Source of the DNA: an uncultured Gemmatimonadales bacterium
GTDB lineage: Bacteria > Gemmatimonadota > Gemmatimonadetes > Longimicrobiales > Gaopeijiaceae
Length of the DNA: 64,000 nt
Assembly: GCA_963809895.1 (NCBI GenBank)
Contig: CAWELD010000003.1
Coordinates: 1,152,001-1,216,000 of the forward strand
Direction: 5' to 3'
Positions 1-64,000 of the stretch are shown here, piece after piece. The notes beneath the pieces were generated by a model. That model was not told the origin of the DNA and did not search any database. It saw only the letters and a list, made by a program, of their open reading frames with translations. The translations under genes were made by a program, and so were the position numbers. Each line of letters begins with the position of its first letter. Positions within the stretch are counted from its first letter, which is position 1.

Positions 1-2074
1 CGGGTGGATACACCACGTCGTAATCGAACTCGAACTGCTCGAGAATGAAGCGAAGCCAGCCGCTGTCGATGGAGCCGCCGTACTGGTCGTAGAGTCCGAT
101 GCGCACCGGATCGAGCTCCATGGAGTCACCCGACGGCCGCGAGCTCACGGCCCGCACCGGGACCCCCGTGTCGCGGGCGCCCTGCTCCAGGAGTTGACGC
201 TGACGGCCACCGTCGAAGTAGAAGGCCCCGGCGGGGTAGCTCTGCCCGTCGACCGTCACCGGATCCTTCATCCAGTAGACGTCGTTGCCTGCCTTGAGCG
301 CCCGATTCACCAGCACGAACGCGTCGTTGACCCTGTGGTCCACCAGGAAGCCCGCCGCCTGCTGAGGGCCCGCGATCGTCACGGGATCCGGGTCGATGGT
401 GAAGGCGTCGATGGCCTGGAAGGGTCCGTCGAAGGCCTCCTTGGGAGCGTCGTAGTCCACGCCCATGGAGAAGGCCAGCGTCCATCCGGCCACGTCGTAC
501 GGCGGCGTCGGCGGGGCACCTGGATAGGCGAAGTCGTTGGGATGCTGCTGCGGCAGGAACATGTCCATGACCTGCGGTGCGAACGCCTGATCCGACTTCA
601 CGACGAACGATCCGGCCGGATACTGCTTGCCGGCCACCGTGAAGGGCGCCGTGGCCCGCTGCACCTCGACGCCGTTCATGAGAAGGGCGTTGATGAACTT
701 GCGAGCCGTCTGGAAATCGGCCTGATCGGCGGTGACGATGAAGCCCCGGGGATCCCGGTCCTCGGGCTTGTGCAGGAGCCGCTCGTAGTCGTCGTGGTCT
801 CCCGCCCGACCGACGGCGGCCTGCGCCGAGTCCACCTCGAACGGCAGGACCGTCCAGCTGTCACGGGTCCCCGCCTCGACGGCGTTCATCCCCATGCGCC
901 ACATGTTGAAGAGGAGGTGGTCCTTGTTCCGCGAAGCGTAGTCCAGCACCGCCCGGTTCGAGGTCTGCGAATAGTCGATGGACTGCTTGAAGTGCCACAC
1001 GCCGGGCTCAACCGGCAGGGGCAGGTCCGCCGTGGAGATCTGCTTCGACGGAATGAAGGGGATCTCGATGGGCGTCGGGTTGCCGATGATCTCGGTGAGC
1101 AGGCCGATCTGGTTGTGGAAGTACGGCGTCGTGCGCAGTCCACCGTTCCACCAGGTGGAGTAGGTGGCGCCGCTCCGCATGGTGGTGCCGCCCTTTCCCT
1201 CGACGATGAAGCGCTGGTGCATGGCCGATCCCACCTGGTCCAGCGAGGTCTTCATCATGGGATCGACGAACCAGTTCATGGGATCCCGGAACGGCGGCCC
1301 GAACATCACCGTGCCGGCCGGCCCGGTCTGATGGTGGTTGTAGACGATCTGGGGATACCACTCGGTGTAGAGGACCCGATTGATGTTCTGGGTCTCCGAC
1401 AGATTCGACATGTAGAAGTCGCGGTTGTTGTCGTGTCCCGCGTACTTCTCGTAGAGAACGGGGATCCCCGAGGTGCTGCGCTCCATGGGATCCTCGTTGC
1501 GCATGTACCACCCGGCCACCAACGCCTGACCGTCGGGGTTCACCTGAGTGGCCAGGAGGATGTCGTCGTTCAGGAAGCGCAGCGTCTCCGGGTCGTTCAG
1601 GCTCACCATGTCGTACACGAGCTGCATGAGCTGCTGCGCGCCCACCACCTCGGTGGCGTGCAGGCCCCCGTCGATCCACACCACCGCCTTTCCTTCGTGG
1701 GCGAGCTGCATCGCCTCGCTGGAGCTGAGCCCACGGGCACGTGCCAATCGCTCCGTGAGCTGACGGTAGTGCTCGAGATTCCGCTGATTCTCGGGCGACG
1801 TGATGATGGCCTGGTATTGGGGCCTCCCCTCTTCGGTCTCGCCAATGGACCGGACGATCATGCGGTCCGACTCGGAGGCGAGCTGGTCCCAATACGCCAT
1901 GAGCTGATCGTAGGTGGCCAGCTGGTAGTCGGCGCCGATCTCGAAGCCCAGGAATTCCTCGGGCGTCGTGATGCCGGGCAGGCGCGGCCCGTCGACCTGG
2001 GCCTGGACCGCCGGGGCCACCAGGGCCGCCGCCAGGATCAGCATGAGTCCCGTTCGCCAGATGCGCTTCACCAT
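1..2074 (-). CDS. M14 family zinc carboxypeptidase, secreted (3' end runs off window)
   Basis: Hand-translated because it is absent from the ORF track: MVKRIWRTGLMLILAAALVAPAVQAQ signal peptide, WIDGGLHATE zinc motif, NPDG, YAGHDNNRD. GAGGT RBS upstream; frame continues to position 2 (RIGLYDQYGGSIDSGW). Confidence 0.88.
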   Translation of the reverse strand, partial: MVKRIWRTGLMLILAAALVAPAVQAQVDGPRLPGITTPEEFLGFEIGADYQLATYDQLMAYWDQLASESDRMIVRSIGETEEGRPQYQAIITSPENQRNLEHYRQLTERLARARGLSSSEAMQLAHEGKAVVWIDGGLHATEVVGAQQLMQLVYDMVSLNDPETLRFLNDDILLATQVNPDGQALVAGWYMRNEDPMERSTSGIPVLYEKYAGHDNNRDFYMSNLSETQNINRVLYTEWYPQIVYNHHQTGPAGTVMFGPPFRDPMNWFVDPMMKTSLDQVGSAMHQRFIVEGKGGTTMRSGATYSTWWNGGLRTTPYFHNQIGLLTEIIGNPTPIEIPFIPSKQISTADLPLPVEPGVWHFKQSIDYSQTSNRAVLDYASRNKDHLLFNMWRMGMNAVEAGTRDSWTVLPFEVDSAQAAVGRAGDHDDYERLLHKPEDRDPRGFIVTADQADFQTARKFINALLMNGVEVQRATAPFTVAGKQYPAGSFVVKSDQAFAPQVMDMFLPQQHPNDFAYPGAPPTPPYDVAGWTLAFSMGVDYDAPKEAFDGPFQAIDAFTIDPDPVTIAGPQQAAGFLVDHRVNDAFVLVNRALKAGNDVYWMKDPVTVDGQSYPAGAFYFDGGRQRQLLEQGARDTGVPVRAVSSRPSGDSMELDPVRIGLYDQYGGSIDSGWLRFILEQFEFDYDVVYPP

Positions 2075-2365
2075 CGAATGACCTCTCAGGAGATGTGTCG
2101 GTTCGGGCAGGGGCGTCATTTTCTGACCGCGAGGAGCCGCCGTCAACAGCAGCGGTGCCCCGACCCCTCGTTGCCGCGCGAGCGTTCCACCCCATGGACC
2201 CCCGGTGCGTCCGGTATGCTGACGCCCCCTCCGCACCGGGTACTGCGGCGACCTACCCCTGCTCCGTGGCCGCGGGTTGCGACGGAAGGGCCTGTCGGAA
2301 CCCGGAAAGCATTTTCCGGTATAAGCTTAGAAGCCCCGGATAATCCACGCACAGAAGGAGATGGT

Positions 2366-2716
2366 TTGGGTAAAGGCCACAGAAAGACCGACCTGGACAA
2401 GGCACGAGACGAGCTCATGAGCCACGTTGTCCGCTGCGAGGTGCTGGAAGCGCAGATGGAGCACCGGATGGAGTGGCTTGACGATACGATGGACTTCATG
2501 GCCGAGAGGTATCCGCAGTTGAGCGACCTGCAACTCGCTCAGCTCGAGATGATGGGCCGACGCTTCCTGCGTCCCGCCATCCCGCACGGTGCCGATCACA
2601 ACGCCATGACGCGCAAGAAGGCCGGCAGCGCTGCGCCGACCGCCACGGCGGAGACCGAGGCCGAAGCGACCGATGTGGAGTCGCCGGAGCCGGCTGGAGC
2701 GCGCGAAGCGGCCTGA
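2366..2716 (+). CDS. Small conserved hypothetical protein
   Basis: TTG start after AGGAG. ARDELMSHVVRCEVLEA...WLDDTMDFMAERY reads as a helical protein, and a strong hairpin follows. Only the 3' part of ORF 194..2716 is credible. Confidence 0.7.
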   Translation: MGKGHRKTDLDKARDELMSHVVRCEVLEAQMEHRMEWLDDTMDFMAERYPQLSDLQLAQLEMMGRRFLRPAIPHGADHNAMTRKKAGSAAPTATAETEAEATDVESPEPAGAREAA

Positions 2717-2745
2717 GGCGACAGGCGCATCAGCACCATGAGGTG

Positions 2746-2781
2746 AAAGGGGGCGCCGGACTGGGATCCGGCGCCCCCTTT
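2746..2781. terminator. Bidirectional intrinsic terminator
   Basis: Perfect 15-bp stem AAAGGGGGCGCCGGA / TCCGGCGCCCCCTTT with a 6-nt loop, between convergent genes. Confidence 0.8.
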
Positions 2782-2809
2782 CGCACGTCGGTGGCGGTCC
2801 GCCGCTCCG

Positions 2810-3517
2810 TCAGCCTTCGGTCCGGAGCTCGCCCAGGGTGGTGACCCGACCCTTCGCGGCCCATCGCCCCAGCGTCTCCTCTTCGGGTTCCAGGCCCAGC
2901 CCCCAGGTGGCGTCACGAAGGGCTGTGACGGCGAATCCCCGTGCCTGCAGGCCGTCCACGGCTCCCGTCACGCACACGTCGCGAGCCACGCCCACGACCA
3001 CGAAACGGAGCGGACGTCCGAGCTCCTCCTCCAGCGTCTCCAGGAACGCCTCGGTGCCCGTGTTTCCCTCGAAGACGTCGAACCGGTTCTTGCGGATGAA
3101 GACGGCGTGGCCGGTGGACGCGGCCCGGCGGGCCACCCGCTCGGCCGCCTCCTCGTCGGCCTCCACCTCCAGGATCTCCGGCTCCTCGGGCCGGATCTCC
3201 TTCACGATCCTGGCTCCCTTGCGCTCCTTCTTGTCGTCTGAGCGGCCCATGCAATGGGGCGGATAGGTGCCGCGGGTTGGATCCGGTGACTCGGCGTCGA
3301 TCTCGGCATCGTCGTAGCCGTGCCAGTCCCCGGTGAAGACCACCAGGTCGCAGTGACGCTCCATCCAGGCCACGGCCTCCACGATGCGCTCCCGTACCTG
3401 GCTCGCGCCCGGGTCGTCGGGATTCTCCAGATCCTTCACGTACAGACGTCCGTCTGGGCGCATGAAGTCGTTCTGAACGTCCACAACCCAGCCGATGCAC
3501 GCCGAGTCCTTCACCAT
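2810..3517 (-). CDS. pncA: Nicotinamidase / isochorismatase-family cysteine hydrolase
   Basis: VDVQNDF, DWH, PPHC, K, and GVARDVCV catalytic Cys; adjacent to a NAPRTase-like gene. Confidence 0.8.
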   Translation of the reverse strand: MVKDSACIGWVVDVQNDFMRPDGRLYVKDLENPDDPGASQVRERIVEAVAWMERHCDLVVFTGDWHGYDDAEIDAESPDPTRGTYPPHCMGRSDDKKERKGARIVKEIRPEEPEILEVEADEEAAERVARRAASTGHAVFIRKNRFDVFEGNTGTEAFLETLEEELGRPLRFVVVGVARDVCVTGAVDGLQARGFAVTALRDATWGLGLEPEEETLGRWAAKGRVTTLGELRTEG

Positions 3518-3582
3518 CCCTCCCTGTTGATCTGCGTCTCGCTTCGCGGGGTCCCCGCGCAGGGCGCCACCCCCGAAAGCCG

Positions 3583-4716
3583 CTATTCGACGCGCTCCAT
3601 GCGCCGATTGGGGTGAAAACGTCGTCCCACCTTGGCCACGTCGCGGCCCTCCACCCTCACCACGTCGGCGGTGAAGTCGTACTGGCCCCCGATGAGCGCC
3701 GAGCCCACACCGTACGAGTCCACCGGCACGTCGAGGGCCTTGAAGCGGCGGATCTTGTCCGCGTCGAATCCCCCCGACACGACGATGCGAACCCCGCTGA
3801 AGCCCTCACGGTCCAACGCCTCCCGCACGTTCCACACCAACTGGGGCGTGACCCCACGGGGGTCGAACTCACCCATCTGGGGCAGGACCGACCGGTCCAC
3901 GACGTTGCCGGACGTGTCCAGCCGAACCCCGTAGAGACGCTCGCCCAGGGCTCTGGCCACCGCGAGGGAGGTGGCCACGCAATCGTTGTCCCAGTCCACG
4001 AGGCTGATGACGCGCACGGACTCGGGCATCTGACGGGCGAAGGCAGCGGTGGCCGCGACCGTATCGCCATCGAAGGCCGCGATGAGCGCGTGGGGCACGG
4101 TACCCATGCCCTCGGAGCCCCACCACGAGGCCTGGGCGTCGGTGGAGACGCCGATCGCCCCGGCGATGTGGGCCGCCCATCCGTCTCCGGTCTGCACCAT
4201 CCAGTGATCGTGTCGCGCCGGAAAGAAGAGCACCGGTTGGGGCCAGGCCGCCTCCACCACCTGGCGTGTGTTGGTGGCGATGCGCGTGCGCCGGGCCAGG
4301 ACCCCGAGGTAGAGCGTCTCCAGGTGCGCGAAGGACGCATAGGGACCGGTGATGTGCATCACGGTGTCCCAGGGCCGGACCCGATCACCGTCGCGGAGCG
4401 ACCAGACCTCGAGATCCCCGAAGTCGTACCCCTCGGTGAGGCACAGCTTCAGGATGGCGATGGCTTCGTCGGTTCCCGCGACCCAGGCCTCCTTCTTCTG
4501 GAACACCTGCATCGTGACCCGGGGGTCGCGGCTCTCACCCACGAGCACCTCGCGAGCCCGCACGAAGTACTTATCCGAGTAATAGCCGGACCTCATCTTC
4601 TCCACCGGAAGGTGGAAGATGGAGGGATCGAGGCGGGGTTCGGAGCGCAGCGGCGGAGGCGGAACCGCCCCCCGTGACTCCGGGTCGGGAGGGTCCTTAC
4701 GTATCGTTTCGGTCAT
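3583..4716 (-). CDS. pncB: Nicotinate phosphoribosyltransferase-like (type II PRTase)
   Basis: YSDKYF, FPARHDH, GTVPHAL, GVRLDTSG, VSGGF, GVGS motifs. Confidence 0.75.
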   Translation of the reverse strand: MTETIRKDPPDPESRGAVPPPPLRSEPRLDPSIFHLPVEKMRSGYYSDKYFVRAREVLVGESRDPRVTMQVFQKKEAWVAGTDEAIAILKLCLTEGYDFGDLEVWSLRDGDRVRPWDTVMHITGPYASFAHLETLYLGVLARRTRIATNTRQVVEAAWPQPVLFFPARHDHWMVQTGDGWAAHIAGAIGVSTDAQASWWGSEGMGTVPHALIAAFDGDTVAATAAFARQMPESVRVISLVDWDNDCVATSLAVARALGERLYGVRLDTSGNVVDRSVLPQMGEFDPRGVTPQLVWNVREALDREGFSGVRIVVSGGFDADKIRRFKALDVPVDSYGVGSALIGGQYDFTADVVRVEGRDVAKVGRRFHPNRRMERVE

Positions 4717-4806
4717 TCATCGAAGATAGGAGCGCGGCGACGACCCCGCAGGTCCAGCCGCGCCCCGGGCTTGTGGGCAGCGCCCGACATCTCGATACTC
4801 TCCGCA

Positions 4807-6054
4807 ATGGCAACGCTCTTCTGGGTCCTGGTGGCAACGCTCTCCACCTCGTTCCTGTGCTCCGTCCTGGAGGCCGTGCTCCTCTCCATCACCCATTCCC
4901 ACGTGGTGATGCTCCAGGAGAGGGGGGACCGGGCGGGTGAGCTCCTGGACCGCATGCGCAAGAAGATCGACGAGCCCATCGCGGCCATCCTCACGTTGAA
5001 CACCATCGCCAACACCATGGGCGCGACGCTCGCCGGCGCGCTGGCGCTGCAGGTGTTCGGCAGCCGCTGGATGGCGCTCTTCTCGGCCGCCATGACCCTG
5101 GGCATCCTGCTCTTCTCCGAGATCGTGCCCAAGACGCTGGGCGCGACGTTCTGGCCCCAGCTCGCTCGCCCCGCCGCCTTCGTGCTGCGGGTCATGATCG
5201 TGGTCATGAAGCCGATCCTCGTGCCGCTGTCGGCCTTCGCCCGTGTCATCGCCGGCAACACCGCGCGCCCCACCATCAGCCGCTCCGAACTGGAGGTGCT
5301 CGCCGAGATCGGGCGCAGGGAGGGCACGCTGGACGAGGAGGAGTGGAAGGTGGTCTCCAACGTCATCCGGCTGGACCAGGTGGCGGTGAGCGAGGTGATG
5401 ACACCCCGCACGGACATGGTGGCCGTGCCTGCCAGCGCCACGGTGGCCGAGGCGAAGGACGTCATGCTGGACAAGGGCCACCTTCGGCTCCCCGTCTTCG
5501 AGGAATCCCTCGATCACATCGTGGGCATCCTGCTGGCGCGCGATCTGTGGCGGGCCGATCGGGAAGGCGTGCTCGCCATCGGCGACATCCATCGCCCACC
5601 CCTGTTCGCGCCGGCGAGCAAGCCCGTGGAGGATCTCATCCCCGAGATGCGGCGCCAACGGAACAAGATGGCCATCGTCGTGGACGAGTTCGGTGGCACC
5701 GCGGGGCTCGTCACCCTCGAGGACCTCATCGAGGAGATCATCGGAGAGATCCAGGACGAGCACGAGATGGACGAGCCCGAAGACTTCTTTCCGTTGGAAG
5801 GGGGCTCCGTGCGAGCCTGGGGCGGCGTGCCCCTCCGAGAGGTGAACGACCGCCTTGGGCTGAGCCTCCCGGACGAGCAGCACGACACGCTGGGCGGGTA
5901 CCTCTTCGGTCGCCTCGCCCGCCTCGGCCGGGTGGGAGACGTCGTGCCCGTGGAGGGGGGCGAATTCCGGGTCACACGCATGCGGGGGCGCCGCATCGAA
6001 TACGCCGTGTTCCGGGCGGCGCAGCTCCCCGACCCGGAAGAGCTCGAGGACTGA
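4807..6054 (+). CDS. CNNM/hemolysin (HlyC/CorC) protein: DUF21 + CBS pair + CorC domain
   Basis: FLCSVLEAVLLS, SEIVPKTLG, VMTPR, VDEFGGTAGLVTLEDLIEEIIGEIQDE. Confidence 0.92.
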   Translation: MATLFWVLVATLSTSFLCSVLEAVLLSITHSHVVMLQERGDRAGELLDRMRKKIDEPIAAILTLNTIANTMGATLAGALALQVFGSRWMALFSAAMTLGILLFSEIVPKTLGATFWPQLARPAAFVLRVMIVVMKPILVPLSAFARVIAGNTARPTISRSELEVLAEIGRREGTLDEEEWKVVSNVIRLDQVAVSEVMTPRTDMVAVPASATVAEAKDVMLDKGHLRLPVFEESLDHIVGILLARDLWRADREGVLAIGDIHRPPLFAPASKPVEDLIPEMRRQRNKMAIVVDEFGGTAGLVTLEDLIEEIIGEIQDEHEMDEPEDFFPLEGGSVRAWGGVPLREVNDRLGLSLPDEQHDTLGGYLFGRLARLGRVGDVVPVEGGEFRVTRMRGRRIEYAVFRAAQLPDPEELED

Positions 6055-6083
6055 AGGCGGCAGGCCTCGGGGTCGGGGTCGGG

Positions 6084-7163
6084 TCAGACCGTCGACTCCT
6101 CCGATGCCTGGATCACGTGCAGGGTCTGGGTCGGGAAGGCGAACTCGATCCCCTCGTCGGTGAAGCGCTCGAGAAGCTCGAGGTTCACCGCCTGCTGGAC
6201 GTCCATGTACGCGGCGTAGTCCGGCACCGTCATGTAGTACACGGTCTCGTAGCTGAGCGAAGAGTCCGCGAAGCCCTTCAGGTGGCAACGGTCGAAGCGC
6301 GTGCGGTCCTGGGCTTCGATGGCGGCGCGCACCAGGTCCGGGATCCCGCGAAGCTGCGCCGGCGGGGTGTCGTAGGTGACGCCGAACCCGAACACGATCC
6401 TGCGCTCCGCCATGCGCTTGTAGTTCCGGATGCGGCTCGACAGCAGATCGGAGTTCGAGAAGACGAGCTGCTCGCCGGACAGCGACCGGATGCGCGTGGT
6501 CTTGAGCCCCACGTGCTCCACGGTGCCCTGCATGTCGCCGACCACGATGAAGTCGCCCAGGACGAAGGGCTTGTCCAGTACGATGGAGAGAGAGGCGAAC
6601 AGGTCGCCGAGTACGTTCTGGAGCGCCAGCGCCACCGCCACGCCGCCGATGCCCAGCGACGCCACGAACGCGGTGATATCGACCCCGAGGTTCGCCAGGG
6701 CGGTGAGGGTCAGGATGGACCACAGGGCCAGCTTGCCGATGAAGCCCATGGCCCCCACGGCCGTGGCCAGGCTCGGGTCGTGCTCCAGCTGCCTCTTTCG
6801 CCAACGCAGGGTGACGTAGTTGATCGCGCCCATGCCCCAGAAGCCGATCTGAAGCAGCAGCCCCACGACCAGGACGCCCCGAAGCACCTCGTCGGCACGC
6901 GTCGGTAGCGTCAGCGGCCGCGACGCCGCCCACGCCGCCACCAGGAGGATGGCCAGCGTCTTGGTCTTGGCCAGCAACTCCACCGCCAGGTCGTCGATGT
7001 CGTTGGCGGTGCCCTCGGCGAAGCGCTGGATGCGCTTGAGCGCCCAGCGGAAGGCCTGACGCAATCCCACGGTCACCAGAAGGACCATGGCCACGGAGAG
7101 CGCCCAGGCCTGAAGGGTGTTGCCGAGCCACTGGCGATTCAGCAAGACATCCCAGTTCATCAC
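6084..7163 (-). CDS. MscS-family mechanosensitive channel
   Basis: GIGGVAVALALQ, DKPFVLGDFI, GLKTTRIRSLSGEQ, GIEFAFPT. Confidence 0.92.
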   Translation of the reverse strand: MMNWDVLLNRQWLGNTLQAWALSVAMVLLVTVGLRQAFRWALKRIQRFAEGTANDIDDLAVELLAKTKTLAILLVAAWAASRPLTLPTRADEVLRGVLVVGLLLQIGFWGMGAINYVTLRWRKRQLEHDPSLATAVGAMGFIGKLALWSILTLTALANLGVDITAFVASLGIGGVAVALALQNVLGDLFASLSIVLDKPFVLGDFIVVGDMQGTVEHVGLKTTRIRSLSGEQLVFSNSDLLSSRIRNYKRMAERRIVFGFGVTYDTPPAQLRGIPDLVRAAIEAQDRTRFDRCHLKGFADSSLSYETVYYMTVPDYAAYMDVQQAVNLELLERFTDEGIEFAFPTQTLHVIQASEESTV

Positions 7164-7182
7164 CGTGCTCCCGCTGTGCGCG

Positions 7183-8217
7183 TCATTCGTCGGTGGTGGC
7201 GCCCAACGTCTCCCGGAGAAGCGCCGCGTCCTCTCTCGGATCGGAGACCGCGATCCCGGTGCCCGTCATGAGCTCGAATCCCGCGGTCCTGCTGAAGCGG
7301 GTGCGGATCTCCACGAAGGCGTGGAGCGCCGGGTCCTGCCCCAGCCCGTGATCATGGAAGAGCAGATTGTAGTGGGGATCTCCGGCGCCGTCGCGGAGCG
7401 CCCGCAGCAGATCCCGCAGCATGCGCGCCAGATCCTGGCGCTCCTGGTCGTCCAGGCGAGTCAGCGTCGACACGTGCCGTCGTGGCAAGATGCGCAGGTG
7501 ATAGGGATCCCCCGGAGCCCAGGGCACGAGCGCCGTCCACTCGTCGGTGCGCGCCACGACCCGCTCCTCGTGGTCCGGCTCCAGATCCCCGAGATCACAT
7601 ACCGCGCAGCTCCCCGTGCGCGCCCGATGGCGCCGTTGGGCCTCTGCCCTGGCCTCGACGGCCGGCGGCACACCGCGAACGGCCACGAGCTGCGCGTGGG
7701 GATGGGACTGCGACGACCCCGACTCACGCCCCCGGTTGCGGAAGAGGAACGCGCTGTGCCCGGGGCGTGCCAGCGCGGCCGACAGGCGTCCGAGGTAGAG
7801 GTCCATGACCGCGTCGGCTTCTTCGTCGGTGAAGTCCGGCCAGTCGTGGTCGTGGCGGGGCGTCTCCACCAACACCTCCTGCCAACCCACCGCGCGTCGC
7901 CCCTCGCTGTGCCCCTCGTGACCGTCGGGCGCGAAAGCGGGATAGCGATTTACCACCGCCCGGGTGCGCCAGCCGGCGGCGCCGGGACCGGGGGTCTCCT
8001 CGAGAATCGCGGGAATCTCCGACTCGTGTCCGGGGCAGAAGGGGCAACCTGCCGGCGACGGCCCATTCTCGCGCGCCGCGCGGCCACGGCGGCCCACCGC
8101 CATGGGCCGACCGCCTCGACGAGGCGCCACCACGTGCCACGTGCCCGTGAGGAGGTCCTGGCGCCATTCCCCGCCCGGGTAGTCCACGCCAGGCGCCGCT
8201 CCGTCGCGATCGGTCAT
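7183..8217 (-). CDS. galT: Galactose-1-phosphate uridylyltransferase family protein
   Basis: CPFCPGHE, NRYPA, SQSHPHAQ (HPH motif), AGFE. Confidence 0.8.
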   Translation of the reverse strand: MTDRDGAAPGVDYPGGEWRQDLLTGTWHVVAPRRGGRPMAVGRRGRAARENGPSPAGCPFCPGHESEIPAILEETPGPGAAGWRTRAVVNRYPAFAPDGHEGHSEGRRAVGWQEVLVETPRHDHDWPDFTDEEADAVMDLYLGRLSAALARPGHSAFLFRNRGRESGSSQSHPHAQLVAVRGVPPAVEARAEAQRRHRARTGSCAVCDLGDLEPDHEERVVARTDEWTALVPWAPGDPYHLRILPRRHVSTLTRLDDQERQDLARMLRDLLRALRDGAGDPHYNLLFHDHGLGQDPALHAFVEIRTRFSRTAGFELMTGTGIAVSDPREDAALLRETLGATTDE

Positions 8218-8774
8218 TGGATCGCGTCCGGAACGTCGTGAGCCGAGGGGCTCCCTCCCGTGGCGCGCGATGCGCTCGCGCCCTCCGTCTCCAGGCGTTG
8301 CCGTCGCTCCTCTGCCCAGAAGGACAGGGCCAACAGGATCGCCCCACAGGTGATGGCCGAGTCGGCGACGTTGAAGATGGGGAAGTTCCAGAAGCCCAGA
8401 TCGAAGGGACCGATGAAATCAACGACGCCCCGGCTCCAGCGCAGCCGGTCGTAGAGATTGCCGAGGGCGCCCGAGATCACGAGAGAGAGGGCGATCAGCC
8501 GGAGCAGGTCGCTGCCCTTGGCCTGGCGCAGCAGGATCCCCAGGAGCACGAGCGCCACGAAGGTGATGGGCACGAAGAACCAGCGGGAGTCCTCACCGAG
8601 GCTCAGACCGAAGGCCGCGCCGCGATTGAAGGCCAGCGTGAGCGGCACCAGCCCGCCCAGCAGCTCCATACGCCGACCGTCTGCGAGTGCGCCCAGCGCC
8701 CAGCGTTTGGTGATGAAGTCCAGGACCATCACAATCGGAAAGATGATCCCGAAAACCGTGAGCTTCCTTCTCAA
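8214..8774 (-). CDS. lspA: Signal peptidase II (lipoprotein signal peptidase)
   Basis: NRGAAF, GALGNLYDR, VVDF, FNVADSAI; probable TTG start at 8774. Confidence 0.93.
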   Translation of the reverse strand: MRRKLTVFGIIFPIVMVLDFITKRWALGALADGRRMELLGGLVPLTLAFNRGAAFGLSLGEDSRWFFVPITFVALVLLGILLRQAKGSDLLRLIALSLVISGALGNLYDRLRWSRGVVDFIGPFDLGFWNFPIFNVADSAITCGAILLALSFWAEERRQRLETEGASASRATGGSPSAHDVPDAIQ

Positions 8775-9025
8775 GACGGGGCCGCTCCGAGTCGCGGGGA
8801 CGTGCCCCGGAGACGAAGCACCGGGGACCTGAGGGAAAGTTCGGCAAAATCCGCGGGGAGTTCCAGGGTGGATGTTGCGCTCTCCCTTCGGACACAGCGG
8901 CACGGGCGGGGTCTTTTCGACCCATGGGCGACCTCGACGTCGTGCCGCCGGCCCCCGCCGCCCCTGCCCTGCACACGGCGGCTTCCGCCCATGCGCCTAG
9001 CTCGTGCAGCGCTCCGCGGCCAACG

Positions 9026-9040
9026 TGGCACGCTCCTTTC
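9026..9040 (+). promoter_or_regulatory. Putative sigma54 (-24/-12) promoter
   Basis: TGGCACG-CTCC-TTTC versus consensus TGGCACG-N4-TTGC; about 110 bp upstream of the 9148 ATG. Confidence 0.5.
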
Positions 9041-9147
9041 CACCGGCGGTAGGGGCGTCCGCGCGCCCCCGCGTCGGGGCTACGAGACCGCCTCCCCGGA
9101 TTCGGGCATCCCAATGCAGGCGCGAGTCATCGTCCGAGGAGGCTACC

Positions 9148-11982
9148 ATGCGCCCTGCAACGAGCAGGATCCTCCTGGCGGCTGCGACGGCGGCGGTCTT
9201 CGTCGCCGCCTGCGACTCCGATGGCGGAGTCGCCTCGCCCCAGGTCGAATTGCTCACTATCGCCTTGTCCGTTCCGCAGGCCGAACCGACGGCCAACCGG
9301 TCCTTCCAGATCGTGGCGAGGGTCACCAACGCACGGGGCGAGGTGCACGCCGTGCCTCTGGTCTGGGACAGCGATGCGCCGGACATCGCGAGCGTGGACC
9401 GGAATGGGACGGTCTGGACCCATCGGGCCGGCCTGGCGCGGATCTCGGCGTCGCTGGATGACGTCGCCGATCACTCCGCTCCGGTGGCGGTGGCGACCCT
9501 CCGGGTGGTGGACGAGGTGGCCTTCGTCGAGATCATCGGGCCGGCGTCCACCACCCTGAGGCGCGGCGAGACGATCGAGCTTCAGGCTCGGGCACGGAGT
9601 GGAGACGGCACCCTACTCGAGCGAGAGGTGATCTGGACGAGCAGCGATCCCGGTGTAGCCACAGTGGCTGCGGACGGGACGGTGACGGCAATGTCGGCGG
9701 GGCTCGTGCTGGTGAGCGCACAGGCGGAACGCCGTATCGCGAGCCTGACCCTGAGGATCCTGGAGCCCGTGGCCTCGGTCCTGGTCACCCCGGGAGAGCA
9801 ACTACTCGGCCTGGGGCAGGAGGTGCGCCTCGCGGTCACCCTGCGGTGTGAAGCCGGCACGCCCCTGGTGGACCGCACCGTGACCTGGGTCAGCGATGCG
9901 CCCTCGGTGGTGGTCGTCACGGCCGACGGGCGAATCGTCGGTGTCGGAGAGGGTACTGCCGTGGTCACCGCCACCGCGGAGGGCGTGTCGGGAGTGGCCC
10001 TCGTGACGGTGAAGGCCGACGTGGGATCCATCCGGATCACCCCTGCCGCAGCGACCCTGGCACCGGGACGCATGCTCACCCTGTCCGCGAACGTGCAGGA
10101 TGCCGATGGGGCGGTCCTGCAGCGGGCGGTGAGTTGGGCCAGCTCGGACACCGCCGTGGCCCAGGTCCAGGCCGGCACCGTTCTGGCTCGACGGGATGGT
10201 GTCGCCACGATCACGGCTGCCGCCGAAGGGGTCGTGGGGTCCGCGCAGGTCACCGTCGTCGACCCGAATGTGCGCATCGAGATCCCCACGGGGCCCCTCG
10301 TCGTCGAGGAGGGTGGATCGCTCGCGTTGGAGGTAGTGGTCACCGACTCCGAAGGTCGCGTTGTCCAGCGCGCAGTCACGTGGTCGGTCGACGACGTCGA
10401 CGTGGCCACGGTGGTGGAGGGCGTGCTGCGCGGTCACAAGCCAGGCGCCACCGTCCTGGAGGCCCGGGTGGACGACCACGTGGCCCGGGTCGGTGTGGAG
10501 GTGGTGCCTCCGAGAGTGGCCCGCATCACGGTGACCCCCAGCGCCGCGACGCTCGCCGTCGGTGAGACGGTGAGCCTGCGCGCGGTGGCCGTGGACACCC
10601 GCGGGAGGGCCGTCTCGGGTCCCATCGTGTGGCGAAGCGCGAACGAGGACGTCGTCCGGATCGACGACACGGGCATGGCCACGGCGGTCGGGGGAGGCTC
10701 GACCCAGATCCGAGCGCAGTCCGGGCTCTACGTGGGCACGGCGATCATCAACGTGCTGGGTGCTGGCCCGGTGGATCACATCACCATCACCCGCACGGCC
10801 CAGGAGGACGCAGAACCGATTCGGGCGGGGACGACGGAGCAGCTGGTGGCCACCGCCTATGACGTTGATGCCAAAGCAATTCCAGGCGTCCAGTTCACGT
10901 GGAGCAGTAATGCCCCGTCGGTGGCTACCGTGGACGGCGACGGCCTCGTCACCGGCGTGTCCACGGGTACGGTGAGAATCACCGCGTCGGGACGGGCCAC
11001 GTCGGCCAGCATCGAGTTGCGCGTGGTGGGGAGTGGATCGGGCGGCGGAGGTGGTGGAGAGGGAGGACTGGGCAACAACCTGTCCACGCCGCTGATCTTC
11101 GCGGAAGGCGTGGGAGTGACCGGACTGCCCGTGGACGAGGATACCGGCCTGAGACCCACCGAGAGCGAAGCCATCGACGTCACCGTGAACCCCTTCTGGT
11201 TCGACGGCAATGAGCCGGATTGCGGGTATACGAACACCACCTACTACTGCCAGCAGAGCGAGAACACGTGGCGCGCGGGGTGGCAGGTTGCGCTCGCTGG
11301 AGAACCCCGCAGCGCGGTCGTCCAGTGGGGCGACAATCTGACGCACCACGCGTTCAACACCCATACGCCGCTGCGCGTCGAAGTTCGTCTCTACGATCGC
11401 AACGCCACCATGTCGGGGTTCTCGATGCCGTATGCCGTCGGGAGTGGACCCGACGAGATGCAGGGCACCGACGGCACGCTGATCGACCTCCAGCCCACGA
11501 TCTTCGCCGTCACGCCCCGCCTGGTCATCCAGAAGCTGGAGAATTACGACGAGGCCACCGGCGAGGGCGACGTGGTGGCCACGATCTACGACGCCGCCAT
11601 CTGGCAGACCCTGGGCGAGGACGGTCCGGGACGCTTCGGTGCCGAGGTCAACGTGGGCGGTACCCTCATCTACGGGTATCTGCTCTTCATCCGCGACCTG
11701 GTGCTGCCGGCAGATGTCCACAAGTACGGCTGGTGGCGTCTCATCGTCCAGCTGGACGACCAGGGCACCGTCGGCGGGGTGAGTTACCTCCGCAACCTGT
11801 CGCTGGACGACCTGCTCGTCGCCGATGAGAGCGAAGACGGTGAAGCCCTGCTCTTCACCCCGAAGCTGGATTCGGCGGCCTCCGCGACCTGGCTGGACAT
11901 CTGGGTCGAGTCCGCCAGTGGCGGTGGTGGTGGTGGTGGTGGCCATTCCGGCGACGGAACCGGGGAGCACAGCGGCGGCTGA
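9148..11982 (+). CDS. Large lipoprotein with ~7 Big_2 Ig-like repeats and an uncharacterised C-terminal 'GNNLS' domain
   Basis: GAGGAGG RBS; lipobox VAAC; repeated W-x-S-S-D/N-P-x-VATV-x-x-x-G-x-V units; Gly linker then GNNLS domain. Confidence 0.85.
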   Translation: MRPATSRILLAAATAAVFVAACDSDGGVASPQVELLTIALSVPQAEPTANRSFQIVARVTNARGEVHAVPLVWDSDAPDIASVDRNGTVWTHRAGLARISASLDDVADHSAPVAVATLRVVDEVAFVEIIGPASTTLRRGETIELQARARSGDGTLLEREVIWTSSDPGVATVAADGTVTAMSAGLVLVSAQAERRIASLTLRILEPVASVLVTPGEQLLGLGQEVRLAVTLRCEAGTPLVDRTVTWVSDAPSVVVVTADGRIVGVGEGTAVVTATAEGVSGVALVTVKADVGSIRITPAAATLAPGRMLTLSANVQDADGAVLQRAVSWASSDTAVAQVQAGTVLARRDGVATITAAAEGVVGSAQVTVVDPNVRIEIPTGPLVVEEGGSLALEVVVTDSEGRVVQRAVTWSVDDVDVATVVEGVLRGHKPGATVLEARVDDHVARVGVEVVPPRVARITVTPSAATLAVGETVSLRAVAVDTRGRAVSGPIVWRSANEDVVRIDDTGMATAVGGGSTQIRAQSGLYVGTAIINVLGAGPVDHITITRTAQEDAEPIRAGTTEQLVATAYDVDAKAIPGVQFTWSSNAPSVATVDGDGLVTGVSTGTVRITASGRATSASIELRVVGSGSGGGGGGEGGLGNNLSTPLIFAEGVGVTGLPVDEDTGLRPTESEAIDVTVNPFWFDGNEPDCGYTNTTYYCQQSENTWRAGWQVALAGEPRSAVVQWGDNLTHHAFNTHTPLRVEVRLYDRNATMSGFSMPYAVGSGPDEMQGTDGTLIDLQPTIFAVTPRLVIQKLENYDEATGEGDVVATIYDAAIWQTLGEDGPGRFGAEVNVGGTLIYGYLLFIRDLVLPADVHKYGWWRLIVQLDDQGTVGGVSYLRNLSLDDLLVADESEDGEALLFTPKLDSAASATWLDIWVESASGGGGGGGGHSGDGTGEHSGG

Positions 11983-12022
11983 CACTCGGCACCTCGGGTC
12001 ATGGCGCCCGAGAGCGGGTCCG

Positions 12023-12060
12023 CGGGGGGCGGCGTACCGACGCCGCCCCCCGTTGTCATT
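12023..12060 (+). terminator. Intrinsic terminator after first Ig lipoprotein
   Basis: 13-bp stem CGGGGGGCGGCGT / ACGCCGCCCCCCG, 4-nt loop, followed by TTGTCATT. Confidence 0.7.
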
Positions 12061-12228
12061 CCGACCCATCACCCACCCATGGCCGGCCCGCCGTGGGACA
12101 GCTTGTCACATGCCGCCGACGGAGCGCTCCCCATGAGAGGGCAGTCCGGCGGGTGTGCACCAGGCTTGTGGCGGCGTGCCTTGCTTGCCGCGGGTGCGAC
12201 AAATGCCGGATGCCCTACTCGGGCTGGG

Positions 12229-12243
12229 CGGCACGCCTCTCGC
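12229..12243 (+). promoter_or_regulatory. Putative sigma54 (-24/-12) promoter
   Basis: CGGCACG-CCTC-TCGC with exact GG-N10-GC spacing; about 85 bp upstream of the 12329 ATG. Confidence 0.5.
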
Positions 12244-12328
12244 CACCCCTGAATCCCGCGACCCCCGGGCACCTCGGAGCGAGACTGTCCGGCGGGGCAC
12301 CCATGAGAAGATCTCGGGAGGAGGGATC

Positions 12329-15316
12329 ATGAACACGCAGATTCGAACGCGTCCGAGCCCCAGGGCCTCGCCGACCGTAGCCGCGATGCGATGGGCGGTG
12401 ATTGCCGCTCTGGGTCTCGCCGCGGGCCTGGGCTGCAGCGATGACTCCAAGCCCGTCCAGCCCGTGCACGAGCATACCGTGGCCACCGTCTCGGTGGCGC
12501 CCAGCGCGCTCACCCTGAAGACGGGGCAGACGACCTTGCTCTCCGCCACGGCCCGCTGTGGGTGCGGCGCCCTGGTCGAGTCCACCGTCTCATGGACGAG
12601 CAACGCACCCTCCGTGGCCTCCGTGGACGAAGCCGGCACGGTCACCGGTATCGGGTTCGGGAGCGCGGTCATCACGGCCACCGCGGAAGGTGTCAGTGCC
12701 ACGAGCTTCCTGACCGTGGAGCCGCTCGGAACCATCGTCGGGCCGTCCGGCGGCACCATCGTGTCCACCGACGGCAACGCGGTATTGGAGATCCCGGCTG
12801 GAGCCTTGTCGGCGGCCACCGACATCACCGTCGTAAAGGTGGACGACGGCATGTTCGCGGACGATCCGTTCTACGTTGCCGGCACGGCGTATCAGCTCGG
12901 CCCGAACGGACTCCTGCTGCAGGAGCGGGCGCATCTGCGCATCCGCTTCGATCCCGATCAGGTGCCGGACGGCGCGCTGCACGAGCGGCTGCGCATCCGG
13001 GAGCGTGACCAGGACCAGAACCAGTGGCGCGAGACGCAGCAGAACCAGCTTCGCGCCCAGGAACACGTCGTGGAGGGCGACATACAGCGCCTGAGGATCC
13101 ACGCAGTGGTCGCGTTGGACCCGGTGGGAATCCCGGTGGCCACCGTGGAGGTGACGCCTCCGGAGTCCTCCATCGGGATGGGCGAGACGGTACAGCTCTC
13201 CGCCGCCATCCTGGACGAGCAGGGACTGCCCCTGGTGCGGAACGTCCACTGGAGCACCAGTGACGGCGCGGTGGCCACCGTGGACGGCGACGGGCTCGTC
13301 ACCGCCACCGGGTACGGCACCGCCGTGATCACGGCCGCGGCCGGCGGGCGAAGCGGCGACGCGACGGTGTCGGTGGTCGCCACGGGTACCCTCGTCGGAC
13401 CGGCCGGAGGAACCGTTGCCTCACCCGACGGCATGCTGGTGCTGGAGATCCCTGAAGGGGCCCTCGACGAGACCGTGGATGTCGTCGTGGAACGCCTGCA
13501 GGACGCCCTCTTCGTCGGCAATCCGCTGTACGTGACCGGCACCGCGTGGAATCTCGAGCCCGATCGGCTGCAACTGCGGGAGCGCGCTACCCTGCGCATC
13601 CACTACGACCCCAGCAACGTTCCGGCAGGCGTGAGCCACGATCGGCTCCGGCTCCGCGTCCGGGATCAGGATCAGAACCTGTGGCGCGCCATGGAGCGAC
13701 ATCGCCTCCGACTACAGGAACATGCGGTCGAGGCCGATATCGAGCACTTCTCCATGTACGCGGTGATCGCCGAGTCCGAGGAAGTACCGCCGCCGGTGGC
13801 GCTGGTTACGGTAAGCCCAGCCGTGGTGGAGCTGGACCCGGGCGAGACACTCCAGATGACCGCGTACGTCTACGACGCAGACGGGAACCTGCTGGACACG
13901 TCCGTGACGTGGTCCAGCGAGGACCCGTCCATCGCGACGGTGGATGGCAACGGTCTGGTCACCGGCGTGGCCGAGGGGAGCACGACCATCTCGGCCGCCG
14001 CGGGCGAGAAGAAGGGTCAGGGCTCGGTGAACGTCGGCTCCGGCGGACCTCCTCCCGCGTCGGTGACGGTGACCCCCGCCACGGCCTCGGTGCCGGTGGG
14101 CGGCAGCGTGCAGCTCTCCGCCGAGGTGCTGGACGACGACGGCAACGTCCTGGACGTGACCGTGACGTGGTCCAGCAGCAGCACCGGTGTTGCCACGGTG
14201 AGCTCCAGCGGCCTGGTCTCCGGCACGGCGCTCGGCGACGCCACGATCACCGCCAGGGTGAAGAACGTCTCGGGCACCGCATATGTCACGGTGGTGCCTC
14301 CCGTGTCGTCGGTGGTCATCGACGAGATCGGAAACGAGCCCCTGGAGGTGGGCCTGACGGTGCAGCTCAACGCCACGGCCTACGACCTCGGTGGACTCCC
14401 CGTGGACGCCGACATCGCGTGGAGCAGCAGCGATGAGGGAATCGCTACCGTGGATCAGGACGGCCTGGTGACCGGCCGTGGCCGCGGCACCGCCACCATC
14501 ACGGCGGCCGTAGGGACGGCGAGCGACGCGGTGAGCGTGAGGGTTGTCGGCGAGTCCACGGAGGGGTACGGCAACAACCTGTCCTGGCCCGTGATCTTTG
14601 CTGACGGGATCGGCATCACCGGCGTTGCGGTGACCGACGATCCGGGCATCCGTCCCCTGGCCACCGAGGAAGCGGTGGTCGACGCCCTGCCCTTCTTCTG
14701 GGAGGGCAACGTCCCGAACTACGCCGGCGTGTACTACGAGCAGCAGAGCTCGAACACCTGGGCAGCAGTCTGGGAGGACGGTACCGGACAACCGGAGTAC
14801 GAAACCCAGATCTACTGGGGTGACAACCTCACCCATCAGACCTGGAGCGCGTCCCGGCCCATCCGCGTGGAGCAGGCGCTCTACGCCACCGCCATCGGCA
14901 CCCGCACGGGCTACAGCATGACGTACCTGTACGGGGAGGGTCCCGAGGAGATGCAGGGGACCGACGGAAGCACCGCCGAGTTCATCCCCCTGATCTACAC
15001 CGTGGGACCGCAGCTCATCGTGGAGAAGCTCAGCGGAGCCGGTGGCTCGGTGGTCGCTACCGTCGTCGACGAGGCCGCCGGCAGCGAAGTGAACGTCGGC
15101 GGACGTGTCATCTACGGTTACAACCTCCAACTGAAGAACTGGACACCGCCCTCAGGGGTCACCAAGGACGGCTGGTATCGGCTCACGTTCGCCATCGCCA
15201 ACGGAGCCAACGTGGCCCTTTCCTCGGTGGGGAACGAAGGCGACGATCTCCTCTACCTGCCCGAGGTGAACGCGCAGAGGAACCTGAGCACGCTGGAGAT
15301 CTACATCGAGCCGTAG
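12329..15316 (+). CDS. Large lipoprotein with Big_2 repeats, two ZU5-like modules and a C-terminal 'GNNLS' domain
   Basis: GGAGGAGG RBS; lipobox LGC; Big_2 repeats; duplicated GP-x-GGT...LEIP-x-GAL modules; GNNLS domain paralogous to the upstream gene. Confidence 0.85.
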   Translation: MNTQIRTRPSPRASPTVAAMRWAVIAALGLAAGLGCSDDSKPVQPVHEHTVATVSVAPSALTLKTGQTTLLSATARCGCGALVESTVSWTSNAPSVASVDEAGTVTGIGFGSAVITATAEGVSATSFLTVEPLGTIVGPSGGTIVSTDGNAVLEIPAGALSAATDITVVKVDDGMFADDPFYVAGTAYQLGPNGLLLQERAHLRIRFDPDQVPDGALHERLRIRERDQDQNQWRETQQNQLRAQEHVVEGDIQRLRIHAVVALDPVGIPVATVEVTPPESSIGMGETVQLSAAILDEQGLPLVRNVHWSTSDGAVATVDGDGLVTATGYGTAVITAAAGGRSGDATVSVVATGTLVGPAGGTVASPDGMLVLEIPEGALDETVDVVVERLQDALFVGNPLYVTGTAWNLEPDRLQLRERATLRIHYDPSNVPAGVSHDRLRLRVRDQDQNLWRAMERHRLRLQEHAVEADIEHFSMYAVIAESEEVPPPVALVTVSPAVVELDPGETLQMTAYVYDADGNLLDTSVTWSSEDPSIATVDGNGLVTGVAEGSTTISAAAGEKKGQGSVNVGSGGPPPASVTVTPATASVPVGGSVQLSAEVLDDDGNVLDVTVTWSSSSTGVATVSSSGLVSGTALGDATITARVKNVSGTAYVTVVPPVSSVVIDEIGNEPLEVGLTVQLNATAYDLGGLPVDADIAWSSSDEGIATVDQDGLVTGRGRGTATITAAVGTASDAVSVRVVGESTEGYGNNLSWPVIFADGIGITGVAVTDDPGIRPLATEEAVVDALPFFWEGNVPNYAGVYYEQQSSNTWAAVWEDGTGQPEYETQIYWGDNLTHQTWSASRPIRVEQALYATAIGTRTGYSMTYLYGEGPEEMQGTDGSTAEFIPLIYTVGPQLIVEKLSGAGGSVVATVVDEAAGSEVNVGGRVIYGYNLQLKNWTPPSGVTKDGWYRLTFAIANGANVALSSVGNEGDDLLYLPEVNAQRNLSTLEIYIEP

Positions 15317-15346
15317 ACTCCACGCGCCGCTCGCCATGACTTCAAC

Positions 15347-15377
15347 GCCGGCCCGGGCACGCCCCGGGCCGGCTTCT
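15347..15377. terminator. Hairpin between convergent genes
   Basis: 11-bp stem GCCGGCCCGGG / CCCGGGCCGGC followed by TTCT. Confidence 0.55.
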
Positions 15378-15383
15378 CACGGG

Positions 15384-15839
15384 TCAGAAGCGCTCGCCCT
15401 TCGCTTCACGGATATGAGAGCCCACGGGGCGGATGCGCGTCCACATCCCCCAGAAGTAGGTGAGGATGGCCAGCACCTGCGATGTTCCCGCGGCGAGAAT
15501 CGCCCAGCGCAGCCAAGGCCACACGACGAAGGAGCGCGCAACCTCGCCCCCCACTCGCGCGGCGGTCGCCACTGCGAGGGTCCAGTACACCGCCGCCATC
15601 AGCCGGGGATCGTAGCGGGTGTCTCCCTTCTCGGCCCTGGGAAAGAGCCACAACGCCACGCCCAGGATCAGGAACATGACGAAACCGACCAGGATGGCGT
15701 GCGTGTGCGCGGAGCGCATGTAGGGCCCAGCGAACACCCCGTTGACCTCTCGCCGGTAGAGCATGACGAGTCCCAGTATCAGCCCGACGCCCAGGAACCC
15801 GATCCCCGTCTTGATGAAACGGCGTACCAACGTGTACAA
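15384..15839 (-). CDS. Four-TM membrane protein (heme-copper oxidase subunit I-like fragment family)
   Basis: GGAGG RBS with TTG start; four hydrophobic helices; SAHTH-x3-VGF and GVALWLFPR motifs. Confidence 0.7.
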   Translation of the reverse strand: MYTLVRRFIKTGIGFLGVGLILGLVMLYRREVNGVFAGPYMRSAHTHAILVGFVMFLILGVALWLFPRAEKGDTRYDPRLMAAVYWTLAVATAARVGGEVARSFVVWPWLRWAILAAGTSQVLAILTYFWGMWTRIRPVGSHIREAKGERF

Positions 15840-15999
15840 CGCTCACCTCCGTCCTCGCCGGAGCACGGCCCGAGACTGGCGCTCACCGGCGTTCTCTTAT
15901 TGATTTCCGGGACCGTGACGGCCCCCTCCGACCATCCCGTCGACGGTGACGCACCATCCCACCTCGGTCAACCACGGATTCCAAGCCGGAGGCTTCCAG

Positions 16000-16653
16000 A
16001 TGTCACGCAAGATGCCGCTTCTCCTCGCCGCCGCATTCGCCCTCGTCGTCGCGCCCGCCTCCGCTCAGCAACAAGGTCGCGGAGGCATGATGGGAGGCAT
16101 GGGAGGAATGGGAGAAGGGATGCAGGAAGGCATGATGGGGATGCTCCACGAGCACGGGGTCACTCCCGGGATCATGCTCCGCATCGCCGAGCCGCTGGGC
16201 CTCAGCGACGCGCAGGTGCAGCAGCTCCAATCGATCCAGAGCCGCGCCCGCGCCGACCACGATCAGCACATGGCCGCGAGCACGGCAGCCGAAGGGCACG
16301 CCAGCGAGCTCATGGCCGCCGAGCCCATGGACATGGACGCCTACCAGGCGGCACTTCAGGAAGCGGCCACGCACCACGTCATGGCTCAGGTGGCCATGAC
16401 CCGCAGCAGCGTGGACGCGCGGGCGGTGCTCACGCCCCAGCAGCGCACAACGCTGGACACCTCCATCGCCATCATGCACCTCATGAGCCCGGGCCAGGGG
16501 ATGATGGGCGGCGCGGGCGGAATGGGTGGCATGGCGGGGCATGGGCGGTGGCGGCAACTGAGTCACACCCGGCCGATCTCCACGCGCCACACCTCGGGGC
16601 CCTCCTCCAGGTACGTCCAGGTGAAGTGCCCCTCCTCTTCCGCCTGGAACTGA
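16000..16653 (+). CDS. Spy/CpxP-like periplasmic Met/His-rich protein
   Basis: GGAGG RBS; signal peptide; LGLSDAQ and VLTPQQR (LTxxQ) motifs; Met/Gly-rich termini. Confidence 0.75.
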   Translation: MSRKMPLLLAAAFALVVAPASAQQQGRGGMMGGMGGMGEGMQEGMMGMLHEHGVTPGIMLRIAEPLGLSDAQVQQLQSIQSRARADHDQHMAASTAAEGHASELMAAEPMDMDAYQAALQEAATHHVMAQVAMTRSSVDARAVLTPQQRTTLDTSIAIMHLMSPGQGMMGGAGGMGGMAGHGRWRQLSHTRPISTRHTSGPSSRYVQVKCPSSSAWN

Positions 16654-17156
16654 TACCAGAGGGGCTTGGGATCGTGGTCGTTGACCAGGGTGAACACCTC
16701 GCCGCTGGACAGCGACGCGAACAGGCGAAAGATGGTCGGATGCTTCTCCCGGGGCTCGACGACGCGCACATCGAGGACCATCTGTTCCTCTGAACGCGTC
16801 AGCCCCGGGAGATCGCCGACCGCCGCCACTCCCTCGTCGGCACTCCCGCGCCCGCCGTCGCATCGGGCCCGCGGCCTGGACACCTGCTTCGGATCGTAGA
16901 ACCACACGCGCCAGTCCTGCGGACCCAGCTCTTCGGTCCACGCCTTCAGCCCGAAGCCCGCCATGACGCTGTACAGGGGCACGGGATCGAAGATGGCGCG
17001 CACGCGCAGCACACCGTCGGGCGGCATCGACTGCCGAGCCGTCATGATGCGGTCGAACGGCTCCCGGCCGTTCATGAGATCCTCTCGCACGTCCACGTCG
17101 ACGAGTGCCGTGCCGGGGAGGTCGCGGAGGGCCTCGGGGATCACGGGCAGGGTCAT
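16563..17156 (-). CDS. Tandem DUF2249-domain protein
   Basis: DVRE...EPF..IM...FDPVPLY, then LDVR...KHPTIF...VNDHDPKPL...GPEVWRVEI; ATG overlaps the upstream stop. Confidence 0.85.
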   Translation of the reverse strand: MTLPVIPEALRDLPGTALVDVDVREDLMNGREPFDRIMTARQSMPPDGVLRVRAIFDPVPLYSVMAGFGLKAWTEELGPQDWRVWFYDPKQVSRPRARCDGGRGSADEGVAAVGDLPGLTRSEEQMVLDVRVVEPREKHPTIFRLFASLSSGEVFTLVNDHDPKPLWYQFQAEEEGHFTWTYLEEGPEVWRVEIGRV

Positions 17157-17473
17157 GGGTCCAACTCCTGAGTCTGTTGAATGAGTCCGGGATGCCACGG
17201 GGGATCGAAGACCAGCCGGGATTCGGCCGTGCCCACGCCGTCCACCGAAAGCGCGGAGCGGCGGATGCCCTCGCGGAGGTGGCTCTCCATGGGACATCCG
17301 GGCATGGTGAGCGTGTGGACGACTTCCACGCGGGCCGAGCCCGCGCCCTGGTCGGCCGTGACCACTACCGTCTGGATCAGCCCCAGCGTGACGATGTCCA
17401 GGCCGATCTCGGGATCGATGACGGTACGGAGCGCCTGCCACACGGCGCGCTCGATCTCGGCGGGGGCCCTCAT
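17153..17473 (-). CDS. DUF59 (SufT/PaaD-like) metal-sulfur cluster assembly factor
   Basis: ALRTVIDPEIGLDIVTLGLI, LTMPGCP, FDPPW; 3' part of ORF 17153..18550. Confidence 0.9.
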   Translation of the reverse strand: MRAPAEIERAVWQALRTVIDPEIGLDIVTLGLIQTVVVTADQGAGSARVEVVHTLTMPGCPMESHLREGIRRSALSVDGVGTAESRLVFDPPWHPGLIQQTQELDP

Positions 17474-18747
17474 CGAGAGCCCCCCAGGCCGACCCGAGCC
17501 AGTTGCAGAGCCATCACGGTGACGCCCGCACACAACAGCAGTGCCACGGCGCGCAGGGCCCCCACGGGAGCACCTGCCGCCAGGCAGGGCGGCAGCGCGA
17601 GGGCGGGGGCGGCGGTCATCGCCGCCGCAGCCCAGGCGACCCGCCGCGAATACAGCTCCGCCACGGTCGGCATGCGCTCCGTACCGAGCCGGGCCCCGAA
17701 TCGGTGAAACCAGGCGAGGAACGGGACGATGCGGTAGAGGTGTCCGGCCACGAATGGCGTGAACCCCGCCACGATGACCGCCGCCCCGTAGGCCTCGGCC
17801 CCGCCGGGATCGGCGGCACCGCGAGTCAGGGCGAACGGAGCCCACAGGAGCCCTCCGGCCAGGCCCACACCCCCGACGGCCACCAGCGTCATGCCCGGAT
17901 CCAGGTCGCGGCGACGTCGGTGCAGGAAGAAGAGGACGAGCTGCGCCAGGTACAGGCTCACGCCGGCGCCGCATACCAGCGCCGCCAGGCCGAGCCACAC
18001 GCCACCCGCGTGGTGCAGCAAGAGGGCGAGCACCAGCCCCCCGGTGACGAGCCGATAGGCCCAGAGCCCCGGCCATTCCGGTGCCCCGTGGCTCAACAGG
18101 AACATGGGCAGGAGACGCTGGGACACACCCACGACCACGAGGAGCACCCACCCCAACAGCGCCACGTGGAGGTGGAGGGTGAGGGCAAGAAGGCGATGCT
18201 CGCCCAGGTAGCCCCAGCGCAGATTTCCGCTCAGGGTGATACCGAGCAGGACGGCGATGATCAGGAACGCTCCCGCCACCGCCAGCGCCCGTCGGATGAG
18301 CCCGCCACGCGGCGCCCTCCCGAGAGTCCGAAAGAGGTTCGCGCTGAACAGGAGCAGCCCCAGCGTGACGAGGCCTGCGCCAGGCAGAAGTAGGATCGTG
18401 TCGCCGGTGGCCAACCCGGCCACCATGAGCGACACCCCCGGCACGTGCAGCGCGAGCGTCGCCCAGACCAGGATCGGCCAAGCCATCCCGACGCCCAGGG
18501 CGACCGGAATGAACTGATAGGCGGCACCCAGGATCGTGGTGGTGAGCCATCCCAGCGTGAAGAGATGGGTCACCGCCGCCACGCGCGGCGCCATGAAGGC
18601 TCCGGCGGCGAGCTCCGGCGAGATGAAGGCCAGCCCGGCCGAGCCGAGTGCGAGAAACGCCAGCGCCGCGGCGAAGTGGCTTCCGGGAACCCGGAAAGGC
18701 GGGGGCGGCGCCGAGGCCGGGCCGGCGCCCGGCGCGCCGCTGCTCAC
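17470..18747 (-). CDS. Multi-pass membrane protein with repeated His-helix motifs (DUF2249-operon associated)
   Basis: About 12 TM segments; THLFTLGW..GAAYQFIP, HLHVALLGW..GVSQRLLPMF, GHLYRIVPF. Confidence 0.75.
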   Translation of the reverse strand: MSSGAPGAGPASAPPPPFRVPGSHFAAALAFLALGSAGLAFISPELAAGAFMAPRVAAVTHLFTLGWLTTTILGAAYQFIPVALGVGMAWPILVWATLALHVPGVSLMVAGLATGDTILLLPGAGLVTLGLLLFSANLFRTLGRAPRGGLIRRALAVAGAFLIIAVLLGITLSGNLRWGYLGEHRLLALTLHLHVALLGWVLLVVVGVSQRLLPMFLLSHGAPEWPGLWAYRLVTGGLVLALLLHHAGGVWLGLAALVCGAGVSLYLAQLVLFFLHRRRRDLDPGMTLVAVGGVGLAGGLLWAPFALTRGAADPGGAEAYGAAVIVAGFTPFVAGHLYRIVPFLAWFHRFGARLGTERMPTVAELYSRRVAWAAAAMTAAPALALPPCLAAGAPVGALRAVALLLCAGVTVMALQLARVGLGGSR

Positions 18748-19007
18748 CGATCCTCTCCGAGCACCTCCATCAGGGCCGCCGTCAGAGCGTCCAGATCCAC
18801 CTGGTCACGTCGGGCCGCGTCACGCACGGGCACCTGCCCTCCGCAACAGGAATGGATGCCGAAGGCGTTGAAGACGTCCAGAGTTTCGGGGCGATCCTCG
18901 ATCAAGTCCGTCACTCGTCGCGCCTGAACGGTCTCGACCTGCGATACCTCCGCCGTCCTCTCGGCATCTGCGGCGGTGAGAGATCCGCGAAGAGAAGTCG
19001 TGGCCAT
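18744..19007 (-). CDS. Stand-alone DUF542 (ScdA/RIC N-terminal) protein
   Basis: VFNAFGIHSCCGG motif; GGAGGA RBS. Confidence 0.8.
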   Translation of the reverse strand: MATTSLRGSLTAADAERTAEVSQVETVQARRVTDLIEDRPETLDVFNAFGIHSCCGGQVPVRDAARRDQVDLDALTAALMEVLGEDR

Positions 19008-19037
19008 GGTTCGTCGGGTCCTCCGGGAGGGTCCGGG

Positions 19038-19069
19038 GATAAATTCGCATGTTGTTATGCGAATTTATC
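19038..19069. promoter_or_regulatory. Operator palindrome (Rrf2-like) upstream of DUF542 operon
   Basis: GATAAATTCGCAT-N6-ATGCGAATTTATC, a perfect 13-bp AT-rich inverted repeat. Confidence 0.65.
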
Positions 19070-19106
19070 ACGCCACCGTGACTTTGCACAGGGGTCGGGT
19101 GCGGCG

Positions 19107-19631
19107 TCAGTCCCGGGACGCCTCCGGAAGCAGCCGCTCGACGACGACCACATCGCGCCATTCGCCGTCCAGACGGCCGTGGCGGTGGTAGACCCCCACC
19201 TCACGGAACCCGTGGCGGGCACAGAGCACGCGCGACGCCCGGTTCCCGGTGAAGATCCTCGCGACGATCTTCCAGAGGCCGGCCGAGGCACAGGCCTCGA
19301 TGAATGCGCTCATGAGCACACTGCCGACGCCGTGGCCACGGGCGTCCCGGCTCACGTACACCGAGAAGTCCACGATCCCGTCGTAGCACGCCCGGTTCCG
19401 ATACGCGAAGGCGGCGATCCACCCCTGGACCGCGCCGCCTCGAAGCGCCACCAGCACCGGACGGCGTGGATCCTCGAGCCAGCGCGCGACCTCCCATGCC
19501 TCCCGGGGCCGCGTCTCGAAGGTGGCCACCCGGTCGGCGATTCCTTCGTTGTAGATGCGCGTCATGGCATCGACGTGCTCCGGCCGGGCGGGTATCACCG
19601 CCCACGTGCCATTCATCATCCCGCCCCTCAC
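19107..19631 (-). CDS. GNAT N-acetyltransferase (phosphinothricin/ArsN1-like)
   Basis: IYNEGIADRVATFET, SVYV..ARGHGVG, GFREVG..HGRLDGEWRDV. Confidence 0.85.
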   Translation of the reverse strand: MRGGMMNGTWAVIPARPEHVDAMTRIYNEGIADRVATFETRPREAWEVARWLEDPRRPVLVALRGGAVQGWIAAFAYRNRACYDGIVDFSVYVSRDARGHGVGSVLMSAFIEACASAGLWKIVARIFTGNRASRVLCARHGFREVGVYHRHGRLDGEWRDVVVVERLLPEASRD

Positions 19632-20959
19632 GTCGGATCGTCGATCCCGTACTCCTTCATCTTACGCCAGAGTGTGGTGCGGCCCATGCCCAGAATCTCG
19701 GCGGCTCGCACTCGCACGCCGTCCGCCTCGCGCAGCGCCCTCACGATGGCGCTGCGCTCGTCCTCGTCGCCACCCTCGTGCCGGTAGCGCTCCTCCTCGC
19801 GCGGCGAGTCGCCCCCATCGCGCACACTCTGCGGAAGGTGATGCGCCTGGATCGAACCACCTTCGGCCCGGATCAACGCGCTCTCCAGCGCCGAGAAGAG
19901 CTCGCGGACGTTCCCGGGCCACCGGTGCGCCAGGAGCGTGCGCATGGCCAGGGGAGACAGCGAGGGCGGCCATCCCCCGCCGGCGCGCTGCCGCAGATAG
20001 TGCTCCACGAGCAGGGGGATGTCGCCCCGGCGCTCGCGGAGCGCGGGCATGTGGATCCGGAACACGTTGAGGCGGAAGAAGAGGTCCTCCCGGAGCCGCC
20101 CCACCTCCACGGCTTCTCCCAGGTCGCGATGGGTGGCCGCCACCAAGCGCACGTCCACGCGCACCGGACGGCTGGTTCCGAGGGGAACGACCTCCCGCTC
20201 CTGCAGCACGCGCAGGAGGCGCTGCTGGACCCCTGCCGACACGTCTCCGATCTCGTCCAGGAAGAGCGTGCCGCCGTGAGCGGCACGAAAATGACCGGCT
20301 CGTTCCTTCACCGCTCCGGTGAAGGCGCCGCGGACGTGCCCGAACAGCTCCGACTCCAGCACCCCCTCGGCCAGGGCCGCGCAGTTGACGGCCACGAAGG
20401 GACCCGACGAGTGCTCCGACAGCCGGTGCACCGCTCGGGCAGCGAGTTCCTTGCCGGTGCCGGTCTCACCGGTGAGCAGGACGGTGGTATCGGCGCGGGC
20501 CACCCGCCTGATTTCCTGAAACGTCTCCTCCATGACCGTCGAGCGGCCCACCATGCCCAGCTCCGCCCCCCCGTCGTCGCCGCCGCTCGGCTGGGGTCGA
20601 CGCCGCAGCAGGCCGTCCACGCGATCGAGCAGCACTTCCGGCTCCACCGGCTTGGTGAGGAAGTCGTCCACGCCGGAGTGGAGCGCCCGTACGGCGGAGT
20701 CCACGGTGCCGAACCCCGACACCATCAGCACCGGCGTGGCGCGACCCCGCGTGCGCAGCACCTCCACCACGTCGATCCCGTCGGGGCCGGGCATGCGGAG
20801 GTCCATGAGGATGAGGTCGAAGCGGCCCTCTTCCAGGGCGCGCACAGCCTCCGAGCCGTCGGCGGCTCCCACCACGACGTGACCTTCGCCCTCCAGGAGG
20901 GCCGCGGTGGAGAGCCTGAAGGCCCGATCGTCGTCTACGACGAGGATTCGTCCGGACAT
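19628..20959 (-). CDS. Sigma54-dependent response regulator (NtrC family)
   Basis: Receiver domain, GETGTGKE, GAFTGA, FLDEIG, WPGNVREL, Fis-type HTH. Confidence 0.95.
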   Translation of the reverse strand: MSGRILVVDDDRAFRLSTAALLEGEGHVVVGAADGSEAVRALEEGRFDLILMDLRMPGPDGIDVVEVLRTRGRATPVLMVSGFGTVDSAVRALHSGVDDFLTKPVEPEVLLDRVDGLLRRRPQPSGGDDGGAELGMVGRSTVMEETFQEIRRVARADTTVLLTGETGTGKELAARAVHRLSEHSSGPFVAVNCAALAEGVLESELFGHVRGAFTGAVKERAGHFRAAHGGTLFLDEIGDVSAGVQQRLLRVLQEREVVPLGTSRPVRVDVRLVAATHRDLGEAVEVGRLREDLFFRLNVFRIHMPALRERRGDIPLLVEHYLRQRAGGGWPPSLSPLAMRTLLAHRWPGNVRELFSALESALIRAEGGSIQAHHLPQSVRDGGDSPREEERYRHEGGDEDERSAIVRALREADGVRVRAAEILGMGRTTLWRKMKEYGIDDPT

Positions 20960-22683
20960 GGCGCGGCAGGAAGGTGGATGACGAAGCGGGCACCGGGACC
21001 GTCCTGACGGTTGGACGCCTCGATGCGGCCGCCGTGGGTGCGGACCAGCCCTTCGGCCGTGAACAGCCCCAGCCCGACGCCGTGCATGTCGCCCTTGGTG
21101 CTGAAGAAGGGATCGAAGACGCGGGACAGGGCCTCCTGCGGAATCCCCGGACCCCGATCCAGAACCTCGATGCGGGGGCCGTCGGCATCGCCGATGACCA
21201 CCTCGACGGGCCCCCCGTCGTTCGTGACCTCCTGGGCGTTCAGGATGAGGTTCAGCAGGACCTGCTTCAGGGCGTCCGGTGGCATGGCTGCCCCGAGGCC
21301 CTCGCCTCCGATGACCGATACTGAGGCGTGACCGTTTTCGGCACCCGCCCGGGCCAGGGAGGCCGTCTCGCGCGCCACCGCCCCCACATCGCAGGAATCC
21401 TCGTCGGACCCTCGCGGCCGGTGGAGATCCAGCATGCGCTCGGCCAGCTCGTGCATGCGCAGCAGCTCGTCCACCGCCATGTCGGCGAAGACACGGGCTT
21501 CGTCGCGCAGATCCCCGCTCCGGCGCACCACCTCCAGGCAGTTGCGCACGCTGGCCACCGGATTGCGGATCTCGTGCGCCAGCTGCTGGAGGACCCGCCC
21601 CGTGGCCGAGGCCCGCTCCCGCTGCACCAGCTCGGCCTGGAGGAGGGAGAGCCGCTCCTGCCGGTCCGCCAACTCGCGGTTGGCCCGTTCCAGCTCCGCC
21701 AGGCGGGACGCCAGCGTCTGACGCATGGCCATGAAGGCGTCGGCCACGCGGCGCACTTCTTTCACGCGGGACCGAACCAGGGGAGCGTCCTCGTCACCCG
21801 CGGCGAAACGGTCGGCCGCAGCCGCCAGCGAGGCCACGGGCCGGGACAGACCCATGGCGAACAGGATCCCCACGGCCAGGGCCACCAGCGCCGCGAGGGC
21901 CGTGCTCACCACGGCGGTCCGTCTCAGCACCGGAAGCACCGCCAACTCGGTGTCCTGGTCCCGGAGGAAAGCCACCGTGCCGGCATCCACCGCGGACACC
22001 GCCGCCAGGTAGGTATGGCCGGCGGCCTGGACGCTCTGCACGTCTTCAGGGTGCTCGGGCACCGCGAGCTCCCGGGCCAGGACCTCGGCGGTGGCGGGCG
22101 GAAGGGTGGTGGCCGCCACCGCGCCCGCGTCGTCGCGAAGCACGATGTCCGACCGGGTCAGACCCGCGAGAGCCGTGGCCTCGTCGGCTCCCCAGGCGGT
22201 GCTTCCTCCGGCGGCGCCGAGCCAGGTGTCGCCGTCGGCAATCGGCGCCAGCGCCAACAGGTGGAGCTGCCCGCCACCCGCCACCACCTCCACCGGCATC
22301 TCTCCGCGGCGCGTGGCCGCCAGCATCGGCTCGGGGATCTCCACGGGCGTCATCAAGGCGCTGCCCTCGGGCCCCACCAGGACCGGATCCTCTCCAACAG
22401 CGCGCGCGGCATCCACGAGCACCCGCTCGGCATCCGCACCGTCACCCCGGGCCAGCGCCGACGCCAGCTCGGGCATGTGCGCCATCTCCTTCGCGTGCAT
22501 CATGCGCACGTCGCGCACCGACGCCATGCGGTCGTCCAGGACCATGTGGGCCCGGCCGAGGTCCTCCCTGGCCCGTTGGATCAGGGCATCGCCCAGCCGC
22601 CGCTCCACCAGCAGGCCGGCGGGAATCAGGCCCGTTGCCAGAACGGCCAGGATCAGGAAGATGAGCGCGCGTCTGAGAGACAT
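20935..22683 (-). CDS. Membrane sensor histidine kinase (periplasmic domain + HAMP)
   Basis: Two TM segments, AHEIRNP H-box, NLILNA, DRGPGI, FDPFFSTK, GLGL. Confidence 0.93.
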   Translation of the reverse strand: MSLRRALIFLILAVLATGLIPAGLLVERRLGDALIQRAREDLGRAHMVLDDRMASVRDVRMMHAKEMAHMPELASALARGDGADAERVLVDAARAVGEDPVLVGPEGSALMTPVEIPEPMLAATRRGEMPVEVVAGGGQLHLLALAPIADGDTWLGAAGGSTAWGADEATALAGLTRSDIVLRDDAGAVAATTLPPATAEVLARELAVPEHPEDVQSVQAAGHTYLAAVSAVDAGTVAFLRDQDTELAVLPVLRRTAVVSTALAALVALAVGILFAMGLSRPVASLAAAADRFAAGDEDAPLVRSRVKEVRRVADAFMAMRQTLASRLAELERANRELADRQERLSLLQAELVQRERASATGRVLQQLAHEIRNPVASVRNCLEVVRRSGDLRDEARVFADMAVDELLRMHELAERMLDLHRPRGSDEDSCDVGAVARETASLARAGAENGHASVSVIGGEGLGAAMPPDALKQVLLNLILNAQEVTNDGGPVEVVIGDADGPRIEVLDRGPGIPQEALSRVFDPFFSTKGDMHGVGLGLFTAEGLVRTHGGRIEASNRQDGPGARFVIHLPAAPCPDESSS

Positions 22684-22846
22684 GGATTCACGGGAATGTT
22701 GAACGCTGCCGATGCTTCAGCCTCGGCTTCACAGCGGGACGGTGCAAGTTCCGCACACAGCCGACCGGAAGGGGCGGGAGCGCTGGGAATGGCGCAGCGA
22801 CACGCCACGAAGCCCGCTGGGCGGCGAATCCGCGGCCCTCGCGGCG

Positions 22847-22906
22847 CGTTTCACGAAACGGCCTCCACGTTCCGTGACACGTTCCACGGAACGGCGTCAG
22901 ACGTGC
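22847..22906 (+). promoter_or_regulatory. Three CGTTYC-N2-GRMACG dyads plus a weak sigma54-like GG-N10-GC element
   Basis: CGTTTCACGAAACG (22847), CGTTCCGTGACACG (22868), CGTTCCACGGAACG (22880); CGGCGTCAGACGTGC at 22892-22906. Confidence 0.5.
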
Positions 22907-23014
22907 CTTTTCGACGGACCAGGTGTACGGACTGGTCACTGTTGCCGTCCTGCGCTCCAGCGTGATCGGCGACGGAGACGGCAGGGCGGCTCCCCCGAAC
23001 CAGAGGAGGAGTCG

Positions 23015-24436
23015 ATGACCGCCCTCACCCTGCTCTCGCTTCTGGGCCTGAGCGCCTCCCCGGCCTGGGCCGGTGCCGCCGCGCCTGCGCCGACCACGGC
23101 CGAGGCCCGAGTGACCCGCTATCTCCACCGTCTGTCGGTCGAAACCGGCCGCGCCGTCGTCGCCCCGTCGACACCGATCCCCAGCTTCTCCCGCCAGACC
23201 GGGCTGGCCTGCACCGCGTGCCATTCCACGTTCCCACAACTCAATGCCTTCGGGCGGCTGTTCAAGATGAACGGCTATACGCTGGCGGCTCAGCAGACCA
23301 TCCAGGTCCAGGATTCCGGCAAAGCCGCCTCGCTTCGTCTGGACCTGGTCCCGCCCGTGTCTGCCATGGTGATCTCGTCGCTGACCTCGATACGGCGAAG
23401 CGTGCCCGGACAGCAGAACGGGTCCACGGCGTTCCCCCAGGAGCTGGGACTGTTCATCGGTGAAGCCATCACGCCCAGGCTCGGGACCTTCCTGCAACTG
23501 ACCTACGACCCCGCCGAGGGAGGCGTGAGCATCGACAACGCGGACATTCGGTTCGCGAACCAGACCTCGGTGGGGAGCGTCGGGCTCCTCTACGGGGTCA
23601 CCCTGAACAACTCGCCCACCGTCCAGGACGTCTGGAACAGCACTCCGGTGTGGGGCTATCCGTTCACCGGCTCCGACGTGGCGCCGGCCCCCATGGCGGC
23701 CACGCTGATCGACGGAGGCCTGGGCCAGCGGGTCGCAGGGCTCGGTGCCTATGGGCTCTGGAACAGCCTGCTCTACACCGAGTTCAGCGTCTACCGTTCG
23801 GCGTTCCAGGGCGGTCCCGACCCCGTCGATGCCAGTGCCGAAGACGCCATCCACGGCGTCGCTCCGTACTGGCGCGTCGCGATCCAACGGCGGGTGGGCC
23901 GCCAGCAGCTCATGATCGGAACCTACGGGCTCCACGCGCGCCTGGTGCCCGCCGGCTTCGCGGGTCCCTATGACCGCTACACCGACATCGCGTTGGATGC
24001 GCAGCTCGACCGTCCGATGCACGGCGGGGGCAGCCTGACGGCACACGCGACATGGATCCACGAGCGCCGGAGGCTTACCGCGACGGCTCTCGCAGGTGGG
24101 GCGGAGCGAGCCCGGAACACTCTGCAGACGGCCCGGGTCGACGCCACCTGGTATCCCGGTCGACGGATCGGAGGAAGCCTGGGGTACTTCACGACCTGGG
24201 GCGACCGCGATCCCCTGCTCTACCCAACGGGCGACTTCTCCGGCAGCGCCACGGGCAGCCCGGACAGCAGCGGTCTGGTGGCTCAGCTGTCGTTCATGCC
24301 GTGGCTCAATACGCGCCTCGGCGTCCAGTACGTGGCCTACACGCGCTTCAACGGCGCGCGCCGCGACTACGACGGAAGCGGGCGCAACGCCAGCGACAAC
24401 GACGCCCTCTACCTCATGTCGTGGTTCGTCTTCTGA
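23015..24436 (+). CDS. cyc2: Cyc2-type fused monoheme cytochrome c-porin (outer membrane)
   Basis: GAGGAGG RBS; signal peptide; PSFSRQTGLACTACHSTFPQLNAFGRLFKMNGY; NNSPTVQDVWN; beta-strand-rich body ending SWFVF. Confidence 0.85.
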   Translation: MTALTLLSLLGLSASPAWAGAAAPAPTTAEARVTRYLHRLSVETGRAVVAPSTPIPSFSRQTGLACTACHSTFPQLNAFGRLFKMNGYTLAAQQTIQVQDSGKAASLRLDLVPPVSAMVISSLTSIRRSVPGQQNGSTAFPQELGLFIGEAITPRLGTFLQLTYDPAEGGVSIDNADIRFANQTSVGSVGLLYGVTLNNSPTVQDVWNSTPVWGYPFTGSDVAPAPMAATLIDGGLGQRVAGLGAYGLWNSLLYTEFSVYRSAFQGGPDPVDASAEDAIHGVAPYWRVAIQRRVGRQQLMIGTYGLHARLVPAGFAGPYDRYTDIALDAQLDRPMHGGGSLTAHATWIHERRRLTATALAGGAERARNTLQTARVDATWYPGRRIGGSLGYFTTWGDRDPLLYPTGDFSGSATGSPDSSGLVAQLSFMPWLNTRLGVQYVAYTRFNGARRDYDGSGRNASDNDALYLMSWFVF

Positions 24437-24455
24437 ACCCGCTGCCGGGTCGGTC

Positions 24456-25976
24456 TCAGCCCCCCGACCCGGCGTCCTCCTCCGCCAGGACGCTGCGCTT
24501 GCGTCCGTACCCGAGGTAGATGACGGCGCCCACGGCGAGCCAGACCACGAAGCGGACCCAGGTGACCGTGGGCAACTGGACCATGAGGTAGACGCACGCA
24601 GCCACCGCCAGGAGGGGCGTGACGGGCACCCACGGCACCTTGAACGGGCGCTCGCGACCGGGCTCGCGGTAGCGCAGCACCAGCACGCCCAATGAGACCA
24701 GAACGAAGGCGAAGAGCGTGCCGATGTTGGTCAGTTCCACCATCTCGTTGATGTTGGCGAAGGCCGCCAGGCCCGCCACGAACACGCCCGTGAGAATCGT
24801 GGTGACATGAGGCGTGTGGAAGCGCGGATGAACCTTGCTCGCCCACTTCGGGAGCAGTCCGTCCCGCCCCATGGAGAAGAAAATGCGCGGCTGACCGTAC
24901 TGGAAGACCAGCAGCACCGAGGTCATGGCCACCACCGCTCCAGCCGAGATGAGCGTCTGCGAGACCGCCAGCAGCCGGGGGCTGCCCCCGGACAGCTCGA
25001 GCGCCGTCACCATGGGCTCCGCCGTGCCCAGCTCGTTCCACGGGGCCATCCCCGTCATGACCAGCCCCACCAGCAGATAGAGCACGGTACAGATCACCAG
25101 GCTCATGAGGATGCCGAAGGGCATGCTCGTCTGGGGATCCTTCGTCTCTTCCGCCGCCGTGGAGACCGCATCGAACCCGATGTAGGCGAAGAAGATGATG
25201 GCCGCCGCCGAACCGATCCCCTTCATGCCGTTGGGCGCGAAGCCGCCGTGTGACGTCAGGTTCCCCGGCCTGAACAGGGTGGCACCCACCAGCAGGAAGA
25301 AGCCGATGACGGCGAGCTTCAGAATCACGATGGCGAAGTTGAACCGGCTGGATTCCCGGGCGCCCCGGACGAGAAGCACCGTGAGCGCCGCCACGATGAG
25401 CACGGCCGGCAGGTTGATGATGATGGGAAAGCCCCCGATGTGGGGAGCCGATGCCATGGCGTCGGCCATCGGACCGCCCCCTCCGACGGCGCCGGCCGCG
25501 GTTCGATAGTCGGTGGCCAGCCAGGATGGAATGTGGATTCCGGCGTGACTCAGCAGGTCCACGAAGTACCCCGACCACGAGATCGCCACCGCCACGTTCC
25601 CGATGGCGTACTCGATGATGAGGTCCCAGCCGATGATCCAGGCCACCCACTCGCCCAGCGCCGCATAGGCGTAGGTGTACGCCGATCCGCTGACAGGCAC
25701 CATGGCGGCGAACTCCGCGTAGCAGAGCGCGGCCAGCCCACAGGCAACGGCGGTGAGCAGCATGGAGATCACGATGGCGGGGCCGGCCCCGAGGTGCTGT
25801 GAGCCTCCGGCGATGGCCGTGCCGGTCGTGGCGAAGATCCCGGCTCCGATGATCGCACCCACGCCCAGGAAGGTGAGGTCCCACCGACCCAGTTCCCTGC
25901 TGAGCCCACCCGATCGGGAGGCCTCCTCGCGCAGTCGGTCGATGCTCTTGCGGCGGCGTAGGTCGGTGATGGCCAT
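24456..25976 (-). CDS. APC-family amino acid permease
   Basis: GVGAIIGAGIF, GSAYTY, GWDLIIEY, FFAYIGFDAVST. Confidence 0.93.
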   Translation of the reverse strand: MAITDLRRRKSIDRLREEASRSGGLSRELGRWDLTFLGVGAIIGAGIFATTGTAIAGGSQHLGAGPAIVISMLLTAVACGLAALCYAEFAAMVPVSGSAYTYAYAALGEWVAWIIGWDLIIEYAIGNVAVAISWSGYFVDLLSHAGIHIPSWLATDYRTAAGAVGGGGPMADAMASAPHIGGFPIIINLPAVLIVAALTVLLVRGARESSRFNFAIVILKLAVIGFFLLVGATLFRPGNLTSHGGFAPNGMKGIGSAAAIIFFAYIGFDAVSTAAEETKDPQTSMPFGILMSLVICTVLYLLVGLVMTGMAPWNELGTAEPMVTALELSGGSPRLLAVSQTLISAGAVVAMTSVLLVFQYGQPRIFFSMGRDGLLPKWASKVHPRFHTPHVTTILTGVFVAGLAAFANINEMVELTNIGTLFAFVLVSLGVLVLRYREPGRERPFKVPWVPVTPLLAVAACVYLMVQLPTVTWVRFVVWLAVGAVIYLGYGRKRSVLAEEDAGSGG

Positions 25977-26073
25977 GACATGCTCTGTGAGGGAGGGTCG
26001 CGCCCCGGGGGCGCCCGCGCGAAGCGCTGATAATGTCCCGCGCCGAGCCGACCTGCAACGCATGCCGCCCGGG

Positions 26074-26132
26074 GCTGTCATTGACAGCTGAGGGGAACCA
26101 CTTCACTGTTGAGCTGTCCTCAGCAGCTGATA
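26074..26132 (+). promoter_or_regulatory. Promoter with putative PadR operator dyads
   Basis: GCTGTCA-T-TGACAGC overlapping TTGACA (26081); second dyad TCAGC-A-GCTGA (26120). Confidence 0.45.
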
Positions 26133-26197
26133 GCAACCCCCGCCGCCGGCGCTCGCAACGTCCGTGGCATCCTCCCTCCTTCGACTCCGGGTCACCC

Positions 26198-26545
26198 ATG
26201 GGCGGCATCGATTCCGACACCCTCTACGGAACCCTCAACATGCTCGTCTTGCGGGCCCTGGCGGACGAGGCGCTCCACGGCCTCGCCATCGCCCGCCGCA
26301 TCCACGAGGCGTCTCGGGAAGCGCTGACCGTGGGCGAGGGCGCTCTCTACCCGGCGCTGCATCGCATGGAGCGAGAGGGGTTGGTGCACGGCTCGTGGGG
26401 AATCTCCGACACCAGGAGGCGAGCCCGTTTCTACGCGCTCACGGACGAAGGCCGTCGCCGCCTGTCGGAAGAGACGCGTCGTTGGAGGGACCACGTCCAG
26501 GCGGTGGGCTCGGTGCTGGACCCGCGACCGGCCGACAGTCGGTGA
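26198..26545 (+). CDS. PadR-family transcriptional regulator (acidobacterial type)
   Basis: GTLNMLVL, HGLAIARRI, GALYPALHR, WG..RRARFY. Confidence 0.93.
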   Translation: MGGIDSDTLYGTLNMLVLRALADEALHGLAIARRIHEASREALTVGEGALYPALHRMEREGLVHGSWGISDTRRRARFYALTDEGRRRLSEETRRWRDHVQAVGSVLDPRPADSR

Positions 26546-29178
26546 CGCGTCGCCCCCGCCGCCCCCGGCGGCACCAGGCCGTGGACCGCGAGCTCGAGGA
26601 GGAGCTGCGCTTCCATCTGGACGAGCGCATGGAGGAGTGGATCCGGGAAGGATGCGACCCCGAGGAAGCCCGGGCCCGCGCCCTGCGGCACTTCGGAGAC
26701 TACGACGCGGTGCTGGCGGGGTGCCGGCGACACGCACGGGCCCGAACTCGAAGCGAGAGGTGGACGATGACGATGGACGGGTGGAGGCAGGACCTGGCGC
26801 TGGCGGTACGCAACCTCCGCCGGCGACCGCGCTTCTCGTTGACGGTCGCGGTGACGCTGGCTCTGGCCCTGGGAGCGACCACAGCGGTGCTCACGGTGGT
26901 GGACGGGGTGCTCCTGCGACCCCTTCCCTACCCCGAGCCCGGCGCCCTCGTCCGGGTGGAGATGCAGAACTCGCCCACCAATCGGTTCCCACTGTCGGCG
27001 GTGGATTTCCAGGCCCTGGGCGAACGGCAACAGAGCTTCGTCGGCGTCTCGGGCTTCGCCGTGGGCGAGTCGGCGCTGACCGGTGACGACTCTCCCGAGT
27101 GGGTGAGGGTGGGGCACGCCGCGGCAGGACTCTTCGAGACGCTGGGCCTCGAGCCCACGGCTGGACGCGTCTTCCGCAGCGACGAAGACGCGCCGGGCGC
27201 CCCCGGCGTGGCGCTGTTGACCTGGGATTTCGCCCGAGCGCGTTTCGGAGGGGAAGACCCCCTCGGGCGCACCCTGAGCCTGGACGGGGAGCCGTACACG
27301 GTGGTGGGTGTGCTCCCCCCTGGAAGCGGCGAGATCGCAGGGGCCCGAGCCGCCATGTGGGTCCCCCTCCGCCTGTCGAGTCCCGAGCGGCGGGGACCCT
27401 TCTTCATCCGCGCCGTGGCACGCCTTCGAGACGACACGGACCTGGCGACCGCCAACCGGAACCTGGCCGACATCAGCCAGGCCATCTTCCCGCTGTGGGC
27501 GTCCTCGTTCCAGGATGCCAACGCCCGTCTGACCGCGCGACCGCTCCGGGAAGCGCTGGTTGGGGACACGCGGCCGATGCTGCTGGTGATCGGAGCCGCC
27601 GTGCTTCTGGTGCTCGCCATCGCCTGCGCCAACGTCGCCAACCTGGTCCTGGCCCGGACCGCGTCGCGGACCCAGGAGCTGGGCATCCGCAGCGCGTTGG
27701 GCTCGACCCGCACGCGCACGGCTCGCCTCTTCCTCGTGGAGGGGATGGTGCTGTCACTGCTGGGAGGGCTCGGCGCCGTGGGACTCTCCCTGCTCGGGAT
27801 GGATGCCTTTCGCGCGGCGGCCCCGGATCTACCTCGTGCCGCCGCGGTCACCCTGGGAGCGAGGGGGCTGGTGGCCCTGCTGGTGGGTGTGGTGGTCTGT
27901 GGGATCATCCTCGCCGCGGCTCCGCTGGCCGTGGGTGCGGCCCGGCGGGCGGGATGGGCGCCCAGCGGAGCCCGGGGCACGTCCAGGGAGAGCGGTGGGC
28001 GCCTCAGGCACGCCCTGGTGGTGGTGGAGTTCGCCCTGGCGCTGCCCCTTCTGGCCGGCGCCACGCTGCTCCTGGGCAGCCTGCTTCGCCTGAGCGCGGT
28101 GGATCCGGGCTTCGATCCGGCGGGCCGGGTGGCCATCAGGATCACGCTGCCCGATGGAGGCTACGCCGACTCGGATGCCATCCAGGGGTTCTGGGACGAG
28201 GCGCTCCGGCGGGTGCGGGCGCTTCCCGGGGTTGCCGCCGCTGGAATCTCGGCCAGCCTTCCCCCCGATGCTCCAGCCACCTTCAACAACTTCGATCTCC
28301 TGGACCGGCCGGTGGCGGCGGGCGCCTCACAACCCGTGACGCCCTGGGCCGCCGCCGACGACGGTTTCTTCAAGGCGCTGGGCGTGCCCCTCGAGGAAGG
28401 GCGCATGTTCGACGAGGACGACGCCGCTGATGCGCCACCTGTGGTGCTGGTGAGCCGGAGCTGGGCCCGACACTACTACCCTGGCGAGAGTCCGCTGGGG
28501 CGCCGCATGTACGCCGGCGGATGCACGAGCTGTCCGCCGCTCACCGTCGTGGGCGTGGTGGGTGACGTGAAGTATCAGGGTCTTTCTGGCGCGGCGGACG
28601 CGATCTACACGCCGCCCAGCCAGGAGCCCTGGCGTACGTTCTTCCTGGTGGTACGGGCCGAATCGGAGGCCGCCGTCGGGGCTACGACCGCCTCGGTGCG
28701 ACGAGCCCTCGCCGATCTGGACCCCCTCCTGCCCCTCGGCGACGCCAGCACCCTGGACGAGCGCGTACACGCCTCGCTGTCGGCCCCCCGACACTGGACC
28801 GCCGTGGTCAGTGGGTTCGCGGCGGCGGCGGCGCTCCTGGCCGCCATCGGGGTGTTCGGCGTCCTGTCGTGGGCCGTCCGCGCCTGGACCGGGGAGATCG
28901 GCGTGCGCATGGCGTTGGGCGCCGACGGACGCGGTGTGCTCCTGATGGTTCTCCGCCGAGGCATGACGCCCGCCGTCCTGGGGACGCTTCTGGGCCTCGG
29001 CCTGGCCGTCGCGGCGGCCCCGGCGCTGGACGGCCTGCTCTTCGGCGTCGGTGCCCGGGATCCCGTGGTGCTCGCCGGAGCCACGGCGATCCTGCTGTGC
29101 GTGGCCGTCGCGGCTTGCCTGGTGCCGGCGAGGCGGGCCGCCCGGTTGGATCCCGTGCGCGCCATCGGCGCCGACTGA
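26542..29178 (+). CDS. Duplicated orphan ABC permease (ADOP; MacB/FtsX x2) with permease-prefix domain
   Basis: GTGA overlap with padR; EELRFHL prefix; LLRPLPY, IACANVANL, EIGVRMALGA, PARRAARLDP. Confidence 0.92.
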   Translation: MTRRPRRPRRHQAVDRELEEELRFHLDERMEEWIREGCDPEEARARALRHFGDYDAVLAGCRRHARARTRSERWTMTMDGWRQDLALAVRNLRRRPRFSLTVAVTLALALGATTAVLTVVDGVLLRPLPYPEPGALVRVEMQNSPTNRFPLSAVDFQALGERQQSFVGVSGFAVGESALTGDDSPEWVRVGHAAAGLFETLGLEPTAGRVFRSDEDAPGAPGVALLTWDFARARFGGEDPLGRTLSLDGEPYTVVGVLPPGSGEIAGARAAMWVPLRLSSPERRGPFFIRAVARLRDDTDLATANRNLADISQAIFPLWASSFQDANARLTARPLREALVGDTRPMLLVIGAAVLLVLAIACANVANLVLARTASRTQELGIRSALGSTRTRTARLFLVEGMVLSLLGGLGAVGLSLLGMDAFRAAAPDLPRAAAVTLGARGLVALLVGVVVCGIILAAAPLAVGAARRAGWAPSGARGTSRESGGRLRHALVVVEFALALPLLAGATLLLGSLLRLSAVDPGFDPAGRVAIRITLPDGGYADSDAIQGFWDEALRRVRALPGVAAAGISASLPPDAPATFNNFDLLDRPVAAGASQPVTPWAAADDGFFKALGVPLEEGRMFDEDDAADAPPVVLVSRSWARHYYPGESPLGRRMYAGGCTSCPPLTVVGVVGDVKYQGLSGAADAIYTPPSQEPWRTFFLVVRAESEAAVGATTASVRRALADLDPLLPLGDASTLDERVHASLSAPRHWTAVVSGFAAAAALLAAIGVFGVLSWAVRAWTGEIGVRMALGADGRGVLLMVLRRGMTPAVLGTLLGLGLAVAAAPALDGLLFGVGARDPVVLAGATAILLCVAVAACLVPARRAARLDPVRAIGAD

Positions 29179-29191
29179 GCTCGGGTCGGGG

Positions 29192-30538
29192 TCAGCGCCC
29201 GGCGCTGAGGCGACCCCGCCACTCGCGAACGTCGGAGAGGAGCGCCGGCTGATCGATCGTGGTAAGTGCCCGGTCGTCCAGGAGCATCCGTCCAGCCACC
29301 CACACGTGGGTGACGCGGTCGCGGCCGGTGGCGTAGACGAGCTGCGAGACCGGATCGTAGAGCGGCTCGGTTTCCACACCGGTGAGCTTCACGGCCACCA
29401 TGTCGGCCTCCTTGCCCACCTCCAACGAACCGATGCGTCGGTCGAGGCCCAGCGCCCGCGCCCCGTCGAGCGTCGCCATGCGGAGCACGTCCTGGGCAGG
29501 AAGAACGCCTGCGTTCCTGCCGACCCACTTGCCGAGCAGCGCCGCGGTTCGCAGCTCTCCGAACATGTCCAGGTCGTTGTTGCTGGCCGCGCCGTCCGTG
29601 CCCAGCGCCACGTTGACACCCGCGGCAGCGAGGGCGGCCACCGGGGCGCACCCGCTGGCGAGCTTGAGGTTGGATTCCGGGCAGTGCACCACGTGGCCTC
29701 CGGCCTCGGCCATCTGCTCGATCTCGGCGTCTTCCAACCACACCATGTGCACCGCCACGAGGCGCTCGTTGACGAGTCCCGCATCGGCCAGTCGGCGCAG
29801 CGGGCGCACGCCGAACTGACGCAGGTGATCGTCCACCTCGCCCTGCGTCTCGTGCACGTGGATGGGCACCTGGACGTCCAGGCGCTCGGCCAGCTCGGCA
29901 ACCTTCTCCAGCCCCCCGGTGCTCACCGTATAGGGTGCATGAGGCGAGAGCGTGGTGGTCACGAGCGGGCGATCGGCCAACGCCTCGTGCATCTCGACGG
30001 CACGCGCGAGGTACTCCTCCTCGTCCTTCGCCCAGGCCGTGGGCACCTGGATCACCACCAATCCCAGCGAGAGCCGGATCCCGCACGCCTCGGCCACCGC
30101 GGCCACCTGATCCGGGAAGAAGTACATGTCCGCGAAGGTGGTGGTCCCACCCCGGATCATCTCCGCGACTGCCAGTCGGGTCCCGTCGCGCACGAACTCC
30201 GGTGACACCCAGGCCTGCTCGGCCGGCCAGATCCGCTCCTGCAGCCAGACCATCAACGGCAGGTCGTCGGCGTAGCCCCGGAGCAGCGTCATGGCCGCGT
30301 GCGTGTGGGCGTTGACCAGACCGGGAATGAGGGCGTGGTCGTCGAGATGTCGCTCCGTGCGCGCCCGGAACCGCTGACGGGCCTCAGCGGCCGGCGAGAC
30401 CTCCACGATCCGTCCCTGATCCACCACCACGGCGTGATCCTCGAGAACACCGGAGTCCGGCGCCACCGGGACGACCCAGCGGGCGAAGACGAGGGAATCG
30501 ACCGACCGGGGGTTCTCCTGCGTGGCTTCCGCAGTCAT
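29192..30538 (-). CDS. mtaD: TRZ/ATZ amidohydrolase, likely 5'-methylthioadenosine/SAH deaminase
   Basis: [44 protein letters not shown]. Confidence 0.8.
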
Positions 30539-30742
30539 CCTTGCCTGTCTCACTGGAATGCGGGGATTGTGGACCGGTTCGGTGGGCTGTGAAACGGTCG
30601 AGTGGGATCCAACGACGGTGGACCCGCAGGCGGTCGCGCGCCAGCCCCCGAGTGTTCTCTTCGACGCACACCTCCCATCTTTTCGGAGAGTCACCGGCCC
30701 CGGGTCGGGCGATCACGCATCGAAGGAGCGAACGTACCGGTC

Positions 30743-31423
30743 ATGCGCATCCTGGTGGTGGAAGACGACCGCAAGGTCGCCAGCTTCCTCGAGAAGGGCC
30801 TCCGCGAAGAGGGATACTCCGTGGATGTCGCCTCCGACGGAATCGAGGGGGCCATGCGGGCCCTGGTCTACGACTACGACGCGCTCCTCCTCGACATCAT
30901 GCTGCCGGGCAAGTCGGGCCTGGAGATCGTGCGCGAGCTGCGCGCCAAGGAGCGCACCGTACCCATCCTCCTCCTCACCGCCCGGGACACCCGCGAGGAC
31001 ATCGTCACCGGCTTGGACGCCGGGGCCGACGACTACCTGACCAAGCCCTTCGGATTCGACGAGCTGCTGGCCAGGATACGGGCACTCCTGCGGCGCGGCG
31101 GTGCCGAGCGGCCCGACCGCCTTCTGTACGGCGACATCGAGCTCGATCGCATGAAGCACGTGGCCAGCCGCCGGGGCGAGCGGCTGGATCTCACGCCCAA
31201 GGAGTTCCAGCTCCTGGAGTTCTTCATGCTGAATCCCGAACGGGTGGTGCGGCGGACCGAGCTCCTGGAGAAGGTCTGGGACCTCAGCTTCGACCCCATG
31301 AGCAACGTGGTCGACGTCCACGTCGCCCATCTGCGCCAGAAGCTCCGGGAGGGCGACGGCGATCCCCTCGTCCACACGGTTCGTGGTGTCGGATACATCT
31401 TCCAGCGGGGAGAGGACGGGTGA
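30743..31423 (+). CDS. OmpR-family heavy-metal response regulator (CusR-like)
   Basis: [35 protein letters not shown]; upstream of cus genes. Confidence 0.9.
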
Positions 31424-32838
31424 GACGGTCCTTTCGCTTCCAACTCGCCGCGCGCTTCACGGCATCCATGGGCGTGGCCGTGGTGGCCATCGCCGTGGCC
31501 AGCGTGCTCACGCTGCGCGCGGTTCTGGACCGCGAGCTCAACGCCAGCATTCTCAACGTCGCCTCCATCGAGGCCGCCTCGGTGACCGACTCGCCCGACG
31601 GAGAGATGCATTTCCACGAGTGGCAGCTCACTCCCGAAGAGGCGGCGTCGGTGCGGGACCTGATCCGCTACGCCCAGGTGTGGGGCGTGTCCGGCGCGAG
31701 CCTGCTCCGGAGCCAGTTCATGCGCCAGGATCTCCCGCTGGATCGCTCCGCCCTCGACCAGGCGGCGGCGGGTGAGTTGGTCTGGCGGGAGCAGAGCTTC
31801 CAGGGCGTGCCCATCCGCTCCCTGTACTACCCGCTTGCGCGCTTCGGGCCCGCCCACGACAGGCACATCCTCCAGGTGGCCGCGCCCCTCGTGGCCCGCC
31901 ACGAGATGGTGCGCCGCCTCACCCTGTTCTTCGCCGCCATGGTCGTTCTGGTCACGGCTGCGTCGTTCCTGGGAAGCTGGTGGCTCGCCGGTCGCACGGT
32001 GCGCCCCGTCCACGAGATCATCGATCAGGCGGAGGCCATCGGCGCAGGATCGCTGGACCGCCGTATCGGCGCCTACGCCGACACCCAGGAGTACCGTCGG
32101 CTGGTCGAGGTCCTCAACACCATGCTCTCGCGCATCCAGTACGCCTTCGACGCCCAGCGCCGCTTCACCGCCGACGCGAGCCACGAGCTCAGATCGCCGC
32201 TCACGGTCATCAGGGGCGAGATCGAGCTGGCGCTTCGCCGGCAGCGATCCCCCGAGGAATACCGGCGGGTGCTCGAGAGCAGCCTCGAAGAGGTGGTGCG
32301 CCTGTCGCGGATCACCGAGGACCTCCTGACCCTGGCGCGCTCGGATGCGGAGACCCCTCGCACCACCGGCGAGCCGGTGCAATGCGCCGAGGTCGCCCGC
32401 CGCATCCTCGGCCGGTTCCAGGGCGCCGTCCAGGACAAGGGACTCGATCTGGCGGTGGACATCCCTCCCGAGCTCGACGCTCCGCTGGACCCCGTCCTCC
32501 TCAGCCAGGTGATCTGGAACCTCGTGGACAACGCCGTGAAGTTCACACCCGCCGGCGGACGCATCGGCGTGACCTTGTCTCACGACGATGGCGTCGTGGA
32601 ATTCTCGGTCACCGACAGCGGTCCGGGCCTCGGGCCCGAGCCGGCCCGGGTCTTCGACCGCTTCTTCCGGGCCGACGAGGTGCGCACGCCAGGTGAGGAG
32701 ACCTCCGGCACGGGGCTCGGACTGGCCATCGTGCGCGCTCTGGTCGAGGGACAGGGCGGTGAGGTGGGCGCCGAGAATCTGCCCGAGGGTGGTGCCCGGG
32801 TGTTCGCGCGGCTTCCGGTGGAGGTGGTCGCAGCGTAG
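31420..32838 (+). CDS. Sensor histidine kinase (CusS-like)
   Basis: GTGA overlap; [28 protein letters not shown]; periplasmic MHFHEW. Confidence 0.9.
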
Positions 32839-32888
32839 GTGCCTGCGTTTTTCGCCGTGGGGAACACCCCCACAAGGCGTGAAGCCAT

Positions 32889-32916
32889 CTTCATACGAGC
32901 GTAACCGAGTCTTCAC
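32889..32916 (+). promoter_or_regulatory. 11-bp-period direct repeats (OmpR-type box) upstream of cusCBA
   Basis: CTTCAT (32889), CGTAAC (32900), CTTCAC (32911). Confidence 0.5.
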
Positions 32917-32970
32917 GAAGGCTCCCGTAGCTTGATCGCAATCGTACGGGACCATCTCTCGAGAAGAACG

Positions 32971-34299
32971 ATGATCGCTCGAACCCCCATGTTGCTGCTC
33001 GGCCTCGTGGCGGTCGCCTCCACCCGACCCGTCCTGGCTCAGGCACCGCCGTCCGCTCCCCCGACCGGCGCACAGATCCGGGAGCCCCTCCCCCTCGATC
33101 GCGTGCTCGATCTCCTGGCCCAGCGGAATCCCCGGTTGCGGGCCATGGAAGCGTCGGCCTCTGCCGCGGCCAGCCGGGTCGACGACGCCTCCACGCTACC
33201 GGATCCGACGCTCCAGTTGGGCATCATGAACTTCGGCGTCCCCGACCTGAACGCGGACATGCCGGCCTCCATGGCACCGTCGGTCCAGCTCATGCAGCTG
33301 GTGCCCTTTCCCGGAAAGCTCTCGCTCCGGGGGGAGATCGCCGAACACGGCCAGGGGATGGCGTACGCCGCGGCCGACGAAGCGTGGTGGTCCGTCCGGG
33401 CCGAGGCATCCGGCCTGTACTACGACCTCTACGCGCTGGACCATCAGCTCGAGGTCATGGGGAGTACCCTCCAGCTCCTCAAGGACTTCCAGACCGTCGC
33501 CAAGGCCCTGTACGCATCCGGCACCGGACGCCAGGCCGACGTGCTGCGCGCCGATGTCGAAGTCGCGCGCATGGACGGGGAGATCCGGCGGTTGGAAGCA
33601 TCGCGCGTGGCGCTCTCCGCCCGCCTGAACGGCCTGCTCGACCGGCCGGCCGACACACCGGTGGGCAGCCCGGTGCTCGGAGCCCTGCCCCTGACGACCC
33701 CGGACGCCGACACGCTGCGAGCCTGGGCCGACGAGAGCCGGCCACTCCTGCATGGTGGTCGACTCGGGGTCGAGCAGGCCGAAGCACGCGTGGCGTTGGC
33801 ACGCAAGGAAATCTGGCCGAATCTCACGTTCGGGCTGAGCTACGGTCAACGGGACGCGGGGATGGGGCTCGAGCGCATGGGGAGTGCCATGGTCGGGTTC
33901 AGCCTCCCCGTTCACGCGGGACGCCGCCAACTCGCCGCGCGCGACGAGGCGAAGGCCCTGCACCTGATGGCCGAGTCCGAGCTCGGCGGGGCCCGCGCAC
34001 AGGTGGACGCCCGCATCGGCGAGCTCCTTGCCGAACTCGATCGGGCCCGGACCCTCACGCGCCTCTACCGCGACGAGGTGCTCCCCGAGGCTCACACCAC
34101 CGTCGAGTCGGCCCTCTCCTCGTACCGCGTGGGCGAGGTGGACTTCATGACGCTGGTCGACGCACAGATGACCGTGAACCGCTACGAAGGCGAGCTCTAC
34201 CGCCTCCTGGCCGACTACGGAAAGGCCGTCACGGCGCTGGAATCCACCGTGGGCCGCCCCCTTCCCCCATCCGACGCGATCCTCGCGGAGGACCGATGA
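32971..34299 (+). CDS. TolC-family outer-membrane efflux protein (CusC-like)
   Basis: Signal peptide; LPDP, PFPGKL, YRVGEVDF; first gene of the RND operon. Confidence 0.88.
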   Translation: MIARTPMLLLGLVAVASTRPVLAQAPPSAPPTGAQIREPLPLDRVLDLLAQRNPRLRAMEASASAAASRVDDASTLPDPTLQLGIMNFGVPDLNADMPASMAPSVQLMQLVPFPGKLSLRGEIAEHGQGMAYAAADEAWWSVRAEASGLYYDLYALDHQLEVMGSTLQLLKDFQTVAKALYASGTGRQADVLRADVEVARMDGEIRRLEASRVALSARLNGLLDRPADTPVGSPVLGALPLTTPDADTLRAWADESRPLLHGGRLGVEQAEARVALARKEIWPNLTFGLSYGQRDAGMGLERMGSAMVGFSLPVHAGRRQLAARDEAKALHLMAESELGGARAQVDARIGELLAELDRARTLTRLYRDEVLPEAHTTVESALSSYRVGEVDFMTLVDAQMTVNRYEGELYRLLADYGKAVTALESTVGRPLPPSDAILAEDR

Positions 34300-35570
34300 G
34301 CAACCTCAAGCAACTCGCCCTCTCGGTGGTGGTGATCCTGGCAGCGGGCGCCATCGTAGCCTTCCGCCTGGACGACGGTGACGCCGCCGCCGCATCGAAC
34401 GGAATGGCGGGGCACAACCACGCCGCCATGACGGCGGCCAAGGAGCAGAAACCCGTGCGCCTGGCGGCCGAAGACGCGCGGCGCATCGGGGTCACATACG
34501 CGACGGTGGAACGACGAGGCCTGGACCTGGCCGTCGAGGCCCTGGGCACCGTTGCGTACGACGAGACGCGCCTCACCACGGTCAACCCGAAGGTCGACGG
34601 ATGGGTCGAGCATCTCTTCGTCGACTTCACCGGCGCACCGGTGAAGGCCGGCCAACCCCTCTTCGCCCTGTACAGCCCCAAGCTCGTCTCGGCGCAGGAG
34701 GAGCTGGTGCTCGCGGCCCGGCTGGCGCGGGAAGCCCCATCCACCGGTCGAGCCGCGGACAACGCGCTCGCGCTGCTGGAGTCCGCTCGCAAGCGGCTCG
34801 CCTACTGGGACGTCCCGCCCGAGGAGATTCGACGGGTGGAGGAGACCGGCGAGGTGGTCAAGACGCTGACCCTGCGCGCGCCGGCCAGCGGCATCGTCGT
34901 GGAGAAGAACGTCATCGAGGGGGATCGCATCACCCCCGGGATGACCCTCTACCGGATCGCCGACCTGTCGCGTGTGTGGATCGAAGCGGACGTGTTCGAG
35001 AAAGACCTGGGGCTCGTTCGGGAAGGACAGGCCGGCACCGTCCGTTTCGAAGCCTATCCCGGACACGACTTCGAGGCGCGGGTCACCTACGTCTATCCAT
35101 CCGTCTCGCTGGAATCCCGCACCGGTCGCATTCGACTCGAGCTCGCGAACCCGGACCTGCGACTTCGTCCGGGAATGTACGCCGACATCGACCTGGTCAT
35201 CCCCCCTTCCGAGCCCACGCTCGTCGTGCCCCGTAGCGCGGTCCTGTCGACCGGGACTCGTTCCCTGGTCTTCGTTCAGGCCGCCGACGGCTCGCTGGTG
35301 CCGCGGTCCATCACGCCTGGACGCACGGTGCGTAGAGACGTGGAGGTGGTCTCGGGCCTGGCCGAAGGCGAGCGCGTGGTCTCGTCCGCGGCCTTCCTGG
35401 TGGATGCGGAGTCGAACCTGGGGGCCCTCACCGCCGGCATGGACATGTCGGGCGACATGGAGGCCAGTGCCTCCGACTCCGCGGCCGCCGGGGCCATGGA
35501 CATGGACCAATCGTCCATGAAGCCACCGGCCGGGAACGACGGTCACCAGGGTCACGACGGCTCGCACTGA
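34296..35570 (+). CDS. cusB: Heavy-metal RND periplasmic adaptor
   Basis: ATGA overlap; LYSPKLVSAQEE, IADLSRVW, LRPGMY, FLVDAES; Met/His-rich ends. Confidence 0.88.
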   Translation: MSNLKQLALSVVVILAAGAIVAFRLDDGDAAAASNGMAGHNHAAMTAAKEQKPVRLAAEDARRIGVTYATVERRGLDLAVEALGTVAYDETRLTTVNPKVDGWVEHLFVDFTGAPVKAGQPLFALYSPKLVSAQEELVLAARLAREAPSTGRAADNALALLESARKRLAYWDVPPEEIRRVEETGEVVKTLTLRAPASGIVVEKNVIEGDRITPGMTLYRIADLSRVWIEADVFEKDLGLVREGQAGTVRFEAYPGHDFEARVTYVYPSVSLESRTGRIRLELANPDLRLRPGMYADIDLVIPPSEPTLVVPRSAVLSTGTRSLVFVQAADGSLVPRSITPGRTVRRDVEVVSGLAEGERVVSSAAFLVDAESNLGALTAGMDMSGDMEASASDSAAAGAMDMDQSSMKPPAGNDGHQGHDGSH

Positions 35571-35580
35571 GGGCTGGATC

Positions 35581-38500
35581 ATGTTGAAGCGCGTCATCGA
35601 AGCCGCGGTCCGGAACAAGTTCCTCGTCCTTCTCTTCGCCCTGTTCGTGGCGGCGGGGGGCGTGCTCGCCATGCGAGAGACGCCGCTGGAGGCCCTCCCG
35701 GACCTCTCCGACGTCCAGGTCATCGTGCGCACCGACTACGCCGGGCAGGCCCCGCAGATCGTCGAAGATCAGGTCACGTATCCGGTGGCCTCCGAGATGC
35801 TCAAGGTGCCCGGCGCGCAGACCGTGCGCGGGTACTCGTTCTTCGGGACCTCGTTCGTCTACATCATCTTCGAGGACGGCACCGACCTGTACTGGGCCCG
35901 GAGTCGCGTTCTGGAGTACCTGTCCGCGATTCGCGGCAAGCTCCCGGAGCACGCGGATCCGTCTCTCGGTCCCGACGCCACCGGGCTGGGATGGGTCTAT
36001 CAGTACGCGCTGGAAGACACCTCCGGGACCATGTCGCTGGCCGACCTGCGCTCGTACCAGGATTGGTACCTCCGCTACCAGCTCACCGCGGTGCCCGGTG
36101 TGAGCGAAGTGGCCAGCGTGGGAGGCTACGAGCGCGTCTACGAGGTGACGGTGGATCCCGTCAAGCTCCGGGGATACGGCATTCCGGTCACGCGGGTCAT
36201 GGACGCGCTGCGAGCTTCCAACGAGGACGTCGGCGCCATGGTGCTGGAAATGGCCGAGCGTGAGTACATGATCCGGGGCCTGGGCTACCTCCAGGACATG
36301 GAGGACATCGAGAACGTCGTGGTGGCATCTACCGGCCACGGGACCCCGGTGCGCGTCGCCGACGTGGCGCAGGTTCGTCTCGCTCCCGACGTGCGGCGCG
36401 GCGTCGCGGACCTGAACGGGCGCGGAGACGTGGTGGGTGGCATCGTGGTGATGCGGTACGGAGAGAACGCGCTGGCGACCATCGACCGCGTCAAGGAGAA
36501 GCTGAGCCAGTTGGAGAAGGGCTTTCCCGCGGGAGTCGTCCTGCGGCCCGTCTACGACCGGTCGGATCTCATCCATCGAGCCATCGGCACCCTCAAGGAG
36601 AAGCTCCTGGAGGAGTCGCTGGTGGTGGCGCTGGTGACGGCGGTCTTCCTGGTGCACGTACAGAGCGCGCTGGTGGCCATCCTCACCCTGCCGCTGGGCA
36701 TCCTCATGGCCTTCATCGCCATGCGCGCCCTGGGACTGGGTGCCGACATCATGAGCCTGGGCGGTATCGCCATCGCCATCGGGGCCATGATCGACGCCGC
36801 CATCGTCATGATCGAGAACATGCACAAGCACCTGGAGCGCGCCATCGACGAGAAGCGCGCCAGGGCCCGGGCCCTGGGGGTCCCGCTACCCGGCGACGAG
36901 GGCGGTGACTACCTCCACACGAAGCTGCTGACCCCGCGCGAGCGATGGGACGTGGTGGTGCGGTCGTCCAAGGAAGTGGGCCCCGCCCTCTTCTTCAGCC
37001 TCCTCATCATCACCGTGTCCTTTCTTCCGGTCTTCAGCCTGGAGGCCCAGGAAGGGCGACTCTTCAAGCCGCTGGCCTGGACCAAGACCCTGGCCATGGG
37101 TTCGGCGAGCCTGCTCTCGGTCACGCTGGTGCCGGTGGCCATGGGACTCTTCGTGCGGGGACGCATCCACCGGGAACACGCGAATCCGGTCAACCGCGTC
37201 CTGGTTCGCCTCTACAAGCCCGTTCTCGAATTCGTGCTGCGGTTCCGCTGGCCCGTAGTGGCGTCGGCCGCGGCGCTGCTGATCCTCACGGTGTTGCCCT
37301 ACGAGAAGATCGGATCGGAGTTCATGCCGCCTCTCGACGAGGGCACCATTCTCTACATGCCCACCACGCTCCCGGGCATCAGCGTGGCCAAGGCTCGCGA
37401 GACCCTGCGGGTGCAGGATTCCATCCTCGCGGCCTTCCCCGAGGTGGCGAGCGTCTTCGGAAAGGCCGGACGCGCCACGACGGCCACCGACCCCGCGCCG
37501 TTGTCCATGTTCGAGACGACCATCGTGCTCCGGGACGAAGAAGAATGGCGTGCGGGCATGACCTACGACGCGCTCGTCGCGGAGATGGACCACGAGCTGC
37601 GCATGGCCGGAATCACCAACTCCTGGACCATGCCCATCAAGGGACGCATCGACATGCTGGCCACCGGCATCCGGACGCCGGTGGGGGTGAAGATCTTCGG
37701 GCCCGACCTGAACGAGCTGGAGCGCCTGGCGCGAGAGGTGGAGGCCGCGGTACAGATGGTGCCGGGCACGCGGTCGGCGTTCGGCGAACGCGTGGTGAGC
37801 GGGTCCTACCTGGACATCGACATCGACCGGGAAGCCGCCGCCCGCTACGGTCTCAACGTCCAGGAGATCCAGCGCGTGATCGCCTCGGCCATCGGTGGCA
37901 TGACCATCACGCGCACCGTGGAAGGCCGCGAGCGCTACGGCGTCCGGGTCCGCTACCCCCAGGAGCTCCGGGACCAGCCCGAGAAGCTCGCCGAGATCCT
38001 CATCCCCGTCGGCGGCCGCCGAGGCGGATACGGGATGGCGGACATGGCCGCGCCGGCGACCATGGCGGGGATGAACGACCTGGATCCCTCCGCCGACCGA
38101 GGCGGCATGGCGTCGGGCGCGGCGGGGGTCGGCATGGGGGGTGGTGGGTCCGCGCAGGTGCCTCTCGGACAGGTGGCCCACATCCGGACGGTCGGCGGAC
38201 CCATGGCCGTGAAGACCGAACAGGCGTTCCCCACCGCCTGGGTCTTCGTGGACGTGCGGGACAGCGACCTCGGATCCTACGTCACCGCGGCCCAACGCAT
38301 GGTGGACCAGATGGTGACCCTGCCCACCGGCTACAGCCTTCAGTGGAGTGGGCAGTACGAGTACATGCTCAGAGCCAAGGAGCGGCTGGCGCTGGTGGTG
38401 CCCGCCACCCTCCTCATCATCTTCCTCCTCCTCTTCCTCAACTTCGGCCGACTGGGTGAGACACTCATCGTCATGCTCTCACTCCCGTTCGCCCTGGTGG

Positions 38501-38952
38501 GCGGCGTCCTGATGATGGCGATCCTGGGCTTCAACTGGTCCGTCGCCACCGGCGTCGGGTTCATCGCCCTGGCGGGCGTCGCCGCAGAGATCGGCGTCAT
38601 CATGCTCCTGTATCTCGGCAACGCATGGGAGGCCCGCCGGCAGGCGGGTGGAGCCACCGCCGCGGGGCTCCACGATGCGGTGATCGAGGGAGCGGCGCTC
38701 CGTGTGCGGCCCATCATGATGACGGTGACGGCGATCATCGGTGGGCTGCTGCCGATCTTCTGGGGGCACGGGACCGGCGCCACCGTCATGCGCCGCATCG
38801 CCGCTCCCATGGTCGGGGGGATGGTGTCGGCGACGCTGCTCACACTCCTGGTCATTCCCGCGATCTACTCGCTGTGGCAGGAAGCGCTGGTACGCCGCGC
38901 CGCGCGGTCGAGCGTGGATGCCCTCGAGCCCGTTCCCACGGGAGCGGATTGA
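35581..38952 (+). CDS. cusA: Cu(I)/Ag(I) RND efflux pump
   Basis: EDQVTYP, DLYWARSRV, GAMIDAAIVMIEN; Met triad contexts LYMPT, LSMFET, RIDML. Confidence 0.94.
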   Translation: MLKRVIEAAVRNKFLVLLFALFVAAGGVLAMRETPLEALPDLSDVQVIVRTDYAGQAPQIVEDQVTYPVASEMLKVPGAQTVRGYSFFGTSFVYIIFEDGTDLYWARSRVLEYLSAIRGKLPEHADPSLGPDATGLGWVYQYALEDTSGTMSLADLRSYQDWYLRYQLTAVPGVSEVASVGGYERVYEVTVDPVKLRGYGIPVTRVMDALRASNEDVGAMVLEMAEREYMIRGLGYLQDMEDIENVVVASTGHGTPVRVADVAQVRLAPDVRRGVADLNGRGDVVGGIVVMRYGENALATIDRVKEKLSQLEKGFPAGVVLRPVYDRSDLIHRAIGTLKEKLLEESLVVALVTAVFLVHVQSALVAILTLPLGILMAFIAMRALGLGADIMSLGGIAIAIGAMIDAAIVMIENMHKHLERAIDEKRARARALGVPLPGDEGGDYLHTKLLTPRERWDVVVRSSKEVGPALFFSLLIITVSFLPVFSLEAQEGRLFKPLAWTKTLAMGSASLLSVTLVPVAMGLFVRGRIHREHANPVNRVLVRLYKPVLEFVLRFRWPVVASAAALLILTVLPYEKIGSEFMPPLDEGTILYMPTTLPGISVAKARETLRVQDSILAAFPEVASVFGKAGRATTATDPAPLSMFETTIVLRDEEEWRAGMTYDALVAEMDHELRMAGITNSWTMPIKGRIDMLATGIRTPVGVKIFGPDLNELERLAREVEAAVQMVPGTRSAFGERVVSGSYLDIDIDREAAARYGLNVQEIQRVIASAIGGMTITRTVEGRERYGVRVRYPQELRDQPEKLAEILIPVGGRRGGYGMADMAAPATMAGMNDLDPSADRGGMASGAAGVGMGGGGSAQVPLGQVAHIRTVGGPMAVKTEQAFPTAWVFVDVRDSDLGSYVTAAQRMVDQMVTLPTGYSLQWSGQYEYMLRAKERLALVVPATLLIIFLLLFLNFGRLGETLIVMLSLPFALVGGVLMMAILGFNWSVATGVGFIALAGVAAEIGVIMLLYLGNAWEARRQAGGATAAGLHDAVIEGAALRVRPIMMTVTAIIGGLLPIFWGHGTGATVMRRIAAPMVGGMVSATLLTLLVIPAIYSLWQEALVRRAARSSVDALEPVPTGAD

Positions 38953-39031
38953 CGGCGGCGCGCCGGCGACGGATCGTTCAGCAATGAGGTGGAGGTTGCC
39001 CCTCGATCGCGACCACGAAAAAGAGCACACC

Positions 39032-39424
39032 ATGAAGCCGACCCTCCCAAGCCTCGGCGCAGCCTTCTTCGCGCTGGCGCTCCTGGCCTTCGCCCCTCCG
39101 GCGGCGTTCGGCGCTCGACGCCACTTCGAGCTCGTTCGCTCGGACCCCGTCGCGGACTCCACGGTCGCCACCGTCCTGGCGGTTCGTCTCTGGTTCACGG
39201 AGGCGCCCGAGGACAACACGGTGTCCATCCACGTCCTGGATGCGGCCGGCGAACAAACGCCGGTCAGTGACGTGAGCCAGGATTCGGAGGACCCCACGAT
39301 GTTCAGCGTGGCGCCGCGGGCTGCGCTCGCACCGGGCACCTACACCGTCGCCTGGCGTGGCATGGGAGACGACGGTCACGTGGTTCGAGGCCAATACGAG
39401 TTCAGGGTGGCGCAGGCGCGCTAG
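39032..39424 (+). CDS. copC: Periplasmic copper-binding protein CopC
   Basis: Signal peptide; H-x-x-L-x-x-S-x-P, LWFTE, YTVAW..GDDGHV. Confidence 0.88.
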   Translation: MKPTLPSLGAAFFALALLAFAPPAAFGARRHFELVRSDPVADSTVATVLAVRLWFTEAPEDNTVSIHVLDAAGEQTPVSDVSQDSEDPTMFSVAPRAALAPGTYTVAWRGMGDDGHVVRGQYEFRVAQAR

Positions 39425-39438
39425 CGAGCCGACGACCC

Positions 39439-40347
39439 GTGTCCGGCGGCCACCCCCTTCTGGATGCCCTCGTCGGCTGGGTCTTCTTCTTTCCCCTGGC
39501 GCTGAGCCTCGGGTGCGCGGTGAGTCGCTGGACCTTTCTGCGTGGGGGCGAGCCGGCCTCCCCACCGACGCAGCTCGCGTTCCGCCGGAGCACCGTGGCG
39601 CGTCTCGGACAGCACGCGTCCATGGCCGCGGGCGTGGCGCTGCTCGCGTTGGGGGCACGACAGGCCGTCGAATTCCACGATCCGTTCGGCTCCTGGCGTC
39701 AGGACCTGGTGCTACTCCTGAGCGGCACGTCGTGGGGCCGGGTCTGGATCGGTGGCATCGTCGCGGCCGCCCTCGCCCACCTGGGCTTCCGCCGGGCTGC
39801 CCGCGACCGCTCCGGAGGCTGGGTCCTGGCCACGGCCGGTGGGCTGTTGCTGGGCATGGTTCCCGGCCTGACCGGCCACGCCGGCGGCGGCGACCATGGT
39901 GTCCTCCCGCTGGTCGCCGACGCTCTTCACGTATGGGCCATGTCGGGCTGGATCGGCGGCCTCGGTGCCCTTCTCTTCCTCGAGTGGCGTCAGGTACGCG
40001 GTCCAGAGCCGTCGGCCAGCGTCTTGCCCGACCTCGTGCCCCGCTTCTCCCGGCTGGCGATGGTGTGCGTGGCCACCCTGCTGGTCACCGGGATCGTGGC
40101 TGCCTGGCTCCACCTGGGGAGCGTCGCCGACCTGATCCACACCCGATACGGCCTGCTCCTCCTCCTGAAGATCGGGCTCGTGTCCGTCGTTCTGGCTCTG
40201 GGTGGCCTCAACTGGCGTCGTCTGACGCCTCACCTGGGTGAGCCCGAGGGACCTCGGCTCCTGGAACGTGCGGCCATGCTGGAGCTCGTGGTGGCGAACG
40301 TGGTCCTCGCCGTCACCGCCGTGCTCGTGCGCACGCCACCGCCGTGA
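39439..40347 (+). CDS. copD: Copper resistance membrane protein CopD
   Basis: TGHA, LH..A..WIGGL, RFS, YG.LLLLK; follows copC. Confidence 0.85.
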   Translation: MSGGHPLLDALVGWVFFFPLALSLGCAVSRWTFLRGGEPASPPTQLAFRRSTVARLGQHASMAAGVALLALGARQAVEFHDPFGSWRQDLVLLLSGTSWGRVWIGGIVAAALAHLGFRRAARDRSGGWVLATAGGLLLGMVPGLTGHAGGGDHGVLPLVADALHVWAMSGWIGGLGALLFLEWRQVRGPEPSASVLPDLVPRFSRLAMVCVATLLVTGIVAAWLHLGSVADLIHTRYGLLLLLKIGLVSVVLALGGLNWRRLTPHLGEPEGPRLLERAAMLELVVANVVLAVTAVLVRTPPP

Positions 40348-40352
40348 TCTGA

Positions 40353-41498
40353 TCAGGCGGTCGCGTGACGGCGCCGGTAGCCTTTCCCCCACCGCAGGAC
40401 CAGCCTTCCCAGGTGGCCGTCGTTCTCGTTCACGGCGTTCAGGAGCGCCCAGGCGAAGCCGTACCAGGTTCGTGAGGCGAGCGCACGTTCGAGGAGGCGC
40501 AAGCCACGCGGCGACTCGAGGAGGTGACGCCGCAGGAGCCGCCCGCGCCGGAACTCGTCTTCGAAGGTCTCAGCCGCCATCGCGGGGTACCGGGCCGGGT
40601 CCCCCGCCTCCCAGGCCCGAGCGAGAAGGCCCGCGGAGCGCAGGGCGTTCTGGATCCCTTCGCCGGTGAGTGGATCGGCCAGGCCGGCGGCGTCGCCGAT
40701 CAGCGCGAAGTCGGCTCCTCCGATAGCGCCGTAGTCGCCGTGACCATGCCACGCGGTGCCGATGACCGCGCCGGCGCGCTCCACCGACGGCCCGACCCCA
40801 CCGTCGACCCGCGAGGCATAGTCGTCGATCTCGCCATCGAGCTGCGGCCGGCGCCACGTGCTCTCCGGGACCACGATACCCACCGAACGATGGTCTGGCC
40901 GCGGAAAGTCCCACAGGTAGCCCGCGACATCGTCGTAGAAGCGGAGGGTCGCTCGTTCGGGATCCGGGCCGGTACCCCCGGGATAGGCCACGCGGGTGGG
41001 CTCCAGCTCCACCTTGAAATCGGGGGCCACGACCCGGCGTACGAGGCTCGCCGCCCCGTCGGCACCGACGAGGAATGCGGCCCGCAGCTCCTCGTCGGGT
41101 GTCTCGAGGCGCCAACCGCCGCCACCTGCCCGGGCAATCGTGCGCACACGCACCGGGCGGTGCAGCACGCCGGCCGCGCCGGCACGTTCGAGCTGCCAAC
41201 GCCCCAGGAGCCGCCTGGACACGATCCAGATGGGCTGTTCCAGGGGCAGGCCCAGCGATTGCCGGTGCTGTATCTCCACCCGCACGCCCGCTACCGGCCG
41301 CGCCAGGGACCGGATCTCCCCGAGCTCGGGCATCTCCTCGAAGGCGGCCGGCGTGAGCCCACCGCCGCACGGCTTCTCCCACGGAGCTCTCGGGTCCAGG
41401 AGCACCACGGAGGCGCCCATGGCCGCCAGGAGCTCGGCCACGCGGGCCCCCGCGGGCCCCGCCCCCACCACGGCGACGTCGACGATCTCGCTCATCAT
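40353..41498 (-). CDS. Geranylgeranyl-reductase-family FAD oxidoreductase
   Basis: GAGPAG, KPCGGG, GADG, GDAAGLADPLTGEGI. Confidence 0.88.
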   Translation of the reverse strand: MMSEIVDVAVVGAGPAGARVAELLAAMGASVVLLDPRAPWEKPCGGGLTPAAFEEMPELGEIRSLARPVAGVRVEIQHRQSLGLPLEQPIWIVSRRLLGRWQLERAGAAGVLHRPVRVRTIARAGGGGWRLETPDEELRAAFLVGADGAASLVRRVVAPDFKVELEPTRVAYPGGTGPDPERATLRFYDDVAGYLWDFPRPDHRSVGIVVPESTWRRPQLDGEIDDYASRVDGGVGPSVERAGAVIGTAWHGHGDYGAIGGADFALIGDAAGLADPLTGEGIQNALRSAGLLARAWEAGDPARYPAMAAETFEDEFRRGRLLRRHLLESPRGLRLLERALASRTWYGFAWALLNAVNENDGHLGRLVLRWGKGYRRRHATA

Positions 41499-41600
41499 GG
41501 CCGGAACCTAAGCTCCCGACTGCCCGCGTTCGAGAGCCACACGCAGAGCAGCCCTGTGTGCGCGGATCCGGTGTCACCTGTGGGGAAGCGCCCCACACCG

Positions 41601-41639
41601 CATGATTATCTCTTCATTTCGACTTCACGACGGGTTCAT
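41601..41639 (+). promoter_or_regulatory. 11-bp-period direct repeats upstream of DUF411 gene
   Basis: CATGAT (41601), CTTCAT (41612), CTTCAC (41623), GTTCAT (41634). Confidence 0.55.
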
Positions 41640-41708
41640 CCACCCTACACCAACTTCGAGGGGTCGAAGCCTGCAGCCGCGGCGCCGCCGCCCACGCACG
41701 GAGAGCAC

Positions 41709-42221
41709 ATGCGAGTGAAACTGACCGCCCTCGGGGTCCTGGCCATCATCCTCGGCGGCGCGTCCCTGGCCTTCAGGTCCGAGGGAGAGCCCATGGTGGA
41801 CCCGGGCAGGATCGCGTTGGCAAGCCCCGACCAGGGGACCGCCTCTCAGGTGATCCACGTCTACAAGTCACCTACCTGCGGCTGCTGCGGCGACTGGGTC
41901 GAGCATCTGCGGGCGGCGGGCTTCGAGGTGGAGGTCGAGAACGTCCAGGACCTCGTCGCGGTGAAGCGCCGGTTCGGGATCCCGGATCGCCTCGCCACCT
42001 GCCACACGGCGGTCGTGGGACGATATCTGGTGGAGGGCCACGTGCCCGCTGAGGATCTGCGCCGCTTCCTGGACCAGTCGCCGGACGTGGCGGGCCTCGC
42101 AGTCCCCGGGATGCCGGTCGGCTCCCCCGGAATGGAGGTGGAGGGCCAGCCCGACCAGCCCTACGACGTCCTGGCGTTCGACGCGCAGGGACGGACCACC
42201 GTTTTCGCAGAACATCGCTGA
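41709..42221 (+). CDS. DUF411 (CopG-type) periplasmic metal-binding protein
   Basis: YKSPTCGCC, TCHTA, EGHVP, PGMPVGSPGME. Confidence 0.92.
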   Translation: MRVKLTALGVLAIILGGASLAFRSEGEPMVDPGRIALASPDQGTASQVIHVYKSPTCGCCGDWVEHLRAAGFEVEVENVQDLVAVKRRFGIPDRLATCHTAVVGRYLVEGHVPAEDLRRFLDQSPDVAGLAVPGMPVGSPGMEVEGQPDQPYDVLAFDAQGRTTVFAEHR

Positions 42222-42469
42222 GCAGGACCCGGTCCCGCCGGAGGGAGCCTGAGCGCCCCCGGTGGGATCCGCCGAAGCACCGGAAGAGCACCGGACGTCG
42301 TCACGTTCGGAACACGAGGCTGCGGCGGCCGACGGGACCGGGAGCATCTCCATTCGGGATCCCTTCGGAGACTCGTGCGGTATAGTAGGTACAACTCTTC
42401 AGAGTTGAACCATCTGTCATGAGTCGGGGGGATCGGCTCTGCCGGTCCCGCCCCGAAAAGGGAGGAAAG

Positions 42470-42901
42470 ATGAAGACGACCTCGAGGTCTCGCGGCTTCT
42501 GGACCGCACTCGCCGTGTTCGCGCTGCCGCTCGTTGCGGCATGCGCGTCAACCGGCGGTGCCGGACAAGCAGAAGCGAAGGCCGCGACACCGAGGATTCC
42601 CAGCCAGGGCATCCCCGTCGTGGTCGAGAACGACAACTTCAACGACGTGACGGTCTACGCCATGACCGGCTCGGCGTCCTATCGTCTGGGCACGGTCACG
42701 GGCATCCACTCCGACACGCTGCACATCCGGCAGGCCTACCTCGCTGGCGGCCCGCTGCGCCTTCTCGTCGACCCCATCGGATCGCTCAACGCGTACCTGT
42801 CCGATCCGGTCATCGTGGACCAGCGCTCCGAGGTCCAGCTCGATGTCGGGCAGACGCTGGCGCTCTCCACGATCAGTACGTGGGATCGCAAGGCCCAGTG
42901 A
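42470..42901 (+). CDS. Small lipoprotein of unknown function
   Basis: GGAGG RBS; lipobox VAAC; VEN.NFNDVTVY..RLG.V. Confidence 0.75.
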   Translation: MKTTSRSRGFWTALAVFALPLVAACASTGGAGQAEAKAATPRIPSQGIPVVVENDNFNDVTVYAMTGSASYRLGTVTGIHSDTLHIRQAYLAGGPLRLLVDPIGSLNAYLSDPVIVDQRSEVQLDVGQTLALSTISTWDRKAQ

Positions 42902-42983
42902 CGGTGATTCCGGCGCCGGCCCGGATCGAGGGCCGGCGCCCCGCCTCCCGCTGAGCCTCCTCTACCGCGTCCGATACGATCCC

Positions 42984-43739
42984 TTGGAAATCCCCCGCAT
43001 CCGGGAGTTCCGACCGGGTCTCGTCCTGCTCGAGGCGCGGGTCGAGGACTTCGACGTGCGCTCCGCCGTCGTGGTGGGATCTCGGCGCGCGCTCGTGTGG
43101 GACACCCTCGCCCATCCGCGCCAGATGGCGCCGGTGGCCGGACTTGCCGAGGCACGACCGGTGACGGTCGCCTACAGCCACGCGGACTGGGATCACGTGT
43201 TCGGCACCGGCGGCCTCACGAACTGGACAGAGATCGTAGCCCATGAAGTTGCTGCGGCGCGCTTCGGGGGCGACGTGCCCGCCGAGTTGGCGCGCCGTCA
43301 CGCCACCGACCCCGAAGAGTGGGGCGCCGTCCGCCTGGAGGCCCCCACCCGGACCTTCCGGCGAACGCTCACCATCGACCTCGGCGATGTCGAGGTGCGG
43401 CTCGAAGCACTCCCCGGACACACCGCGGACTGCATCGTCGCCTGCATCCCCTCCTGGGGCGTGTTGCTGGCCGGCGACACCGTGGAGACCCCTCTTCCGG
43501 TCGTGAACGACGCCGCGGCGATCGAGGCCTGGACGGACCGGCTCACCCAGATCGCGGCCGAGCCGTGGTTGGAGCACGTCGTGCCCGCGCACGGCAGCGC
43601 CGGAGGAACCGCGCCTCTCGAGGAGACGCTGAGGTACCTGGAGGCCCTCACGAAGGGGCGTCCCCCCACCCTTCCCGACCCGATGGAGCCCTTCTATCGC
43701 GAGACCCACGCGCGCAATCTCCGGCTGGTGGCGGACTGA
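42984..43739 (+). CDS. MBL-fold metallo-hydrolase
   Basis: SHADWDH, PGHT, AGD, VPAHG; start uncertain (TTG 42984). Confidence 0.85.
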   Translation: MEIPRIREFRPGLVLLEARVEDFDVRSAVVVGSRRALVWDTLAHPRQMAPVAGLAEARPVTVAYSHADWDHVFGTGGLTNWTEIVAHEVAAARFGGDVPAELARRHATDPEEWGAVRLEAPTRTFRRTLTIDLGDVEVRLEALPGHTADCIVACIPSWGVLLAGDTVETPLPVVNDAAAIEAWTDRLTQIAAEPWLEHVVPAHGSAGGTAPLEETLRYLEALTKGRPPTLPDPMEPFYRETHARNLRLVAD

Positions 43740-43949
43740 GGCACGCGGAGGGTCGTCCGAGCGCCAGGCCGTACGATGAGCGAACGGGTCACAACGTCCC
43801 GCGACGGGAGGACCTGACCCGCTCGCGGGATTCCCGGACGCCGGCAACCGCGAAGAATCGCGGCCCGGACGACCCGTGCAGGTGGCATGAAGGATGCCGG
43901 ATCTGGAGCGGTGCACCCAGGCGCGCCAGCTCACCAGGAGTCACAGCCC

Positions 43950-44423
43950 ATGCCCCCTCGAGCCACCACACCGGAGTGGCCGACGACGGTCTCCGACCTG
44001 ATGGAGCGCGAGGTCGTCACCGCGACGCCGGACATGCCGGTGCCCACCCTCGCCCGTCTCCTCCGGGACCACCGCGTGAGCGGCGTGCCGGTGGTGGATG
44101 CCGAGGGACACGTGGTGGGCACCGTGAGCAGCACGGACCTTCTCTGGCTGTGCGAGATCCTCCTCCCCCGCCCCCACGATCGCGACGGCGCGCACCACAA
44201 TCGGCGAAACCACGCCAACACGCGCACCGTGGGAGACGTCATGACCCCCGACGTATTCGGAGTGCGGCCGGAAGACAGCCTGGAGGAGCTGTGCCGCTTC
44301 ATGGCACGCACCGGCCTGCGCCGGGCCCCCGTCATGGAAGACGGACGGCTGGTGGGAATGGTGTCCTTCACCGACCTGTTGGCGCTCATGGCCGACGACG
44401 CGGAGGGCGACGGCGCGGACTGA
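43950..44423 (+). CDS. CBS-domain protein
   Basis: AGGAG RBS; VSDLM, SGVPVVD, VGDVMT. Confidence 0.85.
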   Translation: MPPRATTPEWPTTVSDLMEREVVTATPDMPVPTLARLLRDHRVSGVPVVDAEGHVVGTVSSTDLLWLCEILLPRPHDRDGAHHNRRNHANTRTVGDVMTPDVFGVRPEDSLEELCRFMARTGLRRAPVMEDGRLVGMVSFTDLLALMADDAEGDGAD

Positions 44424-44749
44424 GCTTGACCATGCCCCTTGCGGGCCACCTGGGAGGGTGGAACGTGAGAGGGCGCGGGTGCCATGGGTTGGGAGGAGCC
44501 GCCCGGAGCTCTCGGCCCGCCGCAGGCGGCCCGTCAGGGGGCGCGCGCCGCCTGGGGTTTGCGGCCAGGGACGACAGGCGCGGGCGTGAGGGCTGCAAAG
44601 GCCATGATTATCCTGGTGTTCGCAGCCACGAGTGCGCCGGCGACGGTCCAGGGCTGCGAACGCCGTGATAGTCATGGTGTTCGCAGCCGACTTCTTCGGC
44701 CCCGCCCTTCGGCGGCTGCGATCCCCCATGTCCGCGCGCCTCGCTCCCG

Positions 44750-46087
44750 TCAATCGAGTCGCCGGAGTCGCCGGTCCATCCTTCCCAGGTCGGCTTCGAG
44801 CAGGCGCCGATACACGTCCCCTTTCACGTAGTAGTCGTGCCGCTGCGTCGGGAGGTACTTCCGCCCCCCGCGCATGTCCGGGCGCTCCCGTGAGCGCCGC
44901 TCCTCCAACCAGGTCACACCACCCGGATCCTCGCGCCGAGCGGCCAGATAGCGCGCGACGAGCTCCGCCTGCAGGGCGAACAGCTCGTAGGCGGCGCCGT
45001 CCGTCTCCAGGAGTCCCATGAAGAAGAGCGTGGGGATGCTCCGGTGGAAGAGGTTGAGGTAGAGGTCCAGAACGCCGTCCCGCCGCTCCAGCAGCCCGTC
45101 CGCGAGGAACGGGAAGACCCGGCGGTAGCCCGTGGCCAGGACGACCACGTCCACCTCTTCCTCGGTTCCGTCGGCGAACAGCACGCGGTCGCCACGCCAC
45201 TCGGACACGTCGGGTTTCACCTCGAGATCGCCGTGGCCCAGGTGGTGAAGCACCTGCGTGTTCATGATGGGATGCGATTCGAGGATGCGGTGATCGGGCC
45301 GGGGCAATCCGTACCGGGTGAGGTCGCCCACCAGCACCCGGTCCAGGAGGAATCCGAAGAGCCGCTCCTCGAGCCATCGTGGCAGGTTGGGCCCCTGGTG
45401 GGCGAATACGTCGGCGGGCTTCCCGAAGACGTATTTGGGCACGAAGTGGTAGCCGCGACGGAGGCTCAGGAAAGCGCGCTCGGCGACCCGCGCGGCGTCG
45501 CAGGCGATGTCGCAACCGGAGTTGCCGCCGCCCACCAGGAGCACCCGCCGGCCGCGGAGCTGCTCCGGCGAGCGGTAGTGGAACGAGTGGTAGAGCTCGC
45601 CATCGAAAGGACCGGGGATCTCCGGCAGGTTCGGGTGCCACGCCATCCCCGTGGCCACCACCAGCGCGGCGTAGCGCCGCTCCGCCCCCGACGCCAGCGT
45701 GACGCGCCAGACGGGGTGCGCCGGTCCGCCGTCGACCTGCGGTGCCACCGACTCCACCCGCGTTCTCAGCTGCACGTGCGGCTCGAGACCCCGGGCCACG
45801 GCGTAGTCCTGCACGTAGGCCAGGATCTGATCGTGGCGCGGGTAGTCCGGGTAGTCCCGAGGCATGGGAAAGCCCGGAAAGCCCGACAGCGTCTTCGACG
45901 AGATGAAGTGGGCCGACTCGTACATGGGCGTCTCGGCCCGATCGATGTCCCAGATGCCGCCGATGCGGTCCCCGGCGTCGAGGATCTCGAAGGGGATGCC
46001 CCGCTCGCTCAACGCGGCTCCGGCGCTCAATCCCGCCGGCCCCGCGCCGATGATCCCGACCGTCGACACATCTCCACTGTTCGCCAT
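44750..46087 (-). CDS. Flavin-containing monooxygenase (FMO family)
   Basis: GAGPAG, GGIW, F.G.LYHS..Y, GGGNSG, ATGY. Confidence 0.9.
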   Translation of the reverse strand: MANSGDVSTVGIIGAGPAGLSAGAALSERGIPFEILDAGDRIGGIWDIDRAETPMYESAHFISSKTLSGFPGFPMPRDYPDYPRHDQILAYVQDYAVARGLEPHVQLRTRVESVAPQVDGGPAHPVWRVTLASGAERRYAALVVATGMAWHPNLPEIPGPFDGELYHSFHYRSPEQLRGRRVLLVGGGNSGCDIACDAARVAERAFLSLRRGYHFVPKYVFGKPADVFAHQGPNLPRWLEERLFGFLLDRVLVGDLTRYGLPRPDHRILESHPIMNTQVLHHLGHGDLEVKPDVSEWRGDRVLFADGTEEEVDVVVLATGYRRVFPFLADGLLERRDGVLDLYLNLFHRSIPTLFFMGLLETDGAAYELFALQAELVARYLAARREDPGGVTWLEERRSRERPDMRGGRKYLPTQRHDYYVKGDVYRRLLEADLGRMDRRLRRLD

Positions 46088-46088
46088 C

Positions 46089-47120
46089 TCAGCTCCAGCC
46101 GTAGTAGCCCAGGGATCTCCGGATCTTCAGCCGACGAACCAGATTGAGGGGCTTACGCCGCAGGTGCCCCAGGCCCCGCGCGGCCAGGTCGTCCGCGGCG
46201 TCCAGCACCCGCTCCGACGAGCGACCGTCCCGGTAGGGGTGCACCTCTTCCGTGTAGCTCCGGATCCGCTCCATGAGGTCGTCGGGCCTGGCCAGGGCCC
46301 ACGCGACGGCCGGACCGACCTCGTCGACGCCCGTGACGTCGAGGAACTCGGGCCCCGGTTGCCGGTGGCGGAAGGTCACCACCGGACGCTGCAGCATGAG
46401 GAACTCCACCGGCGCCGAGGACGTGTCCGAGATCATCACGTCCGCCTCCCGCAGGAGCGGCACCAGATCGGCCCCCTCCTCGAAGCTCAGATTCGGCCCC
46501 ACCAGGCCGCGATACGCCTCCACCAGCGCCGGCTCGGTCTTGGAGTGCAGCTTCACGCGCCACTGCCAGCGGGGATCCCGCGACAACTGGCCGACCGTCT
46601 CCAGGAGCGCCGGCGCCGAGGTGAGCGAAGGGCTGAAGGTCGGCGCGTATAGCACCACCGGCCGCGGATTCCCGGGACCACCCTCCGGAAGTGGAAAGAG
46701 CGGATCCATCTTCGGAAACCCCGTCTCCGCTACCTCGAACCAGCCCTTGCGCGCCGCCAGCTCCCTGAAGGGAGCGGTGGTGGTGGGCCCGTGGGTACAG
46801 TAGAGGTCGAAGAATCCGCGCAGGCGGAAGTGCCCCTTCCGGTCGGGACGCTTGTGGGCGTCGAACCCGTGGAAGACCTCCACCTTGACGCCCGGAAAGA
46901 AATCGGGCACACGGTTGCCCGGAACCAGCACCGCGTCGGGCCGGAAGCCTCGCACCCCCTCCACCGTGTCGAGCAGGCGCTCCCCGCTCTCCAGCAGCTC
47001 GGCTCCGGGACCGTCGAAGAACCACGCCACCGCGCCGCCCCGGGACCGGATGGCGGCCTGGAGCGGGCGCAAGATGCCCACGGCGTAGGCTTCGGAACCG
47101 TAGAGGAGGTAGCGCTTCAC
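46089..47120 (-). CDS. CDP-glycerol glycerophosphotransferase (TagB/TagF-like) family protein
   Basis: FHG, TGFPKMD, LYAPTF, KLH, ISDTSS, DGRSSERV; probable GTG start. Confidence 0.85.
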   Translation of the reverse strand: MKRYLLYGSEAYAVGILRPLQAAIRSRGGAVAWFFDGPGAELLESGERLLDTVEGVRGFRPDAVLVPGNRVPDFFPGVKVEVFHGFDAHKRPDRKGHFRLRGFFDLYCTHGPTTTAPFRELAARKGWFEVAETGFPKMDPLFPLPEGGPGNPRPVVLYAPTFSPSLTSAPALLETVGQLSRDPRWQWRVKLHSKTEPALVEAYRGLVGPNLSFEEGADLVPLLREADVMISDTSSAPVEFLMLQRPVVTFRHRQPGPEFLDVTGVDEVGPAVAWALARPDDLMERIRSYTEEVHPYRDGRSSERVLDAADDLAARGLGHLRRKPLNLVRRLKIRRSLGYYGWS

Positions 47121-47267
47121 GGGATCGCTGAGGGCTGGCCGGACGAACGCGGAAGACAAGGTAACACGTGAGGGGAACGAGCGACGTTCCGTCGCACTCC
47201 CAGCGGGCCGCGGTTACATTCTCCGGCGATCCTCCGTCACTCCGCTTCTCACCGCACACGCAAGGCC

Positions 47268-48014
47268 GTGCCCGCTATCCGCTCCGCCCCACCCGCGGTG
47301 ATTCTGGCCGCCGGCCAGGGCGCCCGCATCGGATCTCCCCTTCCCAAGCCCCTGACCCCGCTGCGCGGTCACTCGTTGCTGGAGCGCACCGTGACCAGCC
47401 TGAGCCTCGTGGGTGTGCAGGAAGTGTGGGTGACCGTGGGGCATCGCGCCCCCGAGGTCGCGGCACACGCGGTTACGGTGGGCCAGACCGTGGGGGTGTC
47501 CGTGCACCCGGTGGAGGTGCCTGGATGGGAGCGGGGGAACGGCGCCAGCGCCCTGGCCGTGGCCGAGCACATCGGTGACCGGCCCTTCTTCCTCCTCATG
47601 GCGGATCACCTCATCGAGCCGAGCATCCTCGAGCGGCTCCTGAGCGATCCTCCGGGGCCCGACGAGGTCTGCCTCGCCGTGGACCGCGACCTCGACGGGC
47701 TCTTCGACGTCCCCGACGTCACCAAGGTGCGGACGCGCGCCGACGGCAGCTTCGAAGCCATCGGCAAGGAGCTGGAGGACTGGGACGCCGCGGATACCGG
47801 CGTCTTCCTGTGCACCCCGGCGCTCTTTCGCGAGCTGGCGGCCGCCGGCGCCCGCAACCGTCACCAGCTCTCCCACGCCATGGCGCGTCTCGCCCACGAG
47901 CGCCGGGCCCGGGCCGTGGACGCCACCGGCTGCCGATGGCTCGACGTGGACACACCCGAGGCGTTGCACGAAGCCGAGGCGTGGCTGGACGCCGTGAACG
48001 CGGGGACACCATAG
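47268..48014 (+). CDS. NTP transferase (LicC/inositol-1-P cytidylyltransferase-like)
   Basis: LAAGQGAR..PKPL, GNG.S, MADH, DTG.F, WLDVDTP. Confidence 0.82.
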   Translation: MPAIRSAPPAVILAAGQGARIGSPLPKPLTPLRGHSLLERTVTSLSLVGVQEVWVTVGHRAPEVAAHAVTVGQTVGVSVHPVEVPGWERGNGASALAVAEHIGDRPFFLLMADHLIEPSILERLLSDPPGPDEVCLAVDRDLDGLFDVPDVTKVRTRADGSFEAIGKELEDWDAADTGVFLCTPALFRELAAAGARNRHQLSHAMARLAHERRARAVDATGCRWLDVDTPEALHEAEAWLDAVNAGTP

Positions 48015-48679
48015 CACCCGGAGACTTCTGGAACCGGCCGGAGGTGGTTCAGCGCTTCGCCGAGCGCGATCCCGATCACCGCCTCGTTCGTCTCGTGGAG
48101 ACCGAGCTCGATCCAAAGGGCCTGAAGGTCCTCGACGTGGGATGCGCCGGGGGCCGCAACACCGTCTTTCTGGCGGCGTCGGGAGCCGACGTCCACGCCC
48201 TGGATGCCTCCCCGGCCATGGTCGAGGAAACGCGTCAACGGCTGAAGGAGGTCGTGGGCGAGTCGGAGGCGCGCCGACGCGTACGGTGCGGCACCATGGA
48301 CGACCTGTCCGCGCATATGTCGGATTCCATGGATCTGGTGGTGGCGTTGGGGATCTACCAGAACGCTCGGACGCTGGAGGAATGGCACCGGGCCGTGGCC
48401 GAGAGCGCCCGGGTGCTGCGACGGGGTGGGCGGTGCCTGGTGGCCCACTTCACGCCACGGACGGATCTCACCGGCCAGGGGATGCATGCGGTCGAGGGGG
48501 CCCCGCACGTGTATCGGGGGATGCCCGACGGTCGCACAGCGGTCCTGCTCCATGCGGACGAGCTCGACAGTGCCATGGCCGAGCACGGGCTTCTGCCGGT
48601 GGAGGCGAGCCGGACGGTCGAGGTGGAGACCGAGTCGGGGCGGCGGGTCACCGTGAACGGGCTGTACGCGAAGGCCTGA
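48011..48679 (+). CDS. Class I SAM-dependent methyltransferase (start uncertain)
   Basis: VLDVGCAGGRN, LDASPAM, RVLRRGG. Confidence 0.8.
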   Translation: MAPGDFWNRPEVVQRFAERDPDHRLVRLVETELDPKGLKVLDVGCAGGRNTVFLAASGADVHALDASPAMVEETRQRLKEVVGESEARRRVRCGTMDDLSAHMSDSMDLVVALGIYQNARTLEEWHRAVAESARVLRRGGRCLVAHFTPRTDLTGQGMHAVEGAPHVYRGMPDGRTAVLLHADELDSAMAEHGLLPVEASRTVEVETESGRRVTVNGLYAKA

Positions 48680-48700
48680 CCCCGGCCCGGCGCACTACCG

Positions 48701-49282
48701 TCAGCGGGGACCCGACCGGGCGACCTCCTCGCCGGGAACCAACATGCCCTCCGCCACGGCCCGCACCACGTCCAGGGTGGTGAGAATGCCGGTGGCCTCT
48801 CCGTTGTGCAGGACCAGGAGCCGGTGCACGCTTGCGCGCACCATGGCCTGGGCGGCTTCCTTGATCGTCGCCTCGGGCTCCACCGCCAGGACCTTCCTGG
48901 ACATGACTTCGGCCACGGTGTGCTCGTCGAGCGCGTCCCATTCCGGCCCCTCGGACGCCGTCATGCGGCTCGTCACGTCCGAGCCGGAGTCCTCCCACAT
49001 CTGCACGAACCACTGCCCGGGCTCGTCGTCGAGCTCCGGTGCATCCCGTGTGTCGTCTTCCAGCGGACCCACGAGTTGCGGTCGGTACGTGGGCACACCG
49101 GGATCGTCGGCCTCGTAGGTCAGGATGTCGGTCAGGGACACCACGCCCACCACTTGCCCTCCACGTGTCACCGGGGCCCCGCCCACGCCGGCCGAGGTGA
49201 GGAGATCCGCGGCGGCCCGCAGGGTCTCCTCCGGCTCCACGGTCAGCGGATCGGATGTCATCAGGTCACGTACACGCAGCAT
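48701..49282 (-). CDS. CBS-domain protein with acidic insert
   Basis: VRDLMT, GAPV, VAEVMS, HRLLV. Confidence 0.85.
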   Translation of the reverse strand: MLRVRDLMTSDPLTVEPEETLRAAADLLTSAGVGGAPVTRGGQVVGVVSLTDILTYEADDPGVPTYRPQLVGPLEDDTRDAPELDDEPGQWFVQMWEDSGSDVTSRMTASEGPEWDALDEHTVAEVMSRKVLAVEPEATIKEAAQAMVRASVHRLLVLHNGEATGILTTLDVVRAVAEGMLVPGEEVARSGPR

Positions 49283-49363
49283 GGCGTCTCCAGAACGGAA
49301 GTCGCGGAGGGTCGTCGCGGATGTCGTCAGGTTCTACCCCCCGAACGGGATGGGTGCCGTTGG

Positions 49364-50224
49364 TCAGGCCCGGTCGTTCAGAGCCACGACATCCTCCTCG
49401 GAAAGCTCGATGGCGGAGGCCGCCACGTTGTCCCGGAGGTGTGCCGGACTCGACGTACCCGGGATGGGAAGGATCACGGGTGAGCGCCGCAGGAGCCATG
49501 CAAGCCCCACCTGGGTGGACGTGGCGTCGAGGCGGCGCGTGATGGCTTCCGGCACCGCTTCCGCGAGTTCTCCACCGGCCAGGGGCCGCCACGGGATGAA
49601 GCCGATCCCCAACTCCTCGCACCGGTCCACCACCGGGTCGGATTCGCGGTCGAGTAGATTGTAGCGATTCTGCACCGACACCAGCGGCGCGACCTCGAGG
49701 GCCCGGTCGAGCTGCCCGACATCGACGTTGGAGACGGCGACGTGGCGGATCTTGCCTTCGTCACGCAGTCGCACCAACTCGCCCAGCGACTCCTCGAGGG
49801 GAACGTCGGGGTCCGGGGCGTGGAGCTGATACACGTCGATGCGCTCCAGCCGAAGCCGGCGAAGGCTGCCCTCGCACGCGGTCCGCAGATGGGCCGGCCG
49901 ACCGTTGCGGTCCCATTGGCCGGGCGCGGGCCGTTCGAGCCCGCCCTTGGTAGCGATCACGAGCCCTTCGGGATAGGGATACAACGCTTCGGCGATGAGC
50001 TCCTCCGCCACCCGCGGACCGTAGGCGTCCGCGGTGTCCACGAGTTGGACCCCCAGCTCGTGCACGGCGGTCCTGAGGACCTCTAGCGCCTCTGCTCGAT
50101 TCTGCGGCGGGCCCCACACGCCGTCGCCGGTGAGACGCATGGAGCCGAACCCCATGCGCCGGACGGTCAGGTCGGCGAGTCGAACGGTCCCGGCCCCGGC
50201 TGCGGTGGTCGTGGTCGTGCTCAT
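49364..50224 (-). CDS. Aldo/keto reductase
   Basis: GFGSMRL, DTADAYG, IATKGG, SLRRL, PIPGT. Confidence 0.92.
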   Translation of the reverse strand: MSTTTTTAAGAGTVRLADLTVRRMGFGSMRLTGDGVWGPPQNRAEALEVLRTAVHELGVQLVDTADAYGPRVAEELIAEALYPYPEGLVIATKGGLERPAPGQWDRNGRPAHLRTACEGSLRRLRLERIDVYQLHAPDPDVPLEESLGELVRLRDEGKIRHVAVSNVDVGQLDRALEVAPLVSVQNRYNLLDRESDPVVDRCEELGIGFIPWRPLAGGELAEAVPEAITRRLDATSTQVGLAWLLRRSPVILPIPGTSSPAHLRDNVAASAIELSEEDVVALNDRA

Positions 50225-50380
50225 GTCAGGTGCTCCCCGGCTTCTGTTTGGTAAGGATCGACACCCTTCGAGCGTGCAAGTCTGATACCGCCGGGCAGGT
50301 CCGCCGCGAGCGATGGACCGCCGGTTCCGACGCCGGGTAGCCGAATCGGTGCCCTGCGCCCCCACCCGGAGCCCTGCGTC

Positions 50381-51631
50381 TTGCTGGACCGCGTCGCCAA
50401 GCTGCTCGACACTCCCCCCGAGGTCGTCGCCCTGTCCTTCGCGCGCATGGCCGATGCGCTGGGCAACAGCCTCATCATCATCCTTCTGCCGCTCTACATC
50501 GCCCGGGAGCCGTCGCCCTGGTTCGACTTCCCCACGGAGTTCCTCGTGGGTCTGGCGATCTCGCTGTACGGATTCCTGTTCGCCCTGGGCCAGCCTTTCG
50601 CGGGTGCCCTGACGGATCGTGTGGGCCGGCGCCGTCCGTTCATCCTGGGTGGCCTGGCGATCATGGCCGCAGCCACCATCGGCCTCATGTTCGTGCACCG
50701 TTACGCCTGGATCTTCGGGCTCCGGGGAATCCAGGGGCTCGGCGTCGCGCTCATCATCCCGGCCACTCTGGCGCTCATCACCGGCGTGACCCGGAAGCAC
50801 AATCGCGGCCACGCCATGGGCGTCTACAGCACGTTTCGCATGGCCGGCTTCGCCACCGGGCCCCTGCTGGCCGGCGTCCTGCAGGTCCACTTCGGATTCA
50901 ACGCCGCCTTCCTCGTCGGCGGCGCCTTCCTGGCCATCGCCTTCATGCTCGTCTACTTCACGGTCGACGAGCCCGGGGGCTCCCGCGAAGAGGCAGCGGG
51001 GTCCACGTCCGCGTCACTCATCGAAAGCCGCGGCCGCTCGGGGTTCTGGCCGTCCCAGAGCATTCTGACGCTCATGTTCGCCACCGTCATTCTGGCGGCC
51101 TCGCTCTCCATGATCTCGGCGCTGGAGAACGAGTTCAACGCTCGCCTCTCGCAAACCGCCATCGGCTTCGGAGTCGCCTTCAGCGCGCTCACGGTGTCGC
51201 GGCTGCTGGTCCAGATCCCCGTGGGCACCTGGTCCGACCACATCGGCCGCAAGAAGCTGATCGTGGGCGGTCTGCTCGCTCTCGCACCCATCACGGTGCT
51301 CTTCGGCTACGTGGACAGCACCCTGCAGCTCGTGGGGGTTCGTATCGTTCAGGGCATCGCCACCGCCGCGGTGGCGGCGCCAGCGTTCGCCCTGGCCGGT
51401 GACCTGGCTCCGGCCGGCAGCGAGGGCCGCGAGATGAGCTTCGTGACCATGGGCTTCGGCCTGGGCCTCGGTGCCGGCCCCCTGCTCGCGGGCTGGCTGG
51501 CCGGTTACCTGGGCTTCGCGGTGCCCTTCTACGTCGTGGGCGCGCTGTCGGCGCTTGCGGCCTTCGCCGTGTGGCGCTTCGCGCGTGAGAGCATCACCGC
51601 CGGCGAGGCCGTGCAAGCCACCGGCGATTGA
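50381..51631 (+). CDS. MFS transporter
   Basis: 12 TM segments; GALTDRVGRRR and SDHIGRK motifs. Confidence 0.9.
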   Translation: MLDRVAKLLDTPPEVVALSFARMADALGNSLIIILLPLYIAREPSPWFDFPTEFLVGLAISLYGFLFALGQPFAGALTDRVGRRRPFILGGLAIMAAATIGLMFVHRYAWIFGLRGIQGLGVALIIPATLALITGVTRKHNRGHAMGVYSTFRMAGFATGPLLAGVLQVHFGFNAAFLVGGAFLAIAFMLVYFTVDEPGGSREEAAGSTSASLIESRGRSGFWPSQSILTLMFATVILAASLSMISALENEFNARLSQTAIGFGVAFSALTVSRLLVQIPVGTWSDHIGRKKLIVGGLLALAPITVLFGYVDSTLQLVGVRIVQGIATAAVAAPAFALAGDLAPAGSEGREMSFVTMGFGLGLGAGPLLAGWLAGYLGFAVPFYVVGALSALAAFAVWRFARESITAGEAVQATGD

Positions 51632-51634
51632 GCG

Positions 51635-54328
51635 GTGTCCAACTCCGTCCACGGCGAGGCACAGCCACCGGAGCCGGATCGCAGTCCCGTGAGCGATCCC
51701 TGGCACACACGGTCCGCCTCCGAGGTCCTGACGCTCCTGGACGCGTCGGCCGACGGGCTCACCACCGCCGAAGCGAACGCTCGCCTCGAGCGGCACGGAC
51801 CCAATGTCCTGAGCGCGCAGGCACCGGCCTCGGTGTGGTCGCTGTTGCTGGCTCAGTTCCAGAGCGTCGTGGTGCTCCTCCTGGTGGCGGCGGCCGTCGT
51901 GGCGCTCGCGGTCGGGGATCTTCTCGAGGCCGCGGCCATCGCGGCGGTGCTCCTCGTGAACACGGTGATCGGCTTCGTCGTCGAGCTGCGCGCGCGCCGA
52001 GCCATGGAGGCGTTGCTCCGCCACCAGGTGCCCGAGGCGGCCGCCGTCCGTGACGGCGCGCTCCGCCGCATTCCCGCCGATGGCCTGGTGCCCGGCGACG
52101 TCATCGAAGTGGGCGAAGGCGAGGCGGTACCCGCGGACGCGCGCCTGCTGGAGGCGTCCGGAGTCCGTACCACCGAAGCCGCGCTCACGGGCGAGTCCAC
52201 CCCGGTGGACAAGTCGGTGGAGCCGGTGACGGACCCGGACACGCCCCTCGCCGAGCGCGCCCCCATGCTGTACGCAGGCACCGCGGTGGCCATCGGACGC
52301 GCCCGCGCCGTGGTGGTCGCTACGGGCGCCGACACCGAGCTCGGCCGCATCGGACGACTGCTCGAAGACATCGAAGACGAGCAGACACCGCTGGAGCGGC
52401 GGCTCGATGTCCTGGGCCGCAGGCTCGTCTGGGTGACGCTCGGAATTGCCGCGGTCGTGGTGGCTGTCGGAGTCCTGCAGGGCACGGATTTCGAACGCAT
52501 GATCGAGACCGGGCTCGCACTCGCCATCGCCGCGGTTCCCGAAGGACTGCCGGCCGTGGCCACGATCGCCCTCGCCATCGGGCTGCGCCGGATGGCTCGG
52601 CGACAGGTCATGGTGCGACGCCTCGGCGCGGTGGAGGCGCTGGGATCCACGACCGTGGTGTGTACGGACAAGACGGGCACGCTCACGGCCGGCGAGATGA
52701 CCGTGACGTCGATCGTCACCCCCATGGCCGAGCTCGCCGTGACCGGGTCGGGCTACGAGGACGATGGCCGCATCGAGCTCGACGGTGGCGAGGCCGCGCC
52801 CGCGGAGGTCCCCGGCCTCGACGCGCTCCTCTCCGCGGCGGCGCTCACGCCAAGGGCGCGCTTCGAGCCCGACGGGCAGCTCACCGGTGATCCCACGGAC
52901 GCGGCCCTCCTGGTTCTGGCCCGCAAGGGCGGGCGCGAACCCGACCGCATGCGCGACGCCCTCCCGCTGGTGGGCGAAGTACCCTTCTCGAGCGAGACGC
53001 GCCTGAGCGCCTCCCTCCACCGTGACGGCGGAGGTACCGTCGCGTACGTGAAGGGCGCTCCCGGCCCGGTTCTGGAACGGTGCCGAAGCATCGCGGGCAC
53101 GCATGGCCCCAGCCCCCTCGACGACGACCTTCGCACCCGTCTGAGAGAGCGGAACCAGGAGCTGGCGCGGGAGGGGCTGCGGGTGATCGCCCTCGCCGAG
53201 GCCCACGACGTGCCCGATCCGGACACGGTGCCCGATACACTCACGTTCCTGGGCCTGATCGGCATGATGGATCCGCCGGCGGAGGGCGTCGAGAGCACGA
53301 TCCGCGAGCTGCGGGCGGCCGGCATCCGTACCGTGATGATCACGGGAGATCAGGCGGCCACCGCTGCCGCGGTCGCGGGATCTCTCGGAATGGCCGAAGC
53401 GGACGGCGAGCCCCTGGACGGACGCGCACTCGCGCGCATGGACGACGCCGAGCTCGCGGAGGCCGTAGGAAGTACCGCCATCTTCAGCAGGGTGAGCCCC
53501 GACGACAAGCTGCGCATCGTGGCGGCATTGCGCGCTCGCGGCGAAATCGTGGCGATGCTCGGCGACGGCGTCAACGACGCCGCGGCGCTCAAACGCGCCG
53601 ACGTGGGGGTGGCCATGGGAATGCGTGGTACGGACGTCGCCAAGGAGACGGCCGACCTGGTCCTGCAGGACGACCGCTTTCCGACCATCGCCGCGGCGGT
53701 GGAAGAAGGCCGGGTCATCTTCGACAACATCCGCAAGTTCGTCTATTATCTCTTCAGCTGTAACGTGGCGGAGCTGCTGGTGGTGATGGCCGGGAGTGTG
53801 GCGGGGCTCCCTCTGCCCCTGCTCCCCCTCCAGATCCTCTGGCTAAACCTGGTCACGGACACCTTCCCGGCACTGGCGCTCGCCGTCGAACCCGGCGAGA
53901 CGGGGGTGATGAAGAGAGCACCGCGGGACCCGGAATCGGCGATCCTGTCGCGCCGCTTCGTGGCGTCGCTCAGCATCTTCGCGCTGCTCATCACGGGCTC
54001 GACCCTCGGTGCCTTCGTCTGGGCGCTCGGCACCGGGCCCCACGAGCGCGCGGTGACCGTGGCCTTCATGACGCTCGCCCTGGCGCAGCTCTTCCACCTG
54101 GGCAACGCGCGCAGCCGCCGGCCCGTGATCCGACCATCGCGCATGCTCGCCAACCGCTGGGCGCTGGGCGCCGTCGTGCTCGTGCTGACACTCCAACTCC
54201 TCGCTGTCTACTGGCCACCCCTCGCCACCGTCCTGCGCACCACGCCACTCGGGCTCGGCGACTGGACCGTCGTGCTGGGACTGTCCCTGGTACCCGCCGT
54301 GGTCGGCCAGATCTGGCGGGGGCTGTGA
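51635..54328 (+). CDS. P2A-type (Ca2+-like) cation-transporting P-type ATPase
   Basis: [33 protein letters not shown]. Confidence 0.94.
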
Positions 54329-54348
54329 GCCCGCGGAGGATGCCTTCG

Positions 54349-56670
54349 ATGAGAACGCTTGCTGTCGTCGTCTTCTGGCTCGCCGCACCCGTCGTGTTGG
54401 CTGCGTCCGCCCCACCCGTGGCCGCCCAGCAACCTCCCCGACTGGGCGAAGCCCCGCTGGACGCCGTGATCGGGGCGATGTCCCTCCAGGAGAAGGCCCA
54501 GGTGCTGGTGGGGCTGAGCACGCGCTTCCGGGACACGCTCGCTGCGGCGGACCAGCTCCCGGTGAAGGTGCCCGGCGCCGCAGGGCGCACGCACCCCTTT
54601 CCCCGCCTCGGAATCCCTTCGCTGACCCTGTCCGACGGGCCTGCCGGCGTGCGCATCCAGCCGATCCGGGAGGGGGACAGCACCCGGACCTACTACGCCA
54701 CCGCGTTCCCTGTCTCGACGCTCATGGCATCGACCTGGGACACGGCGCTGGTGCGCACCGTGGGTGAGGCCTTCGGCGGCGAGGTACGGGAGTACGGCAT
54801 CGACTTCCTGCTGGCGCCTGCCATGAACATCCACCGAAATCCCCTGGGAGGGCGCAACTTCGAATACTACTCCGAGGACCCCCTCGTGTCGGGCCGGATC
54901 GCGGGTGCGTTCGTGCGGGGAGTCCAGTCGCAGGGAGTCGGTGCCACCATCAAGCACTTCGTGGCCAACAACCAGGAGTTCAACCGCACCCGGCTGAACA
55001 CGATCGTCGACGAGCGGACGCTCCGCGAGATCTATCTGCGGGGATTCGAGATCGCCGTGGAAGAGTCGCAGCCCTGGGCGGTCATGTCGTCCTACAATCT
55101 GGTGAACGGGACCTACACCGCCGAGGACCGGCGTCTGCTCACCGACATCCTCAGGGGTGAGTGGGGATTCCGGGGATTCGTCATGACCGACTGGGGTGGC
55201 GGTCAGGACCCGGTGGCGCAGATGGATGCCGGCAACGACGTGCTCATGCCCGGCAATCCCTCGCAGGTGGAGGCGATCGTTCAGGCGGTAGCGGACGGGC
55301 GGCTGAGTGAGTCGCAACTGGACGAGAACGTGTGGCGATTCCTCCGGATCATGCTGCGTACGCCGTCGTTCCAGGACTACTCCTACTCCGACCACCCCGA
55401 CCTGGCGATGCACGCCCGCATCGCTCGCGAGGCGGCCGCTCAGGGGATGGTCCTGTTGGAGAACGACGACGCCACGCTGCCGCTGGTGTCGGGGCTCCAC
55501 GTAGCGCTGATCGGCAACACCTCCTACGACCTGATCCTCGGGGGCACCGGAAGTGGGAGCGTCAACGAGGCGTATTCGGTCTCGCTGGACCGCGGGCTCA
55601 CCGATGCCGGCTACACGGTGGACGCGCCCCTCAGTGAGCAATACGCGCGCTACCTCGACGAGCAGAGGGCCGCCCAGGCGTCACAGGCGCGCGGGCTCCG
55701 CGGCCGGGCGCCGATTCCGGAGTTGGCGGTGAGCGAATCCGCACTGGCGGCGGCGGCGGCGCGCAGCGACGTGGCCGTGCTGACGCTGGGGCGCAATTCC
55801 GGCGAGGGTCGGGACCGGGAGGTGGAGGACGACTTCCTGCTCACCGACATCGAGCAGACGCTCGTGCAGCAGGTCAGCGACGCCTTCCACGAAGCCGGCA
55901 AGAAAGTCGTGGTGGTGCTGAACGTGCCGGGCCCCGTGGAGGTCGCCAGCTGGCGTGGTAATGCCGACGCCATTCTGCTCGCGCTGCAACCGGGCCAGGA
56001 AGGCGGTCACGCCATGGCCGACGTGCTCAGCGGCCAGGTGAATCCCTCGGGCCACCTCGCCACCACCTTCCCCATGCGCTACGCCGACGTGCCCTCGGCA
56101 GGCTCCTTTCCGGGTCATGAGCTTCCGGCCCCGGCTGATTCGACGGCTCGAGGCCGGAGGGGGCGGGCCTCAGAAGTCACCTATGATGAAGGCCTCTATG
56201 TCGGCTATAGACATTACGATACCGATGACGTCGACCCCGCGTATCCCTTCGGTTACGGCCTCTCGTACACGCGCTTCTCGCTGGGGGATCTCCAGGTGGA
56301 AGCTCCCGGGAGCGACGGTGAAGCCGTGCGGGCCACGGTGACCGTGACGAACATCGGCGACGTCCCGGGGCGGCAGGTCGTACAGGTGTACGTGGCGGCG
56401 CCGGCGGGCGGACTGAACAAGCCCCCGCAGGAACTGAGGGCCTTCCAGAAGACGGCGCTCCTCGCGCCGGGCGCATCGCAGACGCTGACGTTCACGCTCA
56501 CGCCCCGGGATCTGGCCTCGTGGGATCCGGTGGTGGCCGACTGGGTGGCGGCCGCCGGCACCTACGAGCTGAGGATCGGCACGTCGTCCCGCGACACCCC
56601 GGCGCGGGCGAGCTTCGAGATGCCGCGTGCCGTCAGCGCGGGCGCCGGGTCCATGCGGCGCCCGCGCTGA
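54349..56670 (+). CDS. GH3 beta-glucosidase with Fn3-like domain, secreted
   Basis: Signal peptide; DGPAG, GRNFEYYSEDP, KHF, MTDW, YPFGYGLSYT. Confidence 0.94.
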   Translation: MRTLAVVVFWLAAPVVLAASAPPVAAQQPPRLGEAPLDAVIGAMSLQEKAQVLVGLSTRFRDTLAAADQLPVKVPGAAGRTHPFPRLGIPSLTLSDGPAGVRIQPIREGDSTRTYYATAFPVSTLMASTWDTALVRTVGEAFGGEVREYGIDFLLAPAMNIHRNPLGGRNFEYYSEDPLVSGRIAGAFVRGVQSQGVGATIKHFVANNQEFNRTRLNTIVDERTLREIYLRGFEIAVEESQPWAVMSSYNLVNGTYTAEDRRLLTDILRGEWGFRGFVMTDWGGGQDPVAQMDAGNDVLMPGNPSQVEAIVQAVADGRLSESQLDENVWRFLRIMLRTPSFQDYSYSDHPDLAMHARIAREAAAQGMVLLENDDATLPLVSGLHVALIGNTSYDLILGGTGSGSVNEAYSVSLDRGLTDAGYTVDAPLSEQYARYLDEQRAAQASQARGLRGRAPIPELAVSESALAAAAARSDVAVLTLGRNSGEGRDREVEDDFLLTDIEQTLVQQVSDAFHEAGKKVVVVLNVPGPVEVASWRGNADAILLALQPGQEGGHAMADVLSGQVNPSGHLATTFPMRYADVPSAGSFPGHELPAPADSTARGRRGRASEVTYDEGLYVGYRHYDTDDVDPAYPFGYGLSYTRFSLGDLQVEAPGSDGEAVRATVTVTNIGDVPGRQVVQVYVAAPAGGLNKPPQELRAFQKTALLAPGASQTLTFTLTPRDLASWDPVVADWVAAAGTYELRIGTSSRDTPARASFEMPRAVSAGAGSMRRPR

Positions 56671-56694
56671 AGGCGCGGTTCAGCCAGCCCACCT

Positions 56695-57237
56695 CTACCG
56701 CGAACGACAGATGTCGCCGTCGAAGGTGGTGTGGTTGTCTTCGCTGCGGAACGTGCCGCTTCCGGTCGCTCCGTCGAAACGCCCCGTGCCGCCGTCGATC
56801 TCGTAGGTCCCGACCCCGCTGGGAACTGGCCCCGGGAAGAAGTCGCCCGTGTACGTGAAGACGAGCTCATCGCCGTTGGCTGCCGTGAAGGTCCCGCCCC
56901 CGTCGAAGACGGCCCCCTCCGACGTGAAGGTGACCACGGCGCTGGCCGAGGAGGTGTAGCGGCCCAGGTGTGTGGCCGTTCCTTCTCCGGTCAGCGTGAT
57001 GGCGAGCGGGGTAGGTGGCGGACCTCCCGAGACCTCGAACGAACCCGGGCTCCCATTGACCTTGAACGGGACGCAAACCGGGGAGGCGGCGTCGCGCGCC
57101 GCGACGGTGGACCCGACCACGGCGGCAGTGCCGGGGCCCTCGGTCGTGACTCGATCGGGCACGACCGGGTCTCGTCCACAGCCCACCATGAACGTCGGCA
57201 CGAGCAAGATTCCGAAGGCGACTGAGTGCTTCAGCAT
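56695..57237 (-). CDS. Lipoprotein with small beta-barrel domain (unknown function)
   Basis: GGAGG RBS; lipobox MVGC; ATHLG, AANGD.L, GGTGRF.GATG. Confidence 0.75.
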   Translation of the reverse strand: MLKHSVAFGILLVPTFMVGCGRDPVVPDRVTTEGPGTAAVVGSTVAARDAASPVCVPFKVNGSPGSFEVSGGPPPTPLAITLTGEGTATHLGRYTSSASAVVTFTSEGAVFDGGGTFTAANGDELVFTYTGDFFPGPVPSGVGTYEIDGGTGRFDGATGSGTFRSEDNHTTFDGDICRSR

Positions 57238-57328
57238 GATCCCTCCTCGCAGTAGCGGGAACCTGCAGCCGCGCACCACATGCGATGCGTGACTGATTCA
57301 GGAGGAATCTCGATCCCTGTAACGGGGT

Positions 57329-57391
57329 GGGATATTACGGGAACGTGGGATCAGGGCCCGTCGGCATCCCGGGATTCCGGGATTCTGGGAT
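57329..57391. repeat. Short GGGA(T) direct repeats between the LuxR gene and the lipoprotein gene
   Basis: GGGAT/GGGAA at 57329, 57339, 57347; GGGAT at 57371, 57379, 57387. Confidence 0.5.
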
Positions 57392-58416
57392 CAGAAGTCC
57401 GCCGGGCTGCGTTCGAGGGCGTAGCGCACGGCTTGTGCGCGGCCGGCAACGCCGAGCTTCTGGTAGATGTGCGTCAGGTGTCTGGTGACCGTGTTCACGC
57501 TGATGAAGAGTCGCTCGGCGATCTCCGAGTTCTTCGCGCCTTCCACGACGAGACCCAACACCTCGCGCTCACGTGGAGAGAGTTCGTCGAGTCCGCTGGC
57601 CATACCCTGGCCGAGCCCCACCAGCGTGAGGATGGCATCGAGCTCGTCGTCGCCGGGCGCCCCGTCCGCCGTATGGCACACGACGAGACGCGCGCCGTGG
57701 ATCCCAGCGGCGAGTTCCCGGTTCCGCTCCTCACTGGCGAGCGAGTTCGAGCTGTCGTGGAAGATCAGAGTGGGCGCCTTCACCCGTTGGAGGTATGCGT
57801 CCACGTCCCACGCTCGCCGGGCCCGCAGAAACTCGAGAAACTCGGCCTGGGTGGTGGCATCTCGCACCACCTCGGCCCAGCGTCGGGCCTCGTCCGCGTC
57901 GCGCCACCCCAGTGCCGCCTGGCTCACGGACTCGGTGAAGAGCTCCCAGTCCGTCGCCGCCATCTGAAACAACGCGCTCAGGCGGGGCGCCTGTCCGTGG
58001 GCGGCGTCGCGGGCGAAGCTGCTCCACAAGACGAGATGCGACACGCGCGCAGGGTTCTGCGCCGCCCACGCGATCGCCGGCAAACCGCCACTCAGCCACC
58101 CCAGCAACACGATGGGCTCGTCGGATACTCTCCCGGCGACGGCGTCGATATCGCGGGCCAGGGCGTCGATGGTCTGCGTGCCGACACCGCGACTCGAAAG
58201 TCCACCCCCCCGGTGGTCGAACCGGACCACCGTGAAGCGGCGGGAGAGGTGCGAGTACCAGCGCCGCATCCCCTCCACCGACCACTCCGACTGCGCGTGG
58301 CCGAGCTGCACGTTGGGCGTGTGCAGCAGCACCGGTCCCCGCCCGAGCTTCCAGTAGGCGATGTCTGCGCCATCGCTCGTACGCACGTAGCGGACCGACG
58401 GGGGAATCGAAGGCAT
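57391..58416 (-). CDS. Alpha/beta-hydrolase-fold + LuxR HTH regulator
   Basis: DGADIAY, FDHRGGGLS; C-terminal LSPREREVL..N.EIAERLFIS..TV..HL..IY.KL. Confidence 0.9.
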   Translation of the reverse strand: MPSIPPSVRYVRTSDGADIAYWKLGRGPVLLHTPNVQLGHAQSEWSVEGMRRWYSHLSRRFTVVRFDHRGGGLSSRGVGTQTIDALARDIDAVAGRVSDEPIVLLGWLSGGLPAIAWAAQNPARVSHLVLWSSFARDAAHGQAPRLSALFQMAATDWELFTESVSQAALGWRDADEARRWAEVVRDATTQAEFLEFLRARRAWDVDAYLQRVKAPTLIFHDSSNSLASEERNRELAAGIHGARLVVCHTADGAPGDDELDAILTLVGLGQGMASGLDELSPREREVLGLVVEGAKNSEIAERLFISVNTVTRHLTHIYQKLGVAGRAQAVRYALERSPADF

Positions 58417-58492
58417 GGTGGTTCATCCTACCCGGACGCGGCGCGTCGCAGCAAGGAACGGATAGCGATGACGCGTCCCCGAGATCGGCGGC

Positions 58493-58549
58493 CTACGTCC
58501 GGCAGCGGTCGGAGAGGGTGGTGGTGAGCCGGTCGGTGGTCCCGCTCAT
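58493..58549 (-). pseudogene. 5' remnant of a second Ser/Thr kinase gene
   Basis: MSGTTDRLTTTLSDRCRT* resembles kinase starts in this window (DRLNAALSGRYR); ATGA overlap with the preceding stop. Confidence 0.5.
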
Positions 58550-59042
58550 CGGCCTCGCCTCGCTTCCAGCGCTCCCCGCCAGTTCTGCACGACCATGATC
58601 CTGGCCCTGTGCAGATCCCCTTTGAAACGCAGGAACAGGAAGCCCTGGTCATCGAGGAGAACCTCATACGTCACGTGGGGATCGCCTCCCGGTCCAACCT
58701 CGCCCGCAGCGTCTCCCCCTCGATGTACGGCATCACGTAGTAGAGGAAGCCGTCGGCCGTGCCAGAGTCGAAGAGCGGCAGGATGTTGGGGTGCTGAAGC
58801 TGGGCCGTGGTGGCGATCTCCTGGAGGAACCGCTCGGCGCCCAACACGGCGGCCAGCTCGGGCTTGAGGACCTTGATGGCGACCTTGCGATTGTGCTTCA
58901 GGTCCTCCGTCAGGTAGACCGTGGCCATGCCGCCCTCACCCAGCTCACGCTCGATGCGGTAGCGGCCGGAGAGTGCCGCGTTCAGGCGGTCGGGCACGTA
59001 CCCGGAGCCGCCTTCATCCCGGGGCGGATCAGGAGGGGGCAT
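58546..59042 (-). pseudogene. Internally deleted Ser/Thr kinase(-propeller) gene
   Basis: Kinase N-lobe only (GEGGMATVY, VAIK, HPNIL, YVMPY) stops at 58671; another frame gives YEVLLDDQGFLF...IMVVQNW tail. Confidence 0.75.
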
Positions 59043-59065
59043 GCAGGTACTCTACCCGGTTTCGC

Positions 59066-59470
59066 TCATTCGCGCCTCCCGCTTCCCGCGCCCGGACCCT
59101 TCGGGGCTGCACCGCCGCGGCTCCTTGCCTCGCCCTCCACTCCACCGCCACTCCCTCCCCCTCCCCTCGGCCGGGACCGGTCCTCGGGCGCGGGGCGGTC
59201 CGGGGCAACGACCGGATGCTCCTTCAGGGTACGGAGCAGCTCCTGGACGCCGCGCTCGATCTGCGGATCGCGGCCTTCGGCCAGGGCCGTGACGTCCTCG
59301 GGTACATCGATGTCGGGATCGACGCCGTGGCCCTCCGCAAACCACGTACCGTCGTCTCCGTAGATCCGGAACGTCGGAACGATGACAAGACCGCCGTCCA
59401 CCAGCTGAGGATTCCCGCTGTACCCGATGAGACCGCCCCACGTCCGGGTACCGACGATCGGGCCCAGGTG
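59066..59470 (-). pseudogene. C-terminal fragment of an S41 tricorn-like protease
   Basis: LGPIVGTRTWGGLIG, EGHGVDPDI, GRDPQIERGV; catalytic Ser region and N-terminal propellers absent. Confidence 0.8.
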
Positions 59471-59608
59471 CGAGACCATCGGGATCGAGAGGTTGCGCCC
59501 GTACCGGCTCGCCAGCCAGGAGCGGGCGCCGCCCTGTTCGCCTCCGACTCGGGGTTCGAGATCCACCCAATCGACCTCCCAACGAGCGACGGGGCCGAGG
59601 TGAGCCAC
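59471..59608 (-). pseudogene. N-terminal fragment of a PemK/MazF toxin, fused in frame to the S41 fragment
   Basis: RWEVDWVDLEPRVGGEQGGAR resembles MazF RG(D/E)xxxVxLxPxxGxEQxGxRP. Confidence 0.6.
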
Positions 59609-59611
59609 GCG

Positions 59612-59719
59612 CTACTCGCCGTCCTCGAGACCGTCCCTCGCCGTCGACTCGAACTCCCGCGTCACTTCCGCCATCTCGGCTGCGAACGAGGGGTCTTCGG
59701 CCGCCGCAGCGTATGCATC
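59612..59719 (-). pseudogene. C-terminal remnant of a type II antitoxin
   Basis: DAYAAAAEDPSFAAEMAEVTREFESTARDGLEDGE* acidic tail ending 3 nt before the toxin GTG; no in-frame start. Confidence 0.5.
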
Positions 59720-59810
59720 CCCCGTCGCCGGCCCGCCCTTTCGCCCCGCCGGCTCATGTCGCTAGTGTCTCGTGCACCGACACCTGAGCCACCCCGCCCC
59801 TCGACGGTCC

Positions 59811-60593
59811 ATGTCCCACGACCACCGCCTCCGGCCCCGAGAGCACGGGGCCTACGCCATGTTGACGTTCCCGGTGGTCTCCGGTCTGGTGATGGGCGGC
59901 CTCTCGTGGTCCGGAACCGCGTTCGCGGCCCTCGCCGTCGTGGGCTTCCTGGCACACGAGTCGGTGCTCGTGGTGCTTGGGGCTCGGGGCGAGCGCATCC
60001 GCTCGAAGGAGGCCGCGCACGCCCGACGGAGGTTGCTTGGCCTCGCCGGCGCCGCCGTGGTGGCCGCCGGCATCTTCGCGGTGACGGCTCCACCCGATGC
60101 CTGGCGCGCGGCGCCGCTGTCGGGGGTGCTGGCGGCGGGGGTGGGCGCGCTCCTGGTGGCCCGGAAGACGAAGTCTCTCCCCGGCGAGATCCTGGTGGCC
60201 GCGACGTTTTCGTCGGTTCATGCCGTTCTCGCGGCCGCCGGCGGCGCCAACGCCCGGGTGACGTACCTTCCCCTGGCCGCGTGGGTCGTGTGTTTCACGC
60301 TGGCCACCCTCTCCGTGCACGCCCTCAAGTATCGCTTCAAGCGTCGGGGGCCCGGACGGTGGACCGTGGCCGCTGCGCCCATCCTGGCGAGCACCGTCGT
60401 CGTTCTCGGCGTCGTGGACGTGGCATCGCCGTATCCCCTGGGAGTCGTCGCGGCGGCGGCACTCCCCAAGGCCATGGCGGTCCTGCTGCTCTCCATCCTT
60501 CCCGCCAACCCGCGGCACCTGAAGCGAGTGGGGTGGACCTTCGTGGTGGCCGATGTGCTGACACTGGTCGTGTTGGTCTCGACAGTGACATAG
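59811..60593 (+). CDS. YwiC-like membrane protein
   Basis: PREHGAY N-terminal motif, multiple TM segments, LKRVGW. Confidence 0.8.
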   Translation: MSHDHRLRPREHGAYAMLTFPVVSGLVMGGLSWSGTAFAALAVVGFLAHESVLVVLGARGERIRSKEAAHARRRLLGLAGAAVVAAGIFAVTAPPDAWRAAPLSGVLAAGVGALLVARKTKSLPGEILVAATFSSVHAVLAAAGGANARVTYLPLAAWVVCFTLATLSVHALKYRFKRRGPGRWTVAAAPILASTVVVLGVVDVASPYPLGVVAAAALPKAMAVLLLSILPANPRHLKRVGWTFVVADVLTLVVLVSTVT

Positions 60594-60774
60594 AGGACGG
60601 GCCGCCCGTGGGCGGCTTCAAGAACGTGTGGCGTATCGACTTCTATCGGTGTCCTCCCCGAGGTTCCGTGGCACCGTCGCTTCGCACAGGGCATGTGCGT
60701 CTCGCGCCCGCCCCATCGCCCCCGTTTCGGCAGGGAACTGGCGCTTTCGTCCCCTGCACCCTCGTATTGGGCCC

Positions 60775-63729
60775 ATGCCCGATCTGCAATCCCGCCTGAA
60801 CGAAGCCCTCACCGGGAGATATGTCCTCGACCGTGAGATCGGTGCGGGCGGCATGGCCACCGTCTTCCTGGCGCGCGACCTCCGGCACGAGCGGGACGTG
60901 GCCCTGAAGGTGCTCGATCCGGAGCTGGCCGCCTCCATCGGGGCCGAGCGCTTCCTCGCCGAGATCCGCACTACGGCCCGGCTTCAGCACCCGCACATCC
61001 TCCCGCTCTTCGATTCCGGTGAGGCGGATGGCTTCCTCTTCTACGTCATGCCCTTCGTGGACGGGGAGACCTTGCGCGACCGGCTGGCACGCGAGGGTGA
61101 GCTGTCCATCGACGACGCACTGAGGATCGCCCGCGAGGTCGCCGACGGCCTCGCGTACGCCCACGGCGCCGGGGTTGTCCACCGGGACATCAAGCCCGGA
61201 AACATCCTGCTGGCCGGAGGGCACGCGACGGTCGCGGATTTCGGGATCGCTCGGAGCGTGGAGCGGGCAGGAGGTGACCGCCTCACGCAGACGGGCACCA
61301 GCATCGGCACGCCGACGTACATGAGCCCGGAGCAGGCCTCCGCCGACGTCCGGGTGGACGGGCGGAGCGACATCTATTCCCTGGCTTGCGTTCTGTACGA
61401 GATGCTGGCCGGTGAGCCTCCCTACACGGGACCCACAGCCGCGGCGATCCTGGCGAAGAAGGTCACGCAGCTTCCTCCTCCGGTACGCGTCGTCCGGGAC
61501 ACGACTCCCCCCTGGCTGGAGGCCGCGTTGGGCCGTGCGCTCGCGAAGTCGCCGGCGGATCGATTCGCCACCGCTGAGGCCTTCGCCACCGCGCTCTCCA
61601 CGCCTGCGTCAGCCACCTCCAGGACCTCGAGCCCGCGCTCGACGCAGCCGACATGGAGGTCGAAGACGTACACACGGGTCCTGACGACCGTGGGCGCCGC
61701 GGCCCTGCTCGTTGCGGCCGGTTGGGCGATCCAACGGGCACGTGGTCGCCCGGCCGGTGCGGTCACGGGAAGCGCAAACGTGATCGCGGTCCTCCCGTTC
61801 ACGGTACGCGGCGGGCCTGAGCTCTCCTACCTGCGGGAGGGGATGGTCGACCTGCTGAGCACCAAGCTCGACGGGGTGGCGGGGATGCGCACCACCGATC
61901 CGCAGGCGATTCTCGCGACGCTCTCGGGCGAGGACATCGACGCGCTTTCGGGGGCAGGTATCTCCAGAGTCTCCGCACGGCTGGGTGCTGGAAGAGTCGT
62001 CAGGGGAACGGTACTCGCCGCAGGGACGCAACTCCACATCCAGGCGTCCGTGCTCGATGGGACGGGCTCTCCCACGAGAATCGAGGCGAGCGCCGAGGGG
62101 CCGGCTGACGACCTCTTCGGTCTTGTGGACCGGCTCGTGAGCGGCCTCGTCGCCTCGGGAATCACGGGCGAAGACACTCGGCTTGCCGACCTCGGCGAGC
62201 TCACCACGCGGTCGAACGAGGCACTCAGGCTCTATCTCGACGGCATGCGGAACTTCCGGCAGGGTCGGGGCATGCAGGAGACCACCGAGCTGCTACAGCG
62301 GGCGGTCGCACTGGACTCGACCTTCGCGCTGGCGGCCTACTGGGCCGGGTACATGGCGACGTACGACGATCTGCCGGCGGTGGCCCACTTCGAGCTCGCG
62401 ACGCGCCATCGAGGACATCTCAGCCCGCGGGCCCAGACGCGTCTCGCGGCGGCGTTGGCCGCCGCCGAAGGCCGGCATGCCGAGGCGATCACACTCGGCC
62501 AGCACTTCGTCGAGCGCTATCCCGACGACGTTGCGGGGTGGTTCCAGCTCGGCGAGCAGATCGCCCATACGGGGTACTTCGTCGGCGACTCCGCCGGGGC
62601 CGCGCGTCCGGCGTACGAGCACGCGATCGGCCTCGACCCGGCACTGGCGCCGGCGTACTTCCACCTGGCGGTCATCGGCGGGCTGCAGGCCGACACCGCC
62701 GCGCTGGACAGGTGGGCGGCGGGGCTCGACGCGACGGGCGCGGATCCGATCTGGCCCGCCGTCCTGCGCACGACGCGAGCGGGGGTGAGCGGGGACACGG
62801 CCCTCCTCGACCGATCTGTGGACACTTTCCTGTCCGAGGCGACGCTCTATCCACCCACGACGCTCGCGGGTTCGATCGCCGAGGTCGCGGCGTCGGTGAT
62901 GGTCAGCGATCCCTCGGCGAGCCGCAGGATCATGGACCGCTACGCACAGCACACCGTGTCCGACACCGCGCGGGCCGTCGTAGCCCGACGTCGGGCGAGG
63001 CTCGAGAGCGCCCTGGGTCGGTTCGACCGGGCGGAGGAGGTGCTGCGCTCCATCGGCCCCGACCACCGGACGCTCTTCCCCTACGACCTCGCGTGGATCG
63101 CGCTCCACCCCGCCGCGACCGGCGACGAGCGGGCGAAGGAAGCCGCTCGGCTGCTCCGCGCCAGGGCTCCGGCTGCCGGTCCCGACGAAGCGGCGGTTCG
63201 ACGATACCTCCTCGCCCGCCTGGCCCTGAAGCTCGGCCGGCCCGAACGCTTCCGGGCCGAGCTCGACACGCTGCGACGGGACAATGCGGTTCGAGCAGGC
63301 GACGACGGAGGGCTGGCGCGTGACCTCGTCCTGGAGCTCGCGGCGCTCGACGCCCAGCTCCGCGGAGAGCCGGAGCGGGGCCTGGACTCGCTGCTCGCGT
63401 CCCGGTACTGGACGCGCCAGGAGGTCTGGCCCCGGGAACCCGACACGTATTTCAGCGGCCCCCTCGCGGACCGCTGGCCGCAGTTCCTCAGGGCGGAGCT
63501 CCTGCGGCAGGCAGGTCGGGATGCCGACGCTGCCCTCTGGTACAAGATCTCCTCCGACGGCATCTGGCATCGGGCCATGGGCCTCGAGCGCCTCGCCGAG
63601 ATGGCCGAGGAAGAAGGCGATTCGGCACGGGCGATGACCCTCTACAAGCAGGTCGAGCGCCTCTGGGCGGGCGCCGACCCCGACGTCCGGCCACTCGTCG
63701 CGGAGCTTCACCGCAGGATCGGCGGCTAG
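60775..63729 (+). CDS. Hanks-type Ser/Thr protein kinase with TM, TolB_N-like and TPR-like regions
   Basis: GAGGMATV, VALK, HRDIKPGN, DFG, GTPTYMSPE; IAVLPF; helical repeats. Confidence 0.93.
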   Translation: MPDLQSRLNEALTGRYVLDREIGAGGMATVFLARDLRHERDVALKVLDPELAASIGAERFLAEIRTTARLQHPHILPLFDSGEADGFLFYVMPFVDGETLRDRLAREGELSIDDALRIAREVADGLAYAHGAGVVHRDIKPGNILLAGGHATVADFGIARSVERAGGDRLTQTGTSIGTPTYMSPEQASADVRVDGRSDIYSLACVLYEMLAGEPPYTGPTAAAILAKKVTQLPPPVRVVRDTTPPWLEAALGRALAKSPADRFATAEAFATALSTPASATSRTSSPRSTQPTWRSKTYTRVLTTVGAAALLVAAGWAIQRARGRPAGAVTGSANVIAVLPFTVRGGPELSYLREGMVDLLSTKLDGVAGMRTTDPQAILATLSGEDIDALSGAGISRVSARLGAGRVVRGTVLAAGTQLHIQASVLDGTGSPTRIEASAEGPADDLFGLVDRLVSGLVASGITGEDTRLADLGELTTRSNEALRLYLDGMRNFRQGRGMQETTELLQRAVALDSTFALAAYWAGYMATYDDLPAVAHFELATRHRGHLSPRAQTRLAAALAAAEGRHAEAITLGQHFVERYPDDVAGWFQLGEQIAHTGYFVGDSAGAARPAYEHAIGLDPALAPAYFHLAVIGGLQADTAALDRWAAGLDATGADPIWPAVLRTTRAGVSGDTALLDRSVDTFLSEATLYPPTTLAGSIAEVAASVMVSDPSASRRIMDRYAQHTVSDTARAVVARRRARLESALGRFDRAEEVLRSIGPDHRTLFPYDLAWIALHPAATGDERAKEAARLLRARAPAAGPDEAAVRRYLLARLALKLGRPERFRAELDTLRRDNAVRAGDDGGLARDLVLELAALDAQLRGEPERGLDSLLASRYWTRQEVWPREPDTYFSGPLADRWPQFLRAELLRQAGRDADAALWYKISSDGIWHRAMGLERLAEMAEEEGDSARAMTLYKQVERLWAGADPDVRPLVAELHRRIGG

Positions 63730-63779
63730 CACACTACGGCCTGACAAAGCCGTCCCTGCCCCACCGAGCGGCCTCGCCG

Positions 63780-64000
63780 TCAGGGCATCCAGCCGAGCTG
63801 GACGAAGAAGCTCACGCCGCCGAACGGAGCCTTCGGGTTCACGTTCATCCACAGCTCGGTGCCGACGCCCAGCATCGACGTCTGCGCCGAGATGCGGGCG
63901 GTGAGCGGAACGCCCACCGTGAAGCTGGTGGAGCTTCCGTTGGCGGGCCCGCTGCCCTTGTCGATGCCGGTGAGCGCGAGCCCGGCGGCAACGGTGGCCT
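63780..64000 (-). CDS. 3' end of a hypothetical beta-strand-rich protein (start outside window)
   Basis: Hand translation ...FTVGVPLTARISAQTSMLGVGTELWMNVNPKAPFGGVSFFVQLGWMP*. Confidence 0.55.
   Translation of the reverse strand, partial: ATVAAGLALTGIDKGSGPANGSSTSFTVGVPLTARISAQTSMLGVGTELWMNVNPKAPFGGVSFFVQLGWMP

Follow-up and report, generated by a model that had tools for sequence, protein, structure and literature searches.

A lone, cluster-2 cyc2-like gene in a Gemmatimonadota genome and its candidate role in Fe(II) oxidation

The window analysed here, a 64,000-nt stretch of contig CAWELD010000003.1 (assembly GCA_963809895.1, an uncultured Gemmatimonadales bacterium), carries a cyc2-like gene at 23015–24436 (+), open throughout and encoding a 473-aa fused monohaem cytochrome c and porin with Phe as its last residue; the assignment draws on the frame, motif, fold model, similarity and tree. 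The start is placed at the ATG at 23015 because a Shine–Dalgarno-like GAGGAGGAG precedes it (23003–23011, +) and close homologs share the same MTALTL beginning, and a longer frame from an upstream ATG at 22712 was rejected on these grounds. A probable Sec signal peptide (residues 1–19; 23015–23071, +), read by eye and matching the conserved start of the homologs, has a hydrophobic core and A-W-A at 17–19, the basic n-region being absent. An N-terminal extension of ~35 residues with a predicted helix at residues 29–44 follows (23072–23176, +; model and alignment), and then the Cyc2 cytochrome motif (23177–23242, +), comprising IPSFSRQT (residues 55–62), CTACH (66–70; 23210–23224) and PQL (74–76) in the context PSFSRQT-GLA-CTACH-STF-PQL-xxFGRxFKxNGY. 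CTACH is the sole CxxCH of the protein and is invariant in 111 of 111 alignment rows. The pattern PxFxR[QK][TY]..CxxCH matches a single one of the 46,388 six-frame ORFs of the genome, cyc2 itself, and a genome-wide search found no second Cyc2, so the gene is single copy; its GC content (0.70) is like that of the genome.

Residues 115–472 (23357–24430, +) are predicted to form a 16-stranded beta-barrel: AlphaFold2, run with the 111-row alignment, returned 16 long beta strands (mean pLDDT 84, pTM 0.80), and the top Foldseek matches of the model are outer-membrane porins and channels, with OprP (2o4v) at E 2.6e-8. Sequence searches of Pfam, NCBIfam and the PDB gave no matches, an uninformative result for the first two because rus-operon Cyc2 also scores nothing there, and for the third because, according to a 2026 review, no Cyc2 structure has so far been solved (PMC13741234). 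In a search of sequencing runs, 15 contained 5–37% of the sampled words, none as much as half, with one RNA run at 12%.

Cyc2 proteins have been defined by a CXXCH, an upstream AXPXFAR[Q/K][T/Y], a downstream PXL, a minimum length of 365 residues and a porin of 16 strands resembling OprO/OprP, with OprP named as the template for the porin part (Keffer et al. 2021; PMC8406198). In the query, the single N-terminal CXXCH is the CTACH at 66–70; PIPSFSRQT upstream keeps the core PxFxRQT with two substitutions, the first A to P and FAR to FSR, FSR being the majority form of the clade (95/111 rows); P74-Q-L76 lies four residues past the CXXCH, its P and L invariant; the length is 473 residues; and a C-terminal 16-strand porin is predicted by the AlphaFold2 model and the Foldseek porin matches. 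A sequence-only reading of this DNA had proposed a Cyc2-type cytochrome–porin with a single CTACH inside the family motif, a barrel-type body and a terminal Phe, and is borne out on these points by the translation, the predicted fold and full-length similarity to rus-operon Cyc2, with which both segments likened there to Acidithiobacillus Cyc2 do align.

Reference proteins were taken from metagenome contigs picked with a short motif, giving seven loci. In these, cyc2 is followed by a dihaem cytochrome, plus cup-, cox- and rus-like genes where the contig extends; because one of them, L133, was confirmed by PDB search to carry rusticyanin (E 1e-103) and cytochrome c552 (1h1o; E 9e-122), the seven are taken to be Cyc2 of the Acidithiobacillus type. 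Aligned over 492 columns with one of these rus-operon proteins, from an operon with rusticyanin and cytochrome c552/Cyc1, the query shows 32% identity (E 3e-61). In a common alignment, identity is 32.9–35.1% to the seven rus-operon proteins, in agreement with the 26.7–35.2% published for pairs within cluster 2 (PMC8406198), and 16.4–23.8% to 27 Zetaproteobacteria and 15.6–21.1% to seven FARKY-type proteins, two groups whose cluster labels rest on published descriptions (PMC7029218, PMC13741234), not on published alignments.

The cluster phylogeny that had been suggested as a check places the query with cluster 2: in a quick tree of 93 of the 129 rows (the frameshifted L017 and L036 and 34 further near-family rows being left out, and plasmid rows L080 and L142 missed by the motif filter), the query, the seven rus-operon proteins and Caballeronia, Ralstonia, Ideonella and Methylocystis plasmid proteins form one branch (SH-aLRT 98). 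In AU tests on 29 rows, however, placing the clade with cluster 1 was not rejected (p 0.29), nor was placing it with the FARKY group (p 0.28), and the branch leading to Acidithiobacillus Cyc2 is long (1.36). Among relatives from cultured organisms with a name, the nearest, those of Caballeronia and Ralstonia (39–41% identity), are closer than any characterised iron oxidase. Judged on its sequence, the protein is a cluster-2 Cyc2, an assignment for which the tree alone, given the AU alternatives, is weak.

The family is widespread: scoring 8,000 candidates gave 3,618 homologs, the top 120 of them 53–97% identical; a full-length protein 97% identical to the query is present in another assembly, and Gemmatimonadota supply both the nearest named homologs and the nearest Atlas clusters. 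A pattern search of species genomes gave 597 matches, of which 575 were confirmed and 79 loci kept; sorted by hand on their titles, these comprise 51 Gemmatimonadota and 28 other loci, mostly Bacteroidota and Ignavibacteria, and the clade turns up often in records from Bacteroidales, Ignavibacteria and Calditrichaceae. Even sampling of the phylum found a full-length relative (E 1e-100 or better) in 51 of 300 other genomes, a count that includes one unpublished genome (G233), distributed as 51/227 in other orders of the class, 0/58 in the same order and 0/15 in other classes. Among 40 near relatives none carries a full-length Cyc2, and seven have weak N-terminal matches only. Because full-length matches are absent from these 40 relatives and 58 same-order genomes, against 51 of 227 in other orders, cyc2 was probably gained laterally in the query's lineage, the simplest reading of the distribution.

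Cyc2 has been widely annotated in marine Gemmatimonadota, an annotation from which the direction of electron flow is described as not readable (PMC11316326), Gemmatimonadota MAGs with cyc2 are listed in two further studies (PMC9769843, PMC10367259), and rus-like clusters have been reported in Gemmatimonadetes (bioRxiv 10.1101/2020.03.01.968255). The surprise implied by the sequence-only reading is therefore not supported, the gene being common in the phylum and already in print; the query is an ordinary member of a large, already reported Cyc2 clade. Several further cases were seen alongside: a record titled Zetaproteobacteria (L058; G041:C86) carries, next to a trihaem cytochrome, a cluster-2 Cyc2 with 46% identity to the query, which could be a transfer or mis-binning, a full-length match being found in none of 40 other Zetaproteobacteria genomes; a plasmid deposited as Acidithiobacillus ferrooxidans (L080; CP084173.1) carries a Cyc2-like gene that scores the same as Acidiphilium plasmid genes, differs from rus-operon Cyc2 and is followed by a c-type cytochrome; and tandem pairs of cyc2 homologs occur in G257:C36 (L148) and in L005.

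At the query locus cyc2 stands alone between, on one side, a divergent sensor histidine kinase gene (HAMP, HisKA, HATPase; 20935–22683, −) with a sigma-54-dependent response regulator gene (receiver, AAA+, Fis HTH; 19628–20959, −) and, on the other, a convergent amino-acid permease gene, the end of which is overlapped by a perfect 10-bp hairpin just past the cyc2 stop (24444–24473), a possible terminator without a U-run. The cytochrome c4, cupredoxin and oxidase genes linked to cyc2 in rus-operon-like loci are absent here. No other c-type cytochrome or oxidase gene was found within the 64-kb window, and the nearest Pfam-confirmed cytochrome CxxCH ORF lies ~151 kb away, in agreement with the earlier remark that no partner is adjacent.

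Such isolation is usual in the phylum. Neighbour counts were made with profiles built from the loci themselves, one member per family being Pfam-confirmed and the loci not being independent; read within these limits, cyc2 has a class I cytochrome c gene no more than 2.5 kb away at 24/28 non-Gemmatimonadota and 17/51 Gemmatimonadota loci (12/31 of those fully flanked), so that 19 of the 31 fully flanked Gemmatimonadota loci have no neighbouring cytochrome. A Rieske and cytochrome b pair is near cyc2 at 10/28 and 3/51 loci, respectively, multicopper or NirK-like proteins at 10/79 and USP proteins at 13/79. At the Rieske-linked non-Gemmatimonadota loci (L030, L032, L043, L046, L047, L051, L067, L074, L075 and L077) the cytochrome b is often fused to cytochrome c domains and a monohaem cytochrome c is mostly also linked, an arrangement that fits a compact membrane-to-surface chain running in either direction. 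Co-inheritance of the kinase and regulator with cyc2 was considered and rejected, their best matches near cyc2 homologs being only 22–43% identical and their true orthologs in the genus sitting without cyc2.

The wider window includes a gene cluster at 15384–18747 (−) for a tandem DUF2249 protein, a DUF59 protein, a 425-aa membrane protein that matched no family and a small COX1/NnrS-like membrane protein; at five near-identical loci, homologs of this small protein (56–57% identity) are encoded next to cyc2 homologs. Two adjacent large lipoprotein-like genes at 9004–15316 (+) have Ig-like (Big_2) repeats and a related C-terminal domain starting GNNLSxPxIFAxG. A GNAT acetyltransferase gene directly behind the sigma-54 regulator (19107–19631, −) scores above the NCBIfam cut-off for ArsN1 family A; a metal-handling block at 30740–42221 comprises a two-component pair, TolC/CusB/CusA-type efflux, CopC, CopD and DUF411; and a P-type ATPase and two CBS-pair proteins are encoded at 51635–54328, 43887–44423 and 48701–49282, with similar genes near cyc2 homologs at a few loci.

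An electron route from Cyc2 is available in principle elsewhere in the genome. The suggested search for periplasmic cytochromes, ACIII and oxidases found unlinked candidates for each, and the earlier statement that the route is unexplained is thus overstated, the genome having unlinked class I cytochromes, cbb3 and caa3 oxidases, an ACIII-like complex, NirK and NosZ. CcoN, CcoO, CoxA, CoxB, NirK and clade II NosZ are above curated NCBIfam cut-offs; a QrcB/ActB-like complex with a pentahaem subunit, below the cut-offs, was read as ACIII from gene order. A Rieske/cytochrome b pair, 15 ORFs with four or more CxxCH and three matches to cytochrome c assembly genes are also present. Two class I cytochromes are the best genome matches to cytochrome families that flank cyc2 elsewhere: C3:51043-51987 (E 6e-26) and C3:619427-620224 (E 2e-16; no Pfam match at 1e-5). 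Neither RuBisCO nor acetyl-CoA synthase was found in the 95% complete genome, so that iron would be extra energy for an organic-carbon feeder and not a basis for autotrophy.

Iron-binding sites have been predicted in Acidithiobacillus Cyc2 at H119/D137/D138 and Y262/D308 (Jiang et al.; bioRxiv 10.1101/2021.03.22.436458), and a 2026 review credits Su et al. (2025) with mutagenesis confirming Y262/D308 and D137/D138 (PMC13741234). In reference protein L135 all of these positions hit the right residue types once 31 signal residues are removed. By alignment, the counterparts of the central site are Q161, D174 and N175 (23495–23539, +) and those of the outer site are Y285 and D324 (23867–23986, +), both kept; three of the five proposed residues (Y285, D324 and D174) are therefore retained and the other two differ across the clade (Q161 for H, N175 for D), with three of the four residues that the review describes as mutagenesis-backed (PMC13741234) present in the query. 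Among the 88 other cluster-2 rows Q161, D174 and Y285 occur in all 88, D324 in 83 and N175 in 82. Met118 (23366–23368, +), present in 111/111 rows of alignment A1 and in 83/88 other cluster-2 rows, is replaced by Phe in all seven Acidithiobacillus rows. Its alternation with the conserved S116 and S122 on strand 1, used here in place of coordinates, suggests that it faces the lumen near the haem, where it may be the sixth haem ligand; for the characterised Cyc2s only one predicted axial ligand is listed in the review (PMC13741234).

The explanation preferred here, to which we give about an even chance, is that this cluster-2 Cyc2 oxidises dissolved Fe(II) and passes the electron to a periplasmic cytochrome encoded elsewhere. 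By analogy with the family (PMC8406198, PMC13741234), the protein would be exported and haem attached at C66/C69/H70, the haem domain would form the periplasmic plug of the barrel, and Fe2+ would enter the pore past Y285/D324 and D174. Judging by genome content only, the electron could then pass to a class I cytochrome, C3:619427-620224 and C3:51043-51987 being candidates, and from there to the cbb3 or caa3 oxidase or, under oxygen shortage, to NirK/NosZ; electrons from iron would supplement the energy of an organic-carbon feeder and would not support autotrophy. Several observations count against an Fe(II) oxidase: the changed central site, the closer relatives in Caballeronia and Ralstonia, the long Acidithiobacillus branch, the AU alternatives that stand alongside a large tree in its quick version, and the Rieske/cytochrome b neighbours, which are compatible with flow in either direction; no sigma-70-type promoter for cyc2 was found. 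The authors of the family definition themselves caution that large parts of clusters 2 and 3 lack verification (PMC8406198).

A rival reading is a general single-electron exchange pore of heterotrophs, serving another soluble partner (chelated iron, humic quinones or another metal) or working as an outward reductase, with Met118 as sixth ligand and Q161/N175 altering potential and specificity; we regard this as unlikely, if still credible. It would account for the clade-wide changes of H to Q and D to N and for a Met that is Phe in Acidithiobacillus, and it draws on the frequency of the clade in Bacteroidales, Ignavibacteria and Calditrichaceae, often beside Rieske/cytochrome b, and on an annotation that, as described for marine Gemmatimonadota, cannot tell direction (PMC11316326). 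Yet Y285, D324 and D174 are kept; Zetaproteobacteria Cyc2s, in a part of the alignment that is unsure, also lack the Acidithiobacillus residues while Cyc2PV-1 oxidises Fe(II); outward transfer could be served by the genome's multihaem clusters; and the placement of Met118 near the haem comes from strand alternation.

A different role, which ranks as improbable, would tie the gene to its divergent neighbours: an envelope oxidant-stress regulon under the sigma-54 kinase/regulator, shared with a Met-rich lipoprotein, a cytochrome b and an MsrP-like enzyme, in which Cyc2 removes Fe(II) before Fenton chemistry or supplies repair reductant. Its basis is a pair of palindromic boxes CGTTYCACGRAACG, 33 nt apart (22847–22893), likely but putative sites of the adjacent sigma-54 activator. 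The strict 12-mer from the box has five genome matches, and the pair recurs in the 5.3 Mb only at C4:220826-220871, before an operon for a Met-rich lipoprotein, a cytochrome b561-type protein and a molybdopterin (MsrP-like) enzyme, and at C3:2897196-2897242, before a gene for a lactonase-like lipoprotein; three Markov control genomes had no paired box, under a weight matrix trained on the same sites, which weakens the regulon case. Of 200 further genomes from the order, one has the strict pair; the single 14-mer was found in 7 of 300 genomes. Kinase orthologs are present in 6 of 19 genus relatives, with a similar box nearby in five of the six, and sigma-54 activator sites can act in both directions.

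Other observations count against such a role. In four genus relatives the box lies ahead of a gene oriented towards the kinase, with a sigma-54 site 128–136 nt from the first box, and one of these genes encodes a Spondin_N domain; no cyc2 was found at the kinase loci of the genus relatives, and the loose form of the box lies upstream of cyc2 homologs in 1 of 97 regions. Called with a sigma-54 consensus, sigma-54-like sites lie 128–137 nt from the first box at the relatives' loci and at the two other boxed genome sites. At the query locus, a weak kinase-facing site (22743–22759, −) keeps this distance and has a good -12 element, whereas the cyc2-facing site is too close to the ribosome site and its -12 element is poor; neither scores above background. 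The paired boxes most likely serve the divergent kinase operon, and box control of cyc2 is possible. As a separate observation, the CGTTYCACGRAACG pair travels with the sigma-54 kinase/regulator pair in the query genome and at L177–L181 and L183, preceding genes for MsrP-like, spondin-like and lactonase-like envelope proteins, and fasciclin genes lie near three of the box-bearing kinase loci in genus relatives; together with a sigma-54-like site ~130 nt on, it is a candidate small envelope-stress regulon.

A bolder combination, also improbable, would make the heterotroph branch of cluster 2 (Gemmatimonadota, Bacteroidota, Ignavibacteria and Burkholderiales) a functionally distinct Cyc2, its haem having His/Met ligation through Met118 and its central site being Q/D/N; such a protein would not be a respiratory Fe(II) oxidase and would here have come under a sigma-54 oxidant-stress regulon shared with the MsrP-like operon; if so, metagenome surveys that count cluster-2 genes of heterotrophs as iron oxidisers miscount. 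That cyc2 arrived laterally and is now an idle passenger, its frame intact but its expression low or a working partner missing from the genome, is very unlikely: absence of the full-length gene from 40 relatives, no adjacent partner, no recognised promoter and a region rich in accessory metal and stress genes would suit it, but the intact frame, good ribosome site, genome-like GC, near-identical protein in another assembly and the majority of lone copies at fully flanked Gemmatimonadota loci do not.

One among thousands of homologs, the query gene alone adds little; it is useful as a case on which to test whether heterotrophs that carry cyc2 oxidise iron. The clade occurs in about one-sixth of the sampled genomes of an abundant phylum: if its members are oxidases, a large group of lithoheterotrophic iron oxidisers is added, and if they are not, a widely used marker for such oxidisers is lost. 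The mapping of Q161, N175 and M118 provides specific substitutions for assay.

Compared with the rus-operon Cyc2 of Acidithiobacillus ferrooxidans (UniProt B7JAQ7; PMC13741234), the query shares one CxxCH in a PxFxRQT...PxL motif, a 16-strand barrel (predicted here) and the counterparts of Y262, D308 and D137, and it is 32% identical end to end to the metagenomic rus-operon reference; it differs in H119 to Q, D138 to N and Phe to Met118, in ~35 extra N-terminal residues that Acidithiobacillus Cyc2 lacks, in a locus without the cyc1-cup-cox-rus operon and in a genome in which RuBisCO was not found. Cyc2PV-1 of Mariprofundus ferrooxydans (cluster 1), for which Fe(II) oxidation at neutral pH has been demonstrated, has the same architecture and N-terminal motif (PMC8406198), whereas Zetaproteobacteria homologs align at the first 50–150 profile positions only, at ~20% identity, and form a separate branch. 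The rus-like clusters of Gemmatimonadetes are reported to include an oxidase operon (bioRxiv 10.1101/2020.03.01.968255), unlike the query locus. The FARKY-type motif marks cluster 3, and FARKY proteins of the query's relatives are 16–21% identical on a separate branch, Cyt572 of Leptospirillum itself not being among the tree's rows; Cyt572 and cluster 3 share with the query the fused cytochrome–porin. The putative Cyc2 homologs of Gemmatimonadota MAGs (PMC11316326, PMC9769843, PMC10367259), compared at family level, belong to the same family and phylum as the query.
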